A stretch of 64,000 nucleotides of DNA from the human T2T-CHM13v2.0 reference genome, Homo sapiens, in the NCBI GenBank assembly GCA_009914755.4, contig CP068257.2, positions 43,808,001 through 43,872,000 of the forward strand. Direction: 5' to 3'. The notes beneath the pieces were generated by a model that ran no database searches, was not told where the DNA came from, and saw nothing but the letters and a program-made list of their open reading frames with translations. Both the position numbers and the translations under genes were made by a program. Positions 1-64,000 of this stretch are shown here, piece by piece; within the stretch, counting starts at the first letter, position 1, and each line of letters begins with the position of its first letter.

Positions 1-439
1 AGTGGGTGGCGCTGCCCTGTTGCCCACCGTAGCTGCTGTGGGGCCACAGCCTTGAGCCTGGACACTGGCCATGACTGGATACCACCGGTGCACAGGGTGC
101 ACGTGAGGAAACCCTAACCGTTCTGTGCCCGTGCCTTGCTTTTTCTCCTTTAAATCCCACCTGTGAGTTTTATTTTTGTAACTGCAGAGCATGATGAAAA
201 CCGTGAAGCCACAGAGGCACACGTCGTGTCTGTGGGGAGGGCCCCTCACTCTCTGGCTGCACATCACCCATGTGTCTCACTCACCATGGGTGTCCCTGCC
301 CCTGAGCCCACCCTCACCTCTGTCAGCTGGGCAGGCGCTGCCCTGTCAGCCTCTGCCTCCACTTCCTCCACTCCTGGACATCGTAGTCTCTGTCGCCGGG
401 TAGTAGCAGGGCCGGACCCCTTCGGATGAGCACGCCCAG

Positions 440-905
440 GCCCAAGAGTGGCAGTCCTGGTGTGGGCGGTGGTGCTGGTGTGGGCGGCGGTCCTGGTGTG
501 GGCAGCGGGGCTGGTGTGGGCAGCGGTGCTGGTGTGGGCGGCGGTCCTGGTGTGGGCGGTGGTGGTGCTGGTGTGGGCGGAGGTCCTGGTGTGGGCGGCG
601 GTCCTGGTGTGGGCGGAGGTCCTGGTGTGGGCGGTGGTGGTGCTGGTGTGGGCAGCGGTGCTGATGTGGGTGGTGGTGCTGGTGTGGGCGGTGGTGGTGC
701 TGGTGTGGGCAGCGGTGCTGATGTGGGTGGTGGTGCTGGTGTGGGTGGCGGTGCTGGTGTGGGCGGCGGTGCTGATGTGGGTGGTGGTGGTGCTGATGTG
801 GGCGGCGGTGCTGGTGTGGGCGGTGGTGGTGCTGGTGTGGGTGGTGGTGGTGCTGATGTGGGCGGCGGTGCTGGTGTGGGCGGCGGTGCTGGTGTGGGTG
901 GATTC
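440..905. repeat. GC-rich minisatellite, ~18-bp unit (GGTGCTGGTGTGGGCGGC, occasionally 21 bp), about 25 copies
   Basis: Direct reading shows the same 18-mer reiterated with point variants (ggc/agc, ggt/gat). All six frames stay open, which produces the Gly/Ala/Val and Pro/Thr pseudo-ORFs at 264-1227. Confidence 0.9.
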
Positions 906-2024
906 CTGGAGGACAGCTGGGTCTTGCATCCAGCACAGGTCCTGGTGCCTGGGAGGTGCTTACCCCATGGCCCCAACCGGCACAAGTGTGGCTGTCACAG
1001 CTGGGGTCTGGGTAGGTCTGGCAGCCCCATGGGAACCTGGCTGTGTGAGCCTGCCCTGGGGCCTTCCATGAGAAAACCCAGTTAAGGAGCAACCTGGTAA
1101 ACCCTTGAAAACCAAGTGGGCCTTCACCAGCTTGAAAGGCCGCCCGTGCCTTTCCTCCTTGGCCCTCACAGCCCAGCTCGGCATCGCAGCAGAGTCCCGG
1201 TGGTGGAGATGCTTTGCCACTGGCCACCCAGAGCTAGGAGCCTCGGCCAAGGGCTCCCTCCTTGCACTGTGGTCTCTCGGGACCTAGGAGGTCCCGGGGT
1301 GTGGACTGTGCTGAACTGTTCTCCGACAGGCGGCCCTTTTTCTCCCACGTGGGCGAAAAGTGAAGCCTCTGGGTGGTCCTGTACCTGTCTGTCACATCCC
1401 GGGCTGCAGCCGGGTCCCCAGGGAGGCCTCCGTGAAAACACAAATCAAGTGCCAATTTCCTGGTGAAGAGTCTTTATGAGAGCAATGCGGCCCCGTGCCC
1501 CTTTACGCGGCTCTGCTGGTGGAGAGGAATAGCTGAGCTGCAGCACTAAGGAGAGATGCCTGCTGCATGATCCCCTAGATGCGTCCGAGGGACACTGGAC
1601 ATCTGGTGGCCCTCCAGACTCCTAGGAAGGGGACCGTCCTCCCAGTGGCAGCCAGGACTGCCTGTCCTCTTTTGGGTGGCCAGGATGTCACAGGGCGAGT
1701 AGGTGTCTGGCCCTACCACTGGGGGGCCATGTTGCCACGCAAGAATTCAGTGTCCCTCTGTGGGGAACGTGCTTCCCGGCTGCCACGCTGTCGCTCTCTC
1801 TTGTCTTCTGTTCGGCCCCTTCCCCGTTGCACATCCTGGCCTGGCGTGGTCGTCCCGTGGCGTCCTCTACCCTTTCCCATGTGACACATTCGCTCCATGG
1901 TACCTCCTGCCTCCCGAAATCACCTCTAAGTTCACTTTGTGCCAGGTTTTGTTCTCCAGCGCATCTTCAGTGCTGCGAGCAGGCTGGGCTTGCAGCAGGA
2001 GCACGGGTGTGCGTGTGGAGTGAA

Positions 2025-2165
2025 TGAAGGGCCGTGTGCCCGAGTAGGTGGCGTGCAGGGGTGTAGTGAGGTGCGTGCAGGGGTGTAGTGAGGTGTGGGA
2101 TGTGCAGAGTGAATGAAGGACGTTGTGCTCGTGTGGGTGATGTGCGGGGTTGTGGTGAGGCGTAG
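2025..2165. repeat. Short imperfect tandem duplication (tgaatgaagg...gtgcaggggtgtagtgaggtg, ~60 bp, 2-3 copies)
   Basis: Repeated blocks 'gtgcaggggtgtagtgaggtg' and 'agtgaatgaagg' are visible by eye. Confidence 0.5.
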
Positions 2166-2689
2166 GGCTGGGGTCGGCTGGTCGTCCGGACTTTTGGTTT
2201 TCTGGCTGTAAAATGCACATGCCAGGATAGTTGTGAGGTGCACGCTCACTCGTGCATGGAGGGTGGTTCCACAGTGCTGTGGACAGAGGAGCCCTCGATA
2301 AATGCCAGCTGCGAGCACCGGGGGCCAGCACGAGAGCAGCTCTGAGAGCCTGGGTCGTGCAGGGCGAGAGAGGCTCCGGGGAGTGGAGGCTGTGAGCCAG
2401 GGAGGAAACACTACTCCACGTGTTAGGAGGAAGCCACGTGCTCCTCGAACATGCTGGTACTAGGTTTGAAAACCAACATTAGCAGCAAAGATGACTCCGT
2501 GTCCATACCCTAGTTTTTAAAAGTTGATATAGCCCCTCTAAAAATGAGTTTGAAAGCACAGGAATTTATAAGAGAAAAACTTTCATCAAATACATGAAAA
2601 AAATCAATCTCACTCAAAATGGAATTAATAAGAAATCAAGCAGCATTAAGGATTGCGTGGTTTGGAAAATGTGATGTGGGTCTCCCTTG

Positions 2690-4092
2690 ATTGTTTTGAA
2701 CGGCTTTATTGAGATGTAATTCACATTCCGTGCAATTCACTCGAAGTGTACAATCCAGTGGTTTTCAGTATATTCAAAAATCTATGCCACCATCATCCCC
2801 ATCGACCGTGGAACATTTCATCACTCCAGAGAGAAGCCTTTCCGCCGCCCTCCCTCCCTCCAGTCCTGGCCACCGGTCATCTCCTTTCTGTCCCTGGGTT
2901 CCGTCTTCTGAGCTTCCATACGAATTAAACCATGGAACGTGTGGTCGTTTCTGTCTGGCTTCTTCCCCTCGGCGTGTGGTTTCCGGGTTCGTCCGTGTTG
3001 CACCCTGTCCCAGGGCTTCATTCCTTGCTGTCACTGAATAATGTCCCACCAGGTGGAGGCACCATGCTGTGCTTATGGATTCAGCATTTGGTGGACTTCT
3101 GAGCGGTGTCCACCTTTTAGCTGTGATGAACGGTGCTGTTGTGAACACTTGTGTACAAGTTTCAGTGTGGACATGTGTCTTCGTTTCTCTCGGGTATATA
3201 CCTAAGGTGGAATCACTGGGACTATGGTAACTGTGTTTACTCATTTGAGCAGCCGCCAGCCTGCTTTCCCAAGTGTCTGCACCATCTCACGTCCCTTCCT
3301 GCAGCCTTGGGAGTTCTGATTTCGCCACATCTTTGCCATCACTTGTTTTTCTCTGACTTTTTGTTTCCAGCCCATGTTGGGTGTAAAGCAGTGTCTTGTG
3401 GTTTTCATTTGCATTTTCATGATGACTGATAATGTTGAACATCTTTTTTTGTCTTTCTTGGCGATCTGTATTTCTTCTTTGGAGAAATGTCTATTCCGAT
3501 TCTTGCCCACTTTTAGTTGGATTATTGTCTTTTTGTTGTTGATTTATGAGTTCTTTACATCATCTAGATAGAAGTGCTTCCTCACATATATGATTCGCAA
3601 ATATCTTCTCCCATTCTGTGAGATGTCATTTCACTTTCTTGATGGTGTCCTTTGAGGCACAAAACTTTTAAGTTTTTACGAAGTCCAATTTATTTTTCTT
3701 TTGTCACTTGGGCTTTTGCTGTCATATGTAAGAATCTTTTGCCAAATCCAAGGTTATGAAAAAGAAAACCTTCAAAAGTTTTTTTATTTTAGCTCTTTTA
3801 TTTAAGAGCTAAAATAAAAATTTTAATAGCTGCATGTGGTGTGAAGTAGGGATCCAGCTTCGCCCTTTTGCGTGTATCTGTTCGTTGGCCCAGCACCGTT
3901 TGTTGAAGGCTGCTCTTTCCTCACTGAACAGTCTCGACATTCTTGTCAAACATGAGTTGCCCGTAGGTTATGAGTTTATTCCAGAACCCTCAGTTCCACT
4001 GCACCGATGCGTGTGTCTGTCCTTGCGCCACTCCCACACTGTCCTGTTACCATCGCATTGTAAGTCTTAAAACTGGGAATGTAAGTCCTTTG
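2690..4092 (-). mobile_element. Old L1 (L1M/L1PB-like) fragment, antisense: 3' UTR end plus the C-terminal part of ORF2
   Basis: The reverse complement matches the canonical L1 3' end (ttattgagat..gtacaat(c/t)cagtgg..ccaccatc) and the ORF2 C-terminal region (ccattgtatgg..gtgtacaagttt..atatacctag motifs). The match is diverged and carries indels. Confidence 0.75.
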
Positions 4093-4099
4093 ACTTTTT

Positions 4100-5470
4100 T
4101 CTAATCCAATACTATGAACAAAATAGATGGCAGATGAAATTGAAAATTTCCTAGAAAGGTGCAAACTACTCAAACTGATTCAACAAGAAATAGACAATGT
4201 GAATAGATATATAACAAGTGAAGAGGTTGAATTAGTAATCCAAAAACACCCATAAAGAAAAGCCAAGGACCAGAGAGCTTCCCAGCTAAATTCTACCAAG
4301 CATTTAAAGAATTAAAACCAATTCTCACAAACTCTTTCAAAAGACTAGGAGAGTGGGAAATGCTTCTCAATTCATTTTATGAGACCAATATTACTCTGAT
4401 ACCATAATCAGACAAAGACATTGCCAAAAAAAGAAAATTGCAGACTAGTTTATCTTACGAATTATGGACACAGAAATCCTTGGTAGACTACTAGTAAATA
4501 AAATCCAGCAACATATAAAAAAAATTCACCATGGCTAAGTGGGATTTATCCCAGGAATTCAAGGTTGGTTTAACACTTGAAAATCAATGTAATACATCAT
4601 ATCAATAGAATAAAATATTAAAAACACCCAATCATCTCAATAGATGCAGAGAAAGTATTGGACAAAATTCAACACCATTCATGAAAAACACTTAACAAGC
4701 TGGTAAAGAGCATCTGTGACAGAGCCCACAGCTGACACCGTGCTTGTGGTGGAGGAGCGAATGCTTTCCTCCTAAGATCAGGAGCAAGACAAGGACGTTC
4801 CCTATTGCGCCTTCTGTTTAACATTGTACTGGAGGTTCTAGCCACGAAAGTTAGGCAAGAAGAAATAAAAGACATCCAGATTGGAAAGGAACAAGTAAAA
4901 CTGTATTTTTAGAGGCCAGATCTTATATATATATATATCATATATCATATATATCATATATCATATGTATATTTAAAAGTAAAAGTTCTAACCTCTAAAA
5001 AGTTTTTTATTGTTCCTCTAAAATTACAGTTTTTTCTAAGTAATCCACAAAAAAACTATTAGAACCAATAAATGAGCTCAACAAGGTTGCAGGGTATAAA
5101 ATCAGTATAGAAAAATCTATTGTATTTATTTTGCAATGAACAATCCAAAAATGAAATTAAGAAAGAAAAATCTGTTTACAACAGCATCAACAAGAACTTA
5201 TACTCTGAAAACTACAAAGCAACATTGAAAGTAATTAAGGAAGATCTAAATAAATGGAAAGTTATCCCATGTTTATGGATTGGAAGACAGAATACTCCCT
5301 AAATCAACTAGAGTCCACACAACTCCTGCCAGAATCCCCACTGGCTATAGAAATTGTCAAAGTGACCCCAATACTTAAATTGAATTTCAAGGAACCCAGA
5401 GTGGCCAAAGCAATCCTGGAGAAGAACAAAATCGGGGGACCTCTTGGCTCTCGAACTTCTTAGAGTCTTT
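4100..5470 (+). mobile_element. Old L1 ORF2 fragment (endonuclease-RT region), sense orientation
   Basis: Reads as L1 ORF2 in sense: 'ccaaggaccagagagcttcccagctaaattctaccaa', 'cattttatgagaccaatattactctgataccataatcagacaaagaca', 'atctcaatagatgcagagaaagtattggacaaaattcaacacc', 'aaataaatggaaagttatcccatgtttatggattggaagac'. Confidence 0.8.
4921..4976. repeat. (ATATATC)n/(TA)n simple repeat inside the L1 fragment
   Basis: 'tatatatatatatatcatatatcatatatatcatatatcatatgtatat'. Confidence 0.8.
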
Positions 5471-5984
5471 GAAAATATCTGCTTTGTTTTGGGTAGAGCA
5501 TGGATGGTTCCCTTAGAGCCTATAGAGCACATTGAGGTCTTTTGGTTCGCCCTCAGTGAACTTTATCACATCAAGCAGGAGATGTCGGTGAGCCTCGCTG
5601 CCCTGCTGTGCTCCACCCATTGGCCCCCCTTGCAGCAGCATTCAGGAGAAGACAGAGGCAGCGTCTTCTGCCAGCCTCCTCGGACTGGAAGGAGTAACAA
5701 GGCTTTGAAGGCATGCAGGAATAACACCCACACAGAGCCCCAGGGGACATGGATCGAGGTCTGAAAAGCATTTCTTCCCACCCTCTGCTGAGTCACCTGG
5801 ACTGCCAGAGGTAGAGCTGGCATAGGGAGTTTGCCAGAAGACATCAGGAAGAAACCTCTATTTTCTCTACAAACATCCTTTGAGAACATTTCAAACCTGC
5901 ATTGACGTTGATACGATGATCAGAAAACGCTCATACACACCTTCCATTCGACTCACAAGCAAACACTTGCCACATTTTTCCCAG

Positions 5985-6300
5985 GCACTCCCTTTCTCTC
6001 CATCTGTGTCCATATCCACACACACGCATATCCACATGCACAGGTATCCATGCGTGTGCACACAAGAATATCTACATGCACCTCCACATGCGTACATATC
6101 CGCACACATCCGTGATGCATATCCATGTGTGCACATGTACATACCCATGCACACATTCACACATGCTCATCTGTATGCACACATAATCCACATGCAGTCC
6201 ACACACACAGATATCCATGCATGCATGTATCCATATCCACACATCCGTGTACACGCACACACGTGTGCTTCTGCATACCCACATGCAAGTACAGACGCTC
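5985..6300. repeat. CA/TG-rich imperfect low-complexity tract (CACACATG-like)
   Basis: Runs of cacaca, catgca and cacatg. Produces His/Thr/Cys-rich pseudo-ORFs on both strands. Confidence 0.7.
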
Positions 6301-9300
6301 GCTGAGGTGAGCCGCAGCATCTCCACACATTGCCCTGTAGATGCACTTCTGTGTGCGTGTCCCAAGAACAAGGACATTCTCCCACAGAGCCACAGTGTCA
6401 TTGTCACGCCTGAGAAGTTTACAATCATTCTGTCCGTCCTCCTGTGAACAGGTCGTCTTCAGATGCGCTCCATAATGTCCTTTGCCCCACTGGCCTGCGT
6501 ATCTTTTGGGCAGTCCCAGAGCCGTCAGGGACCACGTGTTGCATTAGTGTCCTGCTCTGTAGTCTGTTGACTCTGGAGCAGCCCTGCCCGCCCCCGCTGC
6601 CCCACCGCCTTCTTCCTAACGTGGCAGTCCAGCTGGGTTTCTATGGGGGTGTCTGACCCGCAGCCTGGACTCACCCACCTGCCTGCTCGTGTTTAGGTGC
6701 AGGCTTTGTGGAGAGCCATGGCAGGGGACTGTGTGTCCTCCCCGTGGCCTCCTGTCAGGGGCAGAGGTGGCAGCTGTCCCTGGGAAGATGTCTAAAGTGT
6801 CTTTTCCCTGCGGCGCTTTGATCCTCTTGCTGCTCCTGCCTCAGGCCCCGCTGCCCGGCTCATGACCCTTCACCAGTGATCCATCTCCTGTGTCTCTGGC
6901 GGCCTTCCCAAGGGTGGGCCCTGGGGCTGCGGTGGAGGTTGCACCAAGCCCGAGGGGAGGGCCTGGCTCACATGGGCTTCCAGCTGCCGCCGGCCAGGTG
7001 CGGGGAGAAGAGGCAGGCTGCCCGCTGAGCGCCAGGCTGTGCTTGGCATTAATTTAGGAGCCAAGAAGGCTCCCACCACTCGTGATCACCCAGTGGAGGA
7101 TTGGGGTTGAAGACCTCAGGCTCCCCACCTCATAGTCCCCAGGCTCTGCCGAGCGGTCAGAGGGACACCAGAGCCTGGGGAGGGACACGGCTGAGTCCAG
7201 GAATGTACATCCAGGGAAGAGCTAAGAGAAGCCTCGTCGTGGAATCGGGGGACAGAAGCCTCCACCCTGCCCCCACCGTGGGGGAGAGAATGGGCTTATG
7301 GGGCACCCTGAGCACTGAGCAGCGGGGGAAAGAGGCTGTAAGCTGGGGGTGGGTGTTAGACAGGGTGTGGCCACACTCCCTCTGCTACCGTAGGTCTTCA
7401 GGTCCATGTGTTTGGTGACAGGGGAGTGCCCTCCAGGGACCTGGACCCAGGCCTGGCCACCCGGCCCTCTCACTGTGCGGCCACCTCCAGCCACTGAATC
7501 TGCAGGTGGCGGCAGCTGGTCATGCCGCTGGCCGGGTTGTGCCCGGTGGCCAGGTCTGGTGAGAGGTCCCGGCCAAGCAGCAGAGATGTCAGGGGGCACT
7601 CTGGAAGTGCCATGATAAAGCTGCCTTTATCATCGTGGTTTGAAAAAGTAGCCACAAAATGCAGAGCCCAGGAAGCACGTTCAGAGACTTCAGACAATCA
7701 TAAACTAGTTGCGCCACAGAAAGATGAAAAGTCATGTTTTCATTTCAAAAGGGCTGGAGACGTGTCTGCGGCATCCAAACCTTGACTGGCTGTGCCTGCC
7801 TGGGGGCGTGCCCATGGGCAGTGGGTACTGGGACCTCAGGGCCCAGGTTTCGCTCCCTGGAATCTCCAGGAGCCTGCCTGGGCCTGTCCTTGGACAGTCT
7901 CTGGTCCCTGGGGAAGGAGGGGAGGGAGGCCACACCTGAGGGGTCTCTGCAGGACATTCTGGGCTCGGGCGAGCATCTGGGGGCAAGGACAAGCTCAGGG
8001 AATGAAGAGGGTGGCTCAGGTGGGGTCTGCCCTGCTCCCTCATCCCTGTCATCCTCCCCCAGCCTTCAGGGTCGAGGTGTGGGAGACCCGCGGAGAGGCA
8101 GCCCAGAGCCACCCGCCACGGGCTGAGGCCTAGGGTGGCCAGAAGCAGGAGGGACGCCTCTGACGATTGAACAGCCCGGAGCCTCAAAGCTACGGTTGGG
8201 GCCTTCAGCCCGGAAATGAGCCCCCCTCTTTGCCCCCTGATGAACCAGTTTCCCCTGTTCACGTGTGGATGTTTGTACCTTTTTAAAAAAAGAAAATAAA
8301 AGACCACACTATTTAGGAATTTAAACCAGACAGGCCAACAAGACAGGACAAACCCTGGCTCGGGGCAGGGCAGAGACAGTGGGAGGGTGGAACCTTCCCG
8401 AAGACCAGATGGGGTGCAGGGAGTGGGGAGGCTCAGTTCTTGGCACCTGTGTTCATGGTGGGTGGTCTCCCTCGTCCTCTGAAACTGCAGCCAGTGCATG
8501 TGACCTCCCCACCGCATCTCAGGCCTCCCTCCCGGTGTGCCCACCCTGCACCCCACAGCCAGCTGCTTCAACGTTTGGAGCCCGTGGCTGGCGTGGCAGT
8601 GGTGAGCCCTCGATGGCTGTGCGGACACCAGAGGCTGAGGGAGGACACACACTCCATGGTGGGACAGCACCCCCGGGTCCACCAAGGCCAGGTGGACGCT
8701 TAGGCTCCAGGGCCCTCGTGGCTGCTCCGGCGGTGCCATCACCTCTGGAGACAGGGCCCGACTCTGCAGGACGGCACCAGTGGGGGACAGCAGGTCCTCT
8801 GGGGGGTGTGAGGTTCTGAGCTGTTAGCCTCAGGCTCCTCAGGAGCGGGCAGGTCATGATAACAAGAGTGGCTGCGTGCGGGTAGCCCATGGCTACAGCT
8901 TCCAACGGGCATTTCTAGTGCCCTGGCCAGATGGCCGGCCAGCGGGGGCCATGGTACCACAGCACTGTAGCCTAGCAACAGAGGAGACCCATTTTCTCAT
9001 CAGGGATAGAGCAGGGAGTCAACCCAAGGTCAAACTCCACACGCACTGGGACAGGCTGTGATGATGTGCAACCCAGCAGCTGGGTCAGCTTGGCTTCCAG
9101 GAAGGGAGCCCCTTGGCCCTCCTGTTGTCATAACTGAGAGCCAGAGAAAGGGGCCCCACAGGCTCTGGGGCCCTGGGGACACAGCTGGGTGGCTGTGTTG
9201 TGGGGTGCCGCCTTTCCGGGATCCCACGGGGTTGGCGAGCCATGCTCTTCCCCAGCTCCTCGCTGGCCTTCACAGGGATGATGCATTTGTCTGCGTGGGG

Positions 9301-9989
9301 TTTGCTGAGGGAGTTTGTGGTTAACGTTGCCTTTGTTGAGTCGAATGAGGACGCCACGTTCTGCACTCAGCAGCAGGAGCGCTCAGAGGGGAAGGCGGTG
9401 GGATTTGAAGGCTGCTTCCTCTATGAAGTCAGACTGGGAAGGTCGATCTCAGGCCTCAAGGCAATAGGGTGGGGGCACTTCAGACTGGGGCACTCTCCTG
9501 TGTCACCCAGGTCCTGTGCACCCCCAGGGAGGGGTCTCACCTGTCCTGTCAACTCTGCTCCATCGGGATCCATGGGCCCTCTTCCTCCTTGGCTGGGGTC
9601 ATCTCCAGTGAGCTCCATCATGGGCCTCCCAGCCGCCCCATCAGAGCCAAGTGGTTCCTGCCTTCCTGCAGACCCCAAGGTCCCTCATGACGACACGTGT
9701 GTCCTCTGTCTCTGGCAGGCCTGAGGCCGCACTCACCCCAGGAGGCACCGAGGAGCCGCAGGGAAACTGCCAACTGCTGCTCCTTGTGCCTCAGCTTCTC
9801 TGCTCCCTCCACCAAGGGGAAGAGGCCATGCCGAAACCCTGGTCCGCACTGCTCATGGTGCCATCTGGGCACCCAGATCCTGGAACGAGCCACAGTCGGG
9901 CCCTTTACACAGAGCTGGGCAGGGGCTGGGAAGGAGGCCTGGATCCCTGGCCATGCTGCTAGCAGGACTTGGGCAACACCAGGGTGCTT

Positions 9990-11140
9990 TCTGAGAGTGC
10001 AAGTACATGGTGAGTGTGCTTGCCTGTGTGCGTGTGTGTGTGAGCATGCATGGCAGAGCTGAGCATGCATATGCACTCTGTGACATGTGTAAGCATGTAT
10101 GTGAGCTTGTGTATGCATGTATTCATGTGTGACGTGTGTGTATATATGTGAGCTTGTGTATGCATGTGAGTACTCACGTGTGACATGTGAGCATATATGT
10201 ACGTGTGTGTTTCTGTATGCATGTGTGTATTCACGTGACGTGAGCATGCATGTACATATGTGATTGTGTATGCATGTGAGCATTCATGTGACACATGTAA
10301 GCATGTATGTACATGTGGGGGCTTGTGTATGCATGTGAGCATTTGTATCTGACATGTAAGCATGTGTGTGTGAGCTTGTGTATGCATGTATTCATGTGTG
10401 ACATGTGTGAGCATGTATGTGAGTTTGTGTATGCATGAATATTCACATGTGACGTGTGAGCATATATGTACGTGTGATTGTGTATGCATGTGAGTATTCA
10501 CTGACGTGTGAGCATGCATGTACATATGTGATTGTGTATGCATGTGAGCATGTATGACATGTGTAAACATGTATGTATGTGGGGCTTGTGTATGCATGTG
10601 AGTATTCACATGTGACATGTGAGCATGTATGTACATGTGTGTGAGTATTCACATGTGACATGTGAGCATGTATGTACATGTGTGACCTTGTGTGTGCATG
10701 AGTATTCACATGTGACATGTGAGCCTATATGTATGTGTGTGATTGCGAGTATTCATGTGTGACATGTAAGCATGTATGTACATGTGTGAGCTTGTGTATG
10801 CATGTGAGCATTCATGTATGACATGTAAGCATTATGTATGTGTGTGGGCTTGTGTATGCGAGTATTCACATGTGACATGTGTGAGCATGTATGTGTGTGT
10901 GATTGTGTATGCATGTATTCATGTGTGACATGTGAGCATGTATGTACATGTGTGTGCTTGTGTATGCATATGAGCATTCATGTCTGGCACGTACGCTTAT
11001 ATGTACATGTGTGGGGGCTTGTGTATGTGAGTATTCACATGTGACATATGGCATAGCTAAGCATGCATGTGCATGTGTTCATGCATGAGCAGGAGTGAGC
11101 ATACATATATGTGTGCATATGTGGGTGTTCGTGTGTGAGC
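9990..11140. repeat. Minisatellite with a compound unit of 43-57 bp ('agtattcacatgtgacatgtgagcatgtatgtacatgtgtg' with or without 'accttgtgtgtgcatg'), about 25 copies
   Basis: The anchor 'agtattcaca' recurs at intervals of 43 and 57 bp. The array is rich in CATGTG/ACATGT palindromes. Confidence 0.85.
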
Positions 11141-12849
11141 ATGTGCGTACACATGCGTGCGTTTGAGTGATGATGTGAGGAGGCTTATGTAGTAGCCACC
11201 CTTGCCAGGTGCTTCCTGGTGGGAACCAGATCCCGGGGGCTGAGCTGTGGAGCCGTGGCAGAGCCGCACTAGGATTTCCAGGAGGTTAAACGTGCGATGC
11301 TGTGGAGGTGCTTGGAGGTGAGGGAACCCCAATGGTGGACAGGAAGCTCTCAAAGCACTTAGAGGTGGAGGAGTCCTGGACAGTGGGCAGGAAGGGTGGG
11401 GTCAGGAATGGAGTGGGCAGGGGAAGGGTGGAGGGAGCTGGGCACCCTGCAGATGGCAGGGTGGGTGCTCAGTGCCATGGGGCTGCCACCATCCTCCAAG
11501 TGTGGCCCCGAGGGCCGGAGCTGCTCTCCCTCCATTGCTAGGCGTAATCAGTTCCTTGTGCCTGGCTCTGCCCAGGAGGTGTATATTGGGGGGCATGAAT
11601 GTAGGGCCAGCCCAGCTGGCCAGTGACCCTCTGAGCACAGAGCCTTCGGGATGGGGCTGGGGGTGTCCCCCACAACAGAGTTCCCTTCCTGAGATGCGCT
11701 GGTGGAGGAGGGGGCAGTCTCTGGAATTTCTGTTTGGAGACTTTCCGGAGGCGTGTTCAGACATAAAATCACAGCAGCAGCAGTCAGTTTTCAAGCAAAG
11801 AGACTTCTCTGGGCATCTCTGAGACGAGTTTGAGCAGTGTGGGGATTCGTTTTGGGAGCACGGCCTCACTGACATGCAGATGTTTGCTTGTGGAATGCCT
11901 GCGCCTGCCCTCGAGAAGGAGGTGGCACTCAGCTGCTTGAAACAAGGCTGGGTCCCAAGCAGCCCAGCCCTGCCCTGTGGACAGCAATCGACCGATGGCT
12001 ACAGCATGTCCTGACCTGGGGACAGCTGGGGACAGGTTGTGGGGCTGTTTCGTCACAGCTGCTGTCACATTAACTGACCCCAGCCCTGGGGGAGGGTGGC
12101 TGCAACCCCAGCCGCACAGCCTGGAGGAGGCAGGGTGACGAGGGACTCCAGCTGGGGGAGCTGGCGTGCAGAGCACTGAGGGGGTGGGTGGATTGTGGGG
12201 TGAAACCTGGGTGTGTGCGTGTGAGGATGCACATGTGTGAACGTGTGTGTGAGTGAGCACGCCTGTGTAAACTGCCTGGCTCCACCTCTGATGGGCTCCG
12301 TGATCTTGAGCGGGGTCACCAGGCTCATGCCTCAGTTTTCTTCATCTGTGAAATGGGCCGATGGCCAGGCTGCACACAGGTCCTCAGAGGGCATAAGGCA
12401 CACTCAGCACCCACTGCTGTGCCTGGGCAGCTGGCGGGGGGGCACAGCAGCCACTCACATGCCACTCACATCCCTGTGGGTTACCGGCTGCCTGGAATGT
12501 TCCAGTCTAACCGGATCCTTTTGTGGACGGGGAGACTGAGGCCGGGAAGGAGGATGCATTCCTGCCCTGGTCCCGGGCTCCGTCTCTGCTGGGTCTCCTG
12601 GGCAGAAGGTCAGGAAGGGCTGAGAGGGACACAGTCCAAGGCAGGTAAAGCCCCAGCTTTGAGGGGAGGCACAGCAGCTCTGAGAGGGTCTGAGCCCCTC
12701 GAGACCCTCCCCGGGATGTTTAACGACTTGGGCAGCCATTGCAACAGTGGAATTGGCACTGCAGCAAGCTGAGCATTTTTTCGGTTCCAAGTTTCCCACA
12801 ACACAATGGCTCCAGGCCAGGCGCCTCTGGGCGTTCCAGGTCAGAGGGG

Positions 12850-13252
12850 GAGCAGGGGCTGGGGGCCGCTGCCTCAGTGCTTCTGGGATGGGGTCCTGGC
12901 TTGGAGCCCCAATCCAGAGACTCAGCAGCCCTGCCCCGGCAGAGCCTAGCGGAGCACGTTGGGAACCCTGTGGACACTGCACACAGCACCCTCTGTCCTC
13001 ACGGAGCCTGGGGCTGCTGCAGGGCCGTGGGAAAGAAGTTATAAATCCTTGGGTGCTGGAACCCCCGGGTGCTGGGCACCTTGATTCCAAGGCTGGTGCC
13101 TTCTTTCCTTCTGCAAGAGTGGGGGGTGGAAGACAGCCGGCCAGAGGCTGGGAAGCCTGCACAGGGGAGGGCAGGAGGGCGTGAGCCTGGCTAGCCCCAC
13201 CTCCAGGCACAGAGGCCCTCCCGCCGCCCGCAGCTCCAGCCGCACTGCCCCG
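12850..13252 (+). promoter_or_regulatory. COL18A1: Putative COL18A1 promoter 2 and exon-3 5' UTR (CpG-rich, TATA-less)
   Basis: This CpG-dense GC-rich sequence lies immediately 5' of the ATG at 13253. No TATA box is visible. Exon 3 is known to be an alternative first exon. The transcription start site cannot be placed from sequence alone. Confidence 0.4.
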
Positions 13253-13321
13253 ATGGCTCCCTACCCCTGTGGCTGCCACATCCTGCTGCTGCTCTTCTGC
13301 TGCCTGGCGGCTGCCCGGGCC
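13253..13321 (+). other. COL18A1: Signal peptide of the promoter-2 isoforms (MAPYPCGCHILLLLFCCLAAARA)
   Basis: A hydrophobic Leu/Cys-rich core is followed by an AAARA-type cleavage motif. Confidence 0.6.
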
Positions 13322-13898
13322 AACCTGCTGAACCTGAACTGGCTTTGGTTCAATAATGAGGACACCAGCCACGCAGCTACCACGATCCCTGAGCCCCAGG
13401 GGCCCCTGCCTGTGCAGCCCACAGCAGATACCACCACACACGTGACCCCCCGGAATGGTTCCACAGAGCCAGCGACAGCCCCTGGCAGCCCTGAGCCACC
13501 CTCAGAGCTGCTGGAAGATGGCCAGGACACCCCCACTTCTGCCGAGAGCCCGGACGCGCCAGAGGAGAACATTGCCGGTGTCGGAGCCGAGATCCTGAAC
13601 GTGGCCAAAGGCATCCGGAGCTTCGTCCAGCTGTGGAATGACACTGTCCCCACTGAGAGCTTGGCCAGGGCGGAAACCCTGGTCCTGGAGACTCCTGTGG
13701 GCCCCCTTGCCCTCGCTGGGCCTTCCAGCACCCCCCAGGAGAATGGGACCACTCTCTGGCCCAGCCGTGGCATTCCTAGCTCTCCGGGCGCCCACACAAC
13801 CGAGGCTGGCACCTTGCCTGCACCCACCCCATCGCCTCCCTCCCTGGGCAGGCCCTGGGCACCACTCACGGGGCCCTCAGTGCCACCACCGTCTTCAG
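13253..13898 (+). CDS. COL18A1: COL18A1 exon 3 short form: an internal 5' splice site (G|GTAGAG at 13898/13899) in the same phase as the distal donor, giving the medium isoform that lacks the Frizzled domain
   Basis: 'ccg tct tca g|gtagagc' leaves one base over (phase 1), exactly as the distal donor does. Either form joins exon 4 in frame (..PPSS-ERISEE..). It encodes 215 aa and one extra base. Confidence 0.6.
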
Positions 13899-14603
13899 GT
13901 AGAGCTTCTCTCTCCTCCTTGCTGGGCGGGGCCCCTCCCTGGGGAAGCCTGCAGGACCCAGACAGCCAAGGACTCTCGCCTGCCGCAGCCGCTCCCAGCC
14001 AGCAGCTCCAACGCCCTGACGTCCGCCTGCGCACGCCACTTCTGCACCCCCTGGTGATGGGCTCCCTGGGCAAGCACGCGGCCCCCTCCGCCTTCTCCTC
14101 TGGGCTCCCGGGCACACTGTCTCAGGTCGCAGTCACCACTTTAACCAGGGACAGCGGTGCTTGGGTCTCCCACGTGGCTAACTCTGTGGGGCCGGGTCTT
14201 GCTAATAACTCTGCCCTGCTCGGGGCTGACCCCGAGGCCCCCGCCGGTCGCTGCCTGCCCCTGCCACCCTCCCTGCCAGTCTGCGGCCACCTGGGCATCT
14301 CACGCTTCTGGCTGCCCAACCACCTCCACCACGAGAGCGGCGAGCAGGTGCGGGCCGGGGCACGGGCGTGGGGGGGCCTGCTGCAGATGCACTGCCACCC
14401 CTTCCTCGCCTGGTTCTTCTGCCTGCTGCTGGTCCCCCCATGCGGCAGCGTCCCGCCGCCCGCCCCGCCACCCTGCTGCCAGTTCTGCGAGGCCCTGCAG
14501 GATGCGTGTTGGAGCCGCCTGGGCGGGGGCCGGCTGCCCGTCGCCTGTGCCTCGCTCCCGACCCAGGAGGATGGGTACTGTGTGCTCATTGGGCCGGCTG
14601 CAG
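13253..14603 (+). CDS. COL18A1: COL18A1 exon 3, coding part, long form: signal peptide, DUF959-like region and Frizzled cysteine-rich domain. Ends in phase 1 at the donor G|GTAACT
   Basis: ATG at 13253 gives MAPYPCGCHILLLLFCCLAAARA.... The 450-codon ORF ends in ...DGYCVLIGPAA followed by g|gtaactgg at 14603/14604. That G plus the AG at the start of exon 4 (25964) makes GAG, giving the ...AAERISEEV join. Confidence 0.88.
14252..14581 (+). other. COL18A1: Frizzled-type cysteine-rich domain within exon 3
   Basis: Cys spacing C-x9-C-x36-C-x8-C-x6-C-x10-CC-x2-C-x6-C-x12-C-x10-C, with the motifs PxCxxLGxxxxxLPN and CCxFCE. Confidence 0.75.
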
Positions 14604-15952
14604 GTAACTGGCCGGCCCCGATCTCCCCACCCTTTCCTTTTTGCCTTGCCAGGTAAGTGTGGGCGGGGCTGACGTGAGCCTGGTACAGGTTCCCCCCACA
14701 TCGAATCTCTACGTTCAGGGGCCCGTGGCCCTCGGGAGGTGGGAGAGCTGGGAGTGAGGCCTCCTGTGTGGGGAGGAGGCCGGCGTCTGGACAGGAAGAG
14801 GGCTGGATGAACCGCAGCCGATGTGTCCAGGTGCCACCTGGGCCTGGAGCTCCCTGAGCATTTTAGCGCATTTAGTCCTCAGCACGGTCCCGAGATACCC
14901 TGCCATGCCCCGAGTCACAGAGGGGAAACTGAGGCGTGGGGCAGTGGCGTGACTCACCCCAGGGAGCCGAGATTCCCGCTCAGGTGTGGCTGCATCGACC
15001 TTGCTCCGGTCACTAAGCTGCACGGTTCGATGCGCTTCCTGGGAGCCCCAGCGTGCTCGGGCCAAGGGTGCTGCCGCGTGGGCAGTGCAGAGACCCTACC
15101 AGCGTGGGGACCAGGGAGGTCTGCAGGGCCCGTCCTGAGAGGGAGCCTTTCATGTCCCCCTCCCCATCCTGAAGCACACAGCCTCCCTGCCACAGTGGGG
15201 GCCGCTTCTGGGCCCAGGGGACGTTGCCCCATCACCGTGTGGCCTGGCCTTGTTGCTGGCTGGACAGTTGGGGGCAGGAAGAGGAGGGAAAGGGGGACTC
15301 TTTAACCTCCTGGGGGCAGGGGCAGCCCAGAAAGGACCCCAGCAGATCCCTCCTCTGTGTCCGGGAGTAGACGGGGCCCCTGAGCTGTGCCTGCCCCATT
15401 CAGATTCTGCTTGCTATGTGCACCTGGCAGCCTTGGCCCAGAGGCCCTATCCCCGCAGGGTGAGGTGCTCTGTCCTCCTCTGCTGTCCTCCCCATAGTGC
15501 CGAGGGGAAGCAGCCTTGCTGTTTGCTCTTTGGGCTTTGGGACAGGGTTGGTGGGGGTTAGCAGCTGTGCCGGACCTGGAGGTGGGGGTGCCTGCAGTGG
15601 AAATTCTGGTGGACGCCCACCCACCAGGCTCCGTGAGGGATGACGAGCTTGGTGATTCCCCTTGAGTTTCAGGCCAGTGACCGTTTCTCTCAGCAAAGCC
15701 CAGAGCCTCTGCAGACCCTGTGTGGGGCCTGGGGAGTGGCCGGGGGGCCACAGACAGGGCAGGGACAAGTGCTGACAACAGGTGGTCCCAGGAGTAAAGC
15801 CCACGTGGGCTGGAATGGAGGGGCAGGGAGGGAGGGAGGGAGGGAGGGCTGCAGCGGGGCCTGGCTGAGCCTGAGGGGGGCACAGGAACTGCGCTGGGGG
15901 GGCCTGGTGTGTGCAGGAGTGGGGGCCCTTGTGGATGCGCCCCAGAAGCATA

Positions 15953-16165
15953 GGGCTGGAGCTCTCCGAGGCAGGGGCCGTGCCCGCGGCTGTTGGCATC
16001 TCGTAGGGCTGGAGCTCTCCCAGGCAGGGACCGTGCCCACGGCTGTTGGCATCTCGTAGGGCTGGAGCTCTCTGAGGCAGGGGCCGTGCCCACGGCTGTT
16101 GGCATCTCATAGGGCTGGAGCTCTCTGAGGCAGGGGCTGTGCCCGCGAATGTTGGCATCTCAGGG
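15953..16165. repeat. Tandem repeat, 53-bp unit x 4 (ggctggagctctccgaggcaggggccgtgcccgcggctgttggcatctcgtag)
   Basis: The anchor 'tagggctgga' recurs every 53 bp. Confidence 0.85.
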
Positions 16166-17777
16166 CTTAGATGTCACCCCCAGGGCAGCTGGCACTGCCA
16201 CAAGCAGCCAGATTCCTGGGTCCCACTCATCCTCCGTCCCTGGAACACCCAAATGCCCAGCAAGCACCAGCCGCCTTGCAGGCAACCCCCCCGGAGCCAC
16301 ACCCCACCTGGCTACTGTTCCCCACCAAGCATGTGGGTAGGGCAGCCTTGCAGGAGCCGTACTGACTGGAGGGACCCGGGTCCGGTGTCCTGGAGCCCCG
16401 GGAGGCTCCAGCACAGCCCACCTTGTCCTCCACTGCAAGCCCACGGAGGCAGACAGGACAGCGGTGGGCTGGGAGGGCTGCAGCCTGTGGGAGGGGAAAC
16501 GCCAGGCCTGCACACCTGACCCTGCCCTAGCCCTGCCAGCCCGAGACTGTCTGGGATCAGCTGAGCACTGTGAGCAAGCTTCAGCCTCAGGGAAGGTGCC
16601 GGTCTCCTGGGAGTTGGGGCACAGCTGCATGGCTTGGGGGCTGGGGTCCGAGTGGGGCTGTGAGGGCGAGGAATTTCTGCAACTGCAGCTGGCCCGGTCG
16701 GTGGCACAGCCTGATGGGGACTTTTCACTGAACATCTGGACAGCTTGGTAGCGTCCCCGTGCGAGGGAGGCCGTGTCCCGTGCAGGGTCCTGGGGGACTC
16801 CATCAGCGTTCCTGGCCTGCATTGCCTCTGGCCAGGGGTGGGCCTCAAGCTTTATCAAGGAGCCCCTTCCCAGGTGTGGCCTGGCCGGGAGGGTCCTGCC
16901 CCCTCTTCTGGCCTCTCAGCTCCTCCCCAGCCCAGGCTCCTCTTGGGTTAGCCCCAACTCCTGCCGGACCCCTATGTTGGGCTGGACACTCCCAGCCCTG
17001 GGTGAGGGGCAGGAGGAGGAGGGGGAGCCCAGCCTGACCCCTCGGGCAGACTTCGAGGCCCCGAAAGTGGGGGTGCTGGGCTGTGATCCGGGCACCAGAA
17101 CAGAGCCCTCGAGGCCCACAGAGGTCCCTGGCTGCATCTCCAGGGATCAGGGAGTATGTGCCCCTGAGGGGAGGGGAGCTGGAGGGGTCCTGCTGCCTCC
17201 TGCCCGGCTCCATCTCCAGCGCCCCCTCCACCTCGTCCTGGGCACTGCCCTGTGTGTCCACCCCGCCGGCCCACCTCGAGGAGAGTGTGGGGGACAGTGC
17301 AGCCGTGCTGGGGCGTGGGGGGCGCTCAAAGGGAGGGTGAACCCTGTGGTCAGCACACAAGCAGGGACCCTGTGGAGGGTTTTGCTGTGTTGTGGGCTTG
17401 TCCCTCAGGTCCACGAGGAAGGGAGTGAGGCCCCCTCACACGGGAGGGCCGGGGTGGGGTAGGGAGGCTCCCTTGCTGCAGCTGCCAAGAGTGAGGGAGC
17501 GGGGCTTGGGCTTGGGCTGCCCGGGACACTGCCTCCAGGAAGCCCCCTGGGCTGTCTCAGTGGGACTCTGTGAGTGACACATGGAGCTCAGGTCACAAGG
17601 GCTGTGGGAGTGTCACCCCACAACAGCAACGGGTGCCTGGCCCTCTGGACTTTGCTCTCTACACCCCTCCTGAGCTCTCACAAACCCTGGCCCCTGGGAC
17701 CGGAGGCAGGTGATGTTTCCAAGGAGTCCTACAGGCAAGCATCCTCTGACCTGGGAGCTGCGTATTGTTCCCGTTTA

Positions 17778-18075
17778 CAGGTGAGAAACTGAGGCCTAGG
17801 AAGGACAGACACGTGTGCGTGCCGCAAGTGTGGCTAGCAAGGAGGGAGCCTGGAGGAGGGCCCAGCAGCCTGGCCCCAGAGCGCTCTTCAGCATCGCAGC
17901 AGATGCAGGACAAGCAAGCTCCCAGCCGGGGAGCACCAGGAGACCAGCAGGCATCCACCCTCGTGGTGCAGGCCATCTGATGAGGGCAGGGACCAGTGCC
18001 GGGATGGATAGTGCCTGTGCACAGAGTGGGGCGCAACTGGGCACAGCTGCCACCGGGGTGCTCGGGAGGCAGGTC
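17778..18075 (+). repeat. ~300-bp interspersed-repeat segment, possibly an old L1 3' terminus; inverted homolog of 19090-19385
   Basis: The reverse complement of 19100-19385 aligns to 17778-18070 at about 80-85% identity (ctgaggcctaggaaggacagacacgtgtgcgtgccgcaagtgtggctagcaagg...). The ORF-track proteins 17659..18102(-) and 19004..19387(+) are visibly homologous. Confidence 0.65.
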
Positions 18076-18964
18076 CACACACACGCCGGCCAAGTCGCTC
18101 ATCTCAAATGCACGAGTCCCGTGATCTTGGAAAGTGGTGCACAGGCCCCTGGGCTGGGGCTTCCTCTGCCTCCACCCCCATCACTGGACATTCGGAGGTC
18201 AGTGGGAGGCCACGGGAGTGCACGTGAAGGTCATGTCACCATGATGGCCCCGAGGGGCTGCTCCTTCATCGCTCCTCCCTACCCCATGGGCCAGCCACTG
18301 GCACACAGGTGTCCTTATATGGTGCTTACCTCTTGCTCCTTTAGTCAAATGCAGAATTTGAGAAAATGTCCCTTCTCCTTAAAATGCTTTGATTTGTTTG
18401 ATGTTTCCATGTAACTTTGGTTTAAGAAGGGAGAAGACCACTCTGGGAAATAACTCATGCTTATCTCTCACCGCTTGGCAACCTACAAATATTTTTTCGA
18501 TGATGCTGGCTAAGCTTCTCGTAAATTCTCCATGCCTCTTAGATGCACCAAGAGTGACTCAGCATTTAACTCCTACTGGAGTGTCAAGGGCCCAGTGCAT
18601 TGGGTGCAGTTGTCTGTGGGTACAAGATCTTGTGTGATTCTGAACTAAGCACAGACAGAATGAAAAGCACAGCACTCCAAACAGGGCTTCCTGCAGGTCC
18701 TTTTACGTATATTTGGGTTTTTGTATATATCTAAGGTCAAGCTAGTGGACATCTATCACTTCAACCAGTTACCGTTGTGAGTGTGGTGAGAAAACTTAAG
18801 ATCTACTCAAGTTTGAAGTGCCATATGCGATACAGTATTCTAGCTGTAATCACCATGTGTACATTAGACCTCTAGAACTTACTTTTCCTGCATAACTGAA
18901 ACTTTGTACCCTTCGACCAACAGTCACATTTCCTCTTCTCTGTGGGCTGGCCTCGGCTGTGCCC

Positions 18965-19085
18965 TGTTAGCATTCCCAGATAAACAAAAGCTAAGGGGGT
19001 TAATTGCCACTAGACCTTCCCTGCAGGAAATGGTCCAGTAGTCCAACAGGCGAAATGAAAGGACACTACTCAGTAACAGTAAGTC
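18965..19085 (-). repeat. Left arm of a ~120-bp inverted repeat, paired with 19609-19726
   Basis: The reverse complement of 18965-19085 (gacttactgttactgagtagtgtcctttcatttcgcctgttggactactggaccatttcctgcagggaaggtctagtggcaattaacc..) matches 19609-19726. Confidence 0.7.
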
Positions 19086-19089
19086 AAGG

Positions 19090-19385
19090 AGGCCCCCGTT
19101 GCCTATGCACAGAGTGGGGTGGCAGCTGTGCCCCATTGCACCCCACTCTGTGCATGGGCACCGTCCATCCGGCACCAGTCCCTACCCCTTATCAGATGGC
19201 CTGCACCATTAGGGTGGACACCTGCTGGTCTCCTGGTGCCCCCCTGCAGGGCTCTTCCTTGTCCTGCATCTGCTGCAATGCTGAAGAGCAGTCTGGAGCC
19301 AGGCTGCTGGGCCCCCCTCGAGGCTTCCTTGCTAGCCACATCTGTGGCACACACGCATATTTGTCCTTCCTAGACCTCAGCCCCT
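19090..19385 (-). repeat. Inverted copy of the 17778-18075 repeat, contiguous with antisense L1-like sequence
   Basis: See the 17778-18075 entry. It ends in 'cagcccctgacaacc', which resembles the L1 3' UTR motif ccagcccctggcaacc in antisense. Confidence 0.65.
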
Positions 19386-20660
19386 GACAACCACCATTCT
19401 ACTCTGCTCCTATGAATGTGACTTTTTTAGATCCCACATGTGAGATCATGCAGTATTTGCTTCTATGCCTGCCTTATTTCCTTTAGTTTAATATCCTCCA
19501 GGTTCATTCATAAAAAGTGCAGTTACAAACTGTTGTTGCAATACCAGCTTTTATAATTGCCCATGTATTTACCTTTATTGAGATCTTCATTTCTTCATGT
19601 GACTTACTGTTATTGACTAGTGTCCTTTCATTTTACCTGCTGGACTCCCTGGACCATTTTCTGCAGGGCAGGTCTAGTGGCAATTAACTCCCTTAGCTTT
19701 TGTTTATCTGGGAATGCCAATTTCTCCCTCACTTTTGAAGGACAGTTTTACTGGATATAGGACTCTTGGTTAACAGTTTTTTTTTTCTTTTAGTACATTG
19801 AATATATTGGTCCACTGCCTTTTGGCTTCCAAAGTTTCTGTGACAAATCTGCTGATAATCTTATTAAGAAGCCCTTGGATGTGATCAGTTGCTTTTCTCT
19901 TGCTGCTTTCCAGATTCTCTCTCTGTTTTTGAAAGTTTGATGATAATGTAACTTGGTGTGAGTCTCTTTGAGTTTACCTTACTTGGAGTTCCCTGAGCTC
20001 TTAACTGTTTATATTCATGTCTCCCAACAAATTTGAGAAGCTTTCAGCCATTATTTCTTCAGATAGTCTCTCTGCACCTTTCTTTTTCTCTTCTGTTTGC
20101 AGCTTCCACGGCATGCATGCTTCCTTGTCTCTTGATGGTGGCCACAAGCCCCTTAGGCTCTTTTCACCTTTCTTTCATCTTTTGTCTTTGAAAATTTCCA
20201 TTATCTTATCTTCAAGCTCATTAATTTATTCTTTTGTCTGCTCAAATCACCTTCAGATTCCTCTAGTGATGTTTTCAATTTCAGCTATTGTACTTTTCAG
20301 TTCTGTAATTTCTTTCTGGTTTCTTTCAAGGTTTTTATATTGATATTTCCATGTTGTTCATACATCACTTTCTTGACTTTCTCCACACCTTCCTGTAGTT
20401 CTTTGAGCATCTTTAAGACAGTCATTTTAAAGTCTTTGTCTAGTAGATCTGCCATCAGGTCTTTTGCAGAGACAGCTTCTGTTAATTTATTTTTCTCCTT
20501 TGAATGTGCTATATTTTCTTATTGCTTTGTGTGCCTTGTGATTTTGTGTTAAAAAGTGAACATTTGAACTCAGTAATGTGGCTCTTGAATTTTGCCCTTC
20601 ACCAGCGTTCGCTTTTTTTTGTTACTTTTTAAAAAATGTTTTGTGTCTGTGCCAGAAATC
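19385..20660 (-). mobile_element. Old L1 (L1M-like) 3' region, antisense
   Basis: 'caaccaccattctactctgctcctatgaatgtgacttttttagatcccacatgtgagatcatgcagtatttg..' and later 'cttttgaaggacagttttactggatataggactcttggttaacagtttttttt' match antisense L1 3' UTR/ORF2-end consensus motifs. The match is diverged. Confidence 0.6.
19609..19726 (+). repeat. Right arm of the ~120-bp inverted repeat, paired with 18965-19085
   Basis: See the 18965-19085 entry. Confidence 0.7.
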
Positions 20661-21337
20661 TCCCTTAGGTGTGAACTTCAGGTCTTCTCAGGTCTTTTCT
20701 GAGCCTGTCCCTTTCCCTGGGTGTGTGCAGCCACTTTCTAATTTTCCTCTTACATGCTGCTGTTTTTCAATGTCCCGTTCTTTCATGTTTGGCTCCCAAA
20801 GGAGGAATAAGATAAAAATGAGGGAGAAAAAACAGTGCCAGCCCTCTAAATCCCCTTCAAGTCACTTCAGCTGGAAGGGGCAGCTTGCAACAACAGAGGG
20901 AGTGTAAAACAATGGCCCCACCTCCCTGTCTGCACATCTGTGATCCCAGGCAACCTGATCAGAGCACAGGTTCTCGATGTCTGCAGGACAGGGTCCTTTT
21001 TGCCGTCCTGTTTCCCACAAGCTGTGTGGCTGCTGCTCCAGGAACTCGTGCATGGCACCTGCTATGGGAATGGGGGTGGAGGATGGATGTGTGGCTGCTA
21101 TTGTGCCAAGAGCTGGGGTTTAGCTAAATTAACCACCCGTTACCGTCCAAGCCTTCCTGTGGACATTGCAAGCTTTCAGTAGACTCCAGAGTTCCAAAAG
21201 AGTTCTAAGACAAATTCTGCCCATGCACTTGTTAATTAGTTGGGGAGATGGATTCCTGGCGCTTTCCATCTGCCATTTACCAGAGTACTCCAGAATCATT
21301 TTCAAACACGTTTCTTTCTGTCAAGAAATCAAGTCTT

Positions 21338-21644
<307 letters not shown>

Positions 21645-22214
21645 TCAAGTCTTGAGGCATCATCATTGTTATATCATGTGCAGGTGTCTAGCCTGGATGC
21701 CACCCAGCTATGCCAAATGCGGGGAGAAACTCCCTATGGGCACTGTGGCTGGGTCCAGAGCTCAGAGGCTGGAGCTTTGAGAACTGGGCTGGAGCCAAAC
21801 CATGATGGAAGCCTCTAGCTCTCAGGAAGAGACACACATCTGCGGGGGCAGAGTGACCACATTTCCAGGTTGCCCAGCCCTCGGGAGTAGCACAGTGCCC
21901 AGGCACTGGGGCAGAGGTGGATCCCGTAGTCCCTCGGTGGGAGCTCCAAAGCCTCCCGTTTTCATCTCTTCCTCTTCCCAGGATGGGATTTTGGGGATGA
22001 GATCTTCCTGGTGGGCTGGAGTCTGTCCCAGAAGTCAACAGCCCAACCTGGGGCCAAAAAAGACCCTCTTAGATAAGGCAGGCCCTCGGCAAGACTCCAG
22101 CCACACATGAGAGGGTGGAACAGAGCTCCTGAGTCCCACTAACCACGGCCACCTGCAGTGGTCAGGTGGGGGCACCGTGTCCATCCCCCCATGGGTTTGT
22201 GCCAATTTGCATAT

Positions 22215-22640
22215 AGGTATGTAGCTTCCTATTGGCGACTGTAAGAAATTGCCACAAATTCAGTGGCTTAAACCAACACAGCTGTCTTACCTTTCAGTTT
22301 TGGAGGTCAGAGTCTGAAACCAGTTCACTGGGCTGAAACCAAGGTGTTGTCAGGGCTGGGTCCCTCTGGGACTCTGGAGGAGAATCTGTTTTCTTGACTT
22401 TTCCAGCCTCTAGAGGCTGCCGCTTCCCTTCGCTCAAAGCCCCTTCTTCCCCCTTCAAAGCCAACGGTGTTGGACAAGTCCTCATGGTGCCATCTTTTGT
22501 CCTTCGATTTTAAGGCTTTGTGTGGTTAGATGTGGATCATCTCCCATCTCCAGGTCCACAGCCTGAGTCCCAGCTGCAGCATCCCCTTGCCACGTAAAAT
22601 TACGCTTGTGGGTTCCAGCTGTTGTGCCGTGGACATCCTT
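22215..22640. mobile_element. Ancient interspersed repeat (the widely distributed 'cagtggcttaaaccaacac..ttctggaggtcagagtctgaaa..gggctgaaa(c/t)caaggtgttg' family). Family name not resolved
   Basis: This motif series is common in mammalian genomes. I cannot assign it to a named family from memory. Confidence 0.4.
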
Positions 22641-24169
22641 GGGGCCATGGCTCTGCCCACCACAGTTTGTCCATGTGCACGGCTGCACATGTGTACATAT
22701 GCATGGGAGTCTTACTTTGCATTAATGGGATTGCCCTGTGTCTGAAAGTTCCTCTTTCCTTTATCCTGCATCTCAGGAGTCTCCATAACTCCAGGGAGAT
22801 GCTCTGCTCTTCGTGTTGTTCTGGTCTTTTCCTCAGCCCTTCCTGACTGAAGCACTCGCAGGTATTTCTGCTTCTCTGTATAACAGATGACCCTGCAGAC
22901 ACCTGCTCAGCCCCGACTGGCGGGTTCATCGCACAGCCTCGCCTTTGTTTATCAGACACCAGCTGAGCCACCCCACCTGTGCCTGGCGTGGGTTTTGGGT
23001 CAGCGCTGACGGTGGAGAGATTGAATGTTGTAAACGTGTCCGAGTGTCAACAGGAAGTCTCCACCCGGGGACAGGGGCCCGTTTCTTAGGTTGTTTTTAG
23101 CCTTCCGTGGGGGCTCTGCAGCCTTGGGATTTGGTGGAGGTGTTTGTTCTGAGGCCGTTTTTCTTTGATGCCAAGATGTCCCCCCGGGCACTTCACTGCG
23201 TAAGTGCTATGGTGTGATGGAGTGATGATGGTGGCGCACTCTTCAAGCTCTGGATCAGGTTCCGGAAGCTCTGTGTGAGTCTTACTGAGGTGGTTATTTT
23301 CTCTTTTCCCTGGAAAGTGGGCTGAGAGCACTCCATGTGGGCACGAGCGGCCCTGGCTCTGCAGGACTGGAGGGGGCTGTGCTGGAGGGCGGGGGGCTGG
23401 CCAGGCAGCCTTGGATCTTGTCCTCAGGAGCCCTTCAAAGGGGCAGCAGAGACTCCAGGCCCTGTGCCCCGAGGAGTCAGGCTGGGCTGGTTCTGGGGAG
23501 TGTCTGGAGCACCTGATGCTGAGCACAGGCGGGCGTCCGTGGAGTGCACGTGTCTGAGGGTCTCTGAGGGGTTTGCCCTTTTCTTCGGAGCCACGGTGGC
23601 CGTGAGGGATGCAGGACATTGGGTGTGGCCCTCGAGGACTGGCCTGTCTGGAGCCCACTCCCCCGTGGGTGAACGCGGCTCTTGGTGGAGAGCCCAGTTT
23701 GGGGAGAAGGGACGGTCTTGTCCTGGGAGGTGTCAGACAAAGCCGAGCATGGGACTCACAGGAGACCCCCAGTCAGGCCGTGTCAGGGTGAGGCTGGGAG
23801 TGAGGGTCCTGGAAAGTCCGGCTTCTGGGAGAGGGCGCTTTGGCTCAGAGGCTGCCACTGCAGAAGGGATGGACGTCCCCGGTCCCCTAAGATAAGGGAC
23901 CCAAGGGGAGGGGCGGGGACGTTCCACACTGGTGTGAGAACAGCGGAGAGTCCCAGCCAGAGGTACCCGCTGCTCTCCTGCGGGGAGGATGCTGGCTGCA
24001 CTGTCTGTCCTGGGCATATTTAAAGGGGCCTCTGTTAACACACACAGGCCTCCAGAACCATCCACACTTCTGGCTGGCCTGATTCCTGAGGGGGAAATGG
24101 TCTTTAAAGAAGCAAGCACCTTGATCCAAAGGGAGGTGGTCCAGCAGGAGGGGCCGCCCCACCATACCC

Positions 24170-24236
24170 AGGAAGGTTGAGCTCTCGCACCCGGGAAGGC
24201 TGAGCTCTCGCACCCGGGAAGGCTGAGCTCTCGAAA
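24170..24236. repeat. Tandem repeat, 22-bp unit x 3 (ccgggaaggctgagctctcgca)
   Basis: Direct reading. Confidence 0.85.
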
Positions 24237-24654
24237 TGGGGTTCAGGCATTTGCTGTTTGATTCCAGGACATCTGAGACAGCTGGGCCTGTACCTCGGGG
24301 AGTGGAGGCTGCGCCATTCTCTGCCCATCCAGCATCTTAGGGCCGGGCATTTGGAAGCTGGCTTCTGAAGGGAGCCCCCAGGAGCTTCGTGGAGAGGAGA
24401 CGGGACAGCTTTGGAAAGGGCGTTGCTGTCACTGGGGTCCCTGGGGCCGCCGGTGTAGCGTGCTGGTACCCTCCAGCCCAGGAAGGTGGCAGCTGCCGCA
24501 TCTTGCTTTCCCAATGACGGAATGTTCTAGGAAGGGTGGTGGGAGGTTTCTCCAAGGTGAACGCGGGGGCAGCTGGGTGGCTGGCACGGCCTCTGGCCCC
24601 CAGGCCGAGTCCTGTTTCCTGATCTTATCACAGCCCCAGCTTGGACATGTGGGA

Positions 24655-24745
24655 CCAGGCACTTCTTATGAGAAAAAGGATCATTGTAACAGCTGCCATC
24701 TGGATGGACGATCATTGTAACAGCTGCCATCTGGGTGGACGGCGG
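24655..24745. repeat. Tandem duplication of ~31 bp (atcattgtaacagctgccatctgg(a/g)tggacg)
   Basis: Direct reading. Confidence 0.8.
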
Positions 24746-25779
24746 CCTCTGTCTGAGGGGGATGTGACCGCTGGCCCCCAGAGCCCAGGCTCAGCCCGTT
24801 GGGACCCCTCTGCCCCTGGCCCAGACTGTGGCTGCAAAGCCCGGGCTCTGCCTGGCACGGCAGGTGTGCTGGGAAGTCACTCTGAGCAGGGTCTGCCCTT
24901 GAGTGGGTGCTGCCCCCCTCCCGTGGGCAGGAAACGAGGTGTGAGAACTCTGGGCACCGGGGCTGCGTCCTGGCTTGGGCTCCCTGGGCGAGGGATGGAC
25001 AGGGCTCCTTCTGACCCTGGGCTACTGAGTCGAAGTGAAGTCAAGCTCCGCCTGGGCAGGAATGAGTGGAGTGAGTCACCCGGCGCTGTGGGGCATTTGC
25101 ACGGAGCAGCGGGGCTGGTGGGGAGACTGTGGCACGTTGGCAGGTACGTCAGGCATGCAGCCCCTCCAAGGGGTGATTGTGGCCCCGAGGGGAATCAGCA
25201 TGGGGGGGATGGGGAGATACAGCTTGTCCTTGCCACATGAAGCACCTGGCCCAGCAGGTGAGCCGGTGACCGACAGCGCTGGGTGAAATCCCGCACCGTG
25301 TCCTCAGATGCCACGTGGAACCCCAGCTGAGGCAGCCACTCTGGGCGACGCCCCGTAGCCGAGGCTTCGAAGAACACTGGGGTGTGGGGTCAGCCTCCCT
25401 CCTTCCCTGTGGTGGAACTGTGGCTTCACAGTGGAGGCCAGGCTGGGGTGCCGGCCTGGGCTGCTCCAGCAGGGTCAGAGTGGGCGGGCAGGGCACAGGG
25501 CCGGGCGGGAAGGCTGCCAGCCCCAGCCCCTCACAGCTCCTTGCCCCAGCGGGGGTGCCGGCCAGTCCCTGGTCCCTTCTCCCCACTGGCTCTGCCCATC
25601 AATGCTCAAAGCATGGAAGGGGAAGCCTGTGGACACCATGTCTGCTGTGCCCATCCCTGCTCAAAGCATGGAAGGGGGCCTGTGGACACCATGTCCCGTG
25701 CAGACACCATGTCTCCTGCAGACACCATGTCCCCTGCACACAGGTTTCTGCATGGAGCCTGCCTGTCGTTTGGGAATGA

Positions 25780-26868
<1,089 letters not shown>

Positions 26869-28147
26869 TGACCCCGTGACCCAGAGACACCCCCAGGCCT
26901 GTGCCAAGCCCTGTGGTGAAGTGGGGCTCCCGGCCTCTGACCGGCCGGTCGGGTAAGTGGGGACCGAGTCCAGGCCCAGCCACACGCCTCGTGGCCCCAT
27001 GCAGAATGAAAGCTGGGGTCCTTGTTGAAAACGATGAACGATCCAAAGCTGGCGGCAGCAGGGTGTTGATCCCAGCAGGGTTCTCCTGTGGTAGCTGCAC
27101 ACCCGCTGGGACCAGGGGCTCAGGGCGGCCCTGCAGGTCAGCACCTTTAACAAAGGGTGCAGCAACCCACGCCTGTGAGACTCCACTTTGGAGCACGTGG
27201 TGGGAGTCCCCCAGCGGTGAACGCACGTGGCCGCCTCCACCTGAGTCTCCGGGAAGTCCCTCCAGTGGGCCTTCATTTCTTGGGGTTGGGGGGGTGGACA
27301 GATCCCTAAACCCATGTGGGGTCTGTGTCCAAAGCCCCTGCATTTCTGGGAACCTTTGGCTGGGAACAGCCACATGGGTGACCTCAGCTGGCACTGTCTC
27401 ACAAGTCCCTGAATTCTAGCATTCAAGCTGGCCTGCAGCTGGACGCCCCTGCCCTGGCGGGCCGCAGGGGACAGAAGGTTAATTATTGCCCAGACAAGGG
27501 CTGTTTGTTTGAAGTTGTTCTAAGTCCTGGTGTCTGGGGGTTCTGAAAGCTGACTTTTCACCTTTGGCAGGAACTTTTAACCCTCAGAGCTCAGGAGCCG
27601 CTAGGACGTTGACACCAAACTGGGCCTCTTTGTTTTCCTCTTGATCACAAACATGATTACCGGGAAAGAAGTCAGAGTCACCCCCTCCAGTGAGAGGCAA
27701 TTTGTTGTGTGAGTCCCCAGCCGTTTCTTGGTGGAATAAAGTGGCCCACAAGTGCCGTACATCTTTAACACTGTTAGGAAAAGCGGCTGAGTGCCGAGAG
27801 CTCGGTACGTGGGTGCACAGCTGTGCCCCGATGGTGCTAGGGAGAGCCGGGCCACCGCCCTGCGGTGAGGGCCTCCTCATCAGCGAAGTCCCGTGTGTAG
27901 GAAGAGGGGGTCTGGGTGTTTAATTTTGCATTTCTTGGACTGTGAAGATAGACTTTCATTTTGTCACTTGTTTATTGTCTGTTTGTATTTCTTCCTTTGT
28001 GACTGACCGGTTTATGTTCTTTGTGGTTTTCAATGGGCCCAACTCTCAGTGATTTATACAAACTCCTTATCTTTAAAAGAAACTTCTCTTTGGTTTTGCA
28101 TGCTGCAGATTTTATTTCTACCATGTCATTTGCCTTTTTACCTTGTC

Positions 28148-28512
<365 letters not shown>

Positions 28513-28639
28513 GATTTGATGTGTTTATGTGGTTAAATCTGGCCTGGAGAAGACACCATGACTTACAACAGCCCAGTGAAACCTTGGAAGGTCAGAGAGC
28601 TGGAACAGGAGGGAGCTAGAGGGCCCTGGGTCTGGCCCT

Positions 28640-28940
28640 GGGCTGGGGCTGGGGCCCTGCTGGGCGTGGGTGGCGTGCAGCAGGCCGTGTGCTGCTGGGC
28701 GTGGGTGGCGCGCTACAGGCTTCGTGCTGCTGGGCCTGGGTGGCGTGCTACGGGCTTGTGCTGCTGGGTGTGGGTGGCGCGCTACGGGCCTTGTGCTGCT
28801 GGGCCTGGGTGGCGCGCTACGGGCCGTGTGCTGCTGGGCCTGGGTGGCGCACTACGGGCCTTGTGCTGCTGGGCGTGGGTGGCGTGCAGCAGGCCGTGTG
28901 CTGCTGGGCGTGGGTGGCGCGCTATGGGCCGTGTGCTGAG
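28640..28940. repeat. GC-rich minisatellite, ~35-bp unit x ~9 (gtgctgctgggcctgggtggcgcgctacgggcctt)
   Basis: The anchor 'gtgctgctggg' recurs at 34-35 bp spacing. Confidence 0.9.
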
Positions 28941-29440
28941 GGCTGTGTTGGTTGATCTCTGTGTCAGGTCCCTGCAGGCCTCAGGTGTCAGGAACTTTCT
29001 CTTTGGGTCTTAGATGAGATTCCAGCTGGGGAGAGGAGAAGCATGCTTGTGTGGTAGAAAAGAAGACAGACTTGTTCAGCACAAGATTTTCTCAGACTTC
29101 TGAATTGAGATACTTGGGAAAGAAACATTCAAGTTGTGTGACTCATAATTTTTGGCAGAAACAAGCACAGAGCTTTGGGAGCAGGGAGGAAACCGAGGCT
29201 TCCTCCTCCTCAGCCTCTCCACAAGACTGCATCGACCCTGGCGCTGCCACAGATGGTGCCTGGGACCCCCGGCCGCAGCTGGGTCCAACAGAGCCCTCCG
29301 GAGCATTGGTTGTGTTCCTCGTCCTAAGAGTCCTTGGGCGTTGTTGGTCTTTTCAGGTTCACTTTCTTGAGTCAGGTTTGTCAGTGGTCGTCTCCCGGGA
29401 AATCATGCACCCCTCCCAGCTGCTGCCGTTGCCTTGAACG

Positions 29441-29506
29441 TCATTTCCAGCTGTGTCCTGATTTCCAGCTGTGTCCTGATTTCCAGCTGTGTCCTGATTT
29501 CCAGGG
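29441..29506. repeat. Tandem repeat, 18-bp unit x 3.6 (ttccagctgtgtcctgat)
   Basis: Direct reading. Confidence 0.9.
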
Positions 29507-29654
29507 CGCTGAGGCTGCAGCGTGTCGGGAAGCATTTTACATGCTCTTCCCTCACAGAATTCCTGTGAGCTCTGTTTCAGGTGTCTCCGGATTTCATAAC
29601 TTTCAGTCCGAAGTCCCTTAAATATTTACAATGGGCCTGTGGCTTTTGCACTAG

Positions 29655-30240
<586 letters not shown>

Positions 30241-31624
30241 GAAGCGCAGTTTTCTAGAATTCAACCCCAGCTCCTCCCTGGGCCTGACCTGGGGGCTCCT
30301 GAATGTGAAGGCTCAGCTGCTGGGCTGCTGCCCCACCCCCACGCAGTAGGTCCTGGTGGACGGTGGACCCTGGACCCCACGGTGCTGCCCCTGGCCGACC
30401 TGGGGGCACTGTAGGCAACGCCCTCCCCCGCAGTGTGACACTGAGAGCCGCTGGTGCGCTCTGTGAGGCTGAGAACCGCTGGTGCGTTTTGTGGGAAACC
30501 TGTGGGAAACCCAGGGGGCCCACAGGGTCCACACCCCCCCACGCATGAGCTCACACGCGTGCATACGTGATCTCATGTTTGCACACATGTGTCCATGCAG
30601 ATGCATGCTCTCACGCACATGTGCCCACACACTCAGCACTCACACCCCGTCCTGCAGGCTCAGCCCCACTCCTGAGCCACCTGCCTGGGCTTTGGGGGCC
30701 CAGCCGGCATGGGGAGCCCCAGGCTCCAGCTGGCCTCGCTTGGCTCTGAAATCTAGGCCAGGATGCAGAACCCGCAGTGCGGCCAGTGGAGCCCCTGGTA
30801 CTGTGCGCAGCCCCCACCTGGCAGCCCCTTTTCCTGTCAAAGCCCCTCCCAGCGTCCTCTCCCCACCAGGCAAGCTGCCCGCTTGAGGCTTAGGACGTTG
30901 CGCCCTCCTGTGTCCTTGCCCAGCATCCCCGGCCTGCATCTCACCAGGCACCGCCGGCCGCGCCAGGGCCCGAGAGGGCAGGGTCAGGCACCCTGGCACT
31001 CAGCCCAGGACTGAAGATGCCAGAGGGAGCGGTGGGTAGGTGGGTGAGTGAGTGAGATTGGGTCCGGACGGAATGGGCGCAGAGATCCAGGAAACTCCCC
31101 CACATCTGCGGCGTTTCTGTCCTTGGCTTCTGGGTTTTGTTTTTGATGAAAAGGTGAAGTTCAAAGAAAGCAAAGCCATGGTGCCACCTCGGTTGGTCCG
31201 AGTCGGGAGATGAGGCCGCCTGGTGCTTGCGTAAAGCTCCCGGGACTTGGGGTTGGGGGACTTGACCTGCAGCCCCTCGAATCTGCCCGCCCTCCCAGGC
31301 CTTGGATCGAGCCACACCTGCTGTGGTTCTAAACCCGTAGCCCTCAGGTGGCCCATCAGCTGCCTCAGATGAGCCAAGTCTGAGGGAGCAGCCTCCGCCC
31401 AGCCGGGTGCTTTCCACATGAAAGCGCCCAGGACGCCCCTGGGTCTCACCACTTCTTCCTACCATGAGGCATACCGCACCCCCAGGGAGGCTGCCCGAGA
31501 CCCCTTCCCTCTCCGAGACTCTCCTGCCCTTTGTGGGCCCCCCGAAATCTGGAGCTCAAGCAGCACCGGGGTTGCCACTGCCACCTCAGGACCGCTGGTG
31601 ACCCCTTTCTCTGTCTGCATTTAG

Positions 31625-31711
31625 GGGGTGATCGCTGAGCTGAAGGTGCGCAGGGACCCCCAGGTGAGCCCCATGCACTGCCTGGACGAGGAAGGCGATG
31701 ACTCAGATGGG
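31625..31711 (+). CDS. COL18A1: COL18A1 exon 5 (87 bp, phase 0-0): [29 protein letters not shown]
   Basis: The acceptor ctgcatttag|GGGGTG and donor GATGGG|gtgagtgac. It continues in frame from the DPDKFQ that ends exon 4. Confidence 0.88.
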
Positions 31712-31974
31712 GTGAGTGACATCTGGGGCACGGGTGGGGTCTCCCCTCAATCCCTGGCACGCGGAGTTCAGGGCCAAGGTCTATGACAGGAAAAGTCCCA
31801 AAATATACCACTTGGGGCACTGGGAAGCTGCGATACCATTTCTGTGCTCTCCTGTAGCACCTCAGAGCCCTTCCTTGCCCTGAACTTTCCCATAAAAACA
31901 AATACAAAGCATGATATAAACACCAGAAACCACCCTCCATGGCAGCTGGTGAGACAGAGGATGTGAGGCAGCTC

Positions 31975-32340
31975 AGCAAAGTGTGTGTGTGTGTGTCTGT
32001 GTCTGTGTGGTGTGTCTCTGTGTCTTGTGTGGTGTGTCTCTGTGGTGTGTCTGTCTTGTGTGTTGTGTGTGGATGTGTGTGTGTCTGTGTGGTGTGTCTG
32101 TCTTGTGTGTTGTGTGTGTTGTATGTGTGTCTCTGGTGTGTCTGTCTTGTGTGTCGTGTGTGTCTGTGGTGTGTCTCTGTGTGTAGTGTGTCTCTGTGTG
32201 TGGTGTGTCTCTGTGTGTGTGGTGTGTCTCTGTGGTGTGTCTGTCTTGTGTGTTGTGTCTGCATGTCTGCATGGTGCGTGTGTCTCTGTGTCTGTGTCTG
32301 TGTGTTGTGTGGCGTGTGTGTTGGTGGGGTGTGTGGAATC
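31975..32340. repeat. GT-rich minisatellite ('gtgtgtctctgtggtgtgtctgtcttgtgtgttgtgt'-like units)
   Basis: Visible as GT-rich reiteration about 260 bp downstream of exon 5. It gives Cys/Val/Leu and His/Thr pseudo-ORFs. Confidence 0.85.
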
Positions 32341-32430
32341 ACGTGGTACCCAAGGGGAGAATCCCCCAGCCCCAGGTGTGAGGAACAGCAGGGACTTCTC
32401 ACTCAGGGGCCCAGATCACAACATGCCCCA

Positions 32431-32795
32431 CGTGAACATGGACCCACAGCCTCGCTCCTGGGGGCGTGGGCAGGAGACGCCGTGGACGTGGACCCACAGC
32501 CTCGCTCCTGGGGGCGTGGGCAGGAGACGCCGTGGACGTGGACCCACAGCCTCGCTCCTGGGGGCGTGGGCAGGAGACGCCGTGGACGTGGACCCACAGC
32601 CTCGCTCCTGGGGGCGTGGGCAGGAGACGCCGTGGACGTGGACCCACAGCCTCGCTCCTGGGGGCGTGGGCAGGAGACGCCGTGGACGTGGACCCACAGC
32701 CTCGCTCCTGGGGGCGTGGGCAGGAGACGCCGTGGACGTGGACCCACAGCCTCGCTCCTGGCGGCGTGGGCAGGAGACACCGTGGCTGGACTGTG
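32431..32795. repeat. Tandem repeat, 50-bp unit x ~7 (gacccacagcctcgctcctgggggcgtgggcaggagacgccgtggacgtg)
   Basis: The anchor 'gacccacagc' recurs every 50 bp. The ORF track shows a 50-aa periodic pseudo-protein. Confidence 0.9.
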
Positions 32796-33039
32796 GGCAG
32801 TGTGTGAACATCCATGTTACTTTCATGCTTTTTCTTTATTTTGCCCAATAAGCCCGTTGTTTTTGCCTGGAACATGCCAGAAGACGCCAGATCGTTCACA
32901 TGGCGGCCATGACAAGGCTGCGCCCTGGGACAGCTTGCTGGGTGCGGGGGGTCGCCGAGGCGCCGCACCCCTCCCCTGGCCTGTCTTGCCCTCAGGGGTC
33001 AGTAGCGGTCCCTGAGGATGTTTCTCCTCCGGGTTTTCC

Positions 33040-34450
33040 TGAAGTTTAAAACATCCAGCCGCCTTGGCGCGTGTTCGGCCCAGCCGGGCGTGCGCTGGGG
33101 AAACCTGTGCGGGGAGCATCTGCGGTGCGGCCTCCTCCAGGGCAGGGCTCTGGCCAGAAGAGAGGAGCGCGTTCCCCCTCCCGCCTCCGCATGTCTGACC
33201 ACCGGCCGAGGCAGGTTCAGAAGCGTCACTGTCCTCGACCCGATTGGACACGACTTACTGAAGCTCAGATGGTGCCTGGGCAGGGAAGGCCAGCGTGCCC
33301 ACCCCAGCGGCCCCCCGGAGAGCACCAGAGAGGGCTGGACGAGGCGAGAGGGGGCCTGGAGGAGGCGAGAGCAGCGTCCTTTGCTTCCCAGGCCTGCCGG
33401 GCTCGGGGCCTGGCCTGGCTGCCATCTCTCCAGCCTTTCCCTTTTCAAACTCCTCAGGCATCCGGAGACTCTGGCAGCGGGCTCGGGGACGCCCGGGAGC
33501 TTCTCAGGGAGGAGACGGTGAGTAGCCGGACGGGGCCCAGCCCACGCTGCAGGGTCCCGGGAGAGCCCCTCCCAGCAGTGGGGTGACACGTGCACACGCA
33601 GGTGTGGCTCCAAGAGCTCCCTCTATGCCACGAAGACATATTCCTGGCTGGGGACAGGGATGCTGGGCTGGGCAGACGCTCGGAGCCTGGGCACAGGCCC
33701 CGCTCCGGCCCTGCCTGGCCGCCGCGTGTCTCTGGTGAGAGGATATTCCTTTAAAACGAGGTCCTGCCCTGCACACTCCTTGGTCTTCGAGGCAACCTTG
33801 GCCTTCCCTTCGCCCCATCCCTCCGTTAGCTCGTGCGTGGCCATCAGGGAATGAACGCGTGTGTGAGCCTGACGACCAGGAGGAGAAGGCGGCGCAGGGA
33901 GCGCGCGGAAGGCTTTCCCCAGCTCGGGCCACCTGAGAAAACACAGGAGGGGCGGGGAGTGGGGAGGCCCCAGCCGCGGGACTGAGGCGCGGTGCTGTCC
34001 GTGAGAGACGGGTGCGGGAACGTGTTCCCTGCGGGGACCCTCTGCAGATTCACATCAGCTTCCCAGCATGGCCTGTCGGGCGCCGGGAGGCCTCTGTGGT
34101 GACGGCAGGCGCGGTCCTGGGTCCTGGGGAGCCGGGGAGCCCACAGGCGGCCACACCCCTGCGGCCCACGGAAGGAAGCCCCTCGCGCACGGCCCTGGAG
34201 CACCCTCCTGTTTCAGAGGATTTTTCTTTATCTTTCTTGCGATCTTAAGTATTTCATTTCACAAACCAAGCAAGTCTCCACCGGGCATCTGCCGGCCGAA
34301 TAACAGGCCACCTCCCCTCTCGTCCTCCAGGGCGCGGCCCTAAAACCCAGGCTCCCCGCGCCACCCCCCGTCACCACGCCACCCTTGGCTGGAGGCAGCA
34401 GCACGGAAGATTCCAGAAGTGAAGAAGTCGAGGAGCAGACCACGGTGGCT
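33040..34450. promoter_or_regulatory. COL18A1: Intragenic CpG island-like region spanning exons 6 and 7
   Basis: High G+C content with dense CpG, for example 'ggcgcgtgttcggcccagccgggcgtgcgctgg', 'cgcggaaggc' and 'ccgcgccaccccccgtcaccacgcc'. This is called by eye; no observed/expected CpG ratio was computed. Confidence 0.5.
33458..33517 (+). CDS. COL18A1: COL18A1 exon 6 (60 bp): ASGDSGSGLGDARELLREET
   Basis: The acceptor ctcctcag|GCATCC and donor GAGACG|gtgagtagc, in frame with exon 5. Confidence 0.85.
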
Positions 34451-34460
34451 TCGTTAGGAG
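34331..34460 (+). CDS. COL18A1: COL18A1 exon 7 (130 bp, ends in phase 1): [43 protein letters not shown](A)
   Basis: The acceptor cgtcctccag|GGCGCG and donor TTAGGAG|gtaagctc. The trailing G pairs with the CT that opens exon 8, giving Ala. Confidence 0.85.
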
Positions 34461-34474
34461 GTAAGCTCTTTTCT

Positions 34475-34897
34475 GGATGTGGTGTGTGTGTGGTGTGGGG
34501 TGTGTGTGGTGTGTAACGTGTGTGTGTGTGATGGTGAGGTATGTGTGTGATGTAGGGTGTGTGTAGTGTGTGGTGTATATGGTACATGTGTGTGTGATAT
34601 GGCACGTGTTTGTGTGAAATATATGGCAGGTGTTTGATGTGTGGTGTGTGATGTGCATGTTTGTGACGTGTGATGTTTATGTGATGTGTATGTAGTGTGT
34701 ATGGTGCATGCATGTGGGCGTGTGTGTGTGCAGTGTGTGGTGTGTGTATTGTGTGTGGTGTGGTGTGTGTGTTGCGTGTAGTGTACGTGTGTGGTGTGCA
34801 GTGCATGTTGTGTTGTATGTGATGTGTAGTGTGCGTATTGTGTGTATGTGTGTGATGTGCATGTGTAATGTACATGTGTGTGATGTGTATTATGTGT

Positions 34898-34929
<32 letters not shown>

Positions 34930-34935
34930 GCAGGT
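34475..34935. repeat. GT-rich minisatellite/microsatellite ((GT)n with interspersed gtgtggtgtg and atgtg blocks), starting 14 nt after the exon 7 donor
   Basis: Directly visible. It ends in a near-pure (GT)15 at 34900-34930. Confidence 0.9.
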
Positions 34936-35360
34936 GGGGAGATGCCGAGGCCCGGATGGTGGCTCTGGGTACAGGCTCTGGGTGTTCACTGTGCTTCTCT
35001 TGCAGGATTTCTGTTGGTTTTCATTTTTATTTTAAGTAAAAGTTAAGAGGGAAAAAGGAAAAGGGACAAAGCATGCTGGGTGATAAGAAGGCATTCTGGG
35101 GGGCCAGGGTCTCTTGTAACAAATTCAGGAAGCATCTCCCAGGTTTCAGCTGTCATCGGCTTAGATGGCCACACCGGCCTCACTGTTGATTTTAAATTCT
35201 GTCTCCCTGTTGCCTTTGCCTGGGAGCTGGAGCTCAGGGGAGTGCGGCCTGAGGCTGGGGATCTGACAGTGTCCAGCCGGGCTCCAGGACTGAAAGCGTT
35301 TGGGCTGCCGGGGCCGTCTGGGGTGCCGAGAGCAGAGCTGGGGCCACCCGGGGGGCGTGA

Positions 35361-35498
<138 letters not shown>

Positions 35499-35727
35499 TG
35501 AACCAGAGCACCTGTGGCCTTTTGGGCCACTCACTGGTGAGCCCTGATGAAGCCCCTCTGTGCCCGTGCCTCCTTTGTGCCCAGCACTCGGTGCCAGCAT
35601 GCGTCCACCCTGCGTGTCCACTGTGGGAAGCAGCCCAGCCTGGGACTCTGGAGGGCGCAGCGGGACACGTGGGCAGGGTGTGTGGGGCCCCACCCCAGCC
35701 CGAGCCCTGTGTTCTGTTTATTCCCAG

Positions 35728-35943
35728 GGCGGCCTGAAGGGGCAGAAAGGGGAGCCAGGTGTTCCGGGCCCACCTGGCCGGGCAGGCCCCCCAGGATCCC
35801 CATGCCTACCTGGTCCCCCGGGTCTCCCGTGCCCAGTGAGTCCCCTGGGTCCTGCAGGCCCAGCGTTGCAAACTGTCCCCGGACCACAAGGACCCCCAGG
35901 GCCTCCGGGGAGGGACGGCACCCCTGGAAGGGACGGCGAGCCG
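35728..35943 (+). CDS. COL18A1: COL18A1 exon 9 (216 bp): start of the collagenous domain, [72 protein letters not shown]
   Basis: The acceptor tttattcccag|GGCGGC and donor GAGCCG|gtgagtcc, with Gly-X-Y periodicity. Confidence 0.9.
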
Positions 35944-36304
35944 GTGAGTCCTCACGTCCCCCCGAGTCCGGCCCGGTCTGGAGGGTGGGGGCTTGGGTAG
36001 GAGGGGGAGAGGCTGCGGCCGACATGGGAGTGAGCTGAGCTGGGATCGGGGCAGGTCAGCAGCCTCCTTAGGCCCACCGTTGCTCGGGGTTGGTGCTGGA
36101 AGGTGGTCAGACGTGGGAGGCGGAGCTGCTCAGACACAGCCCTTGTGGGTGTGAGGAGGCTCCTGGCGCGGGTGCGAGGACATCGGGGGAAGGCGTCTGC
36201 CGCCTCGTGGGGACTTGGAGCGTGGGGTGCATTTCCACGTAGACACTGTAGGTGGCGCCGGAGGAGTCATTTCCCATCACTAATGGCTTCTCTTGCACAC
36301 CCAG

Positions 36305-36331
36305 GGCGACCCCGGTGAAGACGGAAAGCCG
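36305..36331 (+). CDS. COL18A1: COL18A1 exon 10 (27-bp micro-exon): GDPGEDGKP
   Basis: cacacccag|GGCGACCCCGGTGAAGACGGAAAGCCG|gtgagtct. Confidence 0.85.
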
Positions 36332-37024
36332 GTGAGTCTGCTTTTCTTTCTGACCCCTGTGTTATCTGTGATGTTTGCTTAGACCCCAGGGCTTTGTTGC
36401 CAGTGACACTCTTTTTAAACGCGACCCAGTGAGGAGACTGTACAGCAAAACCATTTTGAAAGTGGAATTTTGTAAAGAAAAGATGAGTGTAACTGTTGAT
36501 GGGAAATAGCAGTTATGCATTTGTGTTGAGACATTTGGGCCACAACTACCATGAAGAAGGAAAGGAAGTGAGAAAAGGCAGAGCTTCCAAACCCTTAGAG
36601 GGAAGACGCACAGCAAAGAAAAAGGAAGTCGGGCGGGGCAGGGGGTGGTGCAAGTCGGCGGGGGAGGGAAGCACGGGGCGACCTGAGACTCTGTGAAGTC
36701 CGAGCTTCGTCGCAAAACACGCAGTTCAGTCTTTAAAAATCAGCAAACACCGTTTCCAAGCACAGTAATGACGTGATCGACTGCGAATAAAGACCTGGGA
36801 ACAGCCTGCCCAGCAAATGGTAACACTCGGCAGAAAGTGGGGCCGTCACGAACGCTGGACAGGAGGGTTCAAGTTAAAAACAGTCTAGAAGGTCTGAAAG
36901 GACAGGGAGGGCATCTCATGGTGCCCACCGAACGGTCATTACCGACCGCCTGGCACCCCACAGCCAAGCTGCCTGCGATGAGGACCACGGCAGACAAAGG
37001 ACAGTCGGCTGGGGGGCGGCACGG

Positions 37025-37600
37025 GGCCCACCCACTGCAACAGGGTACACGCACGCGTGTGTGTGAGTGTGGGGTGATGATCCACGGGGCCCACCCACAG
37101 GGCACACACACGTGTGTATGTATGTGCATGTTTGAGTGTGTGAATGTGTGACTGCGCGTGTGTGTGGGGGTGAGGATCCACATGTACACATACCACACAT
37201 GCACACACAGCACATATCACACACCACACATTACACACCACACGTGGACACATGCACACACATTACACACGTGTGCACACACCACACATTACACCACACG
37301 TGGATACACTTGCATACACACACTACACACACGTGTGTGCGCACACACCACAGGTGGACGCATGCACACATGCTACACGCACGTGCACACATCACACGTG
37401 GACACATGCACACACACCACACATTACACATACCACACGTGGATACACACATACACATACCACGTGTGCACACATGTGCACACCATGGATTATGCACACC
37501 ATACATGCACATTCACACATCACACATACATATCACACATGTACACACCACACTCCTCACACACACACCATGCATACCACACACACACACACGTATGTAA
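37025..37600. repeat. CA-rich low-complexity tract (cacacatg / acacacca units) in the intron upstream of exon 11
   Basis: Directly visible. The His/Thr-rich pseudo-ORFs 37136..38021 derive from it. Confidence 0.85.
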
Positions 37601-37812
37601 CACCCAAGCACCAGCTGTTGTGGAGGCCTTCGGGGAACCTGCTGTGACCTCCCGAGGGATGCTGCCCGCAGCTTCCCCCAGGCGTGGCTGGCGAAATGGG
37701 CTCAGGCGGGAGACAGTCTGCTGGGCCTGGCGCCCTCCTACTTTCCGGGCCCCAGAGACTCCCCTGAAGGGCTCAGCTCCCGTCCGTCCCCTGCTTGGGG
37801 GAGGAGCACTGA

Positions 37813-38244
<432 letters not shown>

Positions 38245-38440
38245 TGAGCTGAGGGGTCACAGGTGTGGTGGGAACCCCCATCCACCTGCCTTCAGGCTTC
38301 TCTGGGGGCAGCAGAGGGGCCGTGGTTTCTCAGCTCCTTGTAGAAACAGCTCGATATGCAGCTTGCGGGGCAGGGGCCAGGAGTAGGCCAGGCGGGGGGC
38401 CGAGCTCAGGGCAACGTGTCTCTCCGGCTCTTTTCCTCAG

Positions 38441-38494
38441 ACCTTCATTGACATGGAGGGATCTGGCTTCGGGGGCGATCTGGAGGCCCTGCGG
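38441..38494 (+). CDS. COL18A1: COL18A1 exon 13 (54 bp): non-collagenous interruption TFIDMEGSGFGGDLEALR
   Basis: cttttcctcag|ACCTTCATT...GCCCTGCGG|gtgagtggc. Confidence 0.85.
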
Positions 38495-38673
38495 GTGAGT
38501 GGCCCTTAAACTGCAGCGCTGCCCGATGTCTGTGCCCATGAGGAACAGGCCATGGACCCCCAAGATTCAGCTGGGGTCCTGTGGGGGGTGGGGATGAGGC
38601 CCGTTTTGGGGGTGGTGGTCATCCCTGGTGGGTGCCACATGGGCTGTGACTATCTGTGTTCGCCCACGTCCAG

Positions 38674-38832
38674 GGTCCTCGAGGCTTCCCTGGACCTCCC
38701 GGACCCCCCGGTGTCCCAGGCCTGCCCGGCGAGCCAGGCCGCTTTGGGGTGAACAGCTCCGACGTCCCAGGACCCGCCGGCCTTCCTGGTGTGCCTGGGC
38801 GCGAGGGTCCCCCCGGGTTTCCTGGCCTCCCG
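38674..38832 (+). CDS. COL18A1: COL18A1 exon 14 (159 bp): [53 protein letters not shown]
   Basis: ccacgtccag|GGTCCTCGA...GGCCTCCCG|gtaagtcct. Confidence 0.88.
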
Positions 38833-39867
38833 GTAAGTCCTGCCTCCACCGTCAGTGTCGGGAGCCCTGTCTGCTGGGAGTGAGGGGTGAACACCCCACA
38901 TGGGAGCCCCTGCCCTGCCTCAGGCCTCCCCAGTCCCCGCCTCCTCACCTCATCTCCTCTAGGAGCTGGCGGGCAGTTGCTGACTCGGGGCCGCCCTGGG
39001 GTGTGCGGAAGCACCTGAGTGGCCACCCCATGGTTCTAGGGGTGCTGACCAGTGGGGGTGACTGCAAGCAAGGCCTCCGACCTCTCTGGCCCTGTGGGTC
39101 CACGGACTGCACAGAGAGCGTCTCCATGAGCAATTCCCATGGGTGGGTGTGGGAGGGCCGAGGTCAGCATTGCTGGAGGGCCAGGGGAGGGAGGAGCCTG
39201 CTTGGCCAACGCGGCTCGTAGGGTCTCAGGTCCCCACGGCAGGCTCCCCACCAGCTCTGCCACACATGACGGGCAGCAGGTCATGACTGGCAGCAGGTGC
39301 CTGCCCCACCAGCTGTGCCACACATGATGGGCAGCAGGTCATGATGGGCAGCAGGTGCAGACGTGGCTGCTGTAATTGGGTCATGCTGCACTGGCATCCC
39401 GTGGCCTGGGGTCACTCGGTAGCATGCCATGACGTGCAGGGCAGGGAGTGTGGGGTTAGGTCACCCATGACATGCCCCTGCCTCCGTAACAGTCCCTACC
39501 TGAGCCAGCCAACCCTACCGATGGGCGTTCGCCGTCACCATCGGCTCTGAGGCCTCTCTGGGTGCCGCATGGCAAGTGCTCCCCAGGATCCATTCTGAGG
39601 GGAATTTGGGCTTAAAGAACATGCCTAATCCATATTCACGCATGTGGCCAGACTGCCTCTCAGAGGGAGCAGCGGCTACCCCAGCCCTGGTGTGCAAGCA
39701 TCTTCCCGCCGTGGTGCTGTCGGCTCTGCCATCTCATCCTGCCAATGTGGCCGCGAAACTGCGGGCTACGCAGGCTGTGGGGTCTCCCGTGAGCCCTGGG
39801 ACTCTGGCCCTGTGTCTGGGGAACGTTCTGTGTCCTGCCTTCTGGAAACCTGCGGAAGCCCAGATAA

Positions 39868-40023
<156 letters not shown>

Positions 40024-40768
40024 TGAGTGGGACCCAGCACCACACCATGTGGCCCGGGTCCGGGGGTGCCTGGTGACGCCCGTGAAGGGGAAATGCCAGG
40101 AATAGCCCCCCATCACAGCCCCACAGCCTGGGGCCTCGCGCTCTGGAGGTCACCCTGACCTGGGCGGCTGGGGCTTGGGTAGAAATTCATAACCCTGTGA
40201 TGATGAGTGGACTCACGGGTTTTAAGAACATGGGCACCCCGCGAGATCTGAGATCTTACTCCAAGCTTCCACGTTGGTTACGGGGCAGTGGCCATGAGCC
40301 TCTGTCGGACTGACGCAAGGAGCCGGGGCCCCGGGCGTTTGTGGGTGGACCTGGCGGGAGTCGCCTGCGTCTGGCCCCCTGGGGAGCGGTCTCCAGCATG
40401 ACCTCAGATGAGAGCTGCACTGCTTTGGACTGAGCAGGGAACGCGGGCTATAAATGCCCCTCACTGCTCTAAGCCTGTGGCTGAGCTGAAGGGCCCTTCT
40501 TGGGGAGGCATCCAGGCCCCAGGCCCCACGTGTAGCCAGGTCCAGCATTGGGACCAGGCTTGGCGTCCCTTGTGGCTTCCCTTTCAGGACCCCAACCACA
40601 CCAGAAAGGGGGGATGACAGCGGCAACAGCCTCAGAAACTATTAAACCGGCACAGGCAGCAAAGCAGGGACCCGGGTCGGGGCACAGTTCCTGGCAGGGC
40701 GATGTGCCTTCCTCTGTCCACTGTGCTGCAAGTCTGATTTTGTCATAATCCTGCTCTTTTCCGTACAG

Positions 40769-40795
40769 GGTGAAGCAGGCGCCCCAGGACATAAG
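40769..40795 (+). CDS. COL18A1: COL18A1 exon 16 (27-bp micro-exon): GEAGAPGHK
   Basis: cttttccgtacag|GGTGAAGCAGGCGCCCCAGGACATAAG|gtacaagc. Confidence 0.85.
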
Positions 40796-41834
40796 GTACA
40801 AGCAGAATCCCTGGCACATCAGTCCCCTGCCCCTGGTGCCCACTCAGTGCTCGGACCCCCAAAGAGGGTGGCAGCCCCACGGTCGAGAGAGTGAGCTCTC
40901 TTGGGGCTGGCCTTGACCCCCACTCCTGCCATCTGTCCATCCGTCCTGCCGGAATCGCGGGCAGCAGCCTCTGTCACTCTGGCGAGGTGGCTTCGGCCCT
41001 TGTCACTTTTGTGATGTGGCTTCCGCCGAGCTCTGGTCTGCCGGTGAACTGAGAGTAGACGCGCCCTGGAAGCTGAGCTCGTCTGGAAACAAGCTCCGTG
41101 TGGCAAGCGCGATAAAGCAGCTCCAGGAGCTTTGGGAGGAGGGGCTGGGCCACAGCAGGTGGAGAGGCTGCCCGTGGCCTGGGGAGGGCCCTGAGCTGGG
41201 CCCCCCAACATCCCCCCATAGGGGAGCCCCATCCACCCGTCCCGCAGGCTCATGAGCATCTGGGGGCACTCGGAAGGAGCGCTGAAGGCAGCCCGGGTGT
41301 CCTTGGCGGCCCTGGCCTGGCCCAGAGTCTGCTCAGACCCTCTGGACTCAGGGCAGCTGCTCTCCATGGACCCAGCCTTCCTTCGGGCAGCCTGAGGTCT
41401 GGGCCACAGCCTGCTTGACCAGACAATTTATCTGACACCCCCCCAACGACCCACTTCCTCCTTCTGTTCTGTGGAAATTGAGCTGGAGGAGGAGCTAGAA
41501 CCCTGCAGAGGAGGGGCTGGGAGCCGGGTCTGGGCCTCCAGTCAGCATCTGTGCCGACCCCACCACAGACGCCCCCGGAGGTGCCCTCGAGGATCCAGGC
41601 TTCCGTGGGCCGCCCACTCGAATCATGTCCAAAACGTCAGGAGCTCCTCACCTTGGGCTGGACGGGGTTGGCACTAACGGGGAACTTTCCCCAGAACATG
41701 GCCAAGCTCCAGGATGGGGGTGATGAGGGAAGGAAGGCCAGTGGGGAGAGGAGTGAGGAAGAGGACAGCTGCGAGTCAGGTGGTGAGAGCACTTGGAGGG
41801 GCTGAGAGGACATGGGCTGGGAGTGAATGCATGT

Positions 41835-42790
41835 GCACATATACACACACACCTCTCCAGCATATGTACACATGCACACACACACCTCTCCAGCATATGT
41901 ACACATGCACACACACCTCTCCAGCATATGTACACATGCACACACACACCTCTCCAGCATATGTACACATGCACACACCTCTCCAGCATATGTACACATG
42001 CACACACCTCTCCAGCATATGTACACATGCACATACACACCTCTCCAGCATATGTACACACACACACACCTCTCCAGCATATGTACACACACACACACCT
42101 CTCCAGCATATGTGCACACGCACACACACCTCTCCAGCGTATGTACACACACACCTCTCCAGCATATGTACGCGCGCACACACCTCTCCAGCATATGTGC
42201 ACACACACACATAGGCACACACATCTCCAGCATATGTGCACACACACCTCTCCAGCATATGTGCACACACACACATAGGCACACACATCTCCAGCATATG
42301 TGCACACACACCTCCAGCATACATGCACACACATGCACACACACATCTCCAGCATATGTGCGCACACACATACACACACACACATCTCCAGCATGTGTGT
42401 ACACACACACACCTCTCCAGCATATGTGAGCACACACACACCTCTCCAGCATGTGTGCACACACATGCACGCCTCTCCAGCATATGTGCACACACACACA
42501 CGCACCTCTCCAGCATATGTGCACATACACATAGCCAGCACATGTGCACACAGCTCTCATGTATGTGCACGTGTATCTCTAGCATACATGCACACATGTA
42601 TCTGGTGTATATGTGCAACACATACATGTATCTGGGGCATGTGCACACGCATCTCTTATGTGCACATACACATGTATCTAGGTATGTGCCCACGTTTTTC
42701 TAGCACACATGCACACACATCTCTCTAGCATATGTACACACACATGTATTTGTAGTGTGTGTGCACATCTGTGTCTCTAGTATGTGTGCA
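41835..42790. repeat. Minisatellite, 31-36-bp unit (cacacacctctccagcatatgtacacatgca), about 22 clean copies and then degenerate copies to about 42790
   Basis: The anchor 'acctctccagcatatgt' recurs at 31-36 bp spacing. The large Cys/His-rich pseudo-ORFs 41637..42693 derive from it. Confidence 0.9.
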
Positions 42791-42965
42791 TACACGTACA
42801 CATGTAGGCTTTGAGTTAAGCAGGGGAGGAATATTTTGATCAACTTTAAAATCAGCAAAATTAGATATGCATGTATGAAAATAATGAAAGTTTTAAAAAA
42901 ACAAAAATGTCAAGTAACATGAATGAGAATTCTAGAACCCTACAACCTAATTGTAAACCAAATAG

Positions 42966-43326
<361 letters not shown>

Positions 43327-43358
43327 TAGGCACTTTTTAAAGATCAAAAATTAGATGA

Positions 43359-43520
43359 GGCTGGACACGATGGCTCACACCTGTAATCCCAGCACTTTGG
43401 GAGGCTGAGGTGGGAGGATTATTTGAGTCCAGGAGTTCAAGGCTATAGTAAGCTACAATCATGCCACTGTGCTCTAGCCTGGGCAACAGAGCGAGACCCT
43501 GTGTCCAAAAAGAAAAAAAA
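43359..43520 (+). mobile_element. Internally deleted old Alu (AluJ-like) fragment, + orientation
   Basis: 'ggctggacacgatggctcacacctgtaatcccagcactttgggaggctgaggtgggaggattatttgagtccaggagttcaag' joins directly to 'gctatagtaagctacaatcatgccactgtgctctagcctgggcaacagagcgagaccctgtgtccaaaaagaaaaaaaa'. Confidence 0.8.
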
Positions 43521-44220
43521 TTAGATTTTTAAAGACGATAAAAGGATGCCAGGCACTAAGACAGATTAAAGCCAAGAAAGTAAAATCTAAGATTCTCATG
43601 AAGTTAGCCCTCAAGTTAAGTGGGTGGTACATGGTGCCCACCTGTTAAGACCCAGCGTAGCTGTTGGAGGGTGGCTGCAGTGGAGACCCAGCCCTAGAAG
43701 GGAGGAGACAGGAGGCAGTCGAGGATCACCTTGGCGGGTGGAGGGCGGGGAAAGCTCTGGCTTGGAGGCCCAGCCCCTGTGGGGGACATGGGAAGCAGGA
43801 AGGACCCTTCCCCACAGAGGGGGTTTCCTTCCTCCAGCTGGGCCTGTGACCATATCAAGGCAGCGGGTCACATTCCTGCCCCATTTGTGGACAGTGCTGG
43901 GCTCACACTATCTCATTCCGCTCTGTCCCGAGCCTGGGAAGGAACCCTGGGCCTCTCCGTCTACAGCCACGGAAACCGAGGCTCAGGGAGCTTGTGGCTG
44001 CGAGGAGAGGGGTGGTGCAGCTGGGCCACGTCACAGCGGGACCCCTGCCTCAGGGCCTCCCTCCCTCACGCCCCCCACACCGGGCTCTCACCTCACACTC
44101 CAGGTGGCTGGGGCCTTGGGTCACCGATGGCTCCAGCACATGCCTCCGGGCTCGCCTGCTTCTCACGGCTTTCGGACTAATAGAGTCACCGCAATGCCTG
44201 TGTCTACCCTAGCCCCAGTG

Positions 44221-44497
44221 GTCCCAGGGTCCTGAGCCTCCTCTCCTCTCTCCTCTCTTCTCCCCTTGCCTGCCGGGGAGCCAGGGCTGGTCCCAGGGTC
44301 CTGAGCCTCCTCTCCTCTCTCCTCTCTTCTCCCCTCGCCTCCCGGGGAGCCAGGGCTGGTCCCAGGGTCCTGAGCCTCCTCTCCTCTCTCCTCTCTTCTC
44401 CCCTCGCCTCCCGGGGAGCCAGGGCTGGTCCCAGGGTCCTGAGCCTCCTCTCCTCTCTCCTCTCTTCTCCCCTCGCCTGCCCGGGAGCCAGGGCTGG
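44221..44497. repeat. Pyrimidine-rich tandem repeat, 69-bp unit x 4 (gtcccagggtcctgagcctcctctcctctctcctctcttctcccctcgcctcccggggagccagggctg)
   Basis: The anchor 'gtcccagggt' recurs every 69 bp. A 23-aa periodic pseudo-ORF lies on the minus strand. Confidence 0.9.
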
Positions 44498-44722
44498 AGG
44501 TAACGAGGGTGCCGTGTGCACCTCCCGCTGTGCATGTGGGCCTCCCCCTGTGCATGTGGGCCCAACCCCGACCAAGTTCGGGCTCCGTGGCTCTCTCCTC
44601 AGTTGTGTTTCTGTGTGGCTGAAATCGTGTCGTAAAGTTAGAAGAAAGGCTGTTGTGGGGCCTGCGTTGCTTGGCAGAATGTTCCTTACCTTTTGATTTG
44701 CAGGGTTTAGAAAGCATCATAA

Positions 44723-44950
<228 letters not shown>

Positions 44951-45344
44951 TGACCCCCTGGAGAGCCGGGGGCTGCCGTTGCCCCGGCCCTACTACCCCT
45001 GGCATCTCACTCACAGAGCAGCACGTCCTGGGCGGTGGCCTTGCTGGCACTGCCTCATCCTGGGATTCCATATTCCGCATGGTGGGGCTCGAGTCTCTCG
45101 CCCGTCGCCCGTGCCCCACGGTGCTGATGGGGATCTTGGCCCAGCCATGCCCCAGCACCCGTGCCCTGACCAAGAGCGAATGAGCTGACCCGAGACGGGC
45201 TGCCCCGGGGGGGCTCCACCCAGGCCCTGCCACCAGGTAGACAGTCCCCATCTGAGAACGGCGGCTCCCCAGGCCACCGTGGCCCCAAAGCATGTCCCAC
45301 CCTCCTCTCGGGTAGTGCCACCCCAGGGAGGGGTCCTTCCCTAA

Positions 45345-45458
<114 letters not shown>

Positions 45459-46357
45459 TGAGCTGGGCGTGGCCGGCTCTGAGGGGTAAGGGGGTGTTGC
45501 CTGGAGCAGGAGAGTGTCCCTGAGAGCCACCGGCCTTGCATGGGATCGGAAGCCGCCCTGCAGAGCCGTGAGGACCACGTGTGGCGGGCGCTGTGCCCCG
45601 CGGGCCACCCTTGTTCTTCGGAGATGCCCCTTCATTGAACTAAAGTCACGGGGTGAGGGCCTGGTCTGCAAAGTGGGAGACACTGTGAGTGGTCAAGACA
45701 AAGGAACACGGGGCCGCATGCCCCCTGAAAGGCCTTTCTGGGGAAATTCAAGTCATCACATTCTTTTTGTGGCCCCAATTTTTGGTAGTAACAAATGTTT
45801 GGCCTGAGTAGAATCTGAAATTCCTATGAAATCTCCACTTTCTTCTACTGTTAACATGTATACTGCTCAGGGTTAGAGCCAGCAAGGAGTGACCAAAATC
45901 CCAAAACAACTGTGCTCAGACAGCTCAGACGTGCCAGGGGCAGACCCAGGGGCCACAAGCTCCTTCCTCCCCTGCCCCCACTGTCCCCTCCACACCACCA
46001 GCGCTCTCGTGGCGCCAGCATGGAGGAGCCCCCAGGGCCACAGCCCTGCCCAAGAGACACGTGGGGTGGCTGAAGCCACAGCGTCCAGCTTCATGCTCAG
46101 AGACTCAGCCTGTTGAGAGCACGGGTGGCTGGGACACATTTCTTACTTGGAGCAAAACGAATGAGAAATTTCAATTAGGCAGAAACTAATTGATTCCATA
46201 GTAAGTTAGAATGGCTTTACCATTTTAACTTAGTACATTTCCTTTTACACACGTATTTTGAAGTCTTGACTGTTACTAGCGGGCTTTTCTTGCGGCAGAC
46301 GCATCTCACAGCAGGGCCTCCAGCTGCACTAACACTGTGTCTCCTCTGCCCTGACAG

Positions 46358-46384
46358 GGACCTCCCGGCCTGCCGGGACTCAAG
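46358..46384 (+). CDS. COL18A1: COL18A1 exon 19 (27-bp micro-exon): GPPGLPGLK
   Basis: ctctgccctgacag|GGACCTCCCGGCCTGCCGGGACTCAAG|gtcagtgac. Confidence 0.82.
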
Positions 46385-47425
46385 GTCAGTGACGGATATG
46401 TCTGGGTTTCTGTGGTTGCTGGCTTGGCCCTGTCTCGACATCTTGGGGCTGGGGGAGACAGGGCCTTGCCTCGGGTTTTCTGATGGCAGGAGTAGGATGA
46501 ATTCATCCTGGGAAGTTTGCAAAATACAGCAAAAAAGCCTGACAGGGAAATAATCGCACACCAACCCCAACCTAGACTTCCAGCGTTAAGGGGCCATTGT
46601 CCCGTTCTCTCTCCGAAGCCCAGGAATCAAGATTCCTGGGTTCACACACCTGAAGCATATTCTCAGACTTGGGCCGAAAAGAGGGGCATAGGGGAAGAAC
46701 TCAGGGTCCCCACCTCAGCCTCAGGGACAGGTGGACTCCTGGGCTCAGGGACAGAGCCGTGGTGACCTTGTAGGACCCAGGAGCTTTGTCCTCTGCTCCC
46801 CCCATCCCTGGGGGACACTAGCCCCCAGCCTGGCCCCGAAGACCCCACCCCACCCAGGCCCCGAAGCTCCCAGGGCAGGTGCCTGAGCGGGGAGCCTGGA
46901 GCCTCCTCTCCTAGGCCCTGGGCAGCAGCCGCCTTTCACCCCGCTGCGTGCTCATCAAAGCGTCCTCTGCTGCGTGCGGGGCCAAGGGCGCACGGGGCCC
47001 ACCCTGGGGCTGCACTCTCACGCATCACCAGCCCCTGCCATGGCACCTGCTCCTTTGAGCTTTGCTTTCATTTGCAAGACATCGGGACACTCAAAAGGCT
47101 GACTTATGGGAAGGGCCGTGTGTTTGCTTTCTTAAATTGTTTGAATGAGGCCGTCTCAGCGGGGTTCCTCTTGCAGTCTGCAGTCCTAGTGATGGAATAT
47201 GTCCCCAGGTTCCGCAGCCGTCCCGGCCGGGTGCCTTCAGCCAGCCTGGGCCCACGGGGTCCCTGCACAAGTTGCTCAGTGTCCCTGGGACCCCTCGGCT
47301 CTGGGCTGGGGGAGGGCGGTGAGATGCATCCTGGGTAACTCACCCTTCCCTTCACCCGGGGTGGACGCTGCCTGAGGACTGGGCTGGCCCCAGCAGGTGC
47401 TCACGGAGCCCCTTTTTTCACTTAG

Positions 47426-47461
47426 GGGGATCCTGGCGTGCCTGGGCTGCCGGGGGCGAAG
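47426..47461 (+). CDS. COL18A1: COL18A1 exon 20 (36 bp): [12 protein letters not shown]
   Basis: ttttttcacttag|GGGGATCCT...GGGGCGAAG|gtaagcgct. Confidence 0.85.
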
Positions 47462-47754
47462 GTAAGCGCTGTGCCCGGGTTCAGGGACGTGGCCAGGCAG
47501 AGGCAGGGAGGGCCCAGCCGGACACCTGCGGAGATCAGCTCAGGGCGGCCTTCCCCGCTCTTCCTGCCACTGCTTTGTTTCTTTATAATTGAAGACGTGC
47601 TGGTTTCAAAGGCAACCCCCAGGATACCCACCTGCAGGGCACCCAACCCCAGGGCACCCCCAGGTTTGACTGCGTCAGGAACATGGCCTTCCTCCCTCCC
47701 GGCTGTCTGGCTGTGCAGGCCCCGTCGGCCCCTGCCACCGGCCTCCCGCCTCTC

Positions 47755-48000
47755 CCTCCTTTTCCCCGACTTCCCCCTCCCCCACACTGCCTCCCCCACT
47801 TCCCCCTCCCCCACTTCCACCTGCCCCACACCTCCTCCCCGACTTCCCCCTCCCCCACTTCCCCCTGCCCCACACCTCCTCCCCCACACCCTCCCCCACT
47901 TCCCCGTCCCCCACACCTCCTCCCCCACTCCCCACTGCCCCCGACTCCCCCCTCCCCCCCCTCCCCCCGACTCCCCCCTCCCCCACTCCTCCATCCCTCC
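47755..48000. repeat. Polypyrimidine C-rich tandem tract ((c)ttcccc(c)tcccccac(acc)tcctcccc reiterated); homopurine on the opposite strand
   Basis: Directly visible. It gives poly-Pro and Gly/Glu pseudo-ORFs on the two strands. Confidence 0.9.
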
Positions 48001-48143
48001 ACAGCCCCTGCTCAGGCCCACAGGGGTGAGAGAGAGAAGTCCAGGCCATCGCCACGTCCACGGGTGCCCCGGACTCCTCGTGGGGGTCCCTGCATTCCTG
48101 GGCGTGTGGCCAATGCCCTGCGTCCTCCATGTGACCCTTTCAG

Positions 48144-48215
48144 GGAGAAGTTGGAGCAGATGGAGTCCCCGGGTTCCCCGGCCTCCCTGGCAGAGAGGGC
48201 ATTGCTGGGCCCCAG
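48144..48215 (+). CDS. COL18A1: COL18A1 exon 21 (72 bp): [24 protein letters not shown]
   Basis: tgacccttttcag|GGAGAAGTT...GGGCCCCAG|gtgagttgc. Confidence 0.88.
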
Positions 48216-48285
48216 GTGAGTTGCCTTGGTGGGCCCAGGGTGCAGGGGGGGCGTGGAGCCCTGAAGGGACTATGCCAAGATGAAA

Positions 48286-48598
48286 GCTGGCACGAGATGT
48301 GCCCTCGTGGGTCCCTGGGCCTCCATGTGCCCTCGTGGGTCCCTGGGCCTCCATGTGCCCTCGTGGGTTCCTGGGCCTCCATGTGCCCTCCCGGGTCCCT
48401 GGGCCTCCGTGTGCCCTCCCGGGTCCCTGGGCCTCCGTGTGCCCACTCCCGGGTCTCTGGGCCTCCGTGTGCCCTCCTGGGTCTCCGTGTGCCCTCTCAG
48501 GTCCCTGGGCCTCCGTGTGCCCTCCCGGGTCCCTGGGCCTTCGTGTGCCCTCCCAGGTCTCTGGGCCTCCGTGTGCCCACTCCCGGGTCTCTGAGCGC
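48286..48598. repeat. Tandem repeat, 28-30-bp unit x ~10 (gtgccctcgtgggtccctgggcctccat)
   Basis: The anchor 'gccctcgtgg' recurs every 28 bp. Later copies are 30 bp (gtgcccactcccgggtctctgggcctccgt). Confidence 0.9.
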
Positions 48599-48767
48599 CA
48601 GGAGTTAAGTATAAGTCTCCGTCAGGGCTCTTGGTGGCTGCCTCCCTCCCAGGCCCCAGCCGGTCGGGAAATAAAGAACCCCACATCTTCATCAGAGCCA
48701 TCCCTCACGGGGGGCCAGGGGCTCCTGTTTCTGTTGGTGATGAACCATTTCCTTCCTGTCTCTCCAG

Positions 48768-48803
48768 GGGCCAAAGGGAGACAGAGGCAGCCGGGGAGAA
48801 AAG
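48768..48803 (+). CDS. COL18A1: COL18A1 exon 22 (36 bp): [12 protein letters not shown]
   Basis: tcctgtctctccag|GGGCCAAAG...GGAGAAAAG|gtgagtgtc. Confidence 0.88.
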
Positions 48804-49156
48804 GTGAGTGTCCCTGGGGCGGGTGGATGGGGATGGGGGGCGCTGGGACATCCCAGAAGGTTTGGCCTCAGCTGCCCCAGGTCCGTGCCCCTGCTGCCCA
48901 TGTGACCTCAGAGACTCAGGGCAAAGACCCTCAAGTTGACAGGGGTGGCTTTCAGGCTGGGGGCAGCGTGTGTGGCTCAACCGTCCCTGTTGGAGCCTGC
49001 CCTGCCTGGCAGGGGGCTCCAAGGCCACAGTCCACAGCCCCGGGCGCCTCCTCACCCACCGTGGGCTCTGGGCACCCCCTCCAGGGCTGGGTGGACTCTG
49101 GGGTCCTGGCCAGAGCGGTTGAGATGAAATGCCGGACGCGTGGCCTCCTCTTCCAG

Positions 49157-49246
49157 GGAGATCCAGGGAAGGACGGAGTCGGGCAGCCGGGCCTCCCTGG
49201 CCCCCCCGGACCCCCGGGACCTGTGGTCTACGTGTCGGAGCAGGAC
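49157..49246 (+). CDS. COL18A1: COL18A1 exon 23 (90 bp): [30 protein letters not shown]
   Basis: ctcctcttccag|GGAGATCCA...GAGCAGGAC|gtaaggacg. Confidence 0.88.
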
Positions 49247-49394
49247 GTAAGGACGCTGCGTGGGTGGGCACCCAATCTGTCCAGACCCCCCACTGGGTGC
49301 AGAGATCCCTCCCCGAGCCCCCCCCCACACCCCCACATCCCCCAGGTCAGGACAGGCCCTGACTGCCAGTCTACACTCCACCTCCTCGGTGGGG

Positions 49395-49445
49395 GCTGCA
49401 GACGCCCTCGGTCAGAGACGCCCTCGGTCAGAGACGCCCTCGGTC
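49395..49445. repeat. Tandem repeat, 17-bp unit x 3 (gacgccctcggtcagag)
   Basis: Direct reading. Confidence 0.85.
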
Positions 49446-50499
49446 AGAGACGCCTGGGGAGCCCAGCTCCATGTGGTGTTGGAGACACCGAGGAGAGGGG
49501 AGGGCCTGCACAGGGGCCAGTGTTTTTACGTCAAAGGCTCCCATTGGGCTCACTCCCTGTGTCCTTGACACTGTGGCCCCAAAGCTGCATGTAGTCACCC
49601 AGCTGCCCCGTCAGAAGAAGCAGATGCACCCTTGGCCCCTCTGGTGAAGGTTGTGTTGGTTCCGGAACCTTCCTCCCCCACTGCGGCCCGTCCATCAGGC
49701 CTCTCAGCTGCACCCTCTGCGCCTGCCAGCAGTGCATCCCACTGGTCCCTGTGCCACCCTGGCCTCACAGAGGCAGACGCATCTCCGCCCAGCCACATGG
49801 AACACAGGGACCAAGCCCCACTCTGGGCAGGGAGCTGAGCCCTGGGCAGATGCAGGGCCCAGGGCAGCAGAGCTGGGTGTGGCCAGGGGTTCAGATCCCT
49901 GCAGAGTTCTCTGTGGCCACCAGTGGAAGGGGGGCTGCCCGGGGCAGAGCTGAGAGCAGGCACCGTCAGCTGTGTGACACTGGACAAGTTACCTAACCCT
50001 TGTGCTCCAGCTCCCCACCTAGGAGGTGGGACTCTAACAGTCTTGAGAGGAGGGGTGGAGTTGGGAACAGGCAGGAGAGGGCTTGCCCCAGCACGGCTTT
50101 GCTAGGAGCAGGCAGACAGGCATCGGGAGGCAGGGGCAGCCCGAGAGGCCACAGGGACCTCGGCGTGACGGTCAAGACATCAGAACATCAGAAAAGCCTC
50201 CCGTAGGCCGAGCCACCTCCGCCGGCAAGCAAGGGAGCGTCTAGCAGAGGCAGGAGCATTTTAAAACAAAATGGAAGTAAAAACCATGGCCCTTAGGGCG
50301 TCTGGAGTCTGCATCCAGCTGCTCTGAGCTGAGGGGCGTCTGTGCTGCAGGAGGGATGCCCCAGGCCCAGGAAGACTGGAAAGCAACATTTTCCTTGAAT
50401 TTCCTGGTTTGGTGTTTTGTTGATCTGTAAGTCGCTCGAGTCCAGTTGAATTTTAAACGCGGCTCTTTGTTTCCGATTTTTCCTTTTGCTCGTGGACAG

Positions 50500-50529
50500 G
50501 GATCCGTCCTGAGCGTGCCGGGACCTGAG
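50500..50529 (+). CDS. COL18A1: COL18A1 exon 24 (30 bp): GSVLSVPGPE
   Basis: tttgctcgtggacag|GGATCCGTCCTGAGCGTGCCGGGACCTGAG|gtatgtgcc. Confidence 0.82.
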
Positions 50530-50651
50530 GTATGTGCCTGCCCAGCTTCTAAGAGACGGGCCTGCGGGGACCTGGGTACAAGGCTGGGTGGGGTCCGGGC
50601 AGGCGCGAGGGTGCGTGATGACCCCAGCTGACGCCGTCCCTCTTTCCCCAG

Positions 50652-50678
50652 GGCCGGCCGGGTTTCGCAGGCTTTCCC
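50652..50678 (+). CDS. COL18A1: COL18A1 exon 25 (27-bp micro-exon): GRPGFAGFP
   Basis: ccctctttccccag|GGCCGGCCGGGTTTCGCAGGCTTTCCC|gtgagtaac. Confidence 0.85.
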
Positions 50679-51141
50679 GTGAGTAACCTGGTGCCAGAGC
50701 TGCATGCTGCCCGCCACTGCCCTCCCGGCTGGGGAGGGGTCTCCACCTGGTAGCACAGAGCAGCCCGGTCGAGCTGGGGTGGGCCTTGTCAGGCCCGAGG
50801 GATAGCGACAGTCACTGCCCCCAAGGAAATGATGGGAGTGGGATGTGGGCGAGAGCCGCTGGCAGGCCCTGTGCTGGGTGGGCACCCGTGAGGGTGAGGC
50901 AGCTCCTTGCACCTGCAGAGGCCTGCAGTGTCCAGAGTGAGGCTGGGGCCGGGAGGTGTCCTGGTGGGGGTCACCTGCGGAGGCCTGCAGTGTCCAGAGT
51001 GAGGCTGGGGCTGCGAGGGGCCCTGGTCGGGCTGACGAGGCAGGCATATTGCGGGGGGCAGCTGTCGGGGGAGATGGAGCAGCCGTCGGGGATGGGGGAG
51101 ATGCCAGCCGCTCGGGCCTCACGGCCTGGCCTCCATTCCAG

Positions 51142-51204
51142 GGACCTGCAGGACCCAAGGGCAACCTGGGCTCTAAGGGCGAACGAGGCTCCCCGGGACC
51201 CAAG
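51142..51204 (+). CDS. COL18A1: COL18A1 exon 26 (63 bp): GPAGPKGNLGSKGERGSPGPK
   Basis: ggcctccattccag|GGACCTGCA...GGACCCAAG|gtaaggggc. Confidence 0.88.
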
Positions 51205-51478
51205 GTAAGGGGCTCAGGTGCTGTCCCTCAACCCCCTTTGTGACCCAGGGGTGGCTCCAGCCTGCCCAGATGACCACTGTTGGGAGGGACCTGGGACCCC
51301 CCGGCTGCTGCTGTGACACGTGAGGGGTACATCCCTGCTCGGGCCGTCCCTGTGGTCACCTCCCATGAAAGGACCCAGCCTGCGAGGCCCAGTCACAGCG
51401 GCCCTGCCTTCGGGGCTCTGGGTGAGGCTTTGTGGGGAAGGAGCTGGCCCTGACTCTGCTGGACCTCCTGCCATTCCA

Positions 51479-51553
51479 GGGTGAGAAGGGTGAACCGGGC
51501 AGCATCTTCAGCCCCGACGGCGGTGCCCTGGGCCCTGCCCAGAAAGGAGCCAA
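51479..51553 (+). CDS. COL18A1: COL18A1 exon 27 (75 bp): [25 protein letters not shown]
   Basis: cctgccattccag|GGTGAGAAG...GGAGCCAAG|gtgagggcc. Confidence 0.88.
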
Positions 51554-52530
51554 GGTGAGGGCCGGGCAGCCTCCTTCCGGCGGGCGTGGGGGCTCCTGGG
51601 GCTGTGGAGACAGCCTGGGGAGGGTCTTCCTGAGGGTCTGGCTCCTGATGCACGAGCCTCTCCCAAGCAGGGCTCCACCATCCAGGCCTGGCCCTGGTGG
51701 CCCCTCCTTTCTCGCACCCATGTCGGCGGTTCCGCCGGCCCCTCGTCCTCTCCCTGCCCCTCGTCCTCTCCCTACCCCTGAGCCCACCCTGCTGAGGGGA
51801 GGTTCTCAGTGGGCTGCAGCTCTGAGCTCGCGCCTCCCTGGGGCCTGGCCTGTGGGGTGCAGGAGCCCAGGCTGTACCAGCTCAGCCTCAGCAGGTTTCT
51901 GGCTGCCCCTCCAGCCTCTTCCTGGGGGCCCTGATGCTGTGGGCAGGGCCCGGAGTCAGTTCCTCAAGGGGCCTGTGCCTGCGTCCCCACCCCCAGCAGG
52001 CAGCCGCCCAGAAAAGCCCTCGGGGAGGGTCCTGGGGAGAAGCCTGGATCTTTGGAGTGTGGGCCACCGGCTCTCCCACTTTCAGAGGGAGCAGTGAGCC
52101 CTCCAGGGTGTTTGGGGTGGGCCTCAGACACAGGATCCCCAGGCCCAGTGAGAGCTCCACTATCCCACCCAGCTGTGCATTGGAGCTGGGGCCTGTGGCA
52201 ACCAGGACACTGCGTGGCACATGCCCTCCACCCTCCACCCTCCACCCTCCACCCCTGCTTCAGGGTCCCGGGGCATGCATGCACGCACCAACCTGGACGC
52301 AAACCCCAAACCCGACCCTCCCCTCACCAGTGACTCCTGTCCTCCCCAGGGCTGCCTGCGCCTTGGGGACGGCCCAGTGCACCCAAAGGGACCACAGCGG
52401 CCCTTAGGGAGGCTATCAGGTGGGGCACAAGCCGCCACCTAACCGTGCCTTCGCCACAGGGGCCCTCAGAGAGGCTGCCAGGTGGGGCACAAGCTGCCAC
52501 CTAACCCTGTCTTCTTGTTTTTTTGCTCAG

Positions 52531-52557
52531 GGAGAGCCGGGCTTCCGAGGACCCCCG
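52531..52557 (+). CDS. COL18A1: COL18A1 exon 28 (27-bp micro-exon): GEPGFRGPP
   Basis: cttgtttttttgctcag|GGAGAGCCGGGCTTCCGAGGACCCCCG|gtaagtcgg. Confidence 0.85.
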
Positions 52558-52847
52558 GTAAGTCGGTCCCTGGCTTTCTCTGCACTGAGCTCGGGCATGA
52601 CGGCCCCCAAGGACACGGTCGCCCGCGGCTGCTGAGCTTGTGCTGTGCGGCCCAGGGCTCATCTCCCTAGTGCAGTTTTAAAGCGTGTGGGGCAGGTGTC
52701 GGCGTGAGGCTGCGGTGGGCTCCTCCGAGCTGATGGGTGGCCCAGGGTGCTGTGCTCTGCATGGCCCCTCCCCTTCCCCAGGACCCCCCAACTCGTGGTC
52801 AAGGGCCAGGGTCTGCCCCACTAAGCCTGGCCCCCTTCCTCTTGCAG

Positions 52848-52901
52848 GGTCCATACGGACGGCCGGGGTACAAGGGAGAGATTGGCTTTCCTGGACGGCC
52901 G
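52848..52901 (+). CDS. COL18A1: COL18A1 exon 29 (54 bp): GPYGRPGYKGEIGFPGRP
   Basis: cccttcctcttgcag|GGTCCATAC...GGACGGCCG|gtgaggacc. Confidence 0.88.
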
Positions 52902-53268
52902 GTGAGGACCTGGGGTCTCCAGTGGGGGCGGCAGATGGGGTCTGGCAGGTGGGGAGCAGCCCAGGCCCACGGGGGTGACATGCCCAGAGGGGAGTGGACG
53001 GCCGCCGCACCCACTGTCCTCCCCCAAGAACCGGCCCTGCCTGAGCGCAGCTCTTGTCCTGGATGTGGCTGGCAGTACCCCACGAGGGGCCAGTACCCAG
53101 GAGGAAGCCCTGGAGGCAGACAGGGCAGTGGGCCTGTGTGTGCTAGGCTCAGTCACCTCCTCCCAAAAGGGTCCTTGTGCAGGAAAGGGGTGAGAAGGGC
53201 CGGGGTAGCCTGAGAGCTGGGAACGTGTGAGGCTGAGCGTGGGCCGGCCGGGCCTGGCGTGGGGCTAA

Positions 53269-53520
<252 letters not shown>

Positions 53521-53539
53521 TAAGCAGCCCTGCCATGTG

Positions 53540-54060
53540 GCCACACAGCACTGGTCATGCCATACCCATGCACAGTCATACATGTCCACACACACATGCA
53601 CACGTGTGCCCAAACATGCATGCACATATATGGCCGTACTCATACATGTGTGCACATATACACATGCATCTATGCACATACATGCCCATACACACGCGCA
53701 CACATACACACGCACACACACATCCACACGTGCTCATGTGTGTACACATGCCCATACACTCCACATAGGTGCACATATACACATGTATTCATGCATATAC
53801 GGGCCTGTCCACGTGCACACCCATACAGGTATATACATACACTCATACATGTGCACGTATCCACATGTGTATCCACATACATGACTATGAGCCCTCCCTG
53901 GCCCATTCCATGATGGGCATACACACTGCACATGTATACTCATGCACACATACATATACACATGCATACACACCAATACACATATATGCACACATGTGCA
54001 CCCATATACACACATACAACAGGCCCCCGTGGATTCTCAGCAGGGCATCCATGGGCCTGG
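53540..54060. repeat. CA-rich low-complexity tract (acacatgcaca / catacacat), starting about 120 nt after the exon 30 donor
   Basis: Directly visible. His/Thr/Cys pseudo-ORFs lie on both strands. Confidence 0.85.
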
Positions 54061-54473
54061 GCCATGCCCTCCATGCCCTCCATGCCCTCCAAGCCCTCCA
54101 TGCTGTGGGTTCTCCCGCTCAGCCCAAAGGTGTCCACTCTGCTGTCTTTTGAGCCAAGAGCTTTGTCTCCCTGATGTCAGCAGGGTGGGGCATTTTCAGT
54201 CACCTTTTTACCTGAGACGCAGACCCGGTGGCCTCTTCACTCCTCCCGAGGGACGTCTGTGCACGACTCCAGCGTGGGATGAGGTGGGGCCGGGGCCAGT
54301 TCCTGTCCTCAGGGAGCCGTGGCCCGAGTGACCCACTGCATTCTCGGTTTTGCCTGGTCAGAGGTCTGCCTGGTCAGGTTTCTGATTTTTCTGATTTTTC
54401 TGAACTGTCTCTGCTCCCAGCTGCTGCCTGACAGGCAGGCCATAAGCCTAACAGCTCTCTGCCCTCCCCACAG

Positions 54474-54542
54474 GGAATGCCCGGCCCCCCAGGACCTCCA
54501 GGGCCCCCAGGCCCTCCAGGGACTCCTGTTTACGACAGCAAT
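54474..54542 (+). CDS. COL18A1: COL18A1 exon 31 (69 bp): [23 protein letters not shown]
   Basis: ctgccctccccacag|GGAATGCCC...GACAGCAAT|gtaagtccc. Confidence 0.88.
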
Positions 54543-55022
54543 GTAAGTCCCCAGGGCACCCACTGTCCTACAGCCACCTTGGCTGTCACACAGAGCCCCA
54601 CAGAGGGGCTGGGCCTTCTTCTCCCCTGGCCTCTGCGTCTGGGGGTCCTTCTAGGATGTGCCAGTCTGGTGGGCAGTGGATTAGCAGCTGAGTTCCCACG
54701 GAAGGTGAAGGCCTGGGAAAGGGAGGGCTCTCTGGGTGTGGAGCTGCTTCCAGCTGGGTCTGCTAAGGGCCTGAGCCCAGGGTTGCTAGGGGCACCCCCA
54801 TTTTCCCAGGCTCAGCAAGGTGAAGTGACCAATGAGGGCCAAGTGGCGTCAGGCCGTGGCTCCTGCTCTCCGTACCCCTGTTCCCTCCCGTCTCTGACTG
54901 GGGGAGGCTGCTATGTGGCCTCATACAGGGGCTGGTGCTTCTGGGCTTGGGGACCCCTGAGTGGTGGTGGCCTCCATTTCAGAACATCGCCCTCAGCAGC
55001 CGCCTCTCCCCGTTCCTTGCAG

Positions 55023-55065
55023 GTGTTTGCTGAGTCCAGCCGCCCCGGGCCTCCAGGATTGCCAG
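55023..55065 (+). CDS. COL18A1: COL18A1 exon 32 (43 bp, ends in phase 1): VFAESSRPGPPGLP(G)
   Basis: ccccgttccttgcag|GTGTTTGCT...TTGCCAG|gtgagggtc. The trailing G joins the GG that opens the next exon. Confidence 0.85.
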
Positions 55066-55561
55066 GTGAGGGTCCTGGGCTCACAGCTGGGGACACAGGC
55101 TCTGAAGGGATGCTCCAGAGCCCCACCTTCCTTCCCGTGCCAGCAGCAGTGAGACTCCCCCAGTGGCCCAAGGCCAGTGCTACACGCCCAGCCCACGCCC
55201 CAGTTCCGATGACCTTGGCCCTTCCTGCGGGCCCTCCCAGCACAGCCGTCCAGGACCTGACCTTGGGGTGGCCCCCATTTGCTGTTCTCCGTTGAGATTT
55301 TGCTTCTCTGGCCAAAGCAGGGTGGAAGCAGCCCCGTCCCTCCTGTTGGTCAGCACGTGCCCTGCAGGTGTGGCCTGGCCCCCACATGGCCTGCTGACGG
55401 GGACCCAGGGCGCCCCTGCTCTCCAGCAGCTCCTACCCTGACTGTCCCCATGTCCATCTGATGCCCCCCCATCCAGGCCCCCAGGCACTAGGGCATTTCG
55501 GGCAGGAGGGGCACCACCCTGGAGTCCTCCCTGGCACATTCCTGATGGGCACTGGGTCTCT

Positions 55562-55624
55562 CTTCCTCCAGGGAATCAGGGCCCTCCAGGACCCAAGGGC
55601 GCCAAAGGAGAAGTGGGCCCCCCC
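55562..55624 (+). CDS. COL18A1: COL18A1 exon 33 (63 bp, phase 1-1): (G)[20 protein letters not shown](G..)
   Basis: ctctcttcctccag|GGAATCAGGGC...GGACCACCAG|gtgagcaac. The following exon (QFPFDFLQLEAEMK...) is not found before 64000. Confidence 0.85.
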
Positions 55625-56267
55625 GGACCACCAGGTGAGCAACTCTGGACATCCCAGGCAGGAGAGCCATGGCGTGGCCAGCACTGAAGTGTGGTCACAC
55701 CTAGAGCCGCCACCACAAGCAGGTCCTGGACCCTCACTGGGTGGTGACCACCTCACCCTGCGGGAGGAAGGAAGCCCCTTCTGGGTTGATGGGGGCCTCA
55801 TAGGACCTGGATTTGGGGGCGAGGGTGGCTGCAGGGCACAGGCCCAGCAAGATAGCCCCATCACCTCCTGAGGAGCAGATGGCTGCCCTTCCATGCTAGA
55901 CCCAGGTGGGCACTGCGCAGAGACACAGCAGCTTCAGTGTCCTGAGATGCCCCCTCCCCTCCACGGGGCCGGGGGTCGGCACTGGAGGACTCTCTGTCGA
56001 GAAACTCTCCAGGGTTTCATGTGGGAAGGAGGCGTTGCCCGACAGGCCGTCTGGAGGGTGAGCCCAGCACCCCTGCTCCCCCAAAGGACAAGAATTCCCC
56101 CCTGAGCCCCACCTCCATTGAGGGTGGCAGGGCTGCTTGGATGTCCTGCCAAGACCACTGAGAACAGCTGGATAAAATGTGAGAAAACCACTGTTTGAGG
56201 ATGTCTGGGGGCTGGCAGAGCAGAAGCCCAGAGAGCCAGGCTAGCCTCGGGCGCCTTTCACCACCAG

Positions 56268-56480
56268 GGTCCCCTCTCGCCGCCACGGTCCCCTCTCGCC
56301 GCCAGGGTCCCCTCTCACCGCCAGGGTTCCCTCTCGCCACCACGGTCCCCTCTCGCCGCCAGGGTCCCCTCTCGCCGCCAGGGTCCCCTCTCGCCGCCAC
56401 GGTCCCCTCTCGCCGCCAGGGTCCCCTCTCGCCGCCACGGTCCCCGCTCGCCGCCAGGGTCCCCTCTCGCTGCCAGGGTC
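56268..56480. repeat. Tandem repeat, 19-bp unit x ~11 (ggtcccctctcgccgcca(c/g))
   Basis: The anchor 'ggtcccctct' recurs every 19 bp. Confidence 0.9.
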
Positions 56481-57334
56481 CTCTGCAGAGGAGGCCGCCA
56501 TACCTGCTCTTGCTGGGGCTGCACTCTGGGGTGGGAAGGGACCAGGCAGGCAGAGGCCGAGTCTGGGCCGGGACATCCTTAAGGCCTGTGGAGGCAAAGG
56601 CAGGCAGAAAGCAAGCGGGAAGATGGAAGATGCGCCCATGCCAGCCTTGGATCTCTCAGCGTCACACACGACGCCCAGGAAGGAGTGAATGATGCACAGA
56701 TGACCAGAAACCAGGAGAAGAGGCCAGTGACACACCAGACCAGGAGGCCCAGCTCATGGGGTCATCGGACCCACCTTGAACTCTGAAGGTCACACATTCA
56801 AAAGCCACAGGAAGTCTGGAGATGGCAGCAGAGAGCTGGGAAGCTCAGAGGTGTCAGGATGAACCTGGGGCTGAAGGCGGAACAGTTGGAGATTGAGACC
56901 TGTGTATAGGTTTTGGTCGACGTGGGATTGCTTGTCCCTGGGAGCCAGAACGAGGGCTCCGAGGGCTCTAGAGGGAACAGTGTTTGCAGGCGGAATGGCT
57001 GATGCTCTTCCAAAGCCAAGGAAGGCTCAGAGCATTCCCCTCATTCGAAGGATCAACAATTAGAGTGACGAGATTTCTCAACAAAACGGGAGAAGCCAGA
57101 AGACCATAAATGGTTTCCAAAATATCCAAGAAAGTCAATTGCCAGTGTAGACTCCGACAGCCAGTGGTACTCCCGTGGCCTTCAGAACGAAGATGACATG
57201 CAGGCCAGCCACTCCAGACCCGAGCTGTGTCGGCGGTGGAGGGTATTTCAGGGGGAAGACAAGGCCAAGGGAAAGGAGTGCAGAGATGGGGAGAGACAAC
57301 GCTGGCAGGAACCGGCGTCCCAGCGACAGGGAGG

Positions 57335-57905
57335 TCAGAGGCTCCCTCGGGAACCAGCGTGGGCTGCCCCACATGGCATCCCAGGAACAGTGGGGTCAGA
57401 GGCTCCCGTGGGAACCCGCGTGGGCTGCCCCACATGGCATCCCAGGAACAGTGGGGTCAGAGGCTCCCTCGGGAACCCGCGTGGGCTGCCCCGCATGGCA
57501 TCCCAGGAACAGTGGGGTCAGAGGCTCCCTCAGGAACCTGCGTGGGCTGCCCCGCATGGCATCCCAGGAACAGTGGGGTCAGAGGCTCCCGTGGGAACCC
57601 GCGTGGGCTGCCCCACATGGCATCCCAGGAACAGTGGGGTCAGAGGCTCCCTCGGGAACCCGCGTGGGCTGCCCCGCATGGCATCCCAGGAACAGTGGGG
57701 TCAGAGGCTCCCTCAGGAACCTGCGTGGGCTGCCCCGCATGGCATCCCAGGAACAGTGGGGTCAGAGGCTCCCGTGGGAACCCGCGTGGGCTGCCCCACA
57801 TGGCATCCCAGGAACAGTGGGGTCAGAGGCTCCCTCGGGAACCCGCGTGGGCTGCCCCGCATGGCATCCCAGGAACAGTGGGGTCAGAGGCTCCCGCAGG
57901 AACCG
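57335..57905. repeat. Tandem repeat, 61-bp unit x ~9.4 (gggaacccgcgtgggctgccccacatggcatcccaggaacagtggggtcagaggctccctc)
   Basis: In the 60-column layout the repeat shifts by exactly one base per line, so the period is 61. A 61-aa periodic pseudo-ORF is present at 57175..58124. Confidence 0.92.
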
Positions 57906-58329
57906 GCACAGGCTGCACAGCATGGTGTCCCATCGTCAGTGCAATTAGAGGTTCCCGTGGTCTCAGCGCCCTGGGGAGTGGTGGTAGTTCTCACTATATT
58001 GGACGGTGAGGTTGGAGAGGAATGCAGAGCTAACACTGGTGGAGAGGCAGGAGGGCAGGCAGGACGGCACACACACAGGACGTTTAAAACACACAGAGTA
58101 GATCCAAAAGAAGGCAAAACATGAGAGAAAAAGGAATGCAGAACACGTGGGATGAATAGAAACTAGGGAATAAACAGTAGATTTAGGTCCCGATACATCT
58201 ACAGGTGCTGTAAGTATGACGAGGGTAGATACATCCATTGAAGGACAGACATTGTCAATGGGATATGGCTAAACCATGTGCTGCTTACAAGAGACGCTCC
58301 CCGAACGTGAGGGCTGGAGAGGTCGAGGC

Positions 58330-61300
58330 ACCCAGAGGCTGGTGTGGGTTTGGGTGTGTGTGGAGTGTGTGTATGTGGGTGTGCTGAGTGTGTGCAGTGT
58401 GGGGGTGTGGGTGGAGTGTGGAGTGTGTGCATGTGGGTGTGTAGTGTGGGGGTGTATAGTGTGGGTGTGTGTGGAGTGTGTATGTGGCTGGGTTGGGTGT
58501 ATAGTGTGGAGGTGTGAGGGGGTGTGTGGAGTGTTTGTGTTGGGTGTGTAGTGTGGAGGTGTGAGGGGGTGTGTGGAGTGTGCATATGTGGGTGTTGGGT
58601 GTGTAGTGGGGGTGTGTGGAGTGTGTATATGTGGGTGTGTAGTGGGGGTGTGAGGGGTGTGGAGTGTGCATATGTGGGTGTTGGGTGTGTAGTGTGTGAG
58701 GGGGTGGGGGTGTGTGGAGTGTGTGTATGTGGGTGTTGGGTGTGTGGTGTGGGGTGTGTGTGGAGTGTGGCTATGGGGGTGCTGGGTGTGTAGTGTGGGG
58801 GTGTGGTTTGGTGTGTGTGTGTTGGGTGTGTAGTGTGGGGGTGTGGTTTGGTGTGTGTGTGTTGGGTGTGTAGTGTGGGGGTGTGGTTTGGTGTGTGTTG
58901 GGTGTGTAGTGTGGGGGTGTGGTTTGGTGTGTGTTGGGTGTGTAGTGGGGTGTGGTTTGGTGTGTGTTGGGTGTGTAGTGTGGGGGTGTGGTTTGGTGTG
59001 TTGGGTGTGTAGTGTGGGGGTGTGGTTTGGTGTGTGTGTGTTGGGTGTGTAGTGTGGGGGTGTGGTTTGGTGTGTGTTGGGTGTGTAGTGTGGGGGTGTG
59101 GTTTGGTGTGTGTTGGGTGTGTAGTGTGGGGGTGTGGTTTGGTGTGTGTGTGTGTTGGGTGTGTAGTGTGGGGGTGTGGTTTGGTGTGTGTTGGGTGTGT
59201 AGTGTGGGGGTGTGGTTTGGTGTGTGTTGGGTGTGTAGTGTGGGGTTGTGGTTTGGTGTGTGTGTGTTGGGTGTGTAGTGTGGGGGTGTGGTTTGGTGTG
59301 TGTGTGTTGGGTGTGTAGTGTGGGGGTGTGGTTTGGTGTGTGTGTGTTGGGTGTGTAGTGTGGGGGTGTGGTTTGGTGTGTGTTGGGTGTGTAGTGTGGG
59401 GGTGTGGTTTGGTGTGTTGGGTGTGTAGTGTGGGGGTGTGGTTTGGTGTGTGTGTGTTGGGTGTGTAGTGTGGGGGTGTGGTTTGGTGTGTGTTGGGTGT
59501 GTAGTGTGGGGGTGTGGTTTGGTGTGTGTGTGTTGGGTGTGTAGTGTGGGGGTGTGGTTTGGTGTGTTGGGTGTGTAGTGTGGGGGTGTGGTTTGGTGTG
59601 TTGGGTGTGTAGTGTGGGGGTGTGGTTTGGTGTGTGTGTGTTGGGTGTGTAGTGTGGTGTGGTTTGGTGTGTGTGTGTTGGGTGTGTAGTGTGGGGGTGT
59701 GGTTTGGTGTGTGTTGGGTGTGTAGTGTGGGGGTGTGGTTTGGTGTGTGTTGGGTGTGTAGTGTGGGGGTGTGGTTTGGTGTGTTGGGTGTGTAGTGTGG
59801 GGGTGTGGTTTGGTGTGTGTGTTGGGTGTGTAGTGTGGGTGTGGTTTGGTGTGTGTTGGGTGTGTAGTGGGGTGTGGTTTGGTGTGTGTTGGGTGTGTAG
59901 TGTGGGGGTGTGGTTTGGTGTGTTGGGTGTGTAGTGTGGGGGTGTGGTTTGGTGTGTGTGTTGGGTGTGTAGTGTGGGGGTGTGGTTTGGTGTGTGTTGG
60001 GTGTGTAGTGTGGGGGTGTGGTTTGGTGTGTGTGTTGGGTGTGTAGTGTGGGGGTGTGGTTTGGTGTGTGTGTGTGTAGTGTGGGGGTGTGGTTTGGTGT
60101 GTTGGGTGTGTAGTGTGGGGGTGTGGTTTGGTGTGTGTGTGTTGGGTGTGTAGTGTGGGGGTGTGGTTTGGTGTGTGTTGGGTGTGGTTTGGTGTGTGTT
60201 GGGTGTGTAGTGTGGGGGTGTGGTTTGGTGTGTTGGGTGTGTAGTGTGGGGGTGTGGTTTGGTGTGTGTGTTGGGTGTGTAGTGTGGGGGTGTGGTTTGG
60301 TGTGTGTTGGGTGTGTAGTGTGGGGGTGTGGTTTGGTGTGTGTTGGGTGTGTAGTGTGGGGGTGTGGTTTGGTGTGTGTTGGGTGTGTAGTGTGGGGGTG
60401 TGGTTTGGTGTGTGTTGGGTGTGTAGTGTGGGGGTGTGGTTTGGTGTGTGTTGGGTGTGTAGTGTGGGGGTGTGGTTTGGTGTGTTGGGTGTGTAGTGTG
60501 GGGGTGTGGTTTGGTGTGTGTTGGGTGTGTAGTGTGGGGGTGTGGTTTGGTGTGTGTGTTGGGTGTGTAGTGTGGGGGTGTGGTTTGGTGTGTGTTGGGT
60601 GTGTAGTGTGGGGGTGTGGTTTTGTGTGTGTGTGTTGGGTGTGTAGTGTGGGGGTGTGGTTTTGTGTGTGTGTGTTGGGTGTGTAGTGTGGGGGTGTGGT
60701 TTGGTGTGTGTTGGGTGTGTAGTGTGGGGGTGTGGTTTGGTGTGTTGGGTGTGTAGTGTGGGGGTGTGGTTTGGTGTGTGTTGGGTGTGTAGTGTGGGGG
60801 TGTGGTTTGGTGTGTGTTGGGTGTGTAGTGTGGGGGTGTGGTTTTGTGTGTGTTGGGTGTGTAGTGTGGGGGTGTGGTTTGGTGTGTGTTGGGTGTGTAG
60901 TGTGGGGGTGTGGTTTTGTGTTTGTGTGTTGGGTGTGTAGTGTGGGGGTGTGGTTTTGTGTGTGTGTGTTGGGTGTGTAGTGTGGGGGTGTGGTTTGGTG
61001 TGTGTTGGGTGTGTAGTGTGGGGGTGTGGTTTGGTGTGTGTTGGGTGTGTATTGTGGGGGTGTGGTTTTGTGTGTGTGTGTTGGGTGTGTAGTGTGGGGG
61101 TGTGGTTTGGTGTGTGTTGGGTGTGTAGTGTGGGGGTGTGGTTTGGTGTGTGTTGGGTGTGTAGTGTGGGGGTGTGGTTTGGTGTGTTGGGTGTGTAGTG
61201 TGGGGGTGTGGTTTGGTGTGTGTTGGGTGTGTAGTGTGGGGGTGTGGTTTGGTGTGTTGGGTGTGTAGTGTGGGGGTGTGGTTTGGTGTGTGTGTGTTGG

Positions 61301-61460
61301 GTGTGTAGTGTGGGGGTGTGGTTTGGTGTGTGTTGGGTGTGTAGTGTGGGGGTGTGGTTTGGTGTGTGTGTGTTGGGTGTGTAGTGTGGGGGTGTGGTTT
61401 GGTGTGTGTTGGGTGTGTAGTGTGGGGGTGTGGTTTGGTGTGTGTGTGTGTGTGTGTGCA
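58330..61460. repeat. Very large GT/G-run minisatellite, 36-40-bp unit (ttgggtgtgtagtgtgggggtgtggtttggtgtgtg(tg)n), about 80 copies over 3.1 kb, ending in (GT)n
   Basis: The anchor 'gttgggtgtg' recurs every 36-40 bp across the whole span. The 916-aa minus-strand ORF 58771..61521 is its CA-strand translation. Confidence 0.95.
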
Positions 61461-61964
61461 AAGTATATCCTGGAGTAAGAAACATGGTCAAAAATAAATG
61501 TTCATTGAGACAACGGAGCAAGTCTACCAGAGAAAATGAGTAATTCTACATTTCTGTGCATCTAATGAGATAGCCTCAAGATATGACAAGTGAAAAATTG
61601 GCAAAGTGAAAAAGAAAAACACAAATCAATCATTATAGGGGGACTTTCAGCCCAGGGAGATCTGAACAGCAGGTCTGACAGGCGTCACCTGCGAAGGTCT
61701 CCAGGCCACGTCCCCAGCATCGGGACCGGGGTCTGCCCCAGAGGGGCCCAGGCTGGGCTGAAAGCAGGCCTGGCTTCCAGGAACTGTGACCCCACGAGTG
61801 CAGTAGAAGCAAGTGGGAAGTGCCCACAGGGCAGTGGTCTTCCACGTGGCTCAGGAATCCAGGAGAAGCAGGTGGAAGTCAGAAACCCCTGGGAGCTTAG
61901 GTGCGTCCAGGGCATCCTCAGCCCTCACACTGCAGCCGCAGGGGCCTTGCCCTGCACAATCCCC

Positions 61965-62330
61965 GGTCTCCCAGGTGGTGGGGCCTCCACAGCCGGTCAC
62001 CTCCCTCTGCAGAAGGACCCCCAGGGGCTCCACAGCCGGTCACCTCCCTCTGCAGAAGGACCCCCAGGGGCTTCAAAGCCGGTCACCTCCCTCTGCAGAA
62101 GGACCCCCAGGGGCTCCACAGCCGGTCACCTCTCTCTGCAGAAGGACCCCCAGGGGCTTCAAAGCCGGTCACCTCCCTCTGCAGAAGGACCCCCAGGGGC
62201 TTCAAAGCCGGTCACCTCCCTCTGCAGAAGGACCCCCAGGGGCTCCACAGCCGGTCACCTCCCTCTGCAGAAGGACCCCCAGGGGCTCCACAGCCGGTCA
62301 CCTCCCTCTGCAGAAGGACCCGGAGCAGGG
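61965..62330. repeat. Tandem repeat, 43-bp unit x ~8.4 (cacagccggtcacctccctctgcagaaggacccccaggggctc)
   Basis: The anchor 'cacagccggt' / 'caaagccggt' recurs every 43 bp. The periodic pseudo-ORFs 61590..62600 derive from it. Confidence 0.92.
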
Positions 62331-63204
62331 CCCAGCCCGAGAGGGAGCACGGGTCCTGACAGCAGCAGTGACCTCCAACCCCAGGGACAGCTCCTGTGGG
62401 ATGGGGGGCCCTGGGGGTGTGGAGCCACGTGCTCCAAAGCTTCTGGGTTACAGGGCATGCCTCCAGGGGTGAGGTGGTCCCCACCCCGGTCACGGTTTCA
62501 GGGGAACAGTCACAGGAGAAGGTTTGCCCAGGGCCGTCTAAGGTCCCACCTGGAAGGAGAAGGGGTTTTGTCATCTCCGTTGACAAAATTACAGCTTTAA
62601 GTAGTACCTGTTTCTACACATCAGCCTAAGATGTTAAAGAACAAACAGCATTTAAAGAACAACAAACAGTTATTTGATGAAAATAGATGGGAAGAAGTAT
62701 TAAACATCAAAAATGAGTGAAGGGAAATTGCGTATGTTTTATATATAAAAATAGCAAGGATCAAGAAAGTCCAAAAATCCAAAGTTAATTCTTTGCAAAG
62801 GCGAACAACATTCCTGCACCTCTGCCGGGACTGAGGAAAAGGAGAGAAGCAGCAACAAGCAGGGATTTCAGCAAAGGGCTCCTCCGTGGTCTGGAAGGAG
62901 CCACCTGGAACTGCCACAGCTTCACCCTTGGAGAGGGTGGAGGGACCCTCAAGTCAGGGCCAAGACACAGCTGCCTGCCCACCCTGGGAGGAGGCAGAGG
63001 AGAGATGGGAAGGGCAGGACGCTGGGAGGAAAGAAGCGCGTTGCTCTTTTCTCAGCACGTCTCCCACGTAAGCCCCACAAGTGGATCTGCAGGTGAACTC
63101 TCAGGATGAGTAAGTCAATGTACCGAAGTCACCAGATGGAAGGGCAGTCTAGAAAAACCACCACCGAGTCCTAAGCAATTAAAAATGAAGTTTTAAAAAG
63201 GCAC

Positions 63205-63612
63205 CATTGTGAATAATGTCACAATAAACATACGTGTGCATGTGTCTTTATAGCAGCATGATTTATAGTCCTTTGTGTATATACCCAGTAATGGGATGGC
63301 TGGGTCAAATGGTATTTCTAGTTCTAGATCCCTGAGGAATCGCCACACTGACTTCCACAATGGTTGAACTAGTTTACAGTCCCACCAACAGTGTAAAAGT
63401 GTTCCTATTTCTCTACATCCTCTCCGGCACCTGTTGTTTCCTTACTTTTTAACGATCGCCATTCTAACTGGTGTGAGATCTCATTGTGGTTTTGATTTGC
63501 ATTTCTCTGATGGCCAGTGATGATGAGCATTTTTTCATGTGTTTTTTGGCTGCATAAATGTCTTCTTTTGAGAAGTGTCTGTTCATGTCCTTTGCCCACT
63601 TTTTGATGGGGT
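63205..63612 (-). mobile_element. L1PA (young primate L1, about L1PA4-7) ORF2 3' segment, inverted: the 5' part of a twin-primed insertion
   Basis: The reverse complement reads '...aaaaaatgctcatcatcactggccatcagagaaatgcaaatcaaaaccacaatgagatctcacaccagttagaatggcgatcgttaaaaag..gacccagccatcccattactgggtatatacacaaaggactataaatcatgctgctataaagacacatgcacacgtatgtttattgtgacattattcacaatgg'. Confidence 0.88.
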
Positions 63613-64000
63613 TGTTTGTGGCACATATACACCATGGAATACTACGCAGCCATAAAAAATGATGAGTTCATGTCCTTTGTAGGGACATGGATGAAATTGG
63701 AAATCATCATTCTCAGTAAACTATTGCAAGAACAAAAAACCAAACACCGCATATTCTCACTCATAGGTGGGAACTGAACAATGAGATCACATGGACACAG
63801 GAAGGGGAACATCACACTCTGGGGACTGTTGTGGGGTGGGGGGAGGGGGGAGGGATAGCATTGGGAGATATACCTAATGCTAGATGACGAGTTAGTGGGT
63901 GCAGCACACCAGCATGGCACATGTATACATATGTAACTAACCTGCACATCATGCACATGTACCCTAAAACTTAAAGTATAATAATAAATTTAAAAAATTT
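63613..64000 (+). mobile_element. L1PA 3' end (ORF2 terminus and 3' UTR), sense, truncated by the window end as the A-rich tail begins
   Basis: 'tggcacatatacaccatggaatactacgcagccataaaaaatgatgagttcatgtcctttgtagggacatggatgaaattggaaa..gggaggggggagggatagcattgggagatatacctaatgctagatgacgagttagtgggtgcagcacaccagcatggcacatgtatacatatgtaactaacctgcacat..ccctaaaacttaaagtataataataaa'. Confidence 0.92.

What the first reader, a model, noticed from the sequence alone, without database searches (positions are those of the whole stretch)
17778..20660. Nested inverted repeats around an old L1: 300-bp copies in opposite orientation 1 kb apart, plus 120-bp inverted arms bracketing a 520-bp core
The interval 17778-18075 on + and 19090-19385 on - are about 80-85% identical. 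Independently, 18965-19085 on - and 19609-19726 on + are inverted copies of each other, and they flank the second 300-bp copy plus about 215 bp of antisense L1. This arrangement could arise from a local inverted duplication, or from a non-autonomous element with long terminal inverted repeats inserted into an L1. Either way it is a potential hairpin or cruciform former and a substrate for inversion by ectopic recombination. I could not assign the 300-bp unit to a named family.
Basis: seen in the sequence. Interest (0 to 1): 0.5.

Follow-up and report, generated by a model that had tools for sequence, protein, structure and literature searches.

The report
Old templated inverted insertion inside L1
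The two inverted repeat pairs are one ~440-bp patch, made of reverse-complement copies of two nearby sequences, that was stitched into an old L1 in a COL18A1 intron before New World and Old World anthropoids split; it is a fossil of an error-prone repair or replication event, not a transposon, and has sat there without inverting.

Summary
Both inverted pairs are real: A 17789-18054 / A' 19380-19118 (84.6%, E 6e-79) and B 19600-19720 / B' 19086-18967 (90.9%, E 5e-42). They are not nested. A' and B' lie side by side in one ~440-bp block (18941-19380) that interrupts an otherwise contiguous antisense L1 3' end.

The block reads: 26-nt filler, B', 10-nt filler, a 25-nt fold-back arm, then A'.
- A is the source. 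It is the 3' half of a MIR plus unique intron DNA, and one copy sits at the same position in Laurasiatherian contigs.
- B is the source. It is the in-frame C-terminus of the L1's own ORF1.
- The A'/L1 junction shares CTGAG with both partners.

The window is hominid COL18A1, in the intron after the frizzled-domain exon. Orangutan and tamarin carry the whole block with identical junctions and no inversion. Site patterns place the event shortly before the catarrhine/platyrrhine split.

Best reading: a single complex templated insertion by serial microhomology-mediated template switching (MMBIR/FoSTeS-like). The TIR-transposon reading, independent repeat fragments and L1 twin priming are rejected. 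It is ordinary in kind but a clean old example, so interest is low.

The parts
17725..17893 (+). MIR SINE remnant (consensus positions ~77-247); it continues 64 bp to the left of the A/A' homology edge
   Evidence: A' matches only from MIR position 139 onward.
17789..18054 (+). A, the source template of the 263-nt inverted copy: MIR 3' half plus ~145 bp of unique intron DNA
   Evidence: Identity to A' is uniform across the MIR part (83.8%) and the non-MIR part (84.7%). A single orthologous copy lies colinear with exon 3 in Laurasiatherian contigs L004 and L005.
18690..18940 (-). L1 3' UTR, distal part (L1 sense is on the - strand), ending at the insertion breakpoint
   Evidence: aligns to the independent L1 3' end L001rc at ~534-778 (score 311, shuffles 78 +/- 9)..
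18941..18966 (.). Filler X, 26 nt, with no identifiable template
   Evidence: the best local matches (10-13 nt) are at chance level. X is present in orangutan and tamarin.
18967..19086 (-). B', the inverted copy of B (L1 ORF1 C-terminus)
   Evidence: 90.9% over 121 columns, E 5e-42.
19087..19096 (.). Filler Y, 10 nt, with no identifiable template
19097..19121 (+). Fold-back (snap-back) arm. It pairs with 19139-19163 inside A' across a 17-nt loop and overlaps the start of A' by 4 nt (GGTG).
   Evidence: I5: 25 nt, 92%. (0 of 200 shuffles). The hairpin appears in the single-strand minimum-energy fold. Present in tamarin.
19118..19380 (-). A', the inverted copy of A
   Evidence: 84.6% over 267 columns, E 6e-79.
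19376..19380 (.). CTCAG (CTGAG on the - strand): 5-nt microhomology shared by the end of A' and the L1 breakpoint
   Evidence: A starts CTGAGG. (L1 reads ...GGGGCTGAG in both the window and L001).
19376..19527 (-). L1 3' end, proximal part (ORF2 C-terminal tail and start of the 3' UTR); it abuts 18940 in an intact L1
   Evidence: window 19495..19376 aligns to L001rc 411-536 (73%, score 294, shuffles 81 +/- 9); the reconstructed pre-insertion L1 aligns to L001 in one HSP across the join (E 1e-24).
19528..20660 (-). The same L1: inter-ORF region and ORF1 (ORF2 is missing), antisense to the host gene
   Evidence: Tnp_22_dsRBD at 19652-19838 (E 6e-14) and a weak Transposase_22 match at 19847-19930. 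Calling 19528-19600 inter-ORF rests on memory of L1 sequence.
19600..19720 (+). B, the source template of B'; it encodes the ORF1 C-terminus on the - strand

Best explanation
A single mutational event in the anthropoid stem lineage inserted a ~440-bp composite patch into the 3' UTR of an antisense, ORF2-less L1 in the COL18A1 intron after the frizzled-domain exon. The patch was synthesised by a DNA 3' end that left its template at the L1 site and copied two nearby stretches of the same-polarity strand, so both copies came out as reverse complements. One stretch is A, 0.9-1.15 kb to one side. The other is B, 0.22-0.34 kb to the other side. Between them lie a 21-25-nt snap-back on the newly made DNA and two short fillers (10 and 26 nt). 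The end then returned to the original template within 3 nt of where it left. The most likely process is replication-associated serial template switching primed at microhomology (FoSTeS/MMBIR-type), because the copied tracts are long (263 and 120 nt). Shown: the anatomy, the direction of copying, the local origin, the single insertion site, and the age. Inferred: the enzymology and the order of switches. Today the element is a neutral fossil. It can fold as single-stranded DNA or RNA, but it has not driven inversion or gene conversion.
For: 1. Single insertion site. The two L1 pieces flanking 18941-19375 abut in an independent L1 3' end (L001) with a 3-nt GAG overlap. The reconstructed pre-insertion L1 aligns to L001 in one HSP across the join.
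2. Direction of copying. The MIR continues 64 bp beyond A's edge only at the A locus. A's orthologue is single-copy and colinear in Laurasiatherian contigs. B is in register within L1 ORF1.
3. Not independent repeats. A/A' identity is 84-85% in both the MIR and non-MIR parts, whereas each is only ~60% identical to the MIR consensus.
4. One event. A' and B' are 35 nt apart in one block. Their non-CpG divergences, 9.6% and 6.8%, do not differ (Fisher p = 0.43).
5. Template-switch signatures. There is CTGAG microhomology at the A'/L1 junction, a 4-nt overlap at the fold-back, a significant 25-nt snap-back, and untemplated fillers.
6. Age. The whole block, with the same junctions, is in Pongo and Saguinus. 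Of the source/copy differences fixed in hominids, 13 arose after the tamarin split, 3 look older and 3 conflict.
7. Match to the published signature. MMBIR templated insertions are inverted copies of nearby templates flanked by microhomology; in humans they are larger and use several templates (PMC8421209). Reverse-oriented template switching is documented in great-ape evolution (PMC7954356).
Against: No pre-insertion (empty-site) allele was obtained from a real genome; strepsirrhine and tarsier loci could not be retrieved. L1 contiguity rests on one independent L1 copy (73% identical) plus memory of L1 consensus. Roughly 9-15% divergence since the event blurs the junctions, so the microhomology lengths are approximate. 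Fillers X and Y are unexplained. The tracts and template distances (up to 1.15 kb) are longer than in the short-range template-switch events catalogued so far (tens to hundreds of nt; templates within 100 bp in MMBSearch). Nothing here distinguishes a replication fork from a repaired double-strand break, or a DNA template from an RNA template.
Confidence: 0.75

Rival explanations
1. Double-strand-break repair by alternative end joining (Pol theta-mediated end joining / SD-MMEJ). A break in the L1 3' UTR was sealed after rounds of untemplated addition, snap-back synthesis and synthesis templated in trans.
For: The mix of untemplated fillers (10 and 26 nt), a 21-25-nt snap-back and templated tracts is what Pol theta produces when it oscillates between its three modes (PMC4912351). 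The junctions use 3-5-nt microhomologies. In yeast, complex insertions at breaks often contain two inverted pieces from one locus (PMC11724301).
Against: Pol theta insertions are short: the median is 7 bp and the templated runs quoted are 7-15 nt. Here the tracts are 120 and 263 nt. After resection, the strand needed as template for each copy is the one that has been degraded on the side where the template lies, so the geometry needs strand invasion rather than simple end annealing (inference).
Confidence: 0.13
2. RNA-templated synthesis. A 3' end at a nick or break was extended by a reverse transcriptase (L1 ORF2p, or Pol theta acting as an RT) on a local transcript. That transcript was either the COL18A1 pre-mRNA (if the + strand was extended) or an L1 read-through transcript (if the - strand was). 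The enzyme skipped ~1.1 kb between B and A.
For: Both copies have the same polarity and lie in the order expected for an enzyme moving towards the 5' end of one transcript (B then A on the + strand, or A then B on the - strand). This follows from the coordinates. The region is an intron of an expressed gene.
Against: There is no poly(A), no 7-20-bp target-site duplication, and no T-rich L1 endonuclease site at the breakpoint (...CCTCTTCTC|TG...). The edges of the skipped segment carry no GT/AG splice signals (read). A DNA template explains the same polarity equally well.
Confidence: 0.06
3. Two or more steps. Either a ~1.5-kb inverted duplication of 17789-19720 was inserted into its own middle and then lost its central 1.1 kb, or A' and B' arrived in separate insertions at the same spot.
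For: The insert equals the reverse complement of the pre-insertion segment 17789..19720 with an internal gap replaced by 35 nt (geometry). B/B' is nominally less diverged than A/A' (8.3% vs 13.7%).
Against: The divergence difference disappears at non-CpG sites (6.8% vs 9.6%, Fisher p = 0.43). All parts are already together in tamarin with the same junctions. This reading needs two rare events at one nucleotide position.
Confidence: 0.04
4. A non-autonomous DNA transposon with ~120-bp terminal inverted repeats (18967-19720) inserted into the L1.
For: Only the presence of 120-bp inverted termini.
Against: The right terminus is colinear L1 ORF1: dsRBD profile positions 39-63 lie at 19652-19726 and positions 2-40 at 19719-19838, so the match runs across the supposed element end. 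There is no target-site duplication. The interior is a copy of upstream intron DNA plus L1. No other copy exists in the window or the fetched loci.
Confidence: 0.01
5. L1 twin priming, or simply independent MIR and L1 fragments that happen to face each other.
For: Twin priming does produce inverted L1 segments (PMC2837659, abstract). MIR and L1 fragments are everywhere.
Against: Twin priming inverts the 5' part of the new L1 copy; it does not duplicate 120 bp of it, and it cannot bring in non-L1 DNA lying 0.9 kb beyond the poly(A) end. The L1 is colinear on both sides of the block. The A/A' homology extends ~145 bp beyond the MIR at the same identity. Independent MIR copies would be only ~60% alike.
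Confidence: 0.01

Closest known systems
MMBIR/FoSTeS templated insertions (MMB-TI; Osia et al. 2021, PMC8421209; Hastings/Lee/Lupski models, cited from memory)
   Same: The insertion consists of inverted copies of nearby templates. Microhomology lies at the junctions. More than one template is used. Synthesis returns to the original locus. Such events are known as germline events in humans.
   Different: The tracts (263 and 120 nt) and template distances (0.2-1.15 kb) exceed the <=100-bp search radius and read-length limits of the catalogued events. The event is >40 Myr old and fixed, not somatic or pathogenic. It carries 10- and 26-nt fillers of unknown origin.
Short-range template-switch mutations, the four-point model (Loytynoja & Goldman 2017; Walker et al. 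2021, PMC7954356)
   Same: Replication runs in reverse orientation on an alternate template, creates inverted repeats in the descendant, and is detected by comparing primates.
   Different: The four-point model describes a single switch-and-return within tens to hundreds of nt. This event needs at least 3-4 switches, two templates on opposite sides of the departure point, and a net 440-bp gain.
Pol theta end joining / SD-MMEJ insertions (Kent et al. 2016, PMC4912351)
   Same: It shows a mosaic of untemplated, snap-back (cis) and trans-templated segments with short microhomologies.
   Different: The templated tracts are one to two orders of magnitude longer than the 7-bp median.
Fold-back and inverted insertions at yeast double-strand breaks (Yu et al. 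2024, PMC11724301)
   Same: Two pieces from one locus are inserted in inverted orientation by microhomology-mediated switching. A local fold-back arm is present.
   Different: The yeast fold-backs are mostly 5-34 bp. This is a mammalian germline event with much longer tracts.
L1 5' inversion by twin priming
   Same: An inverted L1 segment lies next to the L1 3' end.
   Different: Here the segment is a duplicate, it is fused to non-L1 DNA, and it sits inside an otherwise colinear L1. There is no new target-site duplication or poly(A).

Membership tests
Templated insertion by microhomology-mediated template switching (MMBIR/FoSTeS-type) | The inserted sequence is a copy of a template elsewhere, typically nearby and in inverted orientation | tested here: met
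   A' is the reverse complement of A (E 6e-79) and B' is the reverse complement of B (E 5e-42). The templates lie 0.9-1.15 kb and 0.22-0.34 kb from the site.
Templated insertion by microhomology-mediated template switching (MMBIR/FoSTeS-type) | Microhomology at the switch junctions | tested here: inconclusive
   CTGAG (5 nt) at A'/L1, GGTG (4 nt) at the fold-back, and a GAG overlap at the return point. Two junctions are hidden by fillers, and 9-15% later divergence blurs the edges.
Templated insertion by microhomology-mediated template switching (MMBIR/FoSTeS-type) | The recipient site is otherwise intact, so this is an insertion and not a rearranged mosaic | tested here: met
   The L1 pieces abut in an independent L1 copy, and one HSP crosses the reconstructed join.
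Templated insertion by microhomology-mediated template switching (MMBIR/FoSTeS-type) | A pre-insertion allele exists in an outgroup | not testable with these tools
   Only Pongo and Saguinus (both carry the insert) and Laurasiatherian contigs without the L1 could be fetched.
Templated insertion by microhomology-mediated template switching (MMBIR/FoSTeS-type) | Dependence on replication-fork collapse or BIR machinery (Pol delta, etc.) | not testable with these tools
   This is a matter of enzymology; it is inferred only from tract length.
TIR DNA transposon / MITE | Terminal inverted repeats that are the ends of a mobile unit, flanked by a target-site duplication | tested here: not met
   The right arm is internal, in-register L1 ORF1 sequence. 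The flanks GTGCCCTG / TTTCTCCC are not duplicated.
TIR DNA transposon / MITE | Multiple dispersed copies | tested here: inconclusive
   None in the 64-kb window or in ~130 kb of fetched mammalian loci. No whole primate genome could be searched.
L1 twin-priming inversion | The inverted 5' segment and direct 3' segment together form one L1 copy flanked by a target-site duplication, with each part present once | tested here: not met
   B is present twice. The L1 is colinear on both sides of the block. Non-L1 DNA (A') is included.
Processed retrocopy / L1-mediated retroposition | A poly(A) tail, a 7-20-bp target-site duplication, and a TT/AAAA-like nick site | tested here: not met
   None is present at 18940/19376 in window, Pongo or Saguinus.
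HAL1 (half-L1) family, applied to the host L1 and not to the insert | A non-autonomous L1 derivative encoding only ORF1p (PMC5753468), present as a family | tested here: inconclusive
   The architecture fits: ORF1 and the inter-ORF region are joined to the last ~45 codons of ORF2 and the 3' UTR at ~19515-19535. No consensus library was available to tell a HAL1 member from a locus-specific deletion.

The most novel reading that the evidence does not exclude
The patch is a cDNA. A broken or nicked DNA end in the germline of an early anthropoid was extended by a reverse transcriptase on the local COL18A1 pre-mRNA (or on an L1 read-through transcript), skipped 1.1 kb, and was then ligated back. 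That would make it a naturally fixed example of RNA-templated break repair in primates.
Probability: 0.06. Interest if true: 0.6.

Novelty: new member of a known kind. Interest (0 to 1): 0.22.

Why it matters
This is a well-resolved example, more than 40 million years old, of a complex multi-template inverted insertion fixed in primates. The source, copy, junctions and minimum age are all readable. It shows that template-switch events with tracts of hundreds of nucleotides, and with templates on both sides of the breakpoint, contribute to intron evolution. Such events are larger than current short-range detectors look for. It also shows that repeat annotation alone (MIR, L1, L1, MIR, L1) would hide the event. 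In addition, 120-270-bp inverted repeats with 0.5-1 kb spacers have persisted in three primate lineages for tens of millions of years without inversion or detectable gene conversion. There is no sign of function, so practical importance is low.

Tried and rejected
1. Other copies of A or B in the window: none found.
2. Pfam DUF1725 on the short ORF2 tail: no hit. The ORF2-tail identity therefore rests on the alignment to L001 and on memory.
3. Independent L1 references by pattern scans. One usable metagenome contig was found for the 3' end (L001). Nothing was found for the ORF1 C-terminus in genome contigs or viral contigs. Private mutations shared by B and B' relative to a consensus therefore could not be scored.
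4. A first alignment across the insert with a cheap gap extension gave a meaningless path. It was redone piecewise.
5. Templates for fillers X and Y within +/-3 kb and within the whole window: only chance-level 9-13-mers. One match, AACAGGGCACAGC vs A 18035-18047, is suggestive but not significant (43 of 200 shuffles).
6. X as a diverged duplicate of the L1 target: about 55% identity, rejected.
7. Splice signals at the edges of the skipped segment, to test a spliced-RNA template: none.
8. Deeper outgroups. Exon-3 and exon-4 protein searches returned no strepsirrhine or tarsier. L004, L005 and L007 stop 3.2-3.4 kb after exon 3. L009 and L010 have only ~2.3 kb upstream of exon 4. The fox intron (L008) is mostly unalignable.
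9. An 'empty L1 site' in L005: the alignment ends at window 18694, where the L1 starts, but the score is marginal (115 vs 83 +/- 12), so no claim is made.
10. ORFs across A and A' are GC-rich noise.
Full report
**Observation.**
- The repeat finder on 17000-21500 returns five inverted pairs. They merge, with gaps, into two long pairs and one short one.
- A is 17789-18054 and pairs with A' at 19380-19118: 267 columns, 84.6% identity, blastn E 5.7e-79.
- B is 19600-19720 and pairs with B' at 19086-18967: 121 columns, 90.9% identity, E 4.7e-42.
- A 25-nt arm at 19097-19121 pairs with 19139-19163 (23/25). No shuffle out of 200 reaches its score.
- Neither A nor B has another copy in the 64-kb window.
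The true edges are about 10-25 bp inside the ones given.

**What the pieces are.**
- The - strand of 19590-20660 translates to L1 ORF1. Pfam Tnp_22_dsRBD scores E 6e-14, with profile positions 2-40 at 19719-19838 and positions 39-63 at 19652-19726 after a frameshift. A weak RRM-domain match lies at 19847-19930.
- B is therefore the in-register C-terminus of this L1's ORF1, with L1 continuing on both sides.
- 19376-19495 and 18698-18940 both align to an independent L1 3' end (L001) recovered from a metagenome contig. The first piece matches L001rc 411-536 and ends at ...GGGGCTGAG. The second starts at about L001rc 534 (GAGAAG...) (scores 294 and 311 against shuffles near 80 +/- 9).
- When the block between them is removed, the reconstructed L1 aligns to L001 in a single HSP across the join (193 columns, 73.6%, E 1e-24).
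- So 18941-19375/19380 is one insertion into a once-contiguous L1 3' UTR, with no loss of L1 sequence and a 3-nt GAG overlap.

**The 300-bp unit.**
- The MIR runs 64 bp further left than the A/A' homology, and A' matches only from MIR position 139.
- A/A' identity is the same in the MIR part (83.8%) and in the 144 bp beyond the MIR (84.7%). Each copy is only about 60% identical to the MIR consensus.
- These are therefore not two independent MIR insertions. A sits in its native context and A' is a partial copy.

**Anatomy of the insert on the + strand.**

| Segment | Coordinates | Length | Note |
|---|---|---|---|
| Filler X | 18941-18966 | 26 nt | no template found |
| B' | 18967-19086 | 120 nt | inverted copy of B |
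| Filler Y | 19087-19096 | 10 nt | no template found |
| Fold-back arm | 19097-19121 | 25 nt | overlaps A' by GGTG |
| A' | 19118-19380 | 263 nt | inverted copy of A |

- The last five bases of A' (CTCAG; CTGAG on the - strand) are shared with the L1 breakpoint sequence GGGGCTGAG.
- Neither filler has a significant template within +/-3 kb or anywhere in the window.
- In pre-insertion coordinates, A lies 886-1151 bp to the left of the breakpoint and B lies 219-340 bp to the right. Each copy ends up next to the flank opposite its source.
- Both copies have the same polarity. They appear in the order expected if a polymerase ran along one same-polarity template strand and skipped about 1.1 kb.

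**One event or two.** Raw divergence differs between the pairs (13.7% and 8.3%), but A is 65% GC with nine CpGs. At non-CpG sites the values are 23/239 and 8/118, and Fisher p = 0.43. Together with the 35-nt spacing and the single interruption of the L1, one event is the economical reading.

**Genomic context.**
- The window carries a large + strand exon at about 13.2-14.65 kb. It begins MAPYPCGC... and ends in a frizzled-type cysteine-rich module.
- Its relatives carry PF06121 and PF01392 and are named collagen alpha-1(XVIII) in Pongo, Vulpes, Loxodonta and Chinchilla.
- The next exon (the laminin-G/TSPN domain) lies at about 25.96-26.52 kb. Collagen Gly-X-Y exons follow.
- Alu elements are present.
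- In a tree of the exon-3 peptides the window groups with Pongo.
- The window is therefore hominid COL18A1. The finding lies in the intron after the frizzled-domain exon, and the L1 is antisense to the gene.

**Comparative test.**
- I fetched 10 kb downstream of that exon from Pongo abelii (L002) and Saguinus oedipus (L003).
- Pongo is colinear with the window from 16056 to 21382 in one HSP (94.4% identity).
- The tamarin is colinear from 16112 to 22419, broken only by a tamarin-specific Alu.
- There is no inversion of either inter-repeat segment in any of the three species.
- X, B', Y, the fold-back arm and A' are all present with the same junctions in both species. The event therefore predates the catarrhine/platyrrhine split, which is about 40-45 Myr ago from general knowledge.
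- Among source/copy differences fixed in the two hominids, 13 arose after the tamarin split (5 on the source, 8 on the copy). Three look older and three conflict. The copies were thus almost identical at that split, which places the event in the anthropoid stem.
- The pooled non-CpG distance (JC 0.092) gives about 46 Myr at 1e-9 per site per year, which is consistent.
- Paralogue distances grow in every lineage. K2P for A/A' and B/B' is 0.165/0.089 in the window, 0.172/0.089 in Pongo and 0.259/0.154 in Saguinus. I see no ongoing gene conversion.
- Two Laurasiatherian contigs (L004, L005) carry a single A orthologue colinear with the exon, including part of the non-MIR sequence, and no detectable L1.
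- No strepsirrhine or tarsier locus could be obtained, so a true empty site inside the L1 was not seen.

**Mechanism.**
- The published signature of MMBIR-type templated insertions is an inverted copy of a nearby template flanked by microhomology. In humans these are larger and can use several templates (PMC8421209).
- Reverse-oriented template switching is documented in great-ape evolution under the four-point model (PMC7954356).
- Yeast breaks often capture two inverted pieces from one locus, together with short fold-backs (PMC11724301).
- Pol theta alternates between untemplated, snap-back and trans-templated synthesis, but with a median insertion of 7 bp and templated runs of 7-15 nt in the examples quoted (PMC4912351).
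- The fillers and the snap-back here look like Pol theta work. The 120- and 263-nt tracts point to a processive polymerase.
- I therefore favour replication-associated serial template switching (FoSTeS/MMBIR-like), possibly with an end-joining finish. The enzymology is inference.
- An RNA template, either the COL18A1 pre-mRNA or an L1 read-through transcript, fits the polarity equally well. It lacks any positive mark: there is no poly(A), no target-site duplication and no endonuclease site.

**Rejected readings.**
- TIR transposon: the right 'TIR' is internal ORF1 sequence and there is no target-site duplication.
- Twin priming: B is duplicated rather than relocated, non-L1 DNA is included, and the L1 is colinear on both sides.
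- Independent fragments: the homology runs beyond the MIR at a uniform 84-85%.

**Present-day behaviour.**
- As single-stranded DNA, 18960-19730 folds with the full B'/B stem and the 25-nt hairpin. The minimum free energy is -186.6 kcal/mol against -93.9 +/- 6.9 for shuffles, z = -13.4. Hairpin potential in single-stranded DNA or in the pre-mRNA is therefore real.
- Cruciform extrusion from duplex DNA with 0.5-1 kb spacers is not expected (established knowledge).
- The longest perfect matches are 19 and 28 bp. The three-species colinearity argues against inversion by ectopic recombination.

**Verdict.** The feature is an ordinary kind of mutation, a complex templated insertion, preserved unusually legibly. 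It is a new member of a known kind and of low interest.

Noticed in passing
window 13085-14653 (+), ~25960-26520 (+), and Gly-X-Y exons around 48-55 kb: The window is hominid COL18A1. It contains the long-isoform exon with the DUF959 and frizzled domains, the TSPN/laminin-G exon, and collagenous exons. The finding lies in the intron between the first two.
   Followed up: yes
window ~19515-19535: The host L1 has no ORF2. The inter-ORF region is joined directly to the last ~45 codons of ORF2 and the 3' UTR, only ~140 bp from the insertion site. This is a HAL1-like architecture, or a 3.7-kb internal deletion that could even belong to the same complex event. It is shared with orangutan and tamarin.
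   Followed up: partly
L003 15847-16144 (orthologous to window ~19385/19386): A tamarin-specific Alu is inserted in the L1 a few bases from the A'/L1 junction, flanked by a GACAACCACCC(T)TC duplication. The tamarin also has a 9-bp deletion at the L1/X junction (window 18935-18943).
   Followed up: partly
window 17789-18054 vs 19118-19380: The source A keeps 9 CpGs and the copy A' only 4. Thirteen of the 36 mismatches lie in a CpG context. The copy inside the L1 may have decayed faster, possibly because of a different methylation state.
   Followed up: partly
window 457-901, 10079-11054, 15951-16161, 28657-28938, 32431-32785, 41829-42531, 44219-44497, 48298-48622, 56264-56481, 57314-57932, 58342-61458, 61981-62321: The density of minisatellites is unusually high (periods of 18-166 bp). 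It includes a 3.1-kb GT-rich array with a 36/72-bp period at 58.3-61.5 kb and a 61-bp x 10 array at 57.3-57.9 kb. This is typical of GC-rich subtelomeric DNA.
   Followed up: no
They confirm primate origin.
   Followed up: partly
window 16500-18250: A stretch of 63-69% GC with CpG observed/expected of only 0.25-0.42. It is GC-rich but not a CpG island. Long ORFs in all frames here are compositional noise.
   Followed up: partly
L005 10509-10683 vs window 18536-18694: In a Laurasiatherian contig the weak intron alignment stops at the base where the L1 3' end begins in the window. This hints that the L1 is absent there, but the score is marginal.
   Followed up: partly

What the first reader, a model, noticed from the sequence alone, without database searches (positions are those of the whole stretch)
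63205..64000. Young L1PA insertion with the twin-priming 5'-inversion signature
The interval 63205-63612 is L1 ORF2 positions about 5330-5750 in antisense. It is followed directly by 63613-64000, which carries positions about 5790 to the end in sense, running into the poly-A at the window edge. The inverted piece's downstream L1 end (about 5750) faces the 5' flank, and its upstream L1 end (about 5330) abuts the start of the sense piece (about 5790), with about 40 bp missing. This is exactly the configuration produced by twin priming during target-primed reverse transcription. Low divergence from the L1PA consensus implies a primate-specific and relatively recent event.
Basis: partly seen in the sequence, partly recalled or inferred. 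Interest (0 to 1): 0.5.

Follow-up and report, generated by a model that had tools for sequence, protein, structure and literature searches.

The report
Ordinary 5'-inverted, truncated L1 insertion
The last 800 bases of the window are a dead, truncated primate LINE-1 copy whose front half was flipped during insertion, a well-known by-product of L1 retrotransposition ("twin priming") seen in about one in five L1 insertions, so it is real but ordinary.

Summary
Window 63206-63619 (minus strand) encodes L1 ORF2p residues 1065-1205. Window 63617-63988 (plus strand) carries ORF2p residues 1223-1275, the stop codon and the whole 3' UTR.

The two pieces abut and overlap by 3 nt (TGT). They are consecutive stretches of L1 with 56 nt missing between them, and the inverted piece's downstream L1 end faces the 5' flank. 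The inverted piece has no 3' end or poly-A of its own. The two pieces do not differ detectably in divergence (10/414 versus 6/366 substitutions from a consensus of the nearest L1 copies, Fisher p = 0.61), and both carry young-L1PA character states.

The 3' UTR has the GAG trinucleotide, which marks L1PA2 or older, not L1HS. I infer an L1PA2/L1PA3-age insertion, roughly 8-12 Myr old.

- The gap is 56 nt, not about 40.
- Absolute L1 coordinates depend on the reference used.
- The window does not end in a clean poly-A. After the L1 terminus come TTTAAAAAATTT and then the window edge.

The target-site duplication cannot be checked. Interest is low and the kind of feature is already known.

The parts
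63195..63205 (+). Candidate 5' copy of the target-site duplication (AAAAAGGCACC). It is preceded by TTTT, so the bottom strand reads TTTTT/AAAA, which is like the L1 endonuclease consensus site.
   Evidence: Read directly from the sequence. This is inference only, because the 3' copy would lie beyond the window end.
63206..63619 (-). Inverted L1 segment covering ORF2 codons 1065-1205 (about L1.3 nt 5183-5601). It is inactivated by a 5-bp deletion near 63478-63480 and by an in-frame stop.
   Evidence: phmmer against PDB ORF2p, E = 5.8e-90, residues 1065-1205. blastn against the L1 consensus, positions 44-462, 96.4%. The frameshift is seen and the 5-bp deletion.
63617..63619 (.). Inversion junction. 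The 3 nt TGT can be assigned either to the inverted or to the non-inverted L1 segment (microhomology).
   Evidence: Position-by-position comparison of the window with antisense and sense L1 consensus. The overlap of the blastn matches is seen.
63617..63777 (+). Non-inverted L1 segment, coding part: ORF2 codons 1223-1275 and the TGA stop codon (63775-63777).
   Evidence: phmmer against PDB ORF2p, E = 1.2e-28, residues 1223-1275. ORF list.
63778..63988 (+). L1 3' UTR through the element's terminus. It carries the GAG diagnostic trinucleotide (in CTAGATGACGAGTTAGTGGG) and the AATAAA signal at 63983-63988.
   Evidence: blastn against the L1 consensus. Diagnostic string compared with 120 L1 copies. 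3'-end alignment.
63989..64000 (+). A/T-rich sequence TTTAAAAAATTT after the L1 terminus. It is either a degenerate remnant of the poly-A tail or the start of the flank, and it is cut off by the window end.
   Evidence: Read directly from the sequence.

Best explanation
This is a single L1 retrotransposition event of an L1PA2/L1PA3-age element that was resolved by twin priming.

Proposed sequence of events:
1. L1 endonuclease nicked the bottom strand at a TTTT/A-like site. The likely site is between 63194 and 63195 in the pre-insertion sequence.
2. Reverse transcription was primed on the poly-A. It copied the L1 RNA from its 3' end back to about nt 5658 in L1.3 numbering. This product is the sense piece, 63617-63988.
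3. After top-strand cleavage, the top-strand 3' end annealed inside the same RNA, about 56 nt further upstream. It primed a second cDNA that ran from about nt 5601 to about nt 5183. This product is the inverted piece, 63206-63619.
4. The two cDNA ends were joined at a 3-nt microhomology (TGT), and the 56 nt between the two priming regions were lost.

The product is a roughly 790-bp dead fragment. It has no promoter, it has only the last 211 codons of ORF2 in two oppositely oriented pieces, and it carries a frameshift and a stop. It has since decayed neutrally.

What is shown: the identity of both pieces, their orientation, the contiguity of their L1 coordinates, the junction microhomology, the lack of a separate 3' end, and the indistinguishable divergence of the two pieces.

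What is inferred: the order of events in the mechanism, the endonuclease site and target-site duplication, and the age.
For: - ORF2p residues 1065-1205 are on the minus strand and residues 1223-1275 plus the stop codon are on the plus strand.
- In L1-consensus coordinates the pieces are 44-462 (inverted) and 519-899 (sense). That leaves 56 nt missing, with the higher-coordinate end of the inverted piece at the 5' flank.
- The matches overlap by 3 nt (TGT, 63617-63619).
- There is no L1 similarity in the 800 bp left of 63206, and no other match to this part of L1 anywhere in the window.
- Substitutions relative to a consensus of the nearest L1 copies are 10/414 for the inverted piece and 6/366 for the sense piece (Fisher p = 0.61).
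- Both pieces carry the character states of the youngest copies in the sample.
- Literature: 5' inversions occur in 18.4% of germline L1 polymorphisms. Of the 287 insertions with 5' inversions that were aligned, 46% have the two cDNA ends within 20 bp of each other on the L1 reference; the remainder were either further apart or overlapped by more than 20 bp (PMC12016303). [quoted passage not shown]
- In my own sample of other L1 3' ends, 3 of 43 evaluable copies showed the same arrangement, with gaps of 100, 179 and 2269 nt.
Against: - The target-site duplication and a proper poly-A tail, both defining hallmarks, cannot be seen. The window ends 12 nt after the L1 terminus, and those 12 nt (TTTAAAAAATTT) are not pure poly-A.
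- There is no convincing complementarity between the 5' flank end (…GGCACC) and the L1 sequence just downstream of the second priming site.
- A 56-nt gap is larger than the 20 bp or less that describes 46% of published cases.
- A 3-nt microhomology arises by chance in a few percent of junctions.
- The subfamily assignment rests on an improvised consensus built from copies chosen for closeness to the window, not on a curated library.
Confidence: 0.9

Rival explanations
1. A plain 5'-truncated L1 (about nt 5183 to the 3' end) inserted normally. Its 5' 420 bp were inverted later by an unrelated double-break rearrangement that also deleted 56 nt.
For: The final sequence would look the same. Without the target-site duplication or an orthologous uninverted allele, the window alone cannot exclude this formally. 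Microhomology at the junction is also typical of end joining.
Against: One breakpoint would have to coincide exactly with the L1/flank boundary at 63205/63206. 5' inversion during insertion is common, at 18-22% of L1 insertions, whereas small spontaneous inversions confined to one repeat are rare.
Confidence: 0.04
2. These are two independent L1 insertions, an antisense one and a sense one, lying side by side, with the 3' part of the antisense copy deleted afterwards.
For: L1 copies are abundant and do nest or abut. The improvised subfamily analysis has limited resolution in the ORF2 piece, with only 11 informative columns.
Against: - The antisense piece has no 3' UTR or poly-T to its left. 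TPRT insertions normally keep their 3' end.
- Its highest L1 coordinate lies only 56 nt from the lowest coordinate of the sense piece, which is a coincidence of the order of 1-2% for two unrelated fragments of a 6-kb element.
- The divergences are indistinguishable (p = 0.61).
- The pieces join directly, with microhomology and no intervening flank.
Confidence: 0.03
3. The two cDNAs were copied from two different L1 RNA molecules (a 'dual priming' or template-switch variant) rather than from one RNA.
For: Dual priming has been proposed as giving similar architectures (PMC2837659). Sequence alone cannot tell two near-identical RNAs of the same subfamily apart.
Against: In dual priming as proposed, the second RNA anneals by its poly-A tail, so the inverted piece should start with poly-T at the 5' flank. 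Here the inverted piece starts inside ORF2. The near-contiguity of L1 coordinates is what a single template predicts.
Confidence: 0.03

Closest known systems
Twin-priming (5'-inverted) L1 insertions, Ostertag & Kazazian 2001 model
   Same: It has an inverted 5' segment and a non-inverted 3' segment from adjacent parts of the same L1. There is a small internal deletion (56 nt) and microhomology at the internal junction. The inverted segment is attached to the 5' flank by its downstream L1 end, and the non-inverted segment reaches the L1 3' terminus.
   Different: Nothing differs in kind. The target-site duplication and poly-A tail could not be observed because of the window edge. The gap of 56 nt is larger than the 20 bp or less that describes 46% of published cases, but it is within the range I saw in other copies (100 and 179 nt).
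L1PA2/L1PA3 subfamilies of primate LINE-1
   Same: It has the ORF2 C-terminus and a 3' UTR with GAG at the Ta-diagnostic trinucleotide, the strings CTAGATGAC…TTAGTGGG and TAACTAACC, and the ATAATAATAAA terminus. These are shared with the youngest GAG-bearing copies in my sample. Divergence from the consensus is about 2%, against published ages of 7.6 Myr for L1PA2 and 12.5 Myr for L1PA3.
   Different: It is not L1HS, having neither ACA nor ACG. I could not distinguish L1PA2 from L1PA3 without a curated library. The element is a roughly 790-bp fragment with a frameshift and a stop, so it is not a functional member.
Poly(T)-headed L1 insertions (twin-priming variants / dual priming, Meyer et al. 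2010)
   Same: These are also products of priming on both strands during TPRT.
   Different: Those have a 5' poly(T) and a very short or absent non-inverted portion. Here the inverted piece begins inside ORF2, and the non-inverted piece is 372 bp of L1 proper.

Membership tests
LINE-1 (L1) retrotransposon copy | Sequence homologous to L1 ORF2p | tested here: met
   E = 5.8e-90 for residues 1065-1205 and E = 1.2e-28 for residues 1223-1275, against solved human ORF2p chains.
LINE-1 (L1) retrotransposon copy | L1 3' UTR ending in a polyadenylation signal and a poly-A tail | tested here: inconclusive
   The 3' UTR aligns to the L1 terminus, and AATAAA lies at 63983-63988. What follows is TTTAAAAAATTT and then the window end, so no clean poly-A is visible.
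LINE-1 (L1) retrotransposon copy | Target-site duplication and an endonuclease-type target (TTTT/A) | not testable with these tools
   The 5' flank reads GTTTT|AAAAAGGCACC, which fits the consensus site. The 3' flank lies beyond base 64000. Locus-specific scans and exact-protein look-ups found no longer contig.
Twin-priming 5'-inverted L1 insertion | Two abutting segments of L1 in opposite orientation, with the non-inverted one reaching the L1 3' end | tested here: met
   63206-63619 is on the minus strand and 63617-63988 on the plus strand.
Twin-priming 5'-inverted L1 insertion | The inverted segment is the L1 sequence immediately upstream of the non-inverted one (small deletion or duplication at the break), with its downstream end facing the 5' flank | tested here: met
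   The consensus coordinates are 44-462 (inverted) and 519-899 (sense), leaving 56 nt missing. Position 462 lies at window 63206, next to the flank.
Twin-priming 5'-inverted L1 insertion | The inverted segment lacks its own 3' UTR and poly-A (it is not a separate TPRT insertion) | tested here: met
   There is no L1 similarity in 62400-63205, either against 321 kb of L1-containing loci or against the L1 consensus.
Twin-priming 5'-inverted L1 insertion | Both segments are of the same subfamily and age | tested here: met
   Substitutions are 10/414 versus 6/366 (Fisher p = 0.61). Both pieces are closest to the same young copies. Resolution is limited because no curated library was available.
Twin-priming 5'-inverted L1 insertion | One pair of target-site duplications brackets the whole structure | not testable with these tools
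   The window ends 12 nt after the L1 terminus.
Twin-priming 5'-inverted L1 insertion | Microhomology at the internal junction (frequent, not obligatory) | tested here: met
   The 3-nt TGT at 63617-63619 is shared by both alignments. This is weak evidence on its own.
L1HS (human-specific Ta / pre-Ta) | ACA or ACG trinucleotide in the 3' UTR | tested here: not met
   The window has GAG (…GATGACGAGTTAG…). GAG indicates L1PA2 or older (PMC7026601).

The most novel reading that the evidence does not exclude
The least ordinary reading that my evidence does not exclude is that the inversion is not a twin-priming product. It could instead be a later rearrangement, or a two-template event. The locus sits about 1.7 kb from a 3-kb GT-rich minisatellite in a very GC-rich, minisatellite-dense (possibly subtelomeric) region, and it could be structurally polymorphic among apes. 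Even then it would be a single neutral rearrangement of a dead repeat.
Probability: 0.07. Interest if true: 0.12.

Novelty: already known. Interest (0 to 1): 0.05.

Why it matters
It matters very little. Inverted L1 copies make up roughly a fifth of L1 insertions, and standard repeat masking annotates them routinely. This copy is a short, inactivated fragment with no promoter and no intact reading frame. Its only practical uses are as a phylogenetic presence/absence marker among apes, and as a reminder that annotation tools report such an event as two L1 hits that belong to one insertion.

Tried and rejected
1. Extending the locus past base 64000 to see the poly-A and the target-site duplication. 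None of these attempts found anything:
   - an exact scan for the inversion junction (GATGGGGTTGTTTGTGGCACATATACACC) in metagenome contigs and in genome contigs;
   - exact-protein look-ups of four locus-specific ORFs, namely the 76-aa ORF across the junction, the 104-aa ORF antisense to the 3' UTR (tried twice, once as a DNA reference and once as letters), and the 98-aa ORF in the flank.
2. No curated repeat library (RepeatMasker, Dfam or Repbase) is available. I replaced it with 120 L1 copies recovered as human or primate contamination in metagenome contigs and with a consensus built from the nearest copies. A first MAFFT alignment of all copies with their flanks was useless (2053 columns), so I replaced it with a reference-anchored projection.
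3. The original twin-priming paper (PMC311219) is not held. I used later open papers instead.
4. An Rfam scan of the whole window found nothing.
5. I considered and rejected a target-site duplication of TTTAAAAA (63192-63199 and 63989-63996). It would require a 3-nt poly-A, six unexplained bases (GGCACC) at the 5' junction and a poor endonuclease site.
6. I considered and rejected complementarity between the 5' flank and the L1 RNA at the second priming site. Only 1 of the last 4 bases matches.

Full report
**What is in the sequence**

The region 63206-64000 is LINE-1.
- Read on the minus strand, 63206-63619 translates to [30 protein letters not shown]…CTRMFIVTLFT, with one frameshift and one stop. 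This matches residues 1065-1205 of the solved human L1 ORF2 protein with E = 5.8e-90.
- Read on the plus strand, the ORF 63616-63777 ([18 protein letters not shown]…HRIFSLIGGN, then stop) matches ORF2p residues 1223-1275, the exact C-terminus, with E = 1.2e-28.

So the two pieces lie in opposite orientation. In protein terms they are consecutive, with residues 1206-1222 missing.

**DNA-level anatomy**

No repeat library was available. I therefore scanned metagenome contigs for a 26-mer from the sense piece and recovered 120 L1-bearing contigs, which are host-DNA contamination. Twenty-five of them span the whole region.

Against these copies, and against a consensus of the nearest ones:
- The reverse complement of the inverted piece aligns to consensus positions 44-462.
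- The sense piece aligns to positions 519-899.
- Fifty-six nucleotides of L1 (AGCAAAGACTTGG…GATTAAGAAAA) are therefore absent between the pieces.

The antisense match runs up to window base 63619 and the sense match starts at 63617. The trinucleotide TGT is thus shared by both, which is a 3-nt junction microhomology.

The higher-coordinate end of the inverted piece (position 462) sits at window 63206, against the 5' flank. Its lower-coordinate end (position 44) abuts the sense piece.

Taking the ORF2 start as nt 1991 in an L1.3-type element (my own knowledge), the pieces are about 5183-5601 and about 5658-6023. The stop codon falls at 5816-5818, which agrees with the stop at window 63775-63777.

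**Is the inverted piece an insertion of its own?**

It is not.
- The 920-nt L1 consensus finds no other match in the window apart from A-rich tails.
- The 806 bp left of 63206 have no similarity to any of the 321 kb of L1-containing loci.

So there is no antisense 3' UTR or poly-T belonging to the inverted piece.

**Same age?**

Relative to the consensus of the nearest copies:
- The inverted piece has 10 substitutions in 414 aligned bases, plus one 5-bp deletion.
- The sense piece has 6 substitutions in 366 bases.
- The difference is not significant (Fisher p = 0.61).

This consensus is built from copies chosen for closeness to the window, so it is a rough yardstick and not a curated one.

Several of these differences (consensus positions 76, 211, 627, 689) are shared with other young copies. 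They are therefore likely subfamily states rather than private mutations. At the 41 columns that vary among the younger copies, both pieces carry the states of the youngest group, although only 11 of those columns lie in the ORF2 piece.

**Subfamily and age**

- The 3' UTR reads CTAGATGACGAGTTAGTGGG. The trinucleotide is GAG, not the ACA or ACG of L1HS. In the literature GAG marks L1PA2 or older (PMC7026601).
- The surrounding string groups the element with the youngest GAG-bearing copies in my sample.
- Divergence is about 1.5-2%. Published subfamily ages are 7.6 Myr for L1PA2 and 12.5 Myr for L1PA3.
- From these I infer an insertion roughly 8-12 Myr old, which is an ape-lineage event and not a human-specific one.
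- That the window is primate is supported independently by Alu sequences at 30205-30240 and 43275-43310.

**Mechanism**

The arrangement is the textbook product of twin priming. [quoted passage not shown] The inverted cDNA is primed by the top-strand overhang at an internal site of the RNA (PMC2837659).

The pieces map onto the model as follows:
- The sense piece is the poly-A-primed cDNA.
- The inverted piece is the internally primed cDNA, attached to the 5' flank at its priming end.
- The two free cDNA ends were joined at TGT.

The 5' flank reads GTTTT|AAAAAGGCACC. This would give a bottom-strand TTTTT/AAAA nick site and an 11-bp target-site duplication. That is inference only, because the 3' copy would lie past the window edge.

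**How common is it?**

5' inversions were found in 18.4% of germline and 21.9% of somatic L1 insertions in a long-read survey. In 46% of the 287 inverted insertions aligned there, the two cDNA ends lay within 20 bp of each other on the L1 reference (PMC12016303).

As a control, I looked at my own sample of other L1 3' ends. Three of 43 evaluable copies had the same inverted-upstream arrangement, with L1 gaps of 100, 179 and 2269 nt. Two further hairpin-like cases look like assembly artefacts. The structure here is therefore ordinary.

**What could not be shown**

The L1 body ends at 63988 (AATAAA at 63983-63988). The remaining 12 bases are TTTAAAAAATTT. This may be a decayed tail or the flank. 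Neither a clean poly-A nor the target-site duplication can be seen.

Attempts to find a longer copy of the locus all failed. These were junction-specific scans of two collections and four exact-ORF look-ups.

**Rivals**

- A post-insertion inversion would need one breakpoint exactly at the L1/flank boundary.
- Two independent insertions would need a lost 3' end, a coordinate coincidence of 56 nt, matching ages and a seamless joint.
- Dual priming from a second RNA, as proposed, predicts a poly-T head, which is absent.

None of these is formally excluded without the flank or an orthologue. Together I give them about 10%.

**Verdict**

This is a known kind of feature. It has no sign of function: the fragment is about 790 bp long, has no promoter, and has a frameshift and a stop. 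Interest is low.

Noticed in passing
window 58342-61458: A GT-rich minisatellite of about 3.1 kb lies here, with units of 36 or 72 bp (TGGGTGTGTAGTGTGGGGGTGTGGTT…) in about 42-78 copies. It gives an extreme strand asymmetry (GC skew 0.74-0.87, AT skew about -0.58) and a spurious 916-aa ORF on the minus strand. Its G-runs could form G-quadruplexes. It lies only about 1.7 kb from the L1.
   Followed up: partly
window 57314-57932 and 61981-62321: Two further well-conserved minisatellites flank the GT-rich array. One has a 61-bp unit in 10 copies at 92% identity. The other has a 43-bp unit in about 8 copies at 96% identity.
   Followed up: no
whole window, e.g. 457-901, 10079-11054, 28657-28938, 32431-32785, 41829-42531, 44219-44497, 47763-48622, 56264-56481: The window is very GC-rich (mostly 0.55-0.67) and unusually dense in minisatellite arrays with units of 15-166 bp. 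This is the character of subtelomeric or otherwise VNTR-rich primate DNA. I did not establish the genomic location or gene content.
   Followed up: no
window 30205-30240 and 43275-43310 (minus strand): Alu 5' ends are present, with 1 and 3 mismatches to the Alu consensus head. This confirms a primate origin for the window. A-rich tails near 43150-43194 and 28148-28230 matched the poly-A of the L1 consensus.
   Followed up: partly
loci L094 (1-248) and L104 (252-509): Two metagenome contigs show L1 3' segments folded back on themselves, with about 250 nt of the same L1 coordinates in both orientations. These look like hairpin or chimeric assembly artefacts rather than twin priming.
   Followed up: no
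loci L001-L120: Public metagenome assemblies, including marine and human-gut projects, contain many contigs that are primate L1 elements, meaning host or laboratory DNA contamination.
   Followed up: no
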